From positions 18,471,987 to 18,535,986 of the forward strand of contig OZ316891.1 in the NCBI GenBank assembly GCA_973895155.1: a stretch of 64,000 nt of DNA, given 5' to 3'. The notes under the pieces were generated by a model. The model worked only from the letters and a program-made list of their open reading frames with translations. It ran no database searches and was not told the DNA's origin. The position numbers were made by a program, and so were the translations under genes. This document shows, in pieces, positions 1-64,000 of the stretch. This DNA comes from Marsupella aquatica (taxonomy: Eukaryota; Plantae; Marchantiophyta). Position 1 is the stretch's first letter; every line of letters starts with the position of its first letter.

Positions 1-614
1 TGGTGACTTGATGTGGAGGTGAGCTTATTTCTCAGTGAAGGGGGGCCCAGTCCACTGTACTCAGATAATGACTTGTGTGCAGTGGCTAGTATACCAGTTC
101 CTTTCTTTGTGCAAGTAAGACCTGTGAATGTTTAAATGAGTTTTTAAAAGGATAGAGGTTTTAATCCGATGTAGTTAGCCCCCCCCCCCCACAAGAAGAG
201 CTACAGCCCTGTCTATACTATCCCCAGTCGCTACTGAATTCTACCTGCTCCAACAAGTATTGAATGAGTACAATTTCAGTGAACAATATTTAATTTGTGT
301 GCTCTATGGTCTTCACAGTGGTTGCCTTTTTGAATAAACTTCTCTTTGACTCTTCTGAACATTTTTTCCAAGTCTGCCTGACACTAAACCCTGAACTGCT
401 TGCTCTCTGTGCAGAGCACCCTTAAGCCAAAGCCAAGTTATTTTTGACATTGCTTGTACTCCGTGAGATCAAGGTGGGCAGGACATCTCCTGATTTGTAC
501 TAAGACCTCTTACGGTAAGTACACTATGTCCACATACCATCTTTGTACTTGTCTGTTGCCCTTCTCCATACACTTCTTGTAATATTCAAGGTAATTACAT
601 GTGCAGATCCACGC

Positions 615-1328
615 ATGACATCGGGCATGGCACGAGCTGATGCTGCCTGGCTGGATCCAAAGTTTGCCCATAAAGAACACCTTCGCTTGGATCCCCCTTG
701 TTGTTTTGAATGTGATGAGGGAGGCACTATTTTGTTTTGCGATGGGCCTTGCAGTCATCATTTCCATTACTTAGTTCATGGCCAGCAAGCTCCTCAGGAG
801 CCTGATGGCCATGGGCCTGAGTGCACACCCGTTGCCATTTCTAGAGGGCATGATTGGGCCAAGGAGTGGCTCTGTGACCTCTGTCAGCAGAACCAAGGTC
901 GTTGCTTTGCTTGTGGACTACTTGGCCGAACCCTAAAGCCCACTACAGATGAGCCCCTTGTGGTCCAGTGTGCACAAGATGACTGCTCTTCTTTTTATCA
1001 CGTGGGTTGTCTGCGGACCATACTGAGGGCAAGGGAGTTGCCTCTCCTGGGGTACGCACAAAACTCAGATGCACATCCCGCTGCTCTGATATGCCCAAGG
1101 CATTATTGTGATGTTTGCAAGGAGTATCGGGATGGCATCTGGGAATTCATCCAGTGTCGTAGGTGCCCTCGTGCGTGGTGCAGGGATGAGGGACCATAGG
1201 CAGACAAACACCTCAAGAGAGGGGTGAAGGGTAGAGAAACGTGGGATATTGGTCCATGGCGTATGGTGTACTGCAATCGCCATGTCATTCCAGAGAGTTC
1301 TGATGTGCCACCTCATGATTTCAAATAG
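615..1328 (+). pseudogene. EDM2-like composite PHD-finger protein, copy 1 (one in-frame stop at 1197-1199)
   Basis: Cys/His spacing CCFECDEGG..FCDGPCSHHFH..WLCDLC..RCFACGLLG..CAQDDCSSFYHVGCL..ICPRHYCDVC..CRRCPRAW matches the EDM2/NSD-type PHD array. Reading through TAG gives ADKHLKRGVKGRETWDIGPWRMVYCNRHVIP...HDFK*, resembling the EDM2 RAW..L.NRILIYC..H.I segment. The start codon (615 or 627) is uncertain. Confidence 0.8.
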
Positions 1329-1424
1329 ATGATAAGCCTTAGTTCAGTTGTGTAGAAAACACTGCCTAGTACAAAGTATATTGAACTTGTCATGGGTTAA
1401 GGACTTCTGGAGGATACTGGACAC

Positions 1425-1612
1425 AAAATGGACTAAAGGGGTACAGTGGAGCACCAGAGTTTTTTGTTGGATGAAAATAGAGTGAAGTGCCAAGTTGGAT
1501 TCAATGGACTAAACTGAAATGGACTAAAGCAGGATGATTGTATGAAATGGACTAAACTGCCTGATTGTATGAAGTGGACTAAATTGTCTCACTGTATGAA
1601 GTGGACTACACC
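1425..1612 (+). repeat. Short tandem/dispersed repeat (core TGGACTAAA, ~30 bp period in the 3' part)
   Basis: GATTGTATGAAaTGGACTAAAcTG is repeated about 3 times at 1535-1610, with further TGGACTAAA copies at about 1429, 1505 and 1520. Confidence 0.7.
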
Positions 1613-2716
1613 TGTGGTTGAGACTGTTTGCCCTAGAGTAGAGCAACACTTAGTGGAGAAAGACCAGTATCAATTCTGATTGTATGATGACTGTTACAGC
1701 TGTACTCAGCAATATATGAACAGCCTGAATGGAGATACATAACAAAAGAACTAAAACACTAAAAAACATCACACTGACCTTAGAGGCAAGACCTAAAATC
1801 CACCCAAGGTCTTAAAAATGTTGTTGTCCCTTTGAGGGATCTGGCCATAAGAAGGCAAACTTTACATAATGTCTCTCAAGTTTTGTAGTACTGCCTTTCT
1901 AAACCTACAGCCTTAAGAACTCCTTCAACCCTTCAACCTGGGTCGATCTCTGAACTTCGTCATTTTTGATAATTTTGAAGACTGAGTGACTGTATTTTAT
2001 TCTGACTATTGCACAAAAACACAGTATGTGACATTATGTAGATTACATGAAATCCTTTGAGGCCCTTGCCCATATGTATCCTGGTTTGTGTGGGGATGAT
2101 GAAATGTTGTGATCTGAATCTATTCTAGTACCTGCCCAAAACAAACTGCCTTGATGAAGATGATCATTTCAACAAATTAATTCAAAAGTCACAGAATGAA
2201 GGAGGGGATTGTTGGACATTATGATTAATGTTTGTTATTGTATTCACTGTTTTGAAGGGTCTGAGATTGCTGACTACTGTGAACACCCTTGCCCTAAATC
2301 TGGTTGAGGTAGGCCTCTATTTGGTCTTGTAAACTTTTGTCATTTTCATTTGTACAATTCAGGTCTCCTTCAAATACCCATTGCCACTTACAGTATGAAT
2401 TGAGATTAGGTAACGTGTACCCAAGTAAATAATTTCTGATCAAGTTGCTAATATGTAATCTGTTTACCTTTTGTTGGCATGCATGTACTATTCTATTGGC
2501 AATGAAGGCTAAAGTGGGAGCTGCCTTTACCTCAGTTGGAGTACTGTACCTCAAATGTATGTCTATTCTTCACTTGTGCACACATTTGCTTCACATGACG
2601 GTCTAGAAGATGGTATGGAAGGGTTTTGGAGTTGTCTAGAACAAATTCATATGCTCTGCAAGATGTCACAGAAGAAAGACGTGCACCTGTGTTTTTGATT
2701 AGGTAGTGCTGCAATC

Positions 2717-5700
2717 ATGGCTTTTTCTAGCCAGGCTGGGTCACATAACACTGCACATACAATAGAGGCAAACAACCTGAGAAGATTACCTCTTTCCCAT
2801 CCACGTCGAATACAGCGTCGTGATGATAACTTATGGGCTCGGGAACAGACAGCTTGCTCTGGTAGTGTTGATCATAGAATGTATTGCTCTTGCATGGAAT
2901 GCAAAGGGATTGTTAAGACTACTCGAAAGACCAGTCGACAACATCTTCTTAAATATGGCCGCTACCCTGCCTGTCAAGTGTGGGTAGGAGAGGGTGAAGA
3001 CGTACTCTTCTGATGAGGAGTGGAGATCCAATTACATTCGTAACTCTGGTCCAGAGGCACTAAGGGCAGGAATGTCTCGAGAGGCATTCCACTCAGGCCA
3101 GCCATCAATAGATGTTGAAGAGCAGGTCAGAGTTTTACTTCAGGAGACATTGGCAAGAGCTTCTGAAGAGTCTGACGAATATGTGGATAATGATCCTCCT
3201 TTTGATATAGATTCAATGTTTCAAAATGATGAGAATGAGGCAGGTCCACCCTTTGCTGAGACCAGGGCTGAGGACACACCTGCAGCAGGGCATCCTATAA
3301 ATCCTGTCCCTCTGCAAGGGTCTTTAGAAGAAGCCATGAGACCCTTATTTCCAGGCAGTAAGACTGATGTAGTTTCCTTCATGTTATTGTTTTTAAACAT
3401 CTGTCACAACAATAGGTTCTCAAACACGGGAGTGAATGCCATGCTGTCTTTGTTGACTGAGCATGGAATGCCAATAGAGCACACTCTCCCTAAAAACCTA
3501 TATGCTGAAAAACAATTACTAAGAAAATTGGGTTTAGACTATGAGAGAATCCCAGTCTGTGAGAATGGATGTATGTTGTTTAGAAATGAGACTGCAGAGT
3601 TGGACAATTGTTCCAAGTGTAATCAGCCAAAGATGAAGTTAGTGGGGAATTCTTTACAGCCTGCGAAGGTCTTGAGATATTTCCCTATAATCCCTCGATT
3701 GAAGAGATTGTATGCCACTAAGGGTACATCTAAGCTAATGACTTGGCATCATGAGAACAAGAGCAAGGACAACATGGTGCGACATCCAGCAGATTCAAAG
3801 GCATGGAAACATGTGGACACAGAGATCGACCCTACTTTTGCTGTTGAGCCAAGGAATGTGCGAATGGGATTGGCACTTGATGGGGTAAATCCATTTGGGA
3901 ATAATTCTACTGCCTGGTCTACATGGCCAATCCTGCTATTGAATTATAATATCCCTCCTTGGCTTTCCACAAAGAAGTTCTTTGTCATGCTGGCTCTTCT
4001 AATTCCAGGTCCTGTGTCTGTAAGCGAGGAACAATTTGATGTATACATGCTCCACTTGTGGATGGTCTTGAGACATTATGGTCAGAAGGAGTAGATTGTT
4101 TTGATGTTCTACCAAGGCTAGGATTGCAGCAACAGTTCAAGCTAAGGGCTTCAGTATTGTGGACAATCAATGATTATCCTGCATATGGATTAGTCTCCGG
4201 CCAACAACATGCAGGGTACAAAGGATGTGTGGTTTGTGGGCCAAATTGTGTGGCACAAGGTTCAAAAAAGTTGGGCAAGTTACTGTTTGCTGGCCATCGT
4301 CGCTGGTTACCACATAGGCACTATTTTCGCAGAGAGGAAGTGGCAAAATACTTTAATGGTGAGGTAGAGGCATGAGCTGCACCATGTAGAGTGTCCAGCT
4401 CTGATAGGAAACGTTGGGGAGAAAAGGCCGCTAAATATGTGGAGAAGAAACCAGGGAATGCGCTGGATGATGAAAACTCTCCAGTAAAGAAGAATGGAGT
4501 GAAGAGGGTTATTGGATTATATAAGCTGCCGTACTGGAGTGTAAGTATCTGGTTCCCCATACTGAATCCCTTAGTGTGTAATGTTAAGTACCAAAGAGTA
4601 ACATTTCTGATTCTAACTTAGTTTGTATTGAACTGTGCGTCCAATGTAGAAACTTCTCATCAACCATGTTTGGATCCCATGCACTGTGAGAAGAATCTTG
4701 CACACAACATTGTGCACACTATTTTGGGGACAAAGGATACTCCTTCTGTTCGAGAAGACATGAAAGTCATGGACGTGCGGGAACATTTGTGGCTGGTTCC
4801 AAATCCAGATCCAAAAAAAGATTCAAAGATCATGCCGCCAGCCCCATACTGCCTCAGTAAGACAGAGAAGACTAAGTTCTTAGAGGTATTGTTGACCTTT
4901 AAAGGGCCCACTAGTTTCAGCAGTTCTCTGGCTAAATGTGTCACAGTTAAGAAGAAGTTATCAGGGCTGAAATCTCGCGATTTCCATCACCTCATGCAAC
5001 AAATCCTTCCATTGGCAACAATGGGATTACTTGATGAAGGTGTTCGGTTGGCCATAGCCAAAGTGAGCAATTTGTGGCATACCATCTGTGCCAAGGTTTG
5101 GGATCCCTCACAGTATGACTCTGTGATGTTGGATGTTGCATTCACACTCTGCCTTATGGAAATTCATTTCCCACCAAGCTTCTTTGATGTCATGACCCAT
5201 CTGTTGATTCATCTGGTTCAGGAACTAGACATCTGTGGTCCAGTGAACATTAGATGGATGTACCCAATAGAAAGATATCTAAAGACCTTGAAGGGTTATG
5301 TTCGAAACAAGGCACGTCCAGAGGCTTCTATGGCTGAAGGCTACCTTCTGGATGAATCTTTAGGATTCCTTTCTGAATACATGATCGATGTTAAGGGGAC
5401 AGGAATGAGAACATGGGACTTGGAGGAGAATCCTGGTGTTGCAGGCATTGTCTCGGAAGGAGCTGGAAAACAAATCACCTTGGAGTGGAATGATATGATA
5501 GCTATGCATCATTACATACTGGAGAATGAAGAGCTGGTGGAACCATGGTATAGATATGAGCATGGTTTATATTGTTAAGTTCTCTGTTGTTTATTATCAA
5601 ACAGAATTGAGTTTTGAGCAGAAATTGTGTGGGCCTAGGAGCTGACTGTCATTCTTGCCATGCAGGGTTTATGATGATCAAAAGGAGGCAGTTACCAAGC

Positions 5701-6506
5701 ACAGAGCAGATTTCCGGAAAGAATGGATGAAGAATCCAGGAAATCAGAGGAATCCTGTGCTTTATCCCTCTGATTTGGATGAGTTGCCTCCTTTTAGAGA
5801 ATGGTTTGAAGTGACAATTAGAAGACATAATTTTGAGAATGAGTTTGAACGAATGGTGTTGGCAGCGTATAGTGTACCACCTAGTTTGAAGGCACTGCGG
5901 TACAGGGCCTGCAGAGCCTATGGGCACCATTGGAGGACCATTCCATCACTAGGTTCCTTGATTGATTGTGACTCATCTGGGTTCAAGACTTTTGATTATG
6001 GGATGGCTTGTACATTCACTGAGAAGCGGGTCATTAGGTCAGGGGCAACAGTAGATGAATCTGTACAATATGTGGGGGTGTTGACAGACATCTTAGTGTT
6101 GAACTATGGGCCTCTGTTAAAGGAAGTGGTCATTTTCAAAGGAAGGTGGGCAAACCCATCTTGGACTCCCAAAGCCATTGCAAGTATGAGATATGATGCG
6201 TCTGGATTGTGGCAAGTAAATTTTCAGAAGGAGCTAGGTGCTTCCAAGAAAATGGACTATGTATTGCCACGACAGATAGAACAGGTGTTTTTTTACCCAA
6301 ATGATAAGGGGATTGCATGGAGGACAATCCTCCACAAGGAATCCAGGTCTACAAGGGTACTAGGTGATTACATGGAAATTCATTTCCATGATACTATGGA
6401 TGACAATACTAAGTTTCACATAGAGTTGGCAGAAGCTTGTACAACTAGACAGGAGCCTAGACCAAGTACTACAGACAAAGGAAAAAGAAAGTATAAAAGG
6501 AAATGA
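2717..6506 (+). pseudogene. CACTA TnpD/Tnp2 transposase (transposase-associated domain, Transposase_21, DUF4218, DUF4216), frameshifted
   Basis: Motifs: MYCSCMECK..RQHLLKYG; YERIPVCENGCMLF..CSKC; LRYFPIIPRLKRLY; RHPADSKAWKH; RNVRMGLALDGVNPF; WTINDYPAYG; HRRWLP; LDPMHCEKN; FPPSFFDVMTHLLIHL; RWMYPIERYL..LKGYVRNKARPEASMAEGY; YVLPRQIEQVFF. Frameshifts near 3000, 4060 and 4668; stop at 4373-4375; introns near 4541-4649 and 5550-5665. Confidence 0.93.
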
Positions 6507-8400
6507 ATGGTTTGAAGATACTGTACAGTCCAATTTCATTTGGTTGGGAGTGGGATTATACTAACATGGCATGCCATGGTCTAGCAGTGAATGCAGCGAA
6601 TACCTCCATATGAGGAGGAACGAAATAAGAAGGTAGCAGACAACAATAGAAAATTCAGGGAGATATTTGGAGAAAATTTCAATTTCATGTGAGTATAATC
6701 TTGCATGTTGTTTTGAATGTGCAAAGATGTGTTAATATTGCTCATCAGCAATATGAGTTGGTTTTTGGTACTTGTCATTCATTCATTGATATTCTTTGAT
6801 GTAGACTGGGTGCAACACAGACCGTAGGGCGCAAGAAGGAAACAAGTGCACGTCGAACTCCTACAAGTGAGGTTACCACACAGAGGAGACAGAGCTCCAG
6901 ACTATCAAGAATTGCCTCAGTGAGTATGGCAGAGTCTGGTGATGAGGGCTCTGAATCAGATTATGACACTGATGCTGAGTACAGTGAAGATGAGAAACCA
7001 GAAAGTTCATCCAAGGTGAGATTCCTATTACATTTCACCAACATTATGAGGAAACTATAAACATTGGTAGTGATTTTGTTTAATAACATTGGTTTTAACT
7101 TGATCTGGATAGGAACATCTGCAACCACCATCTAAGAGCTTGGCAGATGCAAAAGAAACCCCTACAAAGGTTGGACCTTCCATGAGTGGCATGGTGCAAT
7201 GTTACAAAGACCCTGTGACTGGCCAACTATTTGAATGTAAGTAATTTCAAAGATTTTCAAGTATTTTTCAATGTTGATCTATATGAATGTTGGATTCATA
7301 ACTCCAGTGGTTTGCATGTGTATAGTGGTGGTTCCATCAGCATCGATTGGGAAATCTGGACACTCTGCGGTAGTGACATCCAGTCAGGGTACGTTCAGGT
7401 AAGTCAAATTCAATGAAGCATCCTCCTATTATATTGTAATATTTCTTGTCCCTCATTTTGCAATAGTGGATGATCAATATTGGATGCTCATTGTGTATGT
7501 AGAGGGAAGAAAGACTGCAACTGAGCAACGCAGGGAATCTAGGCAAGCCAAAAAACAATTCCAGAGAACCGGTAGTGCAAGAAGGGCTGACAATAAGAAG
7601 GGAAAATTGATAACGGTAAGATTTTCATTGCACATTTCACATTTGTGACCTACAATTTGTGTACTCAGAAGCAATTGGGTGTTTATTTCATTTCCAATGT
7701 TGATGACTATCATTTATGGTGTTTTTTTCAGATTCATGACAATGATATTGATGATTCTCATCCTAATAAACCATATTGGATGGAGGAGCTACGTGCCAAT
7801 GTCTTGAGGCTTTTTCTCGGGGGCCTCAGTATATAGAGACCCCCATATCACGCTCGACATTTTGGACCCTTGCACCCCTAACTTATTAAGTAAAATTTTT
7901 ATTTCCCCTTCCCTATCATACTTAGAAGAATTCCAAATCCTAACATTTTGACCCCTAAAAATAGTTAAGTAAAGTTTTGTTGTGAATTAAACACCCCTTA
8001 GTAAGAAAAGAAAAGTTCATTCAAATGCGCACCTTATCTGGGTCTTTGTCAAGCTTATTTGAACCCTAATGTGCTCCTTAGGCATCCATATCTCATGGAA
8101 AACTGATAGTATATAGTGTTGATGCTTCCACTAAGAATACCAATTCTAGTAGAAGCTTCAGCAATATACAGTGTGAGTTATTCATATTGCAATCTGTTGT
8201 GCTTGTCTGATGTGAAAGGTAGGTATACCAAAAAGGAATTGAGTCAAGAATCTGAATGGTGAGTGTCCGTGGCAGAGGGGAATTGAACCCCTGATTGAGC
8301 AAGAAGCTCAAGTATCCAAATCTGCCACCCCCTAGCCTATTCCCCTAACCTATCCCCTATACATACTAAAACCACTACCATGACTATTGATGCATGAAAA

Positions 8401-11400
8401 TCATTCAACTCTAGACATGGTCTCCAAATAAGTATCCAAAGCTTGTTTATCAACTCGATCTAACACATACACTAAACCAATCTCTTGTTTCATGGTTAAA
8501 GTAACATTAGTCATCACCATTTCTATATCAATCCATTGTAAATCAGTTGTATCATAAGTGAATTCAACTTTGCTTGAGCTTGTTGGCTTATACCAATTGA
8601 ACAAGAACTGACAAATACTCCCTACGTGTCCATGAGGAGGTGTTGGTCTGTCAAGCAAATCAATAGCAGATCTCACTCTAGTCCATTGTCCTTTAACTTT
8701 TTGTCTCATCATCATAATCCGACCAAGCCAAAATTCTTTCTTTGCTTGCACTATTGGCTCTTGAATCCTAGATTTACCTCTTCCCTTACCTTTCCCCTTT
8801 TTTGATCTTGTAGAAGGGCCTGCATCATTAGCACTTTCAAATGCTACTCCACGATCACTCCCAACATCAACAAAACAAGTCGCAGTATTCGGATCACATT
8901 GTTTCCTCTTACCAAGATTATAGTATGCCACTTGCTTCACCCTTGTCAGCCTATCTTTAGACAAATGAGGGTTGCCCACTAGTTGACTCACCAAAGTTGA
9001 TTTGTAAATTGTTCTGCCCTCATATGTAACTGTAGGCAAAACCTTCTTCTTTTCCTGTAGAGGGCTCTGAAAAGACTGTGTAAACTCAGCTACAACAGAA
9101 GACAGCACATGACGAACCTCATGCCCCAAAGTATCTACCTCCACAGAATGAGGTTCTGGTATGTCTAACTCAACCCCATCCTGCAAAACATCATCAGGAA
9201 TGATTAGCTCATTTGTCAACCATGCATCAATTCGATTTAGATCTTCCTCAGGGTCTTCAAATACATGAAAATCTCCTTCTAGACGAGGTCCAATTGGAGA
9301 TCTGTGCTCTACATGCTCTTCAGAATTGTCAACAATAACTGCATCTGCTATTATAGCTGAATCTGGCCATGTCTGAACTTCCACATCCCAAGGGTGAGTC
9401 CACCATCGCTTTCTTGCTGCTGGCAGATCACTTCTGGGAGACATTTGTAACCTTCTAAGAAACTCTCTTGCTTCTTCAAAACCTTCTTTCAAGGCTGCAA
9501 CCACCAACTCATTAGTTTGCACTTTAGAGTAATCAAAAAGATTTGGTGCATCTTCACCTTCAAGTAAAGGATGAAGCTTGGCCCATACATAATCTTGCTT
9601 TTTATGTGATCGAGCTACTTTCAAGCCCTCTGGTCCACATTCTAATCCAGCAAGACGATTTAACCCAACAGCACTGTCCAACAAGGAGCCAAAATCATAA
9701 TTCCTCTCATGGCCACTCATTCCACCTACTTTGCTGAAAAATATCTCACAACAATTAGAACCTAACTCATGAAATGGAATACACAAGTGAGAAAACTTAT
9801 CACCAAATGCACATATAAGCAATACAATAAATTGACATGACATGTTAACATCATGAAAAGCCTGGATTGAAATCATATTTCTCTCTGTATGTGAAGCAAC
9901 ATTTCCACCTACAGCATGATCACCATACCTCAACCACAACCTCCACAATCGAAAGAACCAAGAAACTTTGCCTGCCAGCTTCACTCTAGTCCTCAGGTCA
10001 TGTCTCTGGGAGTAGAAAATGTCAATATAGTCTACACAAATCTGCAGATACAACTCTATCCCCAAACTTCGTTCATGCAACAGATCAATTCTTCCATGCA
10101 GATCTGCTAAACAGTCACGCACCTTTTCTGATGCTATCCTTTGGGGACCAGCCCAGTTTTGACGGTCGGATCTGTTCACATCATCCCAATTCAATCCATG
10201 TTGATAGATTGGATAGTTATTGTACACATTACAAACATGAAATAGGGAAGCATGTTGGTCTCCAAGTGCCATTATTGAGGACACTCGATCTAGTGGGTTA
10301 ATCAACTTTTTCCCATTGTGAGGCTGGTCTTGATCACCAAAACCATACAGGTCCCCATTAGGCAATATGGCAACTGAGTAAGGCCATCCTTCCCACCCTA
10401 TAGAAAATCTAGGGTAAGACCCATTAGCTCCTTTGTAATCTTCTAACATCAATTTCCTGCGCCTTGCATCACCATCACTAGCATGCCCAAGCAAAGGACC
10501 TACAGAGTCTCTGCAATGCAGATCCCAAGATTCTTTCAATTGCTTCCAGTGCTCTCTAACCCATTCTGCCTTGAACTTGTTACATGTTGATATAGCACAG
10601 AGGGCCAACTTTGGCATTCCAACATGCAATGGATTCACAATGACAACTCTAGCATACATTCCCTTGTTAAAATCCTCAAATGTATTTACAATCTTGTTAT
10701 AGCCATACTCACCATCACCTACAAGAATTTCTAATCCAAATTCACAGGTATGTCCATCCTTATGGCCACAAAAACCAATCAGAGTGTCATATTTGGCCTC
10801 CCACCTGCAGAGAGCCAATTTCAAATGAAAACCAAGTCAATTTCAAAGAATTGGTAAAACTATGCATCACAAATAATCTTCACCTTCAATTGCATCATTA
10901 TGTGCTATAATATGCAAACATACCTTGGGCTTTCCTTGATCCTAGTTTCATCCTCTGCAAGCATGATAGGTACATGTCCTTCAATTCCCAACATCTCCTT
11001 TGCAGTAGACAGAATTCGAGCCACCTCCTTGAATGTTTCTGGCCTAATTCCAGTACGAAATTGAACAAATTTTGCTCTATCTCGTTTTAGTGTCTTCAGG
11101 CTTGGCCCAGCTAAGTTCCTTGCAAAAACATGGGCCACCTGCCGGCCCCCATATTGAAACATAGCCTGAGCTATGGCTTTTGTTTTCTGACTATAACGAA
11201 ATCCCCTTGCACTTCTCTCCAAATTTCTACCTACATCTTTCAGAAAATCCCACAAACCTTCTTTTCCACCAAATGCACCATTCCTATGACCATTGACTAT
11301 ACTCCTTAGGAAAAGTCTCAAATCTTTTCTGTCTGCAGCTACTCCTAACAGTTCTTGCAATTTTCTCTTCCTAGTACTAAGGGCACACACTTTCTGAGTT

Positions 11401-12980
11401 TGTAATGCCAACAACCATCTCTCTTTTCTTCTCTTGACATTGAGACCATGCATCTGTGTGGTCAACTCTGGACGTGTCAAGTAGCGTGCATTCAAACCAC
11501 CCTCTGTGCTTCTTTCCCCTCTCTTTGCTAAAGCCTCCGCTTCCCTGTGCACCCGCCCACAAAAGTCATCTTCTAGTGTTATAGCATGACATCTACTGCA
11601 AGTTAAGTTCAGAAACCCCCCACCATACAAGGACAGCCTACAACACTGTTTATGCCTTAATAGTCCTTCTATATGTACAATAGAATTTGTATTAGGATTG
11701 TAGACATCAACAGAGACTGTGGCATTTACATCCCATACATGTCCTCCATGCTGATCCTGTAAGATACCCTTCACAGCATACTTCACATTCTTCCACTCTA
11801 CATATTCATCCCATATTCCCCAACAGAGCAAACTTAGGCCCATATCAATGTCTACAGACCCACCTGTGCCAGAGCTGCTGCTTGCATTGGAAGCATCCTC
11901 CTTGAAGAATTTTAAAATTGAATTCTGTGAAGGATGTTGATCCCTCTCATCTGGCTTCCTTGGTCTGCCCCTCTTTCCAGATCTCAATGCAAGTTCAGCA
12001 GTATTCTCTCTGGCTTCAACTACATCCAGGTGACCCCGACTGACCAAGTGTGTCCTCAGGTTGTGATCCAAAGTCCCCTTCTTACAAACCAGATCCATGA
12101 TTGCCCCACAAACCTTACACCTGACCTTATACAGGAACCACTTGTTTGCATTATTGGCTAAACCAGGCATAGGGGGCACATGAAATAGCTCATCATCACC
12201 TCCACACTCAGCATTCAAATTCTGTACTATCTCTAGGCCAGTTGCTATGGCCCCCTCATAATCAAACTCAGGCTTTTGTGCAAGATCTGAGGGCTTCACT
12301 CCAATCATAGCAATTCCCCTTCTCCTACAGTAATTGTCTTTGTGTTTAGCAAAGGCAAGGTGCTTGGTCTTAAAATTGCTAAACAGATTAGCAATTGACT
12401 TCTTATCTTGGGAATTGTCTGCCCTCCCATAGATAACTCTGCACTCAAGACACTCTAAATGGCCTCTCACATCCTGTCCTTCATCCCATGTACGAATTCT
12501 CCAATTATGATTTTTATAACCATTCTTTTGAACCCACTTCTCTAGTCTTATAAATTCATCATTCCAAACTTTGACAGCTGCCTTAGACATAAGAATAGAC
12601 TCAAAAGAAGCTCTCACAGGGGGAGCTTCTTGCAGTTGTTCACCTTGGGAAGAGTCCACTGCAACTGATTGGGTGATAGCAGCAGAAACCGATGGGAACT
12701 CTGTCCCAATAGTCGGCAAGGATCCAATTTGTTCAATGACAGCAACTTTCCCATCCAATTCAGACAGCTCAGTCATTTTCTCACTCTTGACCTTCATTCG
12801 ACCAGGAAGCCTATAATCCCAGAAATCAAAATCAAAATCAACCAAATCAGGAATTTGATTTCAAAAATCAGCTAAAGTTTGACCTTCTTTGAACGCCAAC
12901 ACAGCTATTGGTTCTTCATCTTTCCCATCAGTCACCACATCCCTTTTTTTGTGCAATAGTTTTACAAACTGGGTAGCCAT
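8401..12980 (-). pseudogene. P-element-superfamily-like DDE transposase, two exons (12980-10924, 10804-8401), ~1486 codons with a single premature stop
   Basis: The GT-AG intron 10923-10805 joins IKESP-R-WEAKYD in frame. Catalytic-type motifs occur in P-transposase order: LAEDETRIK, HASDGDARR, DQDQPHNGKKLIN (D(2)H), DRQNW, LGSNCCEIFFS. The ATG at 12980 is in frame, with only a TGA at 12861-12863 (likely from CGA). The N-terminus has two C2H2-like fingers and KRGRPRK. Confidence 0.8.
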
Positions 12981-13205
12981 TTCAATGAATTGGTTCAAGT
13001 AGGTTAAAGTATCAAGGGTTCTAAATACATTCACAGATACATAATGGACCTGCCATACACAATGAACCTGTCATACAACACAGTAAACAACACAATATGA
13101 AGCAAATTAGACATTGTTCAAAAAACCTTTTCAAAACCAGCTTTTAAGAAGACCCAAACAAAAACTTGCTGGTCATTGTTCACATGTGATTAGTCTAGTG
13201 AAACT

Positions 13206-13871
13206 CTAAGAAGTATGAGGCTGCGCAGGAACTAGTTCACCCTCAGCTATTCTATGCCTATGACAATAAATGAAACGCCAGCCTTCCACATCCTAGTGGT
13301 CCCTGCCCTTCACACACCTCCTAAGGTGTTTCACTCCCCCAGTTGTCTCATCATGACACCAACTTCGAGGGCACCTACGACACTGGACAAAGTCCTTAAT
13401 CCCATCCTTGTACACTTTACAATACTCACAAAAGTGCCTTGGGCACATTAGGCTCTTTGGATTCCCTGGCTGAGACCTTTGAGGCAGTGCTGCAACCATA
13501 AGCAACACCCTAAGGCAACCAGGGTGGTAATGAGAAAAGCAATCGGGGTGGGCACAATGGAGCACAAGAGATTCATTTTTTGTGGGGTGCTCAAATCTGC
13601 CAATGAGTCCACAAGCAAAGCATCTAGCTTTGCCAGCAGCACATAGTTGACAAACCCATGGTGCCGTCCAGTCATTGTTTTCAGGCAGTGTGACAGGAGT
13701 GCAAGCAGGCCCATGTATACCTTCTCCACCAACAAAGTGAAAATGTTTACTACAAGGCCCATCACAAAATACCACATCATCTGTCTCATCACAAAAGAAA
13801 CAACAAGGAGGATCCATGCGGTGGTGCTCCTTGTGGGAAAATATGTCAATCCTGGGCACATTAGAAGCCAT
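13206..13871 (-). pseudogene. EDM2-like composite PHD-finger protein, copy 2 (one in-frame stop at 13293-13295)
   Basis: MASNVPRIDIFSHKEHHRMDPPCCFFCDE..FCDGPCSKHFH..WVCQLC..RCFACGLIG..CAHPDCFSHYHPGCL..MCPRHFCEYC..CRRCPRSW..KGRDH*DVEGWRFIYCHRHRI..PHTS*. It is colinear with copy 1, and the stop replaces the Trp of copy 1's RETWDI. Confidence 0.82.
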
Positions 13872-15689
13872 CTCTGCTTGTTGGATAAGTTGCTGGATAG
13901 TGGATTTACCTATGCACACCACATTCATTTACTCAACATCCATGTTGTAGCCCCTCAACATTCATTAAACACTGAATAGCCAATTGAGGTTATTGGTGCA
14001 ACTACATAGCATATATCATAAACAAAAGCATACCTTTTATTGATCTCTTATCTGACTAGCAAGAGCTGCAACAAATGGTGTATCTTGAGGCTTGCTCCTT
14101 CCACAAGGTTCACATATAAACCCTGGTATATTGCTGAAGCTTCTGAGATGCTTTGACTACATCGTAAGCCAATCCATCCTGCAAGAAGCTCAAGCCAATA
14201 AATCCTGCAAGCTCGAGTCAAGATCTAGAATAACAATTAAATCCAAGAAGACCTAACACAAAAGATGCTTCGACTACATCGTAATTAAGCCAATCCATCT
14301 GCAAGAAGCTTGAGCCAATCAATCCTACTAGAATGAAGATCTATAATAACACATCCAAGAAGACCAAACACCAAAGATACAAGGAAGCGGGCAGGGAAGA
14401 ACTTGAACAAACAGTAATCTTGAGAACTCTGGAAAATAGCGGCATGACATGGAAGTCTCACTATAGATCATGAAATGAACTTTCAATTCAACTTCAGCCA
14501 GAGCCAGGCCAGAGATAATATACCTTGGCAATTATTGGCTCCAAGCTATAGACGTGGAACAAATTCTCTTGTTGGATAAGCTGCACATTCAACATAGAGC
14601 CATTCAAATGAATGTTATTCAAGATTGCATTGAACAAATACCACTATGAACAATCACTGTTGAACAACTTACAGTGAGACTAATCCAATCAATTAATCAG
14701 GATTGAAACAGGAGTTGTTGAGGACGCTGCTATGGCAAGGGCGCCTGCAATCCTACTTGCAAGAAGTAAAACACATAAGATAGACTAATCAGGCATGCAA
14801 AATCTCCAAGCAAAGAAAAATGTGAAATTGGCAATGGAGTCGATCCCACTGACATTTTCTCACAATCAGTTCCCTTCCAGCATTTTCAATCCAAATCTCA
14901 TAGACAAACTGCAGGGAACTCAGAAGTGGACCATTGAGATAGACTACAACATTTTCTACCACAGACTACAACAGACAATCGGGCTGACATTGAAAGGACA
15001 ACATTTTCTACCACAGACTACAATAGACAGTCGAGCTGACATTGAAAGGACCATGAGACAACTTTCAAAGTTGACACACACAAACAAGACCTGCCCTTAC
15101 CTTCACCAAGAGCCAACATGCAAGCGCAAATAGAGAACTAAGGACCAAATGTGATCGACTGTGAAGTTGACAATCAGTTCCTTCACCATTTTTGGGCATG
15201 AGACAGAGACAACTTTCACCAGCATCAGCGCAGTATGACAAACGGTGCCCCCAACAAAGCTTGATCTACCAAGTAATCAAATCACAATGAATCAAAGGAA
15301 GCAATTGAAAACTAGCGAGACAATGAAAGAGAACTCCACCACAAGTACTGTCTTGCAGATCGAATGACAGTGCATCCTACCAAGGTCAATCAGCTCCCTG
15401 GTGCCCGGTCCAATCTCAACATGTACAGTCTTGATTGATCGATTGACCTTCAGCTTGATTGATCAATCAGCTGCTCCAACACGGCCGCTACACCAAAGAC
15501 GACCCTTCAGTTGGATAGATCAGCTAGGAGCTCAAACACAACCGCAGCACCCAACGATGACCCTTCAGCTTGATATTTCAGCTGGTTGCTCAAACACAAC
15601 CGTAGCACCCAGTGGCAACCTTCACCGCAGCACCCAGCAGGACAGCCGCAGCCGTGACCTTGATCACACTCAGTCGCAACGCCCACGTT

Positions 15690-17080
15690 TGTCGTATAGT
15701 GCTAAGTATCAAAAGTGACTCTCCTCACCTAAAACCAGGGTTTCGATCCCTTTAAGAACAGATTTCAGAATGAATTGTATAACTTTTATCACTCCGAGTG
15801 ATTTAGAGTCTTGAGCTCTATGTTGACTTCACTTCTCAATAAAAAAAATCGAATAAACAAACAACAAAGTAACTGAACTTCTGATTTATGAATTAGAGAA
15901 GAAATGAGTAAGGATTTAGAGACTACAAGCTGCTACTGCCACTCCTTCAGAAAGGATTTGGGCTCAGTATAGACATGAAATCTATCTCATAATTCATCCA
16001 TCTCACTCTTCAAAACACAAAGGTTAATGATAATGGAATTCTCAATCTGATGAAGCAGAAGCTTTCTGATTGCAAATGAATGATATGATTTAAAATGCCG
16101 TCAACATGGTTTGACATCAGCGATACGCAATTCAGTCAAACTCTAAACCATATTCCAGAATCAAAGCAACAGTACTAACTACTCTGAGAATCAGAATTTA
16201 CTTCTCATTTATCATTAACTATTCTTGAATTGGCTAGCGAATCCCGACTCTGCAAGCAAGCCTAGCAGTGAATTCAATACGAGTTTCAGAAATCTGCAAC
16301 TGAATTCAATCACCACAGGAATCTCTTGAATTCAATCTTAACTTCAATCAATATAGCTTTACTTCCATACAAAACACTCACAGCATGCCTTGTTACAATG
16401 GAAGGAGGAGAAAACTATTCAGAAGACTCAATTCTGAATACAGTATTAACTCTATTTCTCTCTACTTCAAATGAGCATTCTACTCTGTCTTATAAGTGCT
16501 GGAATCCTAAAATGGAGGAGGTAAGAACAGTCGTGCCTTTCCAAGCTTAAAACTAAACAAGGGAGAAGCACAGCATAAGTACTTCAACAAGGGTGGTAGA
16601 ATACTACTTTACTAGTAATCTACTTCAAAAACTAAGTGTTGAGCGGACGCTGCTAGAAGCGTCGGGAGAATCTGGACGCTGCTAGAAGCGTCTTAAGTAA
16701 AACCAACGGACGCTGCTCACACTGCTCACAGCGTCAATACTAGGGTGGACGCTGCTCACAGCGTCGTGTGTTGAAGCTGACGCTTTCCACAGCGTCGGTC
16801 GAAATCCTCATAGAGTCTTGGTGGCGGTCGGGCACTGCCAAAAGCGTCATGAGGAGGTTGGACGCTTCCGCAGCGTCTTGAGTAAAAGAAACGGGCGCTG
16901 GTCACAGCGTCGGGCAAAGTACACTAGGAATCGTCAGGAAAGCCGGAGATGTCAAATATTTCTATAAGTGTCCAGAACAAGTAAATGTTGGCCGGAAGGT
17001 GTCTAAAGTGTAAGTAAATCTTGTGATATGCTAAAAATAAACAAGTTTCCAGAAAAAATTGCAGGGACACCCATACCACA
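15690..17080. mobile_element. Solo LTR (1391 bp), probably Gypsy-type
   Basis: Starts TGTCGTAT and ends ATACCACA (TG...CA with a short inverted repeat). It is flanked by a perfect 5-bp TSD ACGTT (15685-15689, 17081-17085) and has no internal gag/pol. Confidence 0.88.
16645..16911. repeat. Array of ~8 palindromic GACGCT-N6-AGCGTC units within the solo LTR
   Basis: Examples: GGACGCTGCTAGAAGCGTC (twice), GGACGCTGCTCACAGCGTC, TGACGCTTTCCACAGCGTC and GGACGCTTCCGCAGCGTC, separated by non-identical spacers. Confidence 0.85.
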
Positions 17081-20000
17081 ACGTTCATGCAATTGACTTC
17101 AGCCCCAACTTCAGCTACACCTCGATCATAGTTGCAATGCCCAGCCGAGCGCCCAACTTGAAGCAACACCCACAATCGCTCGATCACTTTCACTCCCAGA
17201 ATGACTGAAGCTGATCAAAATCGCAGTAGATCACGCTCGCAGCTGAACAGACTTGCAGCTGAATAGACTCGCAGCTGCCACCTAAGTTTGATCAACAGAG
17301 CCACAATGCCCATCCCATGTGTAAGCATTTCCTTCAAAAAAGCTCGAAGCAATACCCAGAAATGCCCACCGTGTGCAGCAAGCTCAGTCATTGCCGCAAC
17401 ACCCAACCTGAGTCTAAGCATTTCCTTCAAGAAAAGATCAAGACCCTGAGTGCAAACTTTGTCCACTATCTACGAAGGAAGCAACACAATTGAGGAAACA
17501 ACATGATTGAAGGCAGCAGCTTGCACAAGCAGCTTAAAATGAAGGAAGCATCACGATTGAAGGGAGCAACTCGATTGAAGGGAGCAGCATGAAAAGCAGG
17601 GAAGCACTCGACAAACAAAAAGGGATCAAGGAGGTCAGCCAAGAGGAAAAGTTCAAAGAAAGGGAGGAATACCTCAGTCTTCAGTTCGACCTGTGGAGTC
17701 ACGCTTTTGCCCTTCGCCTTCAAGCTCGCCCCGGGCCTTCAAGCTTGCCCCGACCTTCAAGCTTGCCCCAAAGTTCAACTTGCCTTCAATCTCGCCCCTC
17801 TCCCTTTGCCTTCAAGCTCGCTCTCTGCCTAGCCTTTTCCAAGTGCTCCGTAAGGGATCGCAGCACATTGATTGGGAGAACCTCAATCTCCCGAGTTGCC
17901 AAAGCCTCCCACTTAGTCGACCTCAATGAGCGCCCACCTCCTTCAACTGACCTTGCGGAACCACTGTCACCTCACATCCACCAACCTCAACGCAAGCTTG
18001 TGCAGCAGTCAATCGAACTCTCGTTCTGGCTCGCAACTTCCTTCACAGAATGCACTACTTTCCTTAAAAAAAAACAGAGGCAGCACCCAACCTTCGATGC
18101 ACAACTCATCGCGACTCATCTTGTGCACTCTCGTGTGCACTTCCCTTTGCAAAGCTAAACCCTACCTCCCATCCAACGGTCCAACATTTGCCCTAAACGG
18201 CTCATATTTGCCTTTGCCCTGATCGTTGGATGCCCCTCCAAATGGATGGATAGATGGCCCTGCGAGATTCACCCCCTAAACACCCACAGCCATCTACAAA
18301 GAATATGGCAGTTGCACCTGGGAGAATGGATGTCCCCGACACTTCCTACCCCAACCCTTCCCCTTCAATTCCCCCCTTGTGGTCCACCAAACCATCCACG
18401 TCACGCCCAAAAAATTCAAATTTTGTCCCTTAGTGCTCGTCTTAAGGCCACCATGAAACCCCCATTAAGCCCTATAACCTGTTTATATAAGGATGGGCCA
18501 TGTGGACCAATTAAAAACAGACACGTGGTCCTCATATATGGCCAGGCCAAAAATGCCCTATCTTCAACTAACAACTTATATTGAAGAAGTGGTGTTTATA
18601 ATACCCCTAATATTCTTCTAAGTTGCAAGATATATTTTTCAACCCCTATAGTTCTTCAACAAAAATTCTAAAGTCTTCCGCAAAATTGAATTAAAAAACT
18701 CTATACTTTTTCGCGCGTGATGGGTCGGAAGGAAATAAGTGACGACCCCGGGGGGGCTTTTTGATGTATCAGAACCTGATTGGAACAAACAAGATCCAAA
18801 CATAATTGAGGATGTGCAGAAATTGATGGAGGCAGATTGGGAGTATCCAGATAAGCAGTCAGTGTCTGACAAGAAATTTATTAGTCACTATCGGACATTA
18901 TTGAAAAGAGAACGTCACAAACTAAATACTTATTGGAAGGATGTATGTAAACGTGATCGCTCCAAACCAGGACCTCAATATGTTGACCCATTGAAATGGG
19001 CACGACTGGTGGATCATTTTGATAGTCCTGCTTTGCTTGCAAGGAGTGCTGTGATGAAAGCAAGGAGGGCAGAAGTGGTGAACAAAGAGCATTTTGGAAG
19101 AGGAGGGGCTGCTAGAGCAGAAAAAAGATTGGTAAGAATCTTCAGATGGTCCATCTCACTGCAGGTCTAGACTGTCATTTGAATTGAAGTGTTTATCTAG
19201 TATAGGAATAAACAATGACATGATGAGTTCTAATTAAATATTCCAATTGCTTTGAATGTGATTATGTGTTTCCAGAAAGCAAAAGGAATGACGAGCTCTA
19301 TTATATCAAAACTTGTGTCTAGTAGTCCAGTCCCCCCAGTGCAGATCAGTCCATCTATGGGCAGTGGTGAACATCGAGGCAGTAGTTTTGTTGGAATTGG
19401 ATCTGCACATGGATCAGCGGTATGTAATGAAAACCTGTGTATATATTCAATTTTGATTATCAGTTATCCATGATGTTCAAATTATCATTGATGATTGACA
19501 TTGTATGGTGTCTTTGTGTATGTAGACTCCACTGTCCAGGGAAACTACAATTGAGGAACGAGCTCGATTACTCAAGCTTGAACAGTCTGTGGAGAATTTA
19601 ACCAAGCTTGAGTTCAAAGTGGACAATTTGACATCTATGATGACCTCTTTCATTGCACAAAATCAACAGAATCAGTTTTATATGTAATTATCAAATGCAA
19701 TTGCTACTAAGGTGGTGGTTGAGCCTAAAGGTAGTAGCAGGAAACGTTCTCTTACTTTCTCAGGTGATGGTGATGGTAAGAACATACAAACTTATACTCT
19801 AAACATATTACATATGCAATAGTTTATTTTTCAATTTAGAATGAAGTTTTCTAAGCATTCATTGTTTGGTTTTGTGGTAGCTTCTTCAGGGAAGAATCCT
19901 GTATCACAGCGAGATAAATCAGATACTTTAACAAGGCAAAAGCCAAAGCCAAGTATGGGAGAAGCAAATTTGGGAGCACTGCAGGAACCTTGCGTTGTAC

Positions 20001-20904
20001 AAAGCAGCATTGGTAATGGTGAAAGTGATGAGATTGCTGTCACAGATGAACAGATAGTGTCAAATGCAATTCAGGAACAAGAGGCTACGCCACCTAGACC
20101 TTCAAAGAGATTCAAGAAATCAACCCCTATCACTATCTCACCTAGTGAACGAGGACCAGTTCTCTCCCCAAATCCAGCAACAAAGGTGAATTTGTTTTCA
20201 GTTGGCTTATGTTCTTAAATTGATGATATGCCCAAATCAGTACTACAAGACAGTATTTTATCCTAACAATTTTGTGTGGCAGTTTTCAAAAGGAGATGCT
20301 GTAGAAGTACGAAGCGTTGTGGATCGCTCTACAGTTGTTGCTAGAGGTGAAGTGACAGGGTTACCAGGAGAGGACAAATTTCATTGTGTCATGATTGAGA
20401 GTCCTTGGGTGTGAGTATCAGTTAAGGCAGTGTATTGTGGTGATGCAGCATTGCCAATGCCCAACAAAGAAGAGAAACAACTCTACTTACGGAATGTGTT
20501 AGGACATATACATTGTGGAATGCTAGGTTTCTTCGGAAGTGTTGAACATTTTCTCTGATCATGTAGAATAGAGAATTTTTGAATATTTTGGTTACCATTC
20601 TTTCACTCATGCGAGTGAAAAATGTGTACTTTCTATCCCTTTATCATAAAGACTTATGTTTTTTCAATTGTTCTATACTAGAGCTTGTGAATGTTGGAAT
20701 GTGAATTTCTGAATACAATGATGACTTCTGTTTTTTCAATTATTCTATATTAGAGCTTGTGAATGTTGGAGTGTGAATTTCTGAATACAATGATGATACG
20801 CAAAGTGATGTCTTTGTTTAGAGTTTTAAGTGGATTCATTGTATGTGATTTTGAATATAACTATGAGCTCTTCTTAGATACATCCCAAATGACATTACTT
20901 AAAA

Positions 20905-21530
20905 GCACCTTGTATGACACCCTCAATGACATCCTCAATGACACCATGTATGACACCCTTAACGACACCCTATATGACACCCCCAATGACACCCTATATG
21001 ACACCCTCAATGACACCCTGTATGACACCCTCAATGACACTGTGTATGACACCCTCAATGACACCATGTATGACACCCTCAATGACACCCTATTGACACC
21101 CTATATGACACCCTCAATGACACCTTGTATGACACCTTATATGACATTTTTAATGACACCATGTACGACACCTTCAATGACACACTAAATGACACCTTAA
21201 ATGATTTATTATTGAATGTGTCATTTATGACATGTCTGAAATGACATATAATGACAACCGTGTGTAGTTGCCACATGTTATAATATGATTTGTTTAAATA
21301 TGTGTCATTAAAGACATGCCTAAATGACTGACGGCCGTTCATTCAGTCATTTAGGACAACATGTCATTTCAGAAATATTGTGTCATTTAGGACTACCATA
21401 AATGACTGGTGAGAGTTTTAGTCATTTGTTTTAATTGACTCTCCTAAAAGACGAGGCAGGTATGACAGAAAAGCTCTAGTCATATATTGGTACATATGAC
21501 TCGTTTGTCAGTCCTCGTTCTAGTCATTAA
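20905..21530. repeat. CACTA subterminal repeats (12-bp tandem xxTGACACCCxx, then dispersed ATGAC/GTCAT)
   Basis: A (TATGACACCCTCAATGACACCCT)n array at about 20905-21200, followed by ATGAC and GTCAT in both orientations up to the terminus. Confidence 0.85.
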
Positions 21531-22661
21531 GGATACTATTTTCCACTAGTGTAAGGTCATGAGGCTATTAACCTCTAGTTCAAAACTTGCCAAAGTAGGA
21601 CTATGGTGAAATCTCCAAAATTTCCAATTATTTGAAAGTACATTCATTTGACAAATCTTCTACAAATGAACAGGACTCAACTACTAGAAAGCAAACTTCT
21701 CAATTGATCTTGAGAAAGTACTATTCTCAACTCAAACTGAGTGCTCATGGCACTTTAGTGGTCACATATGTCATCCAATGCCCAAATCAACTAATTAAAA
21801 AAAAATGCGCCTTGGGTTTACTAATGTTCCCGCTAACGTTCTAAAACTAGTTAAAATATCTCATAGATCTTAAGTGTTTTAATGCCTGCTAGCAGAGGAG
21901 CATTCTGGACCATATTTGCCGATCAAATCTCAAGCTAAAAGCCCTCATTTTTCTAGTCATTATGAACAAGATTGCAAAATCACATTTGGATGAGGTAATT
22001 TATCCTATACTATCACTAAAATTTGTAAAACTATCTCAACATAGTAATGTGTGTTACCAGATCATTTTGGACCATAATAGACTCTCACAACTCAAACTAA
22101 AGCTAATATTACATACATTATTTGTACTCAAACATGGCCTAAAAAATGTAGCTAGGGGGGTACACAAACTAATTTTTATGTGTCTTAAGAAGGTAAATCA
22201 TTTGTATTGAATGACTAGATTTTGAATTAGCTTATGGATCTCTTTTAATTTCAGTTGACTTTGAGCTCCCCTCGTAAATATTTAATTTTTCTTTTCAATC
22301 ACTCCTTAGTGATTTTTATTTATTTACTTTTCAATCACTCGTTCATAAATTTGATTTGTTCTCATGATGAAAGAAATAATTTTGAACAATGTGTATACAT
22401 GAGTGCACTAAGATACACTCATGTTTTTCATTGTGATTTTGATTATGGTTTTGATTGAGTTTACTGTCATTACCTAGAAGTGTATTTTAGATTATTATGT
22501 ACTTTTCTTTGCATGTGTAATTATGTTTTTGTGTATTATTTCACTCACTGTCAGTATTGATTAACAAATATTATTTTCTTGGCATGTACTTTACATCTTT
22601 TCTTTTATCATAAATAAACTAGATTAGTTAAATATCACTACCAGAGAAAGAAAAAAAAAAA

Positions 22662-22790
22662 CTCAATTCTTCCATACACATTTGTTAGGTGCCAAAAACA
22701 TGCCTGTAATGCGTAAGAGTAGGAGAAATTCAATTCTTCCATACACATTTGGTAGGTGCCAAAAAAATGCATGTAATGCGTAAGAGTAGG
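22662..22790. repeat. Tandem duplication of ~68 bp
   Basis: TCAATTCTTCCATACACATTTG.TAGGTGCCAAAAA...TGTAATGCGTAAGAGTAGG occurs twice. Confidence 0.8.
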
Positions 22791-23635
22791 TTGTCATCAT
22801 GAAAAGGTGACCCTGATTTCAACGGGCAAATCCATGATTCTGACTGAATTCTACGGGAATTGACGGCCAAAGGTCTGAAATTTGGGTTGTGATGAAACCA
22901 TCCACTTACTCCTGGCCAGAGTTGAGAGTCGAGAGCTCATAGTCGCGCAATTTCACCAACGAGTCCATCAGCCCAACTACTCAACGACACTCTTTGAATG
23001 ATTAGTCTCAACCTTTACATCGAAACTGATACACAGGATCATGATTATATGTATGGTCTACGCGTGCTTACCTACCGGGGGCAATTTACTAGGCAGTGCA
23101 GCAATATTGTTCCGAAATTACGCAAAAAAAACTGGATAGGTGAGCCAACTGTAAGTACTTCTGTATAGTCAAATAATCATCCAACATGATGAGGCAACCG
23201 TAGAAGCTTGTTGTTAACATAGTTCAAAAGTCATAATATGGAACACTTAATGTGGTTACTACAATTGGATAGATGAGTCAAAGTACTCCCCAGAGACTGC
23301 AATCAATCACGATTCTGGTACTGATTGAGATCCTATTGCACCCCACCGCAACCAATATTTGAGGTGCTGAAAGGATTGCGAGCTGGCTGGACAAATGCGG
23401 TAGATATGATCTTGACTGATTGCCTAGCCAAAATTTGAATTTCTGTAGTGCACACCAGCAATCTCTAATCAATCCACGCCCAATCACACATGATACTCAA
23501 GATAGTTGATAACCTCACTGGATGACTGTATAAGTCAGTTCCCGAGCTGCGTTGTCGGTCTTTTTGTGCAGATCGACTGAGTCGGCTTATGCACGTCTCC
23601 CCTAAGCGATTGTTACTGATTGAGGGTTGTCCAGC

Positions 23636-24112
23636 ATGACACATCGACTTTGGAAGTCTCCAGAGTCGGATGGCAGTGCAGGCTATTCGAAGGTGGATTC
23701 GGGTACCCAGGCAAAACATGTTCCGCTGGTTGTGAATCAAAAGCAGGGACCGGTACCGCCGTTGTCGAAGATGGCAGCAGCAACGCTTCAAGCAGGCTTG
23801 GGGCCACGTACTAAGAAGCGCTCGAAATTGATCCACATGCCATCGAGCTGCGCGAGAATCTTGCGAGATGCGTACGTCTCATTCATGATGTCGATAGCGG
23901 GCAAGAGTTTCAGCACAGCGGCGGCCGTCGGATACACCACCTGGCCAAGCGCAGGTTTTCCTCCGAGGTACCCTGGTCGCAAACGAAGAGATGAAGTGTC
24001 TGACGAAGAGATCGCTTGTGCCAATATTGTGCAGGAAACACCGACTGCAGCGAAAGGCATGCACGTTACGCGATCACCTCCGTGTCCAAGGAAAGCCGTG
24101 TTTCCTTTGTAA
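23636..24112 (+). CDS. Small basic plant protein of unknown function (P..xRxLRDAYVxxM..xAG motif)
   Basis: A single-exon 158-codon ORF from ATG 23636 in a CpG-rich, non-repetitive context. KKRSKLIHMPSSCARILRDAYVSFMMSIAG resembles a motif I recall in uncharacterised land-plant proteins. Confidence 0.5.
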   Translation: MTHRLWKSPESDGSAGYSKVDSGTQAKHVPLVVNQKQGPVPPLSKMAAATLQAGLGPRTKKRSKLIHMPSSCARILRDAYVSFMMSIAGKSFSTAAAVGYTTWPSAGFPPRYPGRKRRDEVSDEEIACANIVQETPTAAKGMHVTRSPPCPRKAVFPL

Positions 24113-27100
24113 GATCGGACGACTCATCACCTCGAATGATCTCGAGAGTGACCTAGTGCTGATTCTAAAGTGAACGTACCTGGATCGATCGACAGAGAAT
24201 GGAATGGCAGGATGCCTGGTGCGACTTGCGGGAGCTTCAGACGCGGGTGTAGCACGCACCGAGTAGATTTGCTCTAATAAAAACTCAAAAATCGATTCTC
24301 GTCCCATCATCGAAAGACTTACATGAGGCGTTGCATATGTTTTGGAGTGAACATCATATGGTTTTTTTGTACATAATAGGCCAGTTATCACTGATTCTTG
24401 TTTCCATGATCTAAGACAGAAATGCGGCAGCGTTCGATGCTGCTTTTAGGTGATACGTGCACAATATCTTTATTTGGCTGGCCTTTTTGCAAACCTCAAA
24501 ATGGTTTCATTCTATTCAGAGCCAATTGGGTCCCATGTCTTTGCTCTTTGAAACCTCAAAAACTGAGCTGCAATGGGTTCGTCCAAAGGGTGGAATGTTT
24601 TATCATAGTACCGACATTTTCCATGATTCTTGTTTTACTTTAGTGCTGAAAGGAGTTGTGACTAATGAGTGTCAGAGCATTCGCAAAGAATGACAACCTT
24701 CAGATCTTTGGTTAATTGGGTCATTTTAGAGACAGTAATGACATGTGCAAATGGTGTATAATTCGTTAGTTCGGTCATAATGATTTTACAGACAGTAAGG
24801 ACTCCTAGTAATAACATGTGCAAACTGTGTATAATTGGTTGATTTGGTAAATTGGTCATTTTACAACAGTAATGACATGATTGTGTGTATCATTACAATG
24901 AGAGAATATTTTTCCTGTCTCACACCAGAAATAAACTCTAACTATTGATCACTTGGCCAGCAAACTTAGGTCAGCTTCAGCTAAGAAAACTCATCAAAAA
25001 CTGTGTAAACAGTCTTGTGGATTTTTAACATAGTTGTCGTATTGTGGCTGCCACTGCAAGGCTGGGAAGCAAAAGAGGGAGGGGGAGGCATGACGAAACC
25101 AAGGGGGAGGGGGAGGATCAAGGAGAAAAGAGAAGAGGGAGGCACATGGATGGGAAAATGGAGAGGGGGACGGTGGGGATTGAGGAGAATTGGGGTCAAG
25201 CATTCTCACTGAGTGATGCAAATGTGATATCACTACCCTGACCAACTGTCACCGCAACAGTGTTAATCCATTTCTTGTGCAATGACATTCTCAATGTTTT
25301 ACACACCCTCGGAGCTGTTCACAATACTGACCGTCATGAATGTTGATTTACAAGCTACATTTAGAGATTGAACTATACATAAACTAAAAGAGGAGTAAGA
25401 AAAGCCAAACAGGAAACAAGATCCCAGAGGTAGGAAACCCCAATAAAGCTAAGACCACAAAAAGACCAAAGGAGCTCACTATCATCGAACATCTATCACC
25501 CAGGCCTACATATTGATGATTAGCACAATCTACCCTCACTAAGCACATTCTCGGGAGAAGCCTAAGCAAAGCAGTTACAGAGTTTGCACTACAGTATGTG
25601 ATAAGTGCAACGTTATAATCTTGCATTGATAGATAAGTATGTCATAAGTGCAGCAGTGCCGATCTTGCACTTATTCAACTGCTGCATGATCCTCATGTGT
25701 CCTCATGGGTTCCACTATGTCATATGAGCAACAATGACGATCTTCCACTTATTCACATGCTATGATCCTCGTGCGTCTCAGATGTACAACACCTGCCCTC
25801 AAACCTTCCATAAGTGCAGCAATATACAACACTACAAGAGCGTGACAATTATCGAAATGTCTCCAAACTATATAACTCCTCTTATTAATGATTGGAAGTG
25901 TTTGCAGTAATGTTTTTGGTCTTCAGTAGAGACCTCAACACATTAAAAAAAGGCTCAAAAAAGTGTAAAATGGTCAGACAAAAAAGGAAGATTGTTCTGT
26001 CTCCCAGTAAACCAGATTTTGCACGTAGGCGGAGCGTTCTGTAATTATGGGGAAACTTACAACGATTCGGCAATAATACACCTGTCAGAAATATACGCCG
26101 ATTGGTGCAAGAAATATTTCATTGAATCATCAATTGATAGCTCAGTACCAGACTATGTGCAAACTTCCACAAAGCAGTAAGGTAGATTTAATGGAAGATT
26201 CACCCCCAACTTTGCCTGGACAGTGAAGCTAACTAAGTGCGTAGAAGCGTCAATGTCAAATCTTGCCCGGCTTTTAAGAACTGTTCCAAGGTGATCCGTC
26301 CCCATTTTAATCGAACAAGGAAAGGGATACTCCTGGAATTGTGGGTTTTCTCCTTTCTATGGACCTCTGTTACGTTCGAATGCGCGATTCTCGATCTAAC
26401 AATCTAAAGGGTTTTATTCGAAGAGCTTGCAGTCATCTCCTCTCGTTTAGATATAATTAAGACTCGTCAAGTGGGAGGCGACAGCAGAGGAAAGAGAAAT
26501 GGAGTTGGAAACAGAGGAAAGCACAATCGGAGGAATAATCATAAACGAAATTTTATCGTGCGACTTAAGTTTGTACTGGGAGAGATTTCCGAAAATTACA
26601 GATCAGTAGTGTTCTACAATGGAGACCTGTCGTTACTAGTATATATCACACTGCCAAAAAGACAGAAACCGGGAGACATGGTCCCAAAGGCGAAAGAACA
26701 CAATAAAGGGGGGGAAGGTGAAGAGAAATTTAAAAGAATGACTGTCAGCCCTGATCGAGGTCTGGAGTTATGTTCTGACATAAAAGCGATCGAGGGAGAA
26801 TATTCAGAGAAAACTGATAAAGCCTGAAGAACATCTGCCTGATGACGGCCCACTCCAGGTATCGAGATATTTCTATTATATTTTTCGAAACTGTAACCGC
26901 AAGATGTAGGTTGGATCTTCAATAGCCGTCAAGTATATATCCAAGAGCCGTCAAGTATATATATCACACTGCCAAAAAACAAAAGGTCCCCCCAGAAAGC
27001 AAAAGGTGCCCCCAGAAAGCAAAAGGTGCCCAACCTGGAGACACGATCTCACAGACGAGAGACCCACACGATCTCACAGACGAGAGACCCACTAGGAGGG

Positions 27101-29779
27101 CAACAAGGGAAAACCCAGGAAGTCCAAAGAGCCAAAGCAGGAAGTCAAAAGAGCCAAAGCAGGAAACCAAAGAGCCAAAGCAAAGAGTCAAAGCATTTGA
27201 AATCTGAGAGGAATTATGTTCAAATCCAGGAAGATCTAGAACATTGAACAGGAAGGCAGTAGAAAGTCCGGTTTTGAAACAGGGGAATAAGACGAGGAAG
27301 ATAATGGAATGAAGTAGTGTACATTCACAGATACACACCTACTAATTTTCTCTTTTCCATGACTACACTGACTGAACTTTTGATAGTCTATGGTACTCAC
27401 AAGATCTTGAATCATGTCTCAAGCACTTCTTTTCCTATGGCGGATGCTATAGTCTGAATGGATATGAGTTTTAAGCAAACAGTTGAACTGCTGAGATTTT
27501 AGTAATTTGGTTACCTCTATACAGAATTTGAACTTTTGATATTCCGAAAGTAAGGTTAACCATTGATCGTCAGGTAGGTTTGTGAGGTGATATGAGTCTT
27601 AATCGGAGTGGTCTCACCATGTTGCTCATGGAAATTATTTCTGCTCTGGTTCGATTGACTCTAATCTCGCTCTCCAAAAGGGAAAAAAAATTGTCCCGAT
27701 TTGTGGGTAAACTTTCTTGTGACTCTTTTAACATTTATTGCTAAATAAAATCTGAAACTAAACCTGTCCTTTCGATTGTTTTTTGTTTGTAGCATAGCAA
27801 ACTGGTGCAAAGCATCAGCTCGCTCACCAGTTTTCTGATATCGAGATGTCTGATGATTGGATGAGACCTTAGATTAGTAACTGGCGTCTACAAGTTTCTT
27901 GAATCTTGATAAAGGACCCTGCAGATGGCAAATGTTGTATTCTTCCATCAAACTAAATTGGGATCCATACTGGACTTGAGACCAGAGTGAACAATAAACA
28001 GATCGGTACCAAAATGTGAAGTGAACATTGCTGATGCGGGAAATTGAACATCAACTTCGATTCATGTCAATGACTGTCAATTCTTACTTTGGCGATTCGT
28101 CCCCTTCCCTCCGTCCATCTACGGAAAATCCTTTGAATCACGTCATGATAGCGATTAAATAATTGTTTGAGCCAATAATTATTGGGGCACATCCAAAGTT
28201 CTGGAAGGCTAATCGATAGTGAGAATCGTCTGACGTCTACAGTCGACGGGATCATCTTGACCTGTCAGAGTTGCACTTACTACTCGATGTTTGTCGAAGG
28301 AAAAAGAACTCCGAGAAGAATAAGGTCTGCATGCTCTGACATGAGAGATAATTCAATGGTCCTTATATCGGGGCCAATATTCCATGTGCTACTGTAGATC
28401 GAGAAGGCATGTGATCTGACAGTTTGTCGTACTGCAGAAATCTACAGTCGAGGAATTGTTCGTCGGTCGTCAAAGCAAAAGCGACTGAACACTGAACACT
28501 GTAGCTCTGTTGATTGGATCATTTCTTTGGGTTCTAACAAAGAATGATCCAAACCGAGGGTCTGTTGAATTACCTTCAGTATATCTATCATTCAAAAGAA
28601 CTTGGGAAAAACCAAATGGACATCTGGATGCGGACTTCCTGTTCGTACATTTCCACAGTTCTCTACTTGAGATGTATCGATTTTAGATCAGGAGCGTGCA
28701 GTTGTTGAACGAGAGTGGGAGAAATCGAGCGAGAATTGAAGTGATGAAGTGAATATGGGAGCGACAGAACTACGCATTCTCAACGATGCCAGCTTGATCG
28801 TCTGACAAAGTGAGGAGTAAATCACTCAGCTACATCCTACGATTCCACACACGTCCACCATCCTCTAAGTCCAATACTTTATGGTAAAAATCGCCAGAAT
28901 GTTCGCTTACTACGTGAACCTATACCGGCAGAAGCCGATATCCACACTGTCAACCAAAAAACTGCCCAAGGCTAGAGCACGTGGATACTGTACATTCTCG
29001 ATCATAGTTTAAATTCTCGTGGCCAATTCGAACGGCAAGGAGCATGATAGGATGACAAACGAGTCAAAAATAAAGAAAGAACTGGGCACACTCCCATAAA
29101 ACTCACGGAATTCATTCAAACAGGTTCAAAGAACAGGACGCTTTAGATTTCTACAAAGAAAAATTGATCTGTATTTGTTTCCGAGCCTACATATTTTACG
29201 ATTAAGTCAAATTAGCGCGATTGATGGGTCCTTATAGTCGAGCATTGGAGGTGTGAATTATCCATTGAGAATATTAACATCCATGAGGGACCTGCCACGG
29301 CAGCTTGTAAAAATAAATGCATGAATTGAGTCAGTGACCACAACTTTGATCTGTTTAAAGCGATCAGATCATAATGTGACCCCCCGAGCTCCAAACACTG
29401 GTTGAGATCTATACATTCTTGAAATCGACGTCTTTGAAGGGGATTTCTATACAGTATACTGACTGAACGAATTTGTGTTTCACACAGGTCAGGCGCAGAA
29501 AGCAGTGACCGACAGAAATCTGAACTGGCCGACCAAGAAACTCTGAACTTAGCGCTGAATTCTGAGTAGGTGCCTGAATTTTGATATAGCCCTAGCCTCA
29601 ACTTACAACCGATCAATTAATGGTTGAACTCCTGTACAGAAAATATCGAAGCTCGAATTTTCAACAACTCCACCTTGGCAACTATGATCATGAAACCATC
29701 TCCATCCAGTTCATACCTCGTCAAGATGTTCCTGATATGAGTCTGGAAGTAGGCGTATTGTCTAACAAATCTTGCACAA

Positions 29780-30502
29780 CTAGAGGAGCACAGCAATAGT
29801 ACCCACGAACAAAGTGGTGAACGTAAGTGGCAGTGTAGCTCTGGTCATACTGGCGTAGTTGGGGGCAGCGGTTTCCGGGGTGGTCCCGGTAGGAACTGAT
29901 CCTGCTGCTGGTGCCACCACGGAGGGCGCCGGTGCCAAAGTAGGGGCTGCTAGAGGGGCAGGAAGAAATGTGGGGAGAGGAATGAGAACGGAAGAGATCT
30001 GCAAGACGCTGTAGTCAAATGGGTGCATAGTAACGTTCCCAGTGACTGACTGATTTCCGTAGCTATCAACAACACGATGGCCGAGCAGAATTTGCTTGCC
30101 CGTGTTGTAGATGTCCACAAATCCAGTGTCATTCGTCCTCCCAGTTGTCTGCAGGAGGGTCGTGGCGGTGGTGTAATTGCCGACTGCGATCAGCTCAAGC
30201 TGAGTCCAACTCAGGTACGTAAGGAGAACCTGGTACCGAAGAGTGTCGGCGACCACAGTTGGCTTTGTGGTAATAGTACTTTGTACTCCACTCAGATAGG
30301 ATTGCAAGGCAGAGTTTGAACTAACCAGCACCGTGAGCGTTGTTCGGGCGTTGATCTCGTTCGCCACTCCTGTCGAGCTCAGCAACTGGTTGAACAGGCT
30401 GAAGTCGGGATATGGTTCTAGGACTGCCGTAATATTGAGACCGTGAACGGACACCGCCACGCAGCTTAGTACCACTGCAAGGACTACAGAAACGTGCGCC
30501 AT
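29780..30502 (-). CDS. FLA: Fasciclin-like arabinogalactan protein (single FAS1 domain, predicted GPI anchor)
   Basis: Signal peptide MAHVSVVLAVVLSCVAVSVHG; FAS1 motifs NITAVL..YPDFSLFNQLL..TGVA.EIN....LTVLV, LRYQVLL.Y, TTLLQTTG and PFDYSVLQISSVLIP; an AP/TP-rich region; a hydrophobic C-terminal tail. The ORF is intact and intronless. Confidence 0.93.
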   Translation of the reverse strand: MAHVSVVLAVVLSCVAVSVHGLNITAVLEPYPDFSLFNQLLSSTGVANEINARTTLTVLVSSNSALQSYLSGVQSTITTKPTVVADTLRYQVLLTYLSWTQLELIAVGNYTTATTLLQTTGRTNDTGFVDIYNTGKQILLGHRVVDSYGNQSVTGNVTMHPFDYSVLQISSVLIPLPTFLPAPLAAPTLAPAPSVVAPAAGSVPTGTTPETAAPNYASMTRATLPLTFTTLFVGTIAVLL

Positions 30503-33500
30503 TGCTCTGAATGATGGACTGGATCCCAGCGCGCAGCTACCACGGATTGAAGGTAGTCAACTCTTAGAATTATAGTTCTGTCAGACGTCAAACTATCATT
30601 CAGTCTTTACAGATGACCATGCAGTAATGTATGATCAGAAGACATTGGTCTCGAATCCTGAGACTGGCAAGTATTGTGACCGGCGGCTCAGTAGCATTAG
30701 GACCGCACAGCTACTTATGGAATTCAAGCGTTCAACAGACACAGCTAAGGTGGAAGAAGCAAAGGTAGCCTGGTGGAAAGCTGACGAGGAGATTGAGAAA
30801 TCGAAACAAGTGGCTGGAATGTAGTTCCACGAGACTGGAACAGGTCGCTGGAGAGAAACGAGCTAGGAGGTGACGCAGGTCAATATTCCGCCTTGACTGT
30901 AAGGTGAGTTAATTTACTTGGCTGCAGAGAAGCCAAGCAACACGCTAAGCAGTCCGGGGAGGTTTGTCAGCGAGGCCCACTGAAGTGATGGAGAAGCTAC
31001 CTAGAGCTAGCCAACTGTACCTTCGGTTGCAATAATTTCAGAAATAATTCATGCAGGCCTTATCCTTTTGGATGTTTCGTCACGTTGTCGAAGCAGTAAA
31101 GCCGTTTCCTATCCTCTCTGCTTTTTGAATGATTGAGGACTGCTTTCCAAAAGTCTGGAAAGAACCTTCAGTTGGATCTTTGCATCGATAATTGGAGCCT
31201 CGCGCGGATCAAGCTTGGTCTTCACAGCAGTTGCGCGCTTCACGGTACATAACACACCTCGGCCCATACCCTATCCTTGGTTTTGGCAAATCTTCTTCAC
31301 CCTCGTGACCAAAACATTGTAAAATATCGATCATCAAAATAGATTTTATGCTGTTTCAAAATTTCCTCCTACATATTTGATGCATTGAAGTTTCCGTTTT
31401 CAGTCGATAACCCGGCCTTTCTTCGTCCGCCACAATCTTCTTATGTTAGCATTTCATGCTTCCAGACAGTACTAATTCAGGATATACAGTCAGAATCAAT
31501 GCTCAACAGACAGGTCTTGTACTGGTCTAGGGCCTTCACTCTCTTTCTTTCTATTAGAGTTGGAAGTAATGTGGCCGAATCGGATGAGTCTGCTGTCATT
31601 AAGATATGGATCCAGGGTGCGTTGACCCGTGTCTCTCACTTGAACTACTCAGGATTCTAATAGGGGCAGAGACTATCAAAAGGCTTCCAACAGGATGTGC
31701 TTTCTATAAGTCACAAGCAGATCTGCCGGAGAAGAATCAGACAACTTCAGGTTCAGAGCATTGCCCCACAAACAGAGTTTCATGAGTCAAATTGTGTGAG
31801 TGAGAAGCAGCTGGCGTAGGTCAGATGGCCAGGAGATTAGCCCAGAACCAAAAAGTCCCATGTTAAGTCCCCCTCCATGTGCAAGGAGTGTGGAGGGTAT
31901 GTTTGTGTGTGTGGGTACTAGGGTGTAGGAGTGGGAGTGTTGGTTACTCTTCAGCCCTAGCTAGCCCTAGTCTCACCCCCTCTCCCTCCTGGTCTGGGGT
32001 CTTGTCGGATCCCTGGGGTGTTGTCGCCCTTGTGGCTACATACCCTACAAAATTGCATGCTCTAGAGCACAAAGTCTATCCTCTGCTGGATGGGTCTCCT
32101 TTGGACTTTCAAAGTTGTAGGCAATTTGTAGCAGTAAGAGAGTTTAGGGTTACTTGTTTTTATAGCTTAACAGCACAGATCACCCTTCATTTCGAATCAC
32201 CCTGTTGGTTTCCAGGCTTCTTATTAGTTGTTCCCTTCACATGTCACCATGTTCTTTCATCCTGCTTTTTGAAGTATGACTCTATCATCTCCTCATATCA
32301 GGTGAGGATGATCCTGGTCCAAAACTCGCACTTCTTATGTGACTGGTTCAGTGGTCAGGAGGGTTTCTGTTCCATTTCTTATCCCATCACTTACTACTGC
32401 AGAAGGGGACAACAGATTATTTTGACTTACCTGTTTCACAGATGTCACTTTTTGTTTATTGGAGTGCAAAAAACAAAGGTGGCAGACCTTATCCCCTCTT
32501 TGTGGTAGGAATCATGAACATGATTATGCCTTCTAAAGTTATGACTCTCGATTTGTGAAATTGGCAGTAAAAGTGCATTTTTTAAAGTATCAAGAAGGTG
32601 GAGTACAGGCTGGCTATCACCGTCCAGTGGGAAGGAAACATACCAACAAAACGTGGTGCAAAGTATGGGTGCTGTTGAAGAAGCGAATTATTTTTCAACT
32701 CTAGAAAATACGCATCCCGAGGCCCTTCTTGGGCATGCGTGGCTAAAGTGACCCTGATTCTCAGAGTCCACATCTCTGAGAAAATTTAGGGGGCGTTACA
32801 AGAAGAGAGGACAAAAACATGAGGTCAGACTAACCTGGAAATAAAGGGGTGTGCCCGTAGTAGGGTGTCTCAAACCTCTAGGTTTTGGCTGCGTTCATGG
32901 TCAGTCATGGTTTCCCATAACATTAGAACAAAATGGGAAACTAGCTGGCCCATTTTCTGACATAGCTATTTTGTTTTATTGAAAACATTTTTAAAAAAAT
33001 TATTGTATCTTATTGAAGAATATTAACTAAGTGTTCATGATTGTTAAAGTGACATTAGAATAAAGAAATTTGGGGATTTGGAAAAGCATGATGGTACATT
33101 CAGGGTACAGATCTAATGAGGTACAATAGTACTTATGACAATGATGAGTTACAATCATACTTATTACAATGAGGACTTGTTTAGGGTATAGGCAATCACA
33201 GAAATTTGAATTAAGTTAGTACATACACTTTATAACCATTCAATGTCAGCATTAGCCCTCACCCCAATGGTTGAAGGAGTAGGTTTGGGAGTGAAGGTAG
33301 AGGGATCAAAGCTCACTATAGAAGACATAGCACCTCAATGAGGAAACGCCAACTGAAGGCATTGGGACAGAGGTGAGGGTACTTTACAAATTAATTCATA
33401 TAGAAGAATAAAAGGGAAGTAAAATTTAAAGGGGGCCTGTTTATATTCAAAAAGTCAGGAACTACAAAGCATGGACTACCCTAAAGCAAATTAAAAAATG

Positions 33501-33569
33501 AAATAACTACTTATGAAAATAGCATTCATGAGCACGTCAGGTGGATTCGCCATTATAGCAATGTTGGAA

Positions 33570-33995
33570 GATTCACCACCTGAGACTTCCCAAAAAATTA
33601 TACTTTGGGGCTGGGCAATGTTATGCGGCCCTTCAAGTTTGAGACCCCTAGCTTGTTGTGACACAATGAGAAAAAGGTGGTGTGCATGTAGTATAGTGTG
33701 TTCACCACCTGAGACTTCCAAAAAAATGATACTTTGGGTGTCACAATGAGAAAAAAAGGTGGTGTGCATGTAGTAGTAGTGTGTTCACCACCTGAGACTT
33801 CCAAAAAACATGATACTTTAGGTGTCACAATGAGAGGAAAAAGCTGGTGTGCATGTAGTAGTAGTGTGTTCACCACCTGAGACTTCCAAAAAACATGATA
33901 CTTTTGGGCTGGGCAATGTTATGCGGCCCTTCAGGTTTGAGACCCCTAGCAGTGTTGTGATACATTGAGAAAAAGGTCCTGTGCATATAGTAGTA
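33570..33995. repeat. Tandem repeat array (~80-130 bp composite units)
   Basis: TTCACCACCTGAGACTTCCAAAAAA occurs 4 times, and GGGCTGGGCAATGTTATGCGGCCCTTCA.GTTTGAGACCCCTAGC occurs twice. Confidence 0.85.
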
Positions 33996-36004
33996 GTGTC
34001 AGTGATAGAATGAAAAGAGCCTTAGAGCTCCTTTCGAGGCTCCTTTCAGAATACCATCTCAAGAGGTGACCAAAACTTTAGTCAAAACTACACTGTTGGA
34101 ATCCCGGTTGGGATAAGCATTTTGGGTGACCCATTCAGGTCCAAGTGGGAGATGTTCAAGTAGGATTGTCAAAAGTCATACAATCATGTGACCTCTCAAG
34201 TTCAAAATTCATGTAAAGCCAAAGTGGCACAGGCAATGATGAAATCTTCTAACACTGAAATCTAGAAGAAAAATCTTGGATGTGACCACTCAATGATTCA
34301 TTGTCGCTTTAGGTCAACTGAAATTGCAGCATTGTTTTGGTTGATGCTGAAACACGCTGAACATCATCCAATGTATGATGCTACAAGCAGTTCTCTTGGG
34401 TTGCTTAAGGTACTAGAGAAAAAGACCAGTGTCATCTTCAAAGGGCTGACTTGACGGTCTCATTATATGGAGCCACTGCTATTATGAACCATTTAACCTA
34501 AGCAAAAAAAAATGGAATTTTAATCCTTATTAATTAGGAATATTGTTGGAATGTACTTTTCAAAATGTTTTTAGGCCCTATACTTCTTATAAGTCTCCAA
34601 ATTGGATTTAAAAGATCCTAATTTACGAAAGATTTTATTCACTCTGGAGATTCTTTTGTCCAAAAGTGAAATTAAGATTAAATTTCCAAAAAAATGATTC
34701 TAAATTCCAAAAATTTGATCTGAAATTTCCAAAACTCTAAACTGAAGTTTCCATAGGCCTTCTTTTAAAATTCCAAAACCTTATGGTGTATTGGAAGAAG
34801 TAGTACTGGACTTAATATAAAAGGGTTTTTCCAGTGAATGACTCTATATCAAACTACTATAATACTCAATCCCCCTTGTTTCTAGCATGGTCCCTTCACA
34901 AAAGTGAGTTTGGGCGGGAATGATCAGAGGCCATTGGATCTACTGGTGTTTATTCCCAACCGTCTGATAAAAAAATAGACCCCCTCCATGCACTCTCCTG
35001 CTTTGTTAAGGAATAGAGATTCTCCCACATAAAGTTGAGTATAACTGTCCTTGGTACTTGAGAGTACTGTACCCTGTGGCAGAGTTAGTTCACTTTCCCA
35101 TGACCTTGATCACCATGTTGCCTCAAGTGTTGTGTAACAAGTACACTCATCATTTCTTTATTCTTTTGCTTAGTATTATTTGTTTTCACTCTGTTTCTTC
35201 TTGAGATTGGTAGCAAGTACATTCCTCTTTCTGAGTGTTTGTTTTCACTATATTTTTTCTAAGAATTTATTTTATTTTTTGAAGGAAAGACACATGATGA
35301 AACTCTCCAACAACACAAGGCAACCAATATTGTTTTTCTAGATACTCTTTCTTTCTAGCATTCCTAACAACGTCAATTTTTTTTAAGAAAGGACACATGG
35401 CCAAGTTCCTCCACCAAAGGTTGCAACCCAACTGTTTTTTTAGAGGGGTGACGGGTTTCTGTTTTCTTCGGAAAGTAGCTTTTTTTCTAATGGTCTAAAA
35501 TTGTTTTTAGCCTATGATAATAAGGTGTTTAGGGTTGGTTATTGTCTATTCACCCTAGCCCCTCCCACATTGCATTTCTTTTGGAGAGGTGGGGATTGAA
35601 TGTCATGGCGAATCATCCATCACCCTCTCACTTTGCATTGGGTTGGCCCACCATTAAATTGGTTTCTCCCATTTTTTAGACATTTATATAGAGGTCATTC
35701 ATTTTATGTCTCCCTCCTCTGCCCCCTATGGCTTATCTTGCATGCTTCCCCATTAGTCAAACTTCTGCCCTTTTGTGCCTGGTTGGGTTGGACCTCTGGC
35801 CGGGCTCTTGCCCCCCCCCCCCCCCCCAACAGCGGATTTCGTCCCCCGGTTGTGTTCTGGGCTCCAGCCTCGCCTTTTTGAAAAGAAAAATTAAAAGAAT
35901 CAAACTTCTGCCCTTGCCACGACCTATGTATATATTGCTATTTTTTTACCATCTTCTTCATCAACAATGTGGAACCAAAAGCAAGATTTTCAAGACTACA
36001 ACAA

Positions 36005-36590
36005 CATTTTAAAATGACAACACTTCTGTGCATCACCACTTTTGCTTGAAAAGATTTTCACTCAACTATAATTCTCAGCAAAGTTTTTGTTTAATGGTAC
36101 TTTTAAATCTACTATTCAAATACAATCATCTTGCAATCACAACACTTTCTCTTGAAAATAATTTCTGTCAACAACACTTCCTCTCAGCGACATTGACCCA
36201 TTTTATTTAAAATGAAAACACTTATGTGCATCACCACTTTTGCTTGAAAAAGATTTTCACTCAACTATAATTCTTAGCAAAGTTTTTGTTTAAATAATGG
36301 TACTTTTAAATCTACTATTCAAATACAATCATCTTGCAATCACAACACTAGCTTTCTCTTGAAAATAATTTCTCTCAGTAACACTTCCTCTCAGCGACAT
36401 TGACCCATTTTATTTTAAAATGAAAACACTTCCGTGCATCACCACTTTTGCTTGAAAAAGATTTTTGCTCAACTATAATTCTCAACAAAGTTTTTATTTA
36501 AAGGTACTTTTAAATCTACTATTCAAATACAATCATCTTGCAACCACAACATTTTCTCTTGAAAACACTTCCTCTCAACGACATTGACCC
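36005..36590. repeat. Three tandem copies of a ~200-bp unit
   Basis: AAAATGA.AACACTT..GTGCATCACCACTTTTGCTTGAAAA...GACATTGACCCA starts near 36011, 36208 and 36417. Confidence 0.9.
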
Positions 36591-36659
36591 AAAGGCAGCG
36601 ACAACTTCTATGCAACACGCAGGTGTGATTGAGCCTCATCTAATGGTTGTTGGTAGTAT

Positions 36660-37430
36660 TGAGCCTCACCTTGACAATTTTGCCTCACCCCCACATCTTT
36701 GCCTCATCTCTACATCTAAACTTGCCTTTCGCATTTTGGCCTTGCCTCGACATCTTTGTATCATCTTAATATCTACACTTTCCTCAACATCTTTGCCTCA
36801 CCTCGACATCTTTCCCTCACCTCACCATCTTTCCCTCTCCTCAACATCTTTGCCTCGCCTTGACATCTTGCCCTCACCTCGACATCTTTCCCTCTCCTCA
36901 ACAACTTTCCCTTTGCTCAACCTATTTGCCTCTCCTTGACATCTTGCCCTCACCTTGACATTTTTGCCTCACCTCCACATCTTGCCCTCACCTCAACATC
37001 TTTCCCTTGCCCGAGCCCTCGCCTCAACCTCGGAGGCTTCACTTTTACAAAAATGACACATCACGTGCGACGAAGTATAGGGTCACTTTATTGGTTCAAA
37101 GGGAAGACTTAAGAATTTTTTGAGAAGAACAATAGGGTCTTTTAAATCAAAATTTGAGACTTATAAGAACATTAGGGTCCTTATAATCAAATTTTTGGAA
37201 TATTCCAATTTTATAGGGGTTGATTTTCTTACATTTAGGGGGACGGTCCGAGGCCAAAAAACATGGCAGTGATGGGGAGGCATCCATATAGTGAGACTCC
37301 CAATGCCTCAATATCTTGCCCTCTCCTTGACATCTTGCCCTCACGTCCATATCTTTGCCTCTCCTCGACATGTTCAGCCTCAACATCTTGCTTTCATCTC
37401 AACATCTTGCCCCTCACATCAACATTGTCA
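36660..37430 (+). repeat. Degenerate ~18-bp minisatellite (CCTCRACATCTTKCCCTC)
   Basis: Many copies at 36660-37030 and 37305-37420. A degenerate opposite-strand relative is visible near 61360-61560. Confidence 0.7.
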
Positions 37431-38829
37431 CACCATGCATTCTAGATGCTGTTGTAGTATGTAGTGCTAGTTGAGTATGTACATTTTGTATGTGTGCTAT
37501 TGGAGCCGATAGGGTTCCATTAGGTTTTTGTGGGAGAGTAGTTCTCCTTTGTGAGGCATCGAAAGGTCATCTTTGGATGTTGAGCCTTGGAGAGAGGGGA
37601 GCTCAAGTGTGGCTATGGTGGCTATGAGCTCCGCTTGTGCAACGTGGATTCCTTGAGTAGTGCAAGGTGTGTTGGCTTGACATACATGTGTGATCGGATC
37701 GGTGCGAGATTGATGGGGTATTGTTGACCGGGATTGTTGTGCCAATTGTTGTGAAGATTATTGTGGGTTTTGGACAATCATGTGTGGACATGAGTTCCAC
37801 TTGTATTCCATTCTCTTGTGTTTGTGATGCTACATTCTGGATATGTTTGGATGTGTGTGACAAACGATGTATACTGTGTACATAGCGATGTGTACATGCA
37901 CACGATAACGTCTTTCCCTTTCCCCCGCCCTTTCCTTGACATATGGCCCTCACCTCGGAATCTTTCGTGCAACGCACGAGCATTGGGCTTGTTGAAACTG
38001 TCTACTGTCTTAATGTCAAGCCGTGCCCTATGCCATACCGAAGCTCTTACCCATTTTTGAACCTAACGGGCTGCAGGAATAGAAAACCATCATCAAAGTT
38101 GTGCCAAAACATAAACCAGCATCTGTAAATGCAATTGGTGCATCGCAAACAGCAATGGGCATTGTACAGACTAGCTTAATATGGCTCAAATGTTAGAGGG
38201 CATTAAGGTGGCGTAGATTTAGCCAGGACGTTTAATTGCACTCCCATCAAGGGACTATGACTACTGACATAGCTAGTTGATATGACTGACAATTGTGGGG
38301 ACAATTGTCAAAAATCTATTTACAACCAACAGATCAAAATAATATATCTAGCTAGTTTAGGGGTCACGTGCATAGTGACCACTATGAAAACTTCAACTGG
38401 ATCTAGTCTCAAGGCTCTCCTTATTTGGAGGCAACCTCATAAAGTGTGACTATTTAACCGCAGGTATTTAAGTGGCTTCCTATTTAATTGTATTTTTTGT
38501 AATATAGGGTCCTTGTAATTTAAACTATCACAAGGAAATAAGCTGGGAGGAACTGAGGGTTTTGTTTTGCCTATTCCCATGGATTGTGACCAAGTGTACG
38601 TAATTACTATTTTTTTGTATGGATTGCTTGATGTGAAGATTTATATGACTAAGTCTCTAGGTTTTGTTGCCCCGTTTGTTGCATGATCGAGAAGATCGAA
38701 GACTAGCTAGACACTTGGTGCGTAAGCTCTTGCACTCCTTATATGATTTGAAGCACAGTCCCAAATAGTGGAATACATGTTTTGATTCTTTCATGTTAAA
38801 TATCCCCCGTGTTATCCAAGGGGATCACC

Positions 38830-39095
38830 AAGGGTGAATATGATTGTAATTAAGTTGTATAATTTACATGAAGCGGGACATGAAGGAGGTGAATAATTAC
38901 TCTTGCTTAAATTGGTTACATTATGCTGACACTGTACATGGATGATATGCTGATCCTGGCGTTTGATGTTGCCAATCTGCAAACAATGTTGAGTAATTAA
39001 AGAGTTTTGAATGAAGGACTTAGTAAGCTAGGCCAAGAAGATTCTAGGGATGGAGATTCATCTGATAGGGAGAAGAGACAATTATGGTTGTCTAC
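38830..39095 (+). pseudogene. Ty1/Copia reverse transcriptase relic
   Basis: Frameshifted translation gives LYMDDMLI (YxDD), F.MKDL and AKKILGMEIH.DREKRQLWLS. Confidence 0.72.
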
Positions 39096-40319
39096 TTCAA
39101 TTGCCAAGTATGGGATGGAGCTCGGGGTGAGCGGGCGGTCACTTCCACAAATGTTGACATCATGGATGTGTGAACAAAGCAAGGGGTGAATTAAGTACGA
39201 GTAAGTAAGGGGGTTGCAATTCAAAAAGTGCCTCTTGTCATCACAATCATGTTTCATTCCCGTATTCATTGCTTGCCATATGTCAATAAATGATTGGTGG
39301 GTTTTTTGAGCTTCCCATTCCTTTTAGAGAGAGTGGTTAAATATAGGGGCATCTGCACAGGGTATACAAGAATTTCATAAGGTGAACCCCCCGAAGGCTG
39401 GAGAATGCAAAATCACTTGGTACTCCATTGGGTTCCCTCTTCTATTGATAGTGATCCCGGTGATAGACTACCAATGAAATTGGTTTTATGTATGCGATGA
39501 CATGCACTAGACCAGATATTGTCCACGCTGTTACCATTTTGAGAAAATATATGGCAAACCCTGGTTAACTTCATTAGGAAGTAGTGAAGTGGGTTTTGCG
39601 TTATCTGAAAGACACCTTAGATTGTGGGATTTTATTTGATGCTAAAAGAAACTCTAATCTGGAGTTAGGAGGTTAAATATGTAGATGTCGGGTGTAGATG
39701 CAAAAGGTGGCTTTAGAGGAGAATTAATGTAACACAATCTTGATTACCAAAGTTTTACCTAAGTAAGTATTGGTAACTTTATACATTGTGTGGATATGAT
39801 TAATGTTATACAAGCTAGGCCAAACAAAAGACTATGTAGATATATATGTTATTTAGTTCTCAATTTAAATATATATTGCGTATCACCTGATTTGTTTAGG
39901 CCCACACATCTCAGCCCCCCGGGGGGTATAGGTTAGAGGGAGATTCTGATATTCAGTATGAGTTTGTCCACTCATATATGGTGTCTTGTACGTTGCTGTA
40001 GTGTATCATTATATGTCTTGATCGAGTGTCCTCTCAGGTTCTGCATTTGCTGTCTAGTTTGAGCCGACGGTTTCTTACTGACATGGTAAGCACTTATGAA
40101 GTTGTTGTTGAGAGAAATGATTTTAGCCCACCCTGTGCGCACTTGGAAAAAAATGCTTATGTCGTGTTAAAAAAAAGGGAAGAACAGGATAACCTCCACT
40201 AATCCCCCCACTAATAGAGGGTAAACTGTTCTTAATATGGAGTGTGCGCTTAGAGAGAGTGTAATTTGTCACATGTGATAGTTTCAAATGCTAGCATGGA
40301 ATTAAATGAGGCACCCCTT

Positions 40320-40560
40320 GGATCTGATGCCTGTAATGCAATTGGAATGCTGTTTTCAAGGTTAAAACTTGTGCACACACTCAGGATATGATGCTCGTAA
40401 TGCAATTTATTGGTGTTTTTGGAGGTGGTTATGTGTACGCAACAAACCCAACATGCAATACGTACGCCCAGAGGATCATTCTGATGCTTGCAATGCAATT
40501 GGTTTGTTTGGAGGTTATTATGTATACACAACAAACCCAAAATGCAAAACGTACGCCAGT
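40320..40560. repeat. Tandem ~90-bp repeat, 2-3 degenerate copies
   Basis: GATGCT.G.AATGCAATT...GGAGGT..TTATGT.TAC.CAACAAACCCAA.ATGCAA.ACGTACGCC is repeated. Confidence 0.75.
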
Positions 40561-43500
40561 CAAGGGCCATTTCTGTTAACGGACTGGTTAGGATTAATTA
40601 TTCATACTTTTGCAAATTTATTTGTAGGATTGAATGGCCTGCATCTAGTCCAAAGGTGGGGATGTTCTAAAGGTGACTTTACAAGAAGGTCGGGTCAATT
40701 TTACAAGAAGCTGGGGTCAATTGTTTGCTCCCAGGTTAAACCTGGACTGTAAAATAACTCAATAAGTTGGCTCAAAAAAGAACCAGGACAAGAACTTCAG
40801 GAGGGGCTGGTCCAGGTATGGTGTAAACCTACCCACTCTACATAACGAGTAGTCCGTGGGCCTGAGTTATTTCCAAACATTATTTAGGTGCTTGATTCAA
40901 GATCGAGATTTGCCTTTATTGATACTTCATCAAAGATTTCTGGTGCTCGGTCAAATCTTTAGAACAAGGAGTGACCTCCTTCCAGACAGTTTGCTTTGTT
41001 GGCCGGGAAAAAAGGTCACAAGTGAGCCTACTTCATGATTGTAAAGCCTGGGGTAAAGCTTAGGGAAGACTTCGAGAAGACTTTGATCGATAGGCAAGAC
41101 CGGCACTCAAACCCCAGCAAATTTTCAATAACCTTAGCTGTTGCAGTAGAATTTTAATTGATGCCCGCGACGCTTACTTTCTGGCCGATGAACAGCGATC
41201 GGTGACAAATGAGTGGGAAATGTGGCCAGTGTGTGAAGCTAAAATGATGGACCAAAGATCGAGGACGCAGTTAGAGCTCAAACCTTTTCCGGGAACTTTC
41301 CAATTCTACGTCCGCGTTCATGGCAGTCATAGAGTTGCTTCGTCAGTCACCCCGATCTAGAATCATTTGCTACTCTCCATTCTTTGTATCTCGTGTTAAT
41401 CCAGTTCGACTCTCAGTCTCTCCTCGATCTGAACTTCACTTACAGTATGCGTTCTAGCTAGAGGTGTAGATCGATATGTAGAACGGCGAAACTGCATTAC
41501 CGTAGTCAGCTGGTGGTGGTACGCTACTGGAACGTGAGGTGGGAGGGAAGCACAAGGTATGATTAATTTCTAACTTCCGCTCGAAATTAAGAGCACGACT
41601 GTGAAGTGGACTCTCAATGGCAATGAAGAGGATGATGATGGTCATTCTGCGTACGTAGGCAGCGTGTCTGCCGCTGGTCGAAAGTTGAGCACCACGAGCT
41701 TCACGTTGGTGCTGGGGAAAAGTTCAACGAAGTTGCAGCTCCAAGTCTCAGGGCTATTGAGGCTCAGCCAGGCTCAATAGGGTACGTTATTGACGCTATG
41801 CAATTGCGGATTTCTCTCCTCGATCAGGCTAGCATAACCATAAAGTTCCTCTCGACCCTGGCTAGCTGCGCCCCGGCGACTCAGAGCTAAGCGATTACGT
41901 AGCTTCACCAACAATATTTGCCAGTATTTGGCGAGGGGGATGAAGCAGAGCAGCATACCAATATCACAGCTTCCTAGCTTCTGAGTAGCTGGAAGTTGCA
42001 TGTGCAGGCTGGACTAGGTGACTGAGGACTGATCATGGGCATTACAAATAGGAAATACAAGCACGTCCAGGCGATGCAACTTCACCAGGACATCACACGT
42101 ACATGATGATAAAAACATTGTTGCCAACTTTCTGATAATATTGGAGCATATATATAAAGATGCCAGTGCTGTCTATCAGATATATTGCGACAACTAGCTA
42201 GCGTGGGCGACGAGTGGAACAGAATGTTGCGACCTATATGGAGAATCGCATCAATCAATGTACGTTTCTATGTAAGTCCCATCAGAAATCTGTTGGTCAG
42301 TGCATCGTTCGGACAACCAGTTCAGATCAATCAGGAACTAAGTTTGATTTTCTTTCTTGAGCAGTCTCCAGTCTTCTGACGACATGGGCAGACTAAACAA
42401 AGATCCAGTAAAGTTGATCGAAAAGGTCATCATCTTTAAAACCTGAACTGGGATAAAGTTTCTTGAAATAAAATATCCAATTCAGACTAAATCAGTCTAA
42501 AGTTTAGGAAAACCAGTCTTCGCTCTGTTCACTCAATCGCATGGGCCGAAGACTATAAAGAGACTTTGAAGAGTTTCCCTCGCCCGTTATGTCGTTATAT
42601 ATTTCTTATGCTCTACGTCACGATCTGCCCTCCTGTGCAAAGAAGCTAGTTAATAACAATGTAGTTCCCTCCTCGTCACTCGGTGATTTCTTAGGCTCCT
42701 CGCAAATAAGTATCCAAGATTCTTGCATTCTACTGTTTTTTGAAGAATCGCATGCATCCTACTTTTCAATCTTGTCTTACATAGTCCGACTCACGTGATC
42801 TTTTTAGATATTGACGCAATCTGAAAAATATCAGTTTGGACAGCACAGTACTAGAAAGAGATTTCAAATCCTTGACGTGGTACGTCTGATTTTGGCCTAT
42901 AAGCGCCGTCCATAGCTCCATCTCTGCCAATTATGGATGTAGAGTGTCGATCACTGTTTATGTGCTTCGACAGTACTAGTATTCGACCACATGATCCGAC
43001 TCGAGATAAAATCGAATTCGTTTTTGGTCCAATAGCAATTAATCTAGGAGGCTAGATGATGACACCCATGCCTGATACTGGAAGTTGTCAGTTGGCATAA
43101 CAATGGACAAATTGTCCACAATTATGAAGCCTGTGAGTGAAGGTTCTGAAGGCCTTGCGTCAGTTATCGGGACTTAATATTTGGCAGTGGCTTTATTGGG
43201 CCTCACAGTCCACTCTGTCTCATTCGCTAATCTGGTTATTTTGCGACTCTGTCTTCATTGCTTCAGCCCCATGCCAGGCCAGAGTGCCAAGCTTTCTAGC
43301 CCGAATTACTGCACAATCCTGGTCACTCGTCTTCTAGTTTCGTGCCGGCGTAGAAGACAGACACATGGGATTGTGATCTAGATAAAAACGGTCCACTTAG
43401 TAGCAAATTTGAGTATGAGTGAGCTATTGCAATGTCAAGCGCGGCGATGTACGCAGAATACAGATGACTGGAGGATTAATTGTTGCCAAACCATTATTAT

Positions 43501-43828
43501 CAATATTATGTGATTAACTGCCACACACATAACTTGAGACAACCAACGTACACTCGACAAAATAATCGTTTTAATTCAAATTCATCTCAATGTATGCGAG
43601 ACAATCGAATATGCACTGACGTTCAAATGTACAGGGCCACCAATTGTTTTTCACCAAAGCTAAACAACATCTACTTTGTGACTTTCTCTGCAATATAATA
43701 TTCTTAGCCCTGGGCTCATATTCTGAAACTCCTTAAATGTGTGAGATGCAATAAATTTTGAAGTAGAGATTGATCATCAGGGCGATGAATCTTGTCATGT
43801 TAATGGTTTGGATTGATTCAAGTTGAAA

Positions 43829-46800
43829 CTACTCTGGCAAGATGATTGGAATCCTGGTATTAGCAAAGGAAGGGGTCGCAAATGAATCAGAAGATGTCAA
43901 TATTCTGAAGAGACCATCGGGATTGTCGGTGTGTACCTGCATAGCAACATCAATGCACATGTCAGAAAGACCCAAATCGGATGGCCTTCGAAAACATAAC
44001 TTAGTGAGACGGTGAAAACAGATCATAAAGACAGCAGGACTTCTACTTCACGTTCTACAATTGAAGGCTGATATATAAACAATTTGAACGAGGTCTTGAA
44101 ATTCGAAGTTAAATAAGCTGTGTAGGCACGTACCCAGTGACCACATTCTTCTAGGTGGTGCATTTTGACACCGGCACCTTCTCTGGAGGCTATCCTCTCG
44201 GCTGTACGAATGCGCTCTACATCAGCATGGTACCATGTGTGCAAACTTCTCTCAGCTCTTAAGAATTCAATGTGAACACCCTCTGGGACACCTTCGACTA
44301 AAGGCCTGCATGGAAAAATGTCATTATTTCCTTGAGACAGTACGTGATCAGCTGTGCAAATTCGAGTCGATCTATCATAATGCACAGTACTGATATTGAT
44401 CAATGTACTGACTGCCACATGAAAGTACTTACCACAGGTGGTCTGTGTGTATGACCGGTACATGTCAGAAACTCCTTCTAGATCGAACACCCAATAAAAT
44501 CCAGTGGTCCCTTTCACAGGCCGCAGATTTGTGATCATCCACTGGTTCACACAAATGCTAAGGTCAGGTGCTTTCCTTCTACTTTGTGAGTGGAAATTCT
44601 TCATCAACCCGCACCAAGGTACGAATTCTACAGTACTGCTATGGACATCAAGACTTCGCTGTTGAATTGACATGCACGGTGCTTTCTAAAGGAGTACCTG
44701 GGCGATCTTGTCTGAAAAACCTTTGTGCGCTAAAGCATCTGCCACTGCTTTCCGTGAAGAAATCTGCGGACACCGAAATGCATCAGTTTCGGAAACATCT
44801 CGAAATTTACAGGGTCCGCCGTCCGCCCAAATGACAAAGAATCTTAATCTATGCAGTTCGATCACACGACTCAAATTTCTCGGACATGTATAGCTACGTA
44901 CCACAGCTGGCATTTCCTGGAGGGCTGCAATCAGCTCTTCGGGGTGGTCTGCGTCGTCTCCCCCAGAGTAAACCTTACCCGGAGTTGCATCTAAGACCCA
45001 AACCTGGAGGACGAATAATCACTCACGATTACATTTCTAAAGAGACTGATCAAGCAGACCATATCGACCCAGTTATGGACATAGAAACGTACCCCAAGGT
45101 GATTTCTCAAAAAGCTCCAGCTGCCAACATCTAATCGATTGATTTGGACACTATTTGGACGTAGATTGGAGATGTAGCAACAAAGAATGCTTGAGGAAGA
45201 CTTCTTACTCGAACAGGTCGTGCAAGGGGTTTCACAGCTTGGTCCACCATACTCAACACAACTGCCAATACAGCAAAGAAAGAAGACGACAGAGAAGCCT
45301 AGATCAGAAATGTATGCCGATTTGCGTAAATCAACAGAGCCCACTCCAGTAGAGTGGTAGAAAGTGTCTCGACTGTCACTAAATTAAACTCGATTCATTG
45401 ATGGATCCAACGAGATGATCCAAGGTCTTGGTCATCCTTGTATTGGAATCAAAACGCAAATCTAAGTATGCACCATCTTCAGTATATACGTATACACCGG
45501 ACCTTTTCCGCCAAAGCTATGGCCGATGAGGAGTCGAGGAGTCAATTTCAGCTCTCCGACCTGCAAATGAATACAAATGACGTTCGTTGATTACTTGTAA
45601 CTTTGGCAACTTTGATCTATCCTAACACTAAAGAGGAAAACTAAATTGAAGGTAGAAGTCTGACCGCTTTTGTTTGCACCAACGGACACGATTGACGTAG
45701 TAATATGGGAGATGAAATGCAACTTCAAACTTAAGATAGAGCCCGAAACTGTACAGTACATAATAATAAACTATTCAACGTCCACATGCACAGAGGAAGA
45801 GAGAAGATTGACTGTACCAATTGCAGCACATCTCTGGCTGCCGATTGCACAGAGTGTGGTCCCTGTTTTGACAGGAACGTCGAATCTCCATGACAACGTA
45901 GATCGACCATCAAGAACTGTCGAGGCACATTTCATCTCAATTAGTGAAGGAACGACCAAATCTGCTCGCTGTTCGAGTGAACGAGAAGAATAAAGTTCTG
46001 CCCGAGCCAAATGTGAGCTCGTGTCCTACCTCTACCTATCTGAGGCCCTTACACGGAACGGCCGATTGAATGCAGAGGATCTTTTGAACTTTGGACGGCG
46101 ACGTCATTGCAAAGAAAGAAAGAAGGAAATAAAGAAAGGTGATCATCGAGTCATTCACTAGTACTGAGTACCTACCAAGTCGGAAACTCGAGGGCAAGCC
46201 TCCGGGTAAAAGAGGCTGCATTGGCATTTAAAGCAAATTATTGATCAGCACCCATATACGGGAGAGGATGATAGATGTACGTATGAACAATATTATGTCT
46301 TCAGTGCTCCTCAAGGAAGAGATAGATGGACTAAATGCTCTGGAAGCCAGCACGGATTAGAACTGGCACCGGAACTGGCTGCACGATAACTTACCCCAGC
46401 TCTTCCGGGCTCCCAGAATTCCATGCACCAAAACTGCAGTTGGTGTGTCAGGCTGTGTTTTGTCCGTGGTATCGGTCCATCTCCTCGCCTGGTTATGACC
46501 ATCATATTTCATACGAATTGATGCTCTGAAGTGTCAGCTGTAAGTTATATATAGACAGACCTATGTACAACTCTCAAGTGATCGAATCAAATGGATATAG
46601 GCGCTGCTAAATTCTGACTCCCTGATTGACTATGCAGACGACCCAGACTTGATGATCAGATCTACTTTTCAGACAAATGAAACTCAGAAGGTGAGTTTCC
46701 AGCGACTTACCTTAGCGCCTTGGACGAGCTCGATCATACGCCTGCAAGAAAACAACAGCACTATTCAGTCTGTGAGAACGTATGCGTGGCAAAGCGGCCT

Positions 46801-47476
46801 CACTGGTACATGCTTCAATTCTCTCTAAAATTCTGTTGTTATTAGTAATTGTGCTGTTTTCAGAGTTGCGCAAGTTGTCGAGCCTACACATGTACGTTAC
46901 TAAGTTTCAATCAGATATCTAGACAATAATGTTTTCAGAGTTATTAGCAACCCATGGAACAGGGAATGATGCCATTTCCTACCAAGGTCTTTGTCATCGT
47001 CTTTCCAAGACGTGGCCCGGCAATTGTAGGCCTGTTGTCGATCAAAGTCATCTCTATCCTGCTGACACCTCTCCGTGTCCTCTTCTCTCCATGCTGTAGC
47101 TGACATAACTCTGAAATGTCGCCCTGTACAACAGCAACGTACGAAGGTTGGACTTACTATCAGTTTGCCAGGTCCTGCACTAATTAGACAGATCGATCCA
47201 CCCGCCTTCCCTATAGAATGGCTTCTTGCCCTTGCGAAATCCTGAATAACTCATACCGTCTACCTCCTGACTAACTGATCGACGTTGTTTAGATTGCATG
47301 CTCACCGATAACTGCTTTTTAACTCTGAATGTAGATGCTCCCAATCTACTGGAAAGAACGTTTCTCCGTTCCTGTCGATCACGGCCACTGGGCTCGTTCC
47401 TTGCGCAAGCTCGTGTAAAGGAAATTCTTGAAGATAGGGAAGTGGCACTTAACGCTATAGTCGTTGTCATAGCCAT
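43829..47476 (-). pseudogene. ABHD11-like alpha/beta-hydrolase with organellar transit peptide, ~13 exons, apparently disrupted
   Basis: Exons translate to MAMTTTIALSATSLSSR (transit-like), PTAVLVHGILGARKSW, FLMVDLRCHGDS, LIGHSFGGK (nucleophile elbow), VWVLDATPGKV, WMITNL..WVFDLEG, FLRAERSLHTW and GHWVHTDNPDGLFRIL. Lesions: +4 nt in exon 46711-46741, TAG at 46172-46174 and a 1-nt phase defect near 44435. Confidence 0.85.
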
Positions 47477-49724
47477 TTACGTAAATCGATGAATCAAAAT
47501 TAACAGTCTCGGTCCCCTCAGATAACTAGTCTTCTGATATGACGATGAGCAAGCCGACGAGTTCTCAGAAGAAGTTGCTAGCCAGGAAGAGCTTCAGAAT
47601 AAAGTCGATTAGAGGCGTTACTAAATCTCACTTGAAACAAACTGCAGACCACCAATTTCACCGTACCCTCAGGAGAAAACCCCGCAGTAATTATCTCAAG
47701 GCCTAGCCTCCAAATTTGTGAGCGGTAGTGAAGCATTAACAAAAGTACCTGGAGTGCACAAGGCTGGACTTCCTAGACTACCTTTGAAACTCTGATCCTT
47801 TCGCTTGCCTTCGAACTCCAATCGTAGCCAAAGTAAGGACCTGTTTCAGAGGGAGTACGTGCTGACGGATCGAGAGAACACGGGGACCTGATTCCAGGGC
47901 TAGGCTTGTGGAATGGGAGCAGTACGTGGGAGCTAGAATCCAGCGGAAGTCCTAAGCTCCCGATCGAGAGGTGAGGAGAATGAATGATTGAACCACCAAT
48001 TGAGTCTTATAGTGAATCGTTCAAATGGGTCGAGACCCAACTCACAGGGATGCCTAGAAAGATCCAAAGAACAAGCCAAGTCAACTTGAGCTCGTGGCCG
48101 GCTACGTTAGTAACTTGAGTTCGAGGCTCTATTCTCCTGCAGGTCGGGGCCAAGCCAAGCAGCATCACCACAATACAGATCACCAAAATCAACCAACTGA
48201 ACCCATGCACGTCCACTCAGACCCGGATGGTCGCCTAGACATCACCACCGTTTCTCCAATTAAAGGAATCTGTCGCGCGAGAGTTATGTTTATTCATTAA
48301 TACATAAACGAGCATGATAGAGTCATTACAAGATCAGATCATTTTGACACACCATACATCCCAAATCAGATACCTGTACAGTGATATACATTTGGTGTGG
48401 TCTTGCTCTTGTCTAGAGGTTTTTACTCTAGAAGCCTAGACCTCAAGTTTCATTTATATCCATGAATTAGTAATAAAAAGTGTTCTATGACTCTTTTTTA
48501 ATTTGCAGAATAGAAGCAGGACTTTCACGCTAATCGGTTGCTTATCTAATTAAATGAAGGAAGGATCTACAGTCGAGATCTGGGCTTAGACCATTTATCC
48601 TGTCTTAAGTGAGAAGTACTGAAGAAATATGCTCGATTACTTATTGTTACTTTCTCATGAATAACACATTCATAGAATCCTACTCGACATCCTACTTTAT
48701 AAGGATGATTTTTGTTTACCTCAATCTTTTTGTAACAGAAGTACAAACTAAGGGGGTACACAATACTTTGCTGCATTTTATTGGTCAATAAACATGACTC
48801 AATAGAGACCAAAAATGGAATTGAGACCACCACTTCCATGGAAGGCACATCACTTGCATGCGATGAAGATATGACCATTTAAATGGATGTGGCGGAAGAT
48901 TTCCAAGGTTTTGTGAAATAACAAATACGACATGTTTTATTGATTGATTAACTTTAGAGAATAAATGAGCCTTATTAATTGTAAAAAATCATTCATTGAA
49001 AGTTTTTAGAGGTTGCAAAATTTAATGAAAAGAAAAGCCTTACCAAGAAAAAATCACTTATAAGTTAGGGGGTCAAACCTTAAAAAATATCATGGAATGT
49101 ATGGCCATCCATATAATGACCCATGGTAGCCATCATGTCCTACCATTGATGGTAATGGCTTTATGCAAATTAGAAAATAGATCATATATATTAATGAAAG
49201 TATTAAGAAAGGGGTGTGACTAGACAGAGTGAAATGAAAAAAGGTCATGTAAGGGCCGGGGGTTTCAGGTATTTCAAAAATGTAAAAATACCAAAAAGGA
49301 TATCCTCGTAGGCCTTCATTTACATTAAAATAGTAATGAAAACTGTGAGCTAGCCTAAAAGACAAGAGGATTGCCACAGAGTATAGCAATGTCCCCTAAA
49401 TTCACTAGCTTCTCCCGGCCCTTCTCTCTAGCTTCCAGCTAAGATAACAAAAAGGCTGCATGCAAGGGGAGTCAATTTAGAAGATTATTAGAATATTAAG
49501 ACTTCAAACATTTTCCTTTTCACTCGTTTCCTTTGTATTCACAGCCAGGGTCAATTCAGTCTGTGGTGGCTTTTGGGGATAAATAGACTCCAAAAAGTGT
49601 TGACCTACGGTTGATATATGAACTAGGTGGTGACATGGGTTTAGGGACCCTAAAATAATTCCGTATCCCCACCTTGTCTCTAATGCTAGTGGTGCTAATT
49701 TGGTGATCGAGAAAGTTTCTAAGT

Positions 49725-51369
49725 ATATATACACACTTTTTATATACAAAGGGACCAAACAGAGTACAAATGAACAAACAAAAGAGGGCCCAAGTGGCCA
49801 AAACCAATCGAAAAAGAAGTGAGCAAAAGGGAACCACTAAACACCAAGAAAGAGGAACTAAAAGTAAGAAATGAACAATAGGGAACCCCTAAAAACCAAG
49901 AAAGAGAGAGAGACTAAAACTAACCCAAGCGGACCGAGGTCCTCATCATTCCTACCGATTGTGGCAAAAAGCTAATGGTCCACATCAAGAGTCAAAACTA
50001 GATCGGCAAGTGGGATTGGAACATCCTCAAGGGGAGCTAGCCGCTGCGGAGGCACACTAGCACCCACTGTAAGAGATCGACGATAGATGGCCCAAGCTTG
50101 AGCACGCTGTAAGGTGACTGAAATGCGTTGGCGAAAGTGCGTGGTCAAAATGGAAAGCGGGGGTCCGGTGGGACCCATTCGGCCATGAACATCCCGGGCA
50201 GCTTGCCGAAGAAGCCCATCAAACTGAGGATGAAGACGCCCAAATAGCTCCACAGCAAGGGGGAGGAAGCTATCGGATGAAGCTCGTGCAGCATATTTGG
50301 CCTCCTTCGTTGTTGCCGCACGTGACGCTGCTGCCCCTGCCGTAGTTGCCGCTGTCCCAATGATGTCTTGGCGCAATGGGTTTGCCACCACAACATCTGC
50401 CAAAGTACGTTGACCCTCACGGACCATGGTAAGATCCACCCGTAACCGCTGTGATGGAGAACCTGAGCAGTCGCATCTTGCACAGCGTCGTGAACTCGAG
50501 TACGACCTCCCGCCGCACGCATACCAAAGAGCCAGAGAGAACCTGAGCAGTCGCATCTCGCACAGCGTCGTGAACAATAATGGTTTCACCTCCCAAATTG
50601 CACCGAAGAAGATGGACACCTGTGGCATCACAAGGCTTCCCACAAGTGCAAGAAGGAGGTAAACCTGCAAGAAGTGGGTGGGGCAGCCCCAGACGAAGAC
50701 GCATGGCTGTGGAGAACTCCGTTGAAGACATCCGCAAATGAGGAATGACTGGATTGGCCTGAAGCCATCCACCTGCGCCCTTCCCTCCGGAAGAAAGAAT
50801 CTGAGCTCGGTCCGTGTCAGGTGCCTCGGAGAGGATGCTGGAAAGGGTGAAAGTGTGCATACGCCCAGCGAGGTCTGCCTGAAGACGAACGGGATCCAAG
50901 GATAAAAACTCCTGGAAAGAAGGTAACGCGGCGCGAACGGGATCTGGTAATGAGGACCGCGCTGCGCGCAAATGAACCTGAAACGGGAGGGAACCCTCCT
51001 CTACCTCCATGAGAGATGAAAGTAAAAAAGGGCAATCCTCAATAAGAAAACGATCGGCCAACAACGAGAAGGCGGCCGCCCATGCACCCAAAAAGGCCAA
51101 AGGTGCAAGGCTCTCAATGGAAGTAAGCCCAAAACCACCCTGCGAAATAGGAAGACTGAGTTGTCGATGAAGCCACGGAGATGAGAGCAACGTACCCGGA
51201 CCTAAAAGAGAGGCCAGGGTCTGACGAATGGAGACATTAAATGCTCGAAGGTGGAGACAAAGATCCTCGGTATGGGGATGCGTCCTAGCCAGATAAGACG
51301 CACGAGGGTGGATGCACCTCAACAATATCCCAAATGCTGCCTGAGAATCTGCTAACATAGGGAGCATAC
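49725..51369 (-). mobile_element. 5'-truncated non-LTR retrotransposon of the RLE (CRE/SLACS-like) type
   Basis: Motifs: QLSLPISQGGFGL; GAGGWL..P....MSSTEFSTAMRLRLG; zinc knuckle CTCG..DATGVHLLRC..HDAVRD; RLE RVDL..ADVVVANP..AA..K..KY..FLPLAVELFG..RISVTLQR. A 9-bp TSD TTTCTAAGT lies at 49716-49724 and 51370-51378. The 3' end is GTGTGTATATAT. Confidence 0.88.
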
Positions 51370-51694
51370 TTTCTAAGTCACAGGCAGATAGTTTGGAGAT
51401 TTTACCTCTGATTTTCCTTTTATTCCCTTTGTATTAAATAGCCAGGCGCAATACAATAGGACATAAAGTTAGAGCCATAGCAAAAGAAAAAATGGCATCG
51501 GTTGTTACCTCTCTCCCAATGTCTTCCACTCCCTTTTAGAGCAAAGGTCGATCCATCTGCTCCAGTCCCGGGCTCGGGTATCCTCTTCCTGGCTTTCCCC
51601 ACTTTACAGTATGGCATGGAACAAATTATTTTCCCCTTAACCTGTACAAAGTGGTGACTTTCTTGCTCTAAGTAAAATTTGGGTGCATATCAAA

Positions 51695-51699
<5 letters not shown>

Positions 51700-51731
<32 letters not shown>
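51700..51731. repeat. (TA)n microsatellite
   Basis: About 16 TA units. Confidence 0.95.
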
Positions 51732-51736
<5 letters not shown>

Positions 51737-54700
51737 ATATCACTCCATATGATAATAAATAAAATAATTTTATTTAAATTAATGAGTGCGCATCGTATAT
51801 TACTGGCAGGCGTAACTTTTGTGCACAAATACACAAAATCTGTGAAGCAAAGACAGAGCTTAGCGGGTCCCATTGGCTCTCATCTCCTTGGGAAGGTCTT
51901 GGATCGAGGAGACTTGCTCGGAGCCTCTACTAAAGTAAAGAAATAAAAGGTGTGATCTCCTTTCGAGCAACATGAGCGCAGTCACATGCACCGACAAATA
52001 CTAGAGCCAAAACTTAGAATCCTTGACTTTGGAATGACTGCCATGATTCCACCCAGCATATTAATTAAGGCCATTGAGCGTACCAACTGAGGTCAATTGC
52101 TGATGTAGGTGGTCTGCTATGGTTGATTCCCCTGCCAACATCGTCACAATCATTTGAACTGAACTGTGGTCGGCTTCTTGCTCAATTTATTTAGGCCATT
52201 TATTGGCAATTGCAAAATACCCCCATCGATTTCCGGGTTCCTTCGCGCTCTTAGTCTGTCCAAAATTCATGGAAGTCAAATTGTTTTATGATGGGCTTCG
52301 GTCCACCTAGTTACTGTTTGAATCTTGGAATAGTTTATTGTTTTCTTATCATGAGCTTCGGTGGATTGCTGCCACAATCTATTTTTTCATGTAATGGGCT
52401 TTGGTCAACCCAGTAACAAGACAGTTTGAATCTTGGAAGAATTTGTGCGTTGCTTTATGTCATGGGCTTTTGGTCAGTCTAGAAAGAGTTGAAATGGAGC
52501 ATACGTGATTCGACCTTGTGAAATACACGACACAGCCTGTTTAATAGTGTCGCCCAGGGAAACTGAGTCTTGCCATGTACGAAACTATTGGATAGATTTG
52601 CTAAAATTAGGGATTTATCAGGAGTCAAAAACACTGAGAATCTTCTATGTAAAATGCGTCGTACCTGAACGCGCATAAGGTGTGTACAGTTTTGAGTAAA
52701 GGGTCCATGAAAATGCGTGTACGTATCATATAAAATGTATGAGACAAATATGTTATATGCAAGTGCCTGGAGGCAGCAGGAGAGACCAGCGACATTAATG
52801 TGACACAGAAGTTTAATTAGTAGTTCCGCCGCCATATATGGGCACGTTAATTTGAGACCAAATTGATTCCATTTAGTGGTATTCATCGCCCTGTAGATTC
52901 AATTTATTGACCAGACTTCAGTAATAATCTAACTTTTTGCATTGGAGCATTTTGCATTTAAGACTCAGACACGGTCATGCTTCGAGAGTTAGGCGCTAAC
53001 TTTGGTGGAGTAACTCACTGCAACCGTAGCTTTTCTAACTGACTGACCTGCACATTCACCTTTGCTACTTGGTCTAGCTTCTCCACGTCACTGCTGCATG
53101 CGGTTGCCCATGGGCTTCAATTCTTTATCATCTTTTGAAGTTTGAACCAGCTCCAGCTAGATTACGGCGGCGCTGCGAGTCCAGTACGTATGTAAGTATG
53201 TTAATGAGGCTGTACACATTCAATTTTCGAGTGGGGTGCTACTAACGTCGAGTAAATACGATAATCATGTGAGACGAAGGTCTATCCATGGCGGGAAAAT
53301 ATATCCAAAAGAATCCAAGTACAAAATGCAAAGAACTTGACTATGGCGGCAGACTACCGTATACAAGTGAGATGCAAGTAGATTCATGTGAGCCAAATGA
53401 AGGCGATGTCCTGGATATATGGCTGCAGATGAGTAGTTATTCTTTTTCCTCGTTCTCCCTACTTTGTTCCCGTCTCGATCGTAATTGTTTCTGTTTTCTT
53501 TTAAGGTCAGAATATTGACGTCATGCACTATCTCACCTCACAGATATATCTTCGCCAATTTCAACTCCAAGAACTCCACTCAGACTACACATGGTTACGT
53601 CTTCAACTTGTCGGGAAGTGGGTTCATCTAGATCTAACTCTTGTTCACTCTCGTCTATCGTGGTCTCATCAGATTGAACTTGTCGAAGATGATCTGACAA
53701 TCCATAATTCTTTCCACTGGGCATAGTTTTGAGGTTACTTATAAGATCGCCTGCAAATCTACGGGAAAACACTCACGGGACAGGGTGATAACCACAGCAT
53801 CGATCCTTTGGAAAGAGTGCTGCCTTGGATGGAGTGCTTCAGTATGTACCGACTGGTACAACTCCAGATCATTTGCTAATGAAAAAGGCATTAGCTAAGT
53901 CGACTTACGAGCAGATCGATCGAATGAACGGCAACTGTAATTTGTTGACTAATTGGAAAGTCACTTGCAATCTGAAGGAACTATCTAGGTTTTTAAGTAA
54001 CCATTGCAACGGATGATGCTCATAATTCATATATGTGTCGTATATTAGCTTGAATGATTGAATGTGGCCGCCTTAAACCATCGATCGACAACGACCTTTG
54101 AACAGAATCAGTTGCTTTTGTATGGAATCACTTCGACAGCAGATCTGTATCACATCGCCATCTCGTATCTGTTTCTTCATGCATAGTTGGAATGTACTAA
54201 TCTCTGGTACGCGGGATCATCATTCCTGTTATCCACCTGAATTCCTTAAGACTGTCAAGTCCAGAAAACCGCAAAGAAAACCCAAGGTTTTATGGCCATA
54301 TTCTTTGCGGAGTTTTTTCAGTGAACCCAGATGGAGTTCTAAAGTCTCCGATCCCGACTAAGTTTTTCTTGACATAAATGTTTAATTCAGTAATACATAG
54401 AGTCAGCTCGCATGAAAACATGCATGCAAGATTCACTCAATAGATGTACTCAAATCTCCTCGATATGTAGCGAGGAATGTACCTGCTCAATGTGACGACG
54501 AGGCTAGGTCTTAGTAGGAAGTCTTCCCATTATCACCTCAAATCGTTCTGGTAGAATCTTTTCCTTCACGGGGATATCCTTATTATGGCTTGGTGTGTAG
54601 GTAATGTCCTGTCAACCGAACAAACCACCGGGAAAACCACTCGGGATCTCTACTCGTTAAGCTGTGGGATGACACTACGTACTGACATCTCTAAATCTCT

Positions 54701-56928
54701 GCTGAACATCAAAATTTGAACATTGCAAGGATCTTGTATATCAAAATATACAGTGCCCAGTTCTCTGCTATTTAAACAAGGTAATTTATTTTCGCAAGTG
54801 GAGACGATATATAGAGGTTCAAGACGGAATGCTTGAATGAGAGAGGGATTGAATTGCCACTGTAAGCATAGTACAAGGTGAAATGGGCCGGCGGCTACTG
54901 TAGGAGAGTGTTTTGGTGGGAACAACAGAAAAACAAACTACAAAACGGCTCACTCCAGTTATACCCGGAGGGTCACACAAACCCACTCATGAGAGTCTGG
55001 GGTCAAGCGAAAATAGCTGTTTTCACTCAAGGTCTAGGAGTGTACATTCTAAAGGACAAGTTGGGAAAAAGAATTCATCGGGCCTCTGCACGGAAAAAAA
55101 TTCTGCGTGGCAAAATTATCCCCAAAGTCCTAGGCCCCACCTGTTGAAAGGCACTTGCGAGGGTGGTGTCCCTTCACAACACAGTTGAGAGCACCTGTCC
55201 AATCCTGCGCTGTCTTAATTAACAGAGATTTAAGTTTAGAGTCCCACTCATCAACTCGCATTCCCGCTCACATTTCGCGAGTTGATGCTGTACGTGGACT
55301 CTAAACGCTGTCGCACTTCTAGAGAGCACCTGTCCAGTACGTCCTGCACTGCCTAAACAGAGATTAAATGAATCTGAAAATACATAGAACATTAAATGAA
55401 TCTTAATTTCATTACTGTACTAGGGTGCACGTATCAATTAAACGTTGCATGGAGTTTTTCTACCCATTAGTTTGAATGGGGGAAACTCTTTCTATCATCT
55501 GTACTAGCTTATAAATACCGCCAAAACAAACCCCGATATGTCACCCTCATTCGTGGGAAAAGCAATGGTCGCACAGTTCGGACTTCTCCTTCCCCTCCTG
55601 AACTGCAATGATCATTTGAACACTAAAACTGGATCGAGTTTAAGCAGGGCGAGTACATTTTCTGGAAGATTGTCGTAAGAGAGCTTTGAATTTAACACTC
55701 GTCCGAAGAGAGTTTGTGCACCCCCACAAGGGTGTACTTTGGCTTCTCAGGTGATAGATACTCCAAATAGGAAACATATATAGCAGTAAAATATGGTTTT
55801 AGAGTTTGAGGGATATTTTAAAAGGCCAATACTCAAATAACTGAGTTAGATCAGGACCTTGTCCTAAGGAAGAGTAGCTAGGAGGGAAGTCTCTACAAGG
55901 GGAAGTTGAGTCCTACTCATTTGTGAGAGAGCAAAGTCCAATGTTCAATTGCGAGCAGCTAAGGTGATCCTTCCAGGGTTGCTTCCTTCAGGAGTGCCAG
56001 AACGATGGAGAACCAATCGTTGTATGGGTGAAGCTGTTTCTCTCTCCACCCATTCGCGTCGGAAACCCCAAGCAGCACTCTCTAGTGATCATATATATAT
56101 AACAGACTGGTAAATGGTAAGATTGGTACAAGTAGTCTTCTGTTTTTGCTCGGCCCATTCCTTGCATGCACGTCTTGTGTCTAGCTAGCTAGGAGGCGGT
56201 ATTTGTGACCTAATCAAGGGCCGGGCAAATAGGTAATTAAACCACAAGCTTTGGAACCCTGTGGCTCGTTGACTCTTGCACTTGAAGAATGGGATCGACT
56301 CCTCTGTACTGCGTGAATAAAGACCGCCAATTGTCTGTAAAGCACTTGTCTCTCTTGGAAAGGAAGCTGTCAGTGACGGTCTTGTGTCCACCATCCCGAG
56401 ATACCATGCATTCTAAGTAGCAAACTTGCATGTCATTGTGTCCTGGAGTATCCATGTGATATTTTCAAAGCTTGTCTGAGAAGTGGACAGCCTCGTTGGT
56501 GACGAAAAGCTGAGCTGTGAATTATATATATATAGTGCAGTCATCTGCCTATATATCAATTGACAGGACTGATGACTTTGGTACCAACAACTTAGAATCT
56601 TACATACCAAGAAACTCCTGTACCCAATACTAATCAACGCAATGAAACAAAATTCGGACTGAAACGACGGCGAACCATTGCTTGAACGTTTTGGATATCT
56701 AGCCAAATTGTTAATTATATCATTCTGTCTTGCAAGGGCTGCCTGTTACGTCACGCGTACCAGCCATTAATTTCACAAGGCAATGGTCCTTCACCCTTGC
56801 TCCCCTCCGTCAAATTCGAATTCGAAGGTTGAAAAACAAAGCGCCATCCAGAGTTGACTTTGGATTCCTCTTACCGCTTCTGCTGTTCCTTACATATTGG
56901 CCCGGGTAGGCAACTCTTATATAATAGA

Positions 56929-57163
56929 CAGGGGTTTATATTTTTATATGGATTAAAAAGTTGGTTATACAAAATAATTAAAATTTGAAAAAACTTGGGT
57001 TCCCCATTTTTAAAAATTTGCAAAGCATATAAAAGATTTGGTTTACTTCATTTTCCATATGAAATTAAAAAATATTCTTATACATGTTATAATTTTTATT
57101 AAAAAAAAATTAAAATTTTAATAAAAATACTAGAAAGCTGACTAGTTTAGTTGTAGACCCCTG
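56929..57163. mobile_element. Possible hAT-type MITE
   Basis: An AT-rich 235-bp segment bounded by CAGGGGTTTATA and rc CAGGGGTCTACA. No clean TSD. Confidence 0.35.
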
Positions 57164-57394
57164 TATTAAAAAAAACCCATATAATTTGATTTTGATCAAT
57201 TTTTTTAATATCAAAACATATTTGGTTTTTTTTTAAGTTACATTTTTGGATTCGTTGAGTTCAAAAATAAAAGACTTTAATAGACTAAAATGAAATCTAA
57301 GATGGTCAATTGGATATAAGACCATTATAAGAAATTAAAATTGCCTTATAAAAAGAGGAGTTGCATACCAGGCATATTGGTCAATACAAGAACT

Positions 57395-57470
57395 TTTCAA
57401 AACGAAAAGTATCGACAACAAAGAATCGATCATTTCAAAACGAAAAGTATCGACAACAAAGAATCGATCA
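57395..57470. repeat. Tandem duplication of ~38 bp
   Basis: TTTCAAAACGAAAAGTATCGACAACAAAGAATCGATCA occurs twice. Confidence 0.9.
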
Positions 57471-59170
57471 TAACAGTCACTTTATACACGCTTTCCAGCG
57501 ACAGCTAGTGGGCGTACCGTCTACCTGGATCACTGACAATAATAATCATAGTTACTGACTAAAATAATTAAACTCAATATGGACAGAAGATTGGTTCTCT
57601 CGATCTCTCTAGTGGTTGATCGATATTAAGGTCGTGTCCTTGCCTTTAAGTTCTTCTATAAGCTGCATGTGGCGAAACTCCAAATTAGGCTTTGTACACA
57701 AAACACATGTGAGTCGGTTGTCGTTCATTAACACTTTACGAACCTTCACCTCAGTGCTTGCTTCTATATATGCCCTATTAACCGATCGAGGATGGCCACT
57801 GAAAAGAATATCTGAACCAGCTCTGTGAGAATGCATGTCCTCCCATGATACAGCTGCGGGTAAGTCACCAGAGACAACTGGCTGTACGTGCCACACTAGG
57901 AAGCAAAGATCTCTCCACCTTTGGAAAGTAATTAAGAGCGGAGCTCAGGTGAAATCGTGCATTACAAAAATTCCACAAAGAATTTGACTTTTTAGCTAGT
58001 TTAGACAAATCTCGGAGGTCTCTGATATATATATATCCCTTCATTGCATCGCAATTGAACAGAAGAACAGAGAAGGATCGAACTACCGTAATCTAGATAA
58101 GTTCCTATTTTAGTTTGTTCTTACAGAAGCACGAATCGGAACAAATTTCTAAATAAAAGAAACCGACAACAGAGTGGGCTAGCACGGCACGAGCAAGAGA
58201 ACCCAAACCACGGGAGTCTCACGATGATTTAGACTGTTGCCCAATATGCTCGGAGATCGAACTAAGGTAGTTCATTCGGAAAGTGAGTGAACCGGATCAG
58301 CTGTAGACTTTACCTTTACGTTAATCAAGGAGCTGCTAGCCACCTAGTATTGAGCTTGTTCATCGACCACGGAGTATATACCCGTCCGTGGGTCTGCTAT
58401 GTCGCTTTTGGATGGAGGCCTGCTATACTGCACAGAGTCTTCACTCTGCAGAACTACATTTTTCATCGTTTTACTTCCTTCCACAAGTCGTTTCCTGCCC
58501 TGTTTTACGTCGTCTGTTTGTCAACTGAATCATTCGGAGATACCAAGCCATCCCAATTTGTTCGTGTGGAGTTTAGAGTCCTTCGCCGACCCTCTCGAAT
58601 GAGCTATGTTCTGTATTTTACGAGATCTTCACGCATTCTTCGCTTTACCACGGAAACCAAATTCTCTTTAACCAAAAACCTCGTTCTGAGCTTTCTGCTC
58701 TTTGTTTAAAACCAAAATAGATTCTAGCTCAGATAGACTAGCAGGCTGCTGAATGCCATCCAGTGCATTGCTAAGTTCTCACCGTTGCCATCATGTTGTC
58801 ATAGTGGCCAGTGTTGTCATTGTGACCTTGTTCTCATTGCCATCATGTTGTTCTTACGGAAAGTACTTCTGAAGTAGAGGGTGGATTTGAGGTGATACTC
58901 GGGGGAGGCAAGGGAAGTGCGAGTGGCGGCTGGTCATTGGCATCCACAAGAGTCCGAACAATAGAGTGGAAGGGCAAAAAGGTGAGGCGACTTTTTGCAT
59001 GGGGGGAGGGCAAGTGGATGGGTGATATAGGGAGACCAAGCTGGAGAGAGTAGTCTTGCGTCTCAGTCGTAGACAATGGGTTCGTGGAGACTTGTCAGCC
59101 TTGAATTTCTTAAAAAACCATGGTTAAGAAAATAGCAGTATCGTATTAGTGTGGCTTAGAGAGCTGCCCC

Positions 59171-59207
59171 TGCTATGCTATGCTATGCTATGCTATGCTA
59201 TGCTATG
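59171..59207. repeat. (TGCTA)n pentanucleotide microsatellite
   Basis: Seven consecutive TGCTA units. Confidence 0.95.
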
Positions 59208-61902
59208 ACAAAATGACTCTCTCCACAGTCCGTCAAGACATTGTACCATGCAATACACTTTCATTCGCCATATATTAATGGTATATATAGATGACAAATT
59301 AATATGTCAGTAAGTGATCAAAAGAACTTGAATACTTCCAAGGAGACAACATGATCGTTGGTGAACCAGGAAGTATGTTGAACTCGTTTGTTACTAAGCA
59401 AAGGTCCATGATTTAGAGCAAAGACAATTCTCAGTTACGAGAATTTGGACCGAGTTAGAAGAAACGAAGAGATTTGTGCTGTAATTAAGGATGTCTGCAA
59501 TTGTTGATGTAAGGAATATATTATGAAGTAGGAAAAATCACCGAGCTCAAATCACAGTGACGAGTCGGGGGATATTGATCATAGTCCTGTGAGCGGTACG
59601 TTGAATGGGTCCCTGTCGCACGTTCCCTCATTTGCTAAAGATCGTACAACGTTCAAGGTTTTTCTTAATTCAAAAACCGCAAATGAGAACACATTACCGC
59701 AAAGATGCTGAGGAGCTTGGCGCATTGCTAAACAACGGCAACGAATTTCTCAACTCATTAAGTTTCAGTTTCGTGGCGCCTCTTTTATCTCGATGCAACG
59801 AGTGGTCGACGATAATTCCAAGGGTTAGAACAATGGCCACTTCTACGTATGACCGTCAAACACCTCTCCACGTTGCATGCGCGCATCTTCCGATGGCCAG
59901 CTCGAGGTACCAATCTCTATGCTTTCTGTAATCATGGTTTTCAGCTTGTTGGCTTCGGGTCGCATGTGAACTACACAGAGTGAAGATCCAATTTTAGAGA
60001 ATTCGCGGGAGCACGGCTTCCGGAGGTTTCTACAATGCTTATCTTTGTCACAAAAATACTTTTCCGTTGGAAAAGATGGTCTGTGCCAGAAATAACATTT
60101 TCTGTGATTCGAACATCAGTCTGACGTGCTCTTCCTCAAACCCTTTTCCTTCTCACTGTCATTTCGTCTCTGACCTTTGTCGAAAGCCTTCGCACAAAGC
60201 ATTTTATGGATGCGAAATGCGGGTGCGTGGCTGCCATTTGTTTCGAATGCTTGGGTATCGAGTCGCTGTCGTAATCATTCTGTCTTTAGAACAATTTAAT
60301 GAATTCCTTCATCATTCTTCGCCTTCATCTAAACTACATCCAGCAAAGATCTCGCGAAAGATCCCTGGATACTGTCCTAATTAACATGTGACATTGCGAC
60401 CATTTCTCTTTTTGCCGAACCGATTTCCCCAGGTAAAACATCGTTTTGTTTGTCAGTTTCTGTTGGCATCATATATACCACTTACACATAAATGTATCTG
60501 TCATGTAACTTTGACTTCAGTCTGAGTGAATGGATCTCCTGACTGAACTGATGTTGATTGCATTTCAAGATCCTCTGCAGATTTTTAAGTTACTTGTCTA
60601 GTCTGCCCATATGTCATCTAATATGGTTCCAGCAGATTCAACTCCAGCACCTAGGGGTGTCAAAAAGACTGGATCCAACCAAAGCCCTAAATCCTACGGG
60701 GACAACGTCATGGATTCGGGTCTAGATCTAATCCAGTCCTCGTCACTCCTCCACGGAGTGCGCTCCTCACAAACCCTGGCAACCGGTGGTTTTATGAGAA
60801 ATGTTAAGTTTAAGCCATTCTGGTAAAACACAGATTTCCAGGATGGTTGTCCAGAACAAGGCGCTCTATGATGAATTCCATCCAAATAACTGTGTCAATT
60901 GCTATCTGAATTGTTTTGCCTCCTAAATTCCGATATATCTACAAAAAGTCCCTGTGATTGAATAACAAATTGGTATCAAAAGTATCAGAAGAGATAATCT
61001 ATCTCATTCATTGAAGTGGGCCATCGGCCGCGCCATCGTAGCTTTTCCTACGGACCATATCCATTTCAAGCATATCCATTTCAATGAACCGAGTTGTTGA
61101 TTTCCCCTTGGATTTTACAAGAAAGTTGCTTTAAAGCAAACCCAGTATTTTACTGGGGTTCATTGACACAAATAGTCCGACCTTTGTTTGTAGTACTGAC
61201 TCTGGATAAGTTTGTTTAAGGTTGCTAACTCAACCGTCGTTTACTCTTAGAATTGCTCTATATCTTTGAATTATCATTAACTAGCCACTTGCCAACTGAA
61301 CCATCGTTTACTGTAATGAATCGCTCTATATCTTTGATAATGCTATGTGTTGCATAAAAGAAGTTGAGGTGAAAAAAAGATTTAGGGTGAATGAGAGAAA
61401 AATTAAGATGTGAAAGTGAGGAAAAGAAATCTAGGTGCCAAAAAGATATGGGTGAGAGAAAAAATGATGAGGTGAGAAAAAATGTCAAGATAAAGAAAAG
61501 ATGGCAAGAAAAGAACAATTGTCAATGGTGAGTAAAATGTTGGCAAGATAACGATCATGTCCAAGTGAAAAAGGAATTTATTTCCTGTCGAATAGGGCAG
61601 CATTTAGTGTTCCCTAATTCTCACTTGTTCTTGAAATATATTTCAGTTCTTTTGGCCCCTTCTTAGATGTATATGAACATTATGATTATGATGGCAATAC
61701 AGTAAACGAACCTGGGAACAACCAAATCTGGTACCTCTGGTACTCAGTGCCATATACTCTGATGTTGACATTCCAATCTGTTCAACATTCCTCTCAAAGT
61801 GACTAATATCTTTTGCACCGTGATGCTACCTCGATAACCTTTTGAGTAACATTTTAAACTGGAAAACGGCACTTTGAATCGATATTTTCAATGCACATGC
61901 AG

Positions 61903-62191
61903 AATTGCTTGCTCTGATGCCAATCTTTATGGTATAGGAAATTTTCTATTCATTTTACCTGATAACGACATCAGTTTTCGGCAGTCTTGCTTGTGTCCCC
62001 TTATTCCAAGGGCAGGGGGATGGCTTTTTTGGACACCCTTGTAGTCTAATTGCTTGCTCTGATGCCATTCGTTATGGTTTAGGAAATTTTGTATTTATTG
62101 TACCTGATGACGAGATCAGTTTTCGGCAGTCTTACTTGTGTCCCCTTATGTCCAAGGGCAGAGGGATGGCTTTCTTGGACACCCTTGTAGT
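61903..62191. repeat. Tandem duplication of ~145 bp
   Basis: AATTGCTTGCTCTGATGCCA...TTGGACACCCTTGTAGT starts at 61903 and again at 62048. Confidence 0.88.
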
Positions 62192-64000
62192 TTAGTTGGT
62201 TCAGGTGAGACACCTCTTGGAGTAGACAGTCATAAACTCACATTAGACCTGCTTTGGGATCGATGCAGCAACAAGAGGTAGCCTCTTACACGAACAACTT
62301 TGATTCTCCATGCATTTTAATCAGGAACTCTGTGCTTCATTTTTTCATCGACCGTCATGCTTTCCGCTTGTGGAGTGCACTGAGAAACGAGCTGTTAGAG
62401 AAGCAGAATGAAGCTCATGCTTTGACTTGGGGAAATGAAACAATCACACAATGGGCGTGAGAGGCTCCCACAGGGCAATGGTTTTTTTCTCGCAGCAGAA
62501 ATCGAGTCTAGAAAGAACCATATGTGTGAGTTTGACTGCCTTCGACCATTCCAGCTTTCTCAGGTCCAGAATGATGCCTGTCTTGATTTGACAATCTTTC
62601 AATAGCGACAGCACTCCCGCAATATAGAGGAACAAGCAAATAAATCATGGAAATGAAGACGACATCGAATAGAGGAACAAGCAAATAAAGCATGAAAATG
62701 AATACGACATCGACTGCAGGAGAGAGCTAATTATGCACGAGTACTGCTTTAGACCGCCTTGACCTGTTAATATATGATTGTTCATCTATTTACTCTCTTT
62801 TGATCTGGCTCTAAATTTCTATATTTCACAAAATCCCACAACAATGGAAAAAATCGAAAGTTCGGGGAACTACCGACCTCAATGCAAGTTGGGTAAACTA
62901 CCACATTTTTATGGCTATCCCATAGGAAATTGGATATTGCAAGACAGGTGCCCAGTGACCCACTAACTCTGCAACGAAGGCCCTTGTGCTAAGCTTTCTT
63001 AGGCGAGTATAAAGGATGCACCAACACTTTACTGTAGCAGTGGAAGCTACCCTTAAGATTGGACGTCTAGCTCCCACACTGATTCATGCTCTGTGAGGTT
63101 TCCACAAACCCTTCAAGTTTCACCTCAAATGATGATACGAGACAGAAAACCGGACGCACCTCTCTCTGAACCATTCAGTGCACAGTGATCCACTACCTAT
63201 GGCCATGCTGGATAGCAATACTGGTTCAATACCGTGTCATCTAAAGTAGCGAGGGGAGATGCGTGAGTCCCTGAAACAAGCCCGAATCCCTCTAATTAAC
63301 TCTTACCGGGCTTCTCTTACATCTTCAGTTTTCAAACATGCTGGAGGAGTGATCACAACAGTATATATCCATTTCCTTCCGGGTAAAGAGTAGATGTGTT
63401 GCCAATTATGTCAGTATCAAAATTGTGTTTATAATTGATAGATAGAGCAGTGCAGTACGTGCATTGTCAGCTACAGAGCTGCAGATTCAACGTTCTATGC
63501 TTCCCAGTTGAAGTGAGATATATGTCCATAACACCTAGCTCAACCTACACATCATGTGCAATGAATATCAATCCGGACGTTCCAATGGAAAAATAAGTTC
63601 ACCCTTGAACTATGGAAATGTTAGGCCTTTTTTTTTTACTGCTACAAGTACGCAAATACTGTCGTCCGATGAGCTGCAGTCACAGAGACATACAATATCA
63701 GCAATTCCATAAATAAGTAGGACAAACTGGACTGTACTTCGGACAAACTTGAGCAGCAAATGGTCAGTAATGTAATTAGGATCATCTCATGGACGGGATG
63801 GCTTTGGAGCACTGTGACTCCTTACCAAACAATTTAGGTCATGTCTCCAAGTACCTGCCAAGGTGGATTGGCTACCACCTAGATGGAGCTGCAAGATCAT
63901 TGTGGAGCTCGCGGTTTCCAAAATCTTACCGTCAGGGAGGCGATGGACGACATCGAAGGCATTCTCCCACTTCGTCTTTCGGGACATACGGAGCTCACTT

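Follow-up and report, generated by a model that had tools for sequence, protein, structure and literature searches.

A stand-alone EDM2-type PHD gene in a P-like transposon and, probably, a CACTA element of the liverwort Marsupella aquatica: a possible histone-reader decoy

Two PHD genes of EDM2/NSD type

The window, by which we mean the whole 64-kb stretch of Marsupella aquatica DNA that was analysed, holds two open reading frames that encode PHD fingers. Copy 1 lies on the forward strand at 615-1328 (237 codons, with an in-frame TAG at codon 195, 1197-1199) and copy 2 on the reverse strand at 13871-13206 (221 codons, with an in-frame TAG at codon 193, 13293-13295). The first-pass annotation of this DNA had described them as colinear paralogues of EDM2 type, each on the same strand as a transposase and directly upstream of it. 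Both ORFs are present, with 116/232 identities between them (50%, BLASTP E 7e-82), and copy 1 lies ~1.4 kb and copy 2 ~0.35 kb 5' of its transposase. Judged by their translations, they are true paralogues predicted to encode a stand-alone EDM2/NSD-type PHD cluster, and both window copies are pseudogenes belonging to multi-copy families. Intact stand-alone relatives (P0003, P0004 and P0006) are found, with copy 1 67% identical to P0004; the ORFs of the family have stops of their own at a roughly equal position. Candidate 5'-UTR introns, proposed from sequence only, precede copy 1 (515-606, forward strand, GT..AG) and copy 2 (13910-14033, reverse strand). Locus scans with the PHD alignment gave no match in metagenome contigs or in viral contigs, and scans of viral contigs for the P-like transposase and for TnpD gave none either.

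The cluster consists of two and a half PHD fingers of atypical kind, whose Cys/His spacing is that of EDM2 and NSD proteins. Fingers 1 and 2 each retain 8/8 zinc ligands in all six family rows (6/6), and in finger 3 a Cys replaces a His and the next Cys is lost across the whole family. The finger 1 of copy 2 is without the GG pair that is present in 52/55 other rows, and because of this loss and the family's change of finger-3 ligands, histone binding is possibly altered or lost. The two genes match Pfam PHD_NSD (E 1.5e-9 and 9.9e-9), and their profile matches the first of the PHD clusters in NSD2/NSD3 (E 2e-17) and, over its whole length, EDM2-type proteins (E between 1e-30 and 1e-9 in most of the 150 matches listed), in keeping with the identity first assigned to them. 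The best structural matches of the PHD model are NSD PHD-C5HCH domains, some of them solved with H3 peptides, at a middling Z of 7.0-7.2. Searches of PDB sequences, with single sequences or with the transposase profile, returned nothing useful.

Outside the fingers the proteins are short (211-247 aa, PHD only). The RFD region and the methyltransferase-like (ELP) domain are absent from them and present in full-length matches. The NPPF motif, which we take to mark the methyltransferase-like region of EDM2, occurs in 68 of the 159 proteins compared and in 0 of the PHD-gene family. The PHD protein has no recognisable DNA-binding part that would give it family specificity.

The P-like and CACTA elements

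Copy 2 sits inside a P-like DNA transposon of 10.9 kb (7816-18752, reverse strand), as had been proposed. The element is flanked by an 8-bp target-site duplication, GGCTTTTT, at 7808-7815 and again at 18755-18762 (both forward strand), with two additional G separating its right end from the duplication on that side. Its terminal inverted repeats, at 7816-7830 (forward strand, the element's 3' end) and 18738-18752 (reverse strand, its 5' end), start with C(T/C)CGGGG and each match 12/15 positions of the TIR 15-mer of L003, an independent complete P-like relative that also has an 8-bp duplication. A joint omitting 7795-18866 was found in two runs, and removal of the element restores a reading frame. 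As the first-pass annotation had suspected, the P-like element lies within another transposon; it splits an exon of a CACTA.

The P-like transposase is encoded on the reverse strand by a first ORF (10905-12860; the N-terminal part with the first catalytic D) and a second ORF (8401-10836; the catalytic part with the SDGD, DxxH and E motifs), which are likely joined by an intron, since relatives have a single ORF of ~1520 aa. Neither ORF has a Pfam match. A Riccia homologue is 48% identical to the second ORF and its fold resembles that of Drosophila P transposase; the homologue P0162 matches Drosophila P transposase with a Foldseek E of 4.9e-9 (Z 26.0, rmsd 3.8 over 394 residues), the next family having a Z of 12.5. 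D257 and H260 of the P-type transposase are nearly invariant. The P-type fold, the DDE triad with D(2)H, the 8-bp duplication and the short TIRs uphold the original assignment. A MULE identity, considered from a possible 10-bp duplication, was ruled out by the P-type fold and the 8-bp duplication of L003. No Pfam match to THAP was found in the window ORF, L002, L003 or P0164; C2H2-like motifs are visible in this N-terminal part.

Six-frame translation of the 5' arm of the element (13872-18752) gave no Pfam domains. A solo LTR (15690-17080; TG..CA, 5-bp duplication ACGTT) is nested in this arm. A perfect 19-bp inverted repeat (8151-8169 and 14126-14144, both listed on the forward strand), the second arm of which is close to a depth drop, has no visible target-site duplication and was rejected as the outer TIR, the outer ends being those that match L003.

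None of the 81 related P-like loci (0/81) has a PHD gene, and thus the gene is a family-specific accessory among P-like elements. A distinctly improbable reading is that the PHD protein is an integration-targeting cofactor which would bind both the transposase and a histone mark, or be spliced onto the transposase. The PHD finger of RAG2 serves RAG1 as a histone-mark reader in this way, and in both elements here the gene is directly upstream on the same strand. PHD fingers within transposases are also known from Rehavkus (PMC6446971), and reader-TE fusions have been proposed to target insertion (10.1101/2021.11.30.470311). However, such a cofactor must work with two unrelated transposases, the complete P-like relatives L002 and L003 are without a PHD gene, and the family ORFs end alike with their own stop. 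A single insertion into another transposon is uninformative on targeting. The tether to heterochromatin that had been suggested finds no support here: its basis is a single insertion, into a region rich in repeats, and complete P-like relatives lack the gene.

Downstream of copy 1, as had been noted, lies a CACTA TnpD transposase (2717-6506, forward strand) with Transposase_21 and DUF4218; Transpos_assoc scores E 1e-4 in this region, under its cut-off. TnpD is frameshifted in the window copy, and contigs from other copies carry indels at 3000, 4048 and 4666. It is followed on the forward strand by exons at the TnpA position (6590-7815 and, beyond the P-like element, 18763-20520), so labelled from their position and with no Pfam match. 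A subterminal ATGAC array with the right TIR (20861-21551, forward strand; TIR 21539-21551, ..TTTTCCACTAGTG) closes the element at 21551, the TIR sequence being ..CACTAGTG. The left TIR is not in the 64-kb window. A CACTA word at 382 was rejected as the left end, since it neither matches the right TIR nor is accompanied by a subterminal array.

Read depth shows both PHD genes to be multi-copy alongside their transposases, as proposed, copy 1 in 4/4 runs. For copy 2, the depth of its bin against the transposase body was 2636 vs 2559-6330 in X1 and 18048 vs 18944-39601 in X3. For copy 1 (bins 651-1300) against TnpD (bins 2731-3900), it was 4112-11495 vs 1956-14298 in X1, 488-1059 vs 356-1170 in X2, 29467-40519 vs 42558-166294 in X3 and 1399-7212 vs 4775-8853 in X4. 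Copy 1 and TnpD are therefore of the same order, with continuous coverage between them, and the spacer is less deep than either gene.

Copy 1 likely belongs to the CACTA. It is quite unlikely that it is part of another repeat beside or inside the CACTA, for instance a decayed P-like derivative, so that one superfamily would own the gene. The unseen left TIR, the dip in spacer depth and the lack of a contig bridging copy 1 and TnpD among the contigs listed would fit such a repeat, as would the depth drop left of ~650 in organism A, in which the repeated unit may start near 400-650, because there the first 260 bases are the least deeply covered of the stretch, by a single long contig (X2 record 9, depth 84). 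Against this, positions 1-2700 contain neither a P-like transposase remnant nor a match to the P-like TIR at up to 3 mismatches, no left TIR or ATGAC array separates copy 1 from TnpD, and in organism B the repeat extends beyond the left edge of the window at a depth like that of the spacer.

Descent and selection of the PHD family

In the tree, the family of the two PHD genes forms one clade, apart from the 29 remaining sequences; its stem is long, at 2.39 changes per site. A DPP motif ahead of the first Cys is common to the PHD genes and to short liverwort paralogues, which terminate soon after the PHD cluster. The DPP motif points to the short paralogues, but a tree that unites the family with full-length liverwort EDM2 is also compatible with the data (p-AU 0.32).

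Between copy 1 and copy 2, dN/dS is ~0.25 (bootstrap 0.10-0.39; 197 codons), with 64/73/48% identity by codon position. Their DNA similarity is limited to the coding region, and the flanks do not align. Purifying selection acted, at one time or another, as the two genes diverged. A ratio of ~1 would have indicated neutral capture; the low ratio, together with the unalignable flanks, the intact relatives and a Trp codon at the copy 2 stop elsewhere (100% of depth at 13294 in 3/3 covering runs, X1, X3 and X5), speaks against a neutral capture of Pack type. Among the variant sites in the PHD genes, the 13 with the best support (4 synonymous, 9 non-synonymous) are too few and too selected for a measure of selection, and by themselves give no sign of constraint. 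With dS ~1.5, any direct exchange between the superfamilies, which we infer, would be ancient.

A related possibility is that the genes are passengers, two host PHD-only genes taken up by Pack-type capture after purifying selection had acted on them in the host. Stops in both window copies and a short EDM2-type protein of 280 aa in Marchantia (P0013) are consistent with it. It is nevertheless unlikely: no organism-named protein falls in the clade among the 18 named of 150 matches, other copies retain the Trp at the stop of copy 2, the ORFs are whole with no intron in the coding region, and the coding regions are deeper than the spacers, as expected if diverged transposon subfamilies retain the ORF.

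Proposed function and comparison with known systems

Our favoured, still tentative reading is that a stand-alone EDM2-type PHD gene resides inside a P-like element and, likely, a CACTA, and that its intact copies act in trans as a decoy that eases silencing. A liverwort EDM2-family gene would have been captured long ago and would later have been present in both superfamilies, with the PHD gene presumably expressed from its own promoter. Intact copies would then act in trans as a putative enzyme-free binder of the histone H3 tail, and competition with host EDM2-type readers could ease the silencing of the elements. We prefer the decoy to the tether, since it is easier to see how two unrelated transposases could have one module in common if that module need bind neither of them. 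In Arabidopsis, EDM2 loss de-represses the DNA transposon Mu1 (PMC3632883), and DNA transposons could therefore plausibly gain from a competitor. EDM2 loss also tightens the silencing of COPIA4 and many genes via IBM1 (PMC3632883, PMC7529245), and the elements could therefore suffer from a decoy as well. Marchantia transposons are frequently marked by H3K27me3, not H3K9 methylation (10.1101/827881), which counts against the decoy. The long stem, the changed finger-3 ligands and the lack of RFD and methyltransferase-like parts mean that EDM2 biology, including the binding of histone tails marked by H3K9me2, is not simply transferable.

These missing parts weigh also on the rather unlikely reading in which the PHD protein mimics EDM2 as an adaptor, binding silenced transposon chromatin and recruiting TnpA or host machinery of ASI1/AIPP1 type, which would allow transposase mRNA to be produced at full length. 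EDM2 acts in this manner at intronic heterochromatin (PMC7472560, PMC7529245), and both PHD genes lie just 5' of intron-containing transposase genes. However, the PHD proteins are without the regions that full-length matches carry beyond the fingers, and a literature search for the AIPP1-binding region of EDM2 gave nothing. An extension of the decoy reading, itself somewhat doubtful, is that stand-alone readers derived from EDM2 form a long-lived pool on which several superfamilies of liverwort DNA transposons draw. These counter-silencers, the first to be reader-only, would act on chromatin marks and not on DNA motifs, and would pass from CACTA to P-like elements or the reverse. Several short PHD proteins without a name (P0119, P0141, P0144, P0146 and P0043) would belong to the pool.

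The plant transposon anti-silencers in the literature consulted, such as VANC, recognise DNA motifs of their own family (PMC13547354, PMC13317346). If the decoy reading is true, two unrelated superfamilies that keep a reader-only PHD protein would have taken another route, which targets the step at which the host reads histones, and accessory genes would be shown to move between superfamilies. Intact natural copies, the small size of the protein and the tractability of Marchantia, a host that has an EDM2 family itself, make the idea directly testable. The locus further defines a clade of P-type transposons in liverworts that is unrecognised by Pfam.

Among known systems, EDM2 and EDM2-like proteins (Arabidopsis EDM2/ELP1; Marchantia BBM97127.1 and BBN00574.1) have the whole-length PHD cluster in common with the genes described here, which differ in being multi-copy and in transposons, at ~25-33% identity, with changed finger-3 ligands and no RFD/methyltransferase-like region. 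The PHD clusters of NSD1/2/3 are alike in profile (the first cluster of NSD2/3) and in the structure of the PHD-C5HCH tandem (Z ~7), whereas the proteins here stand alone with no SET or PWWP domain. The P superfamily (Drosophila P element, 1360, Galileo; PMC3698922) shares the fold, the DDE with DxxH, short TIRs and 8-bp duplications; the present element differs in its ~1500-aa transposase with no THAP or other Pfam match, its land-plant host and its additional PHD gene. Fusions of PHD or Chromo readers to transposons (Grau-Bove et al., 10.1101/2021.11.30.470311; Rehavkus, PMC6446971) likewise involve a transposon-captured reader domain, in one ORF there and as a separate gene here; the main text of 10.1101/2021.11.30.470311 does not mention EDM2, Marchantia or CACTA. 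Plant transposon accessory proteins derived from host chromatin factors include VANC (from MAIN-like proteins), the KAONASHI Ulp1 and the En/Spm NDX-B domain (PMC13547354, PMC13317346), and 'PHD' has 0 occurrences in the main text of these two papers. Like the PHD genes, these are separate genes of DNA transposons, of host nuclear-factor origin and kept by selection, and the purifying selection typical of VANC-like anti-silencers is seen in the PHD genes as the low dN/dS between copies. The PHD genes differ from VANC-type accessories in their fold, in their occurrence in two superfamilies, in having no sequence-specific DNA-binding part and in that their function is putative. The pair is a variant of the transposon accessory chromatin genes, and a reader-only decoy is its likeliest role.

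The PHD genes and their relatives

PHD genes of the EDM2 type occur just twice in the 64-kb window, as copy 1 (615-1328, + strand) and copy 2 (13871-13206, - strand), each with a single in-frame TAG. The first-pass annotation described these ORFs as paralogues, and with stops read as X they are 50% identical (116/232, E 7e-82); PHD_NSD is found by Pfam in both (E 1.5e-9 and 9.9e-9, respectively), and no alignment was obtained between their flanks. Identity at codon positions 1, 2 and 3 is 64, 73 and 48% (197 aligned codons), with dN of 0.39 and a dS of 1.52 that is close to saturation, giving a ratio of ~0.25 (NG86, bootstrap 0.10-0.39), in keeping with the earlier suggestion that the module had been kept. 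Passenger capture of the PHD genes, which the stop in each copy would fit, is rather unlikely.

All zinc ligands of fingers 1 and 2 are present in the six aligned sequences of the window family, and finger 1 of copy 2 is without the GG pair. Finger 3 of the family carries C at a position that is H in 52 of 55 other sequences, and the next C is lost; a conserved His lies further along and, at a guess from the alignment, might substitute for it. The family also retains an acidic residue before finger 1, C-D after it, and W-x-C, which build the H3-tail site in other PHD fingers. The model of P0003, an intact stand-alone relative of 226 aa, best matches NSD PHD-C5HCH tandems (pLDDT 80; E 1e-3 to 6e-3, Z ~7), some of them solved with H3 peptides, and a profile built on the family picks up the first PHD cluster of NSD2/3 (E 2e-17). 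P0004/P0006 (247 aa; 67% to copy 1) are likewise intact and stand-alone.

Searched with a profile, 1.84 billion representatives yielded 257 matches, of which the best 150 were considered, 18 of them by organism name; after the window family itself, matches were EDM2-type proteins (30 scanned), and ten of the top ones include eight liverwort proteins and one from Artemisia. A DPP motif is common to the family and to liverwort paralogues ending shortly past the PHD cluster. Such EDM2 paralogues (P0008-P0011, P0013, P0014) are without the C-terminal methyltransferase-like region, and our literature search found no paper dedicated to them. In a tree of a 33-sequence subset, the window family forms one clade (100/99; stem 2.39) that adjoins four more PHD proteins, likewise short and stand-alone (94/86), a grouping that is possibly long-branch attraction. 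The picture was the same with 154 of 159 sequences, and a topology constrained to place the family with full-length liverwort EDM2 was not rejected (p-AU 0.32). The gene would derive, by capture, from an EDM2-family gene of a liverwort and then have persisted as transposon cargo. Other EDM2-type PHD proteins that are short, divergent and stand-alone (P0119, P0141, P0144, P0146, P0154, P0036, P0043) may also be TE-borne.

The P-like element around copy 2

Copy 2 lies in an insertion at 7816-18752, with the 8-bp duplication GGCTTTTT at both sides and transposase ORFs at 12860-10905 and 10836-8401 (- strand), which are without Pfam match. A homologue from Riccia that shares 48% identity with the second ORF was modelled (mean pLDDT 77) and matches Drosophila P transposase (Foldseek E 4.9e-9, Z 26.0, rmsd 3.8, 394 residues), with the next family at Z 12.5; named Riccia proteins make up 21 of 44 transposase homologues. 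We gathered 81 loci with related transposases and examined 23 for TIR and TSD, of which one, L003, is a complete element (6.1 kb, 20-bp TIR, 8-bp TSD). The opening 15 bases of L003 recur in the window at 7816 and at 18738-18752, with 12/15 identical in each case, a pattern found four times in 64 kb at this level against 0.64 expected. The insertion interrupts an exon downstream of the CACTA TnpD, in silico excision regains a single reading frame, and it is bypassed in contigs from two of four public runs (joint 7794 to 18867). Fold, TSD and L003-matching ends thus place copy 2 within a genuine P-type element that is itself nested in the CACTA, as the first reading had it.

The P-type clade (window 7816-18752, L002 308-9065, L003 192-6287) has ~1500-aa transposases without Pfam match, C(T/C)CGGGG TIRs and 8-bp TSDs. 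Many Riccia copies are annotated as hypothetical genes, more distant relatives occur in contigs, some titled marine, and no paper on P elements in liverworts emerged from our literature search (on the superfamily, see PMC3698922). The PHD gene was found in none of the 81 loci (best E 0.28), many of which are too short to judge; since L002 and L003, which extend TIR to TIR, are both without it, it is a family-specific accessory rather than core to the clade. Within the L002 TIRs, downstream of the transposase, a 174-aa ORF (7003-7527) has no Pfam match and no counterpart in the other loci or the window.

Contigs from public runs were aligned to the window, their summed depth serving for contrast only, as it is not copy number. 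Depth over copy 2 is about that of the transposase body (run X1, 2636 vs 2559-6330; X3, 18048 vs 18944-39601) and drops past 14008 (542 and 1965), so the 5' arm is less widely shared among copies than the body. All aligned depth in X1, X3 and X5 carries a Trp codon at 13294, and the stop of copy 2 is therefore private to the window's copy. The 5' arm also holds a solo LTR (15690-17080; intact TG..CA ends, 5-bp TSD), over which X1 has its deepest bins in the window. A perfect 19-bp inverted repeat (8151-8169/14126-14144) without TSD flanks transposase and copy 2, the latter arm lying near the depth drop; it may mark the end of an older core element or serve as a binding site within the present one.

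Copy 1 and the CACTA element

The CACTA comprises TnpD (2717-6506, + strand; Pfam) and a right TIR ending at 21551, preceded by an ATGAC repeat array. The earlier reading placed copy 1 inside it. Cover over copy 1 comes from many distinct contigs (12, 7, 29 and 2 carry one variant at position 737), with depths similar in magnitude to those over TnpD in all four runs, and cover of the spacer is continuous but shallower. In organism B the repeat extends beyond the window's left edge, and in organism A a single long shallow contig covers the first 260 bases. Between position 1 and TnpD, no left TIR, no P-like TIR and no remnant of a P-like transposase was found, and no contig among those listed bridges copy 1 and TnpD. 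Given the TnpD-like depth, copy 1 likely belongs inside the CACTA; that it is not CACTA cargo, as the missing left TIR and bridge might suggest, is quite unlikely.

Elsewhere, the window carries a single-ORF fasciclin-domain gene (29780-30556, - strand; the only named one of eight matches is from Calypogeia fissa, at 56%) and repeat arrays, tandem or dispersed, at 33572-33992, 36002-36603 and 36646-37412 (units of ~83-85 bp, ~200 bp and 19 bp). With the Riccia share of the transposase homologues, the fasciclin match points to a likely liverwort host. Two overlapping ORFs (49972-51433, - strand; no Pfam match for the one scanned) resemble the C-terminal portion of a non-LTR retrotransposon.

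Possible role and known systems

A whole, selected, multi-copy PHD-only gene lies inside one DNA transposon and is linked to another. Tentatively, and at somewhat less than even chances, we favour its protein as a putative trans-acting decoy, since it is without EDM2's other domains and would not have to suit two transposases that are unrelated, and since EDM2 loss in Arabidopsis de-represses the DNA transposon Mu1 (PMC3632883). Against this, EDM2 loss tightens silencing at COPIA4 and, via IBM1, at many genes (PMC3632883, PMC7529245; see also PMC7472560), and how the protein could favour its own family is not evident. An EDM2 mimic recruiting ASI1/AIPP1-type machinery is unlikely for a protein of PHD fingers only, and a cofactor targeting integration, to be shared by two unrelated transposases, is the least probable role. 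H3K9me2, named in the first reading as what EDM2 reads, is at most a candidate mark for this protein, and H3K27me3 is found on many Marchantia transposons (10.1101/827881).

Our literature search, thin on subscription papers and without Repbase, turned up neither a transposon-borne gene for EDM2-type PHD fingers alone nor such a gene common to CACTA and P-like elements. VANC, from MAIN-like proteins, the NDX-B domain in En/Spm and KAONASHI Ulp1 are TE accessories of host chromatin-factor origin (PMC13547354, PMC13317346); the PHD gene would resemble them in this. TE proteins fused to PHD or Chromo domains are also on record (10.1101/2021.11.30.470311; PMC6446971). Host-derived accessory genes and PHD fusions are known already, and what would be new is an EDM2-type PHD gene that stands alone within transposons.
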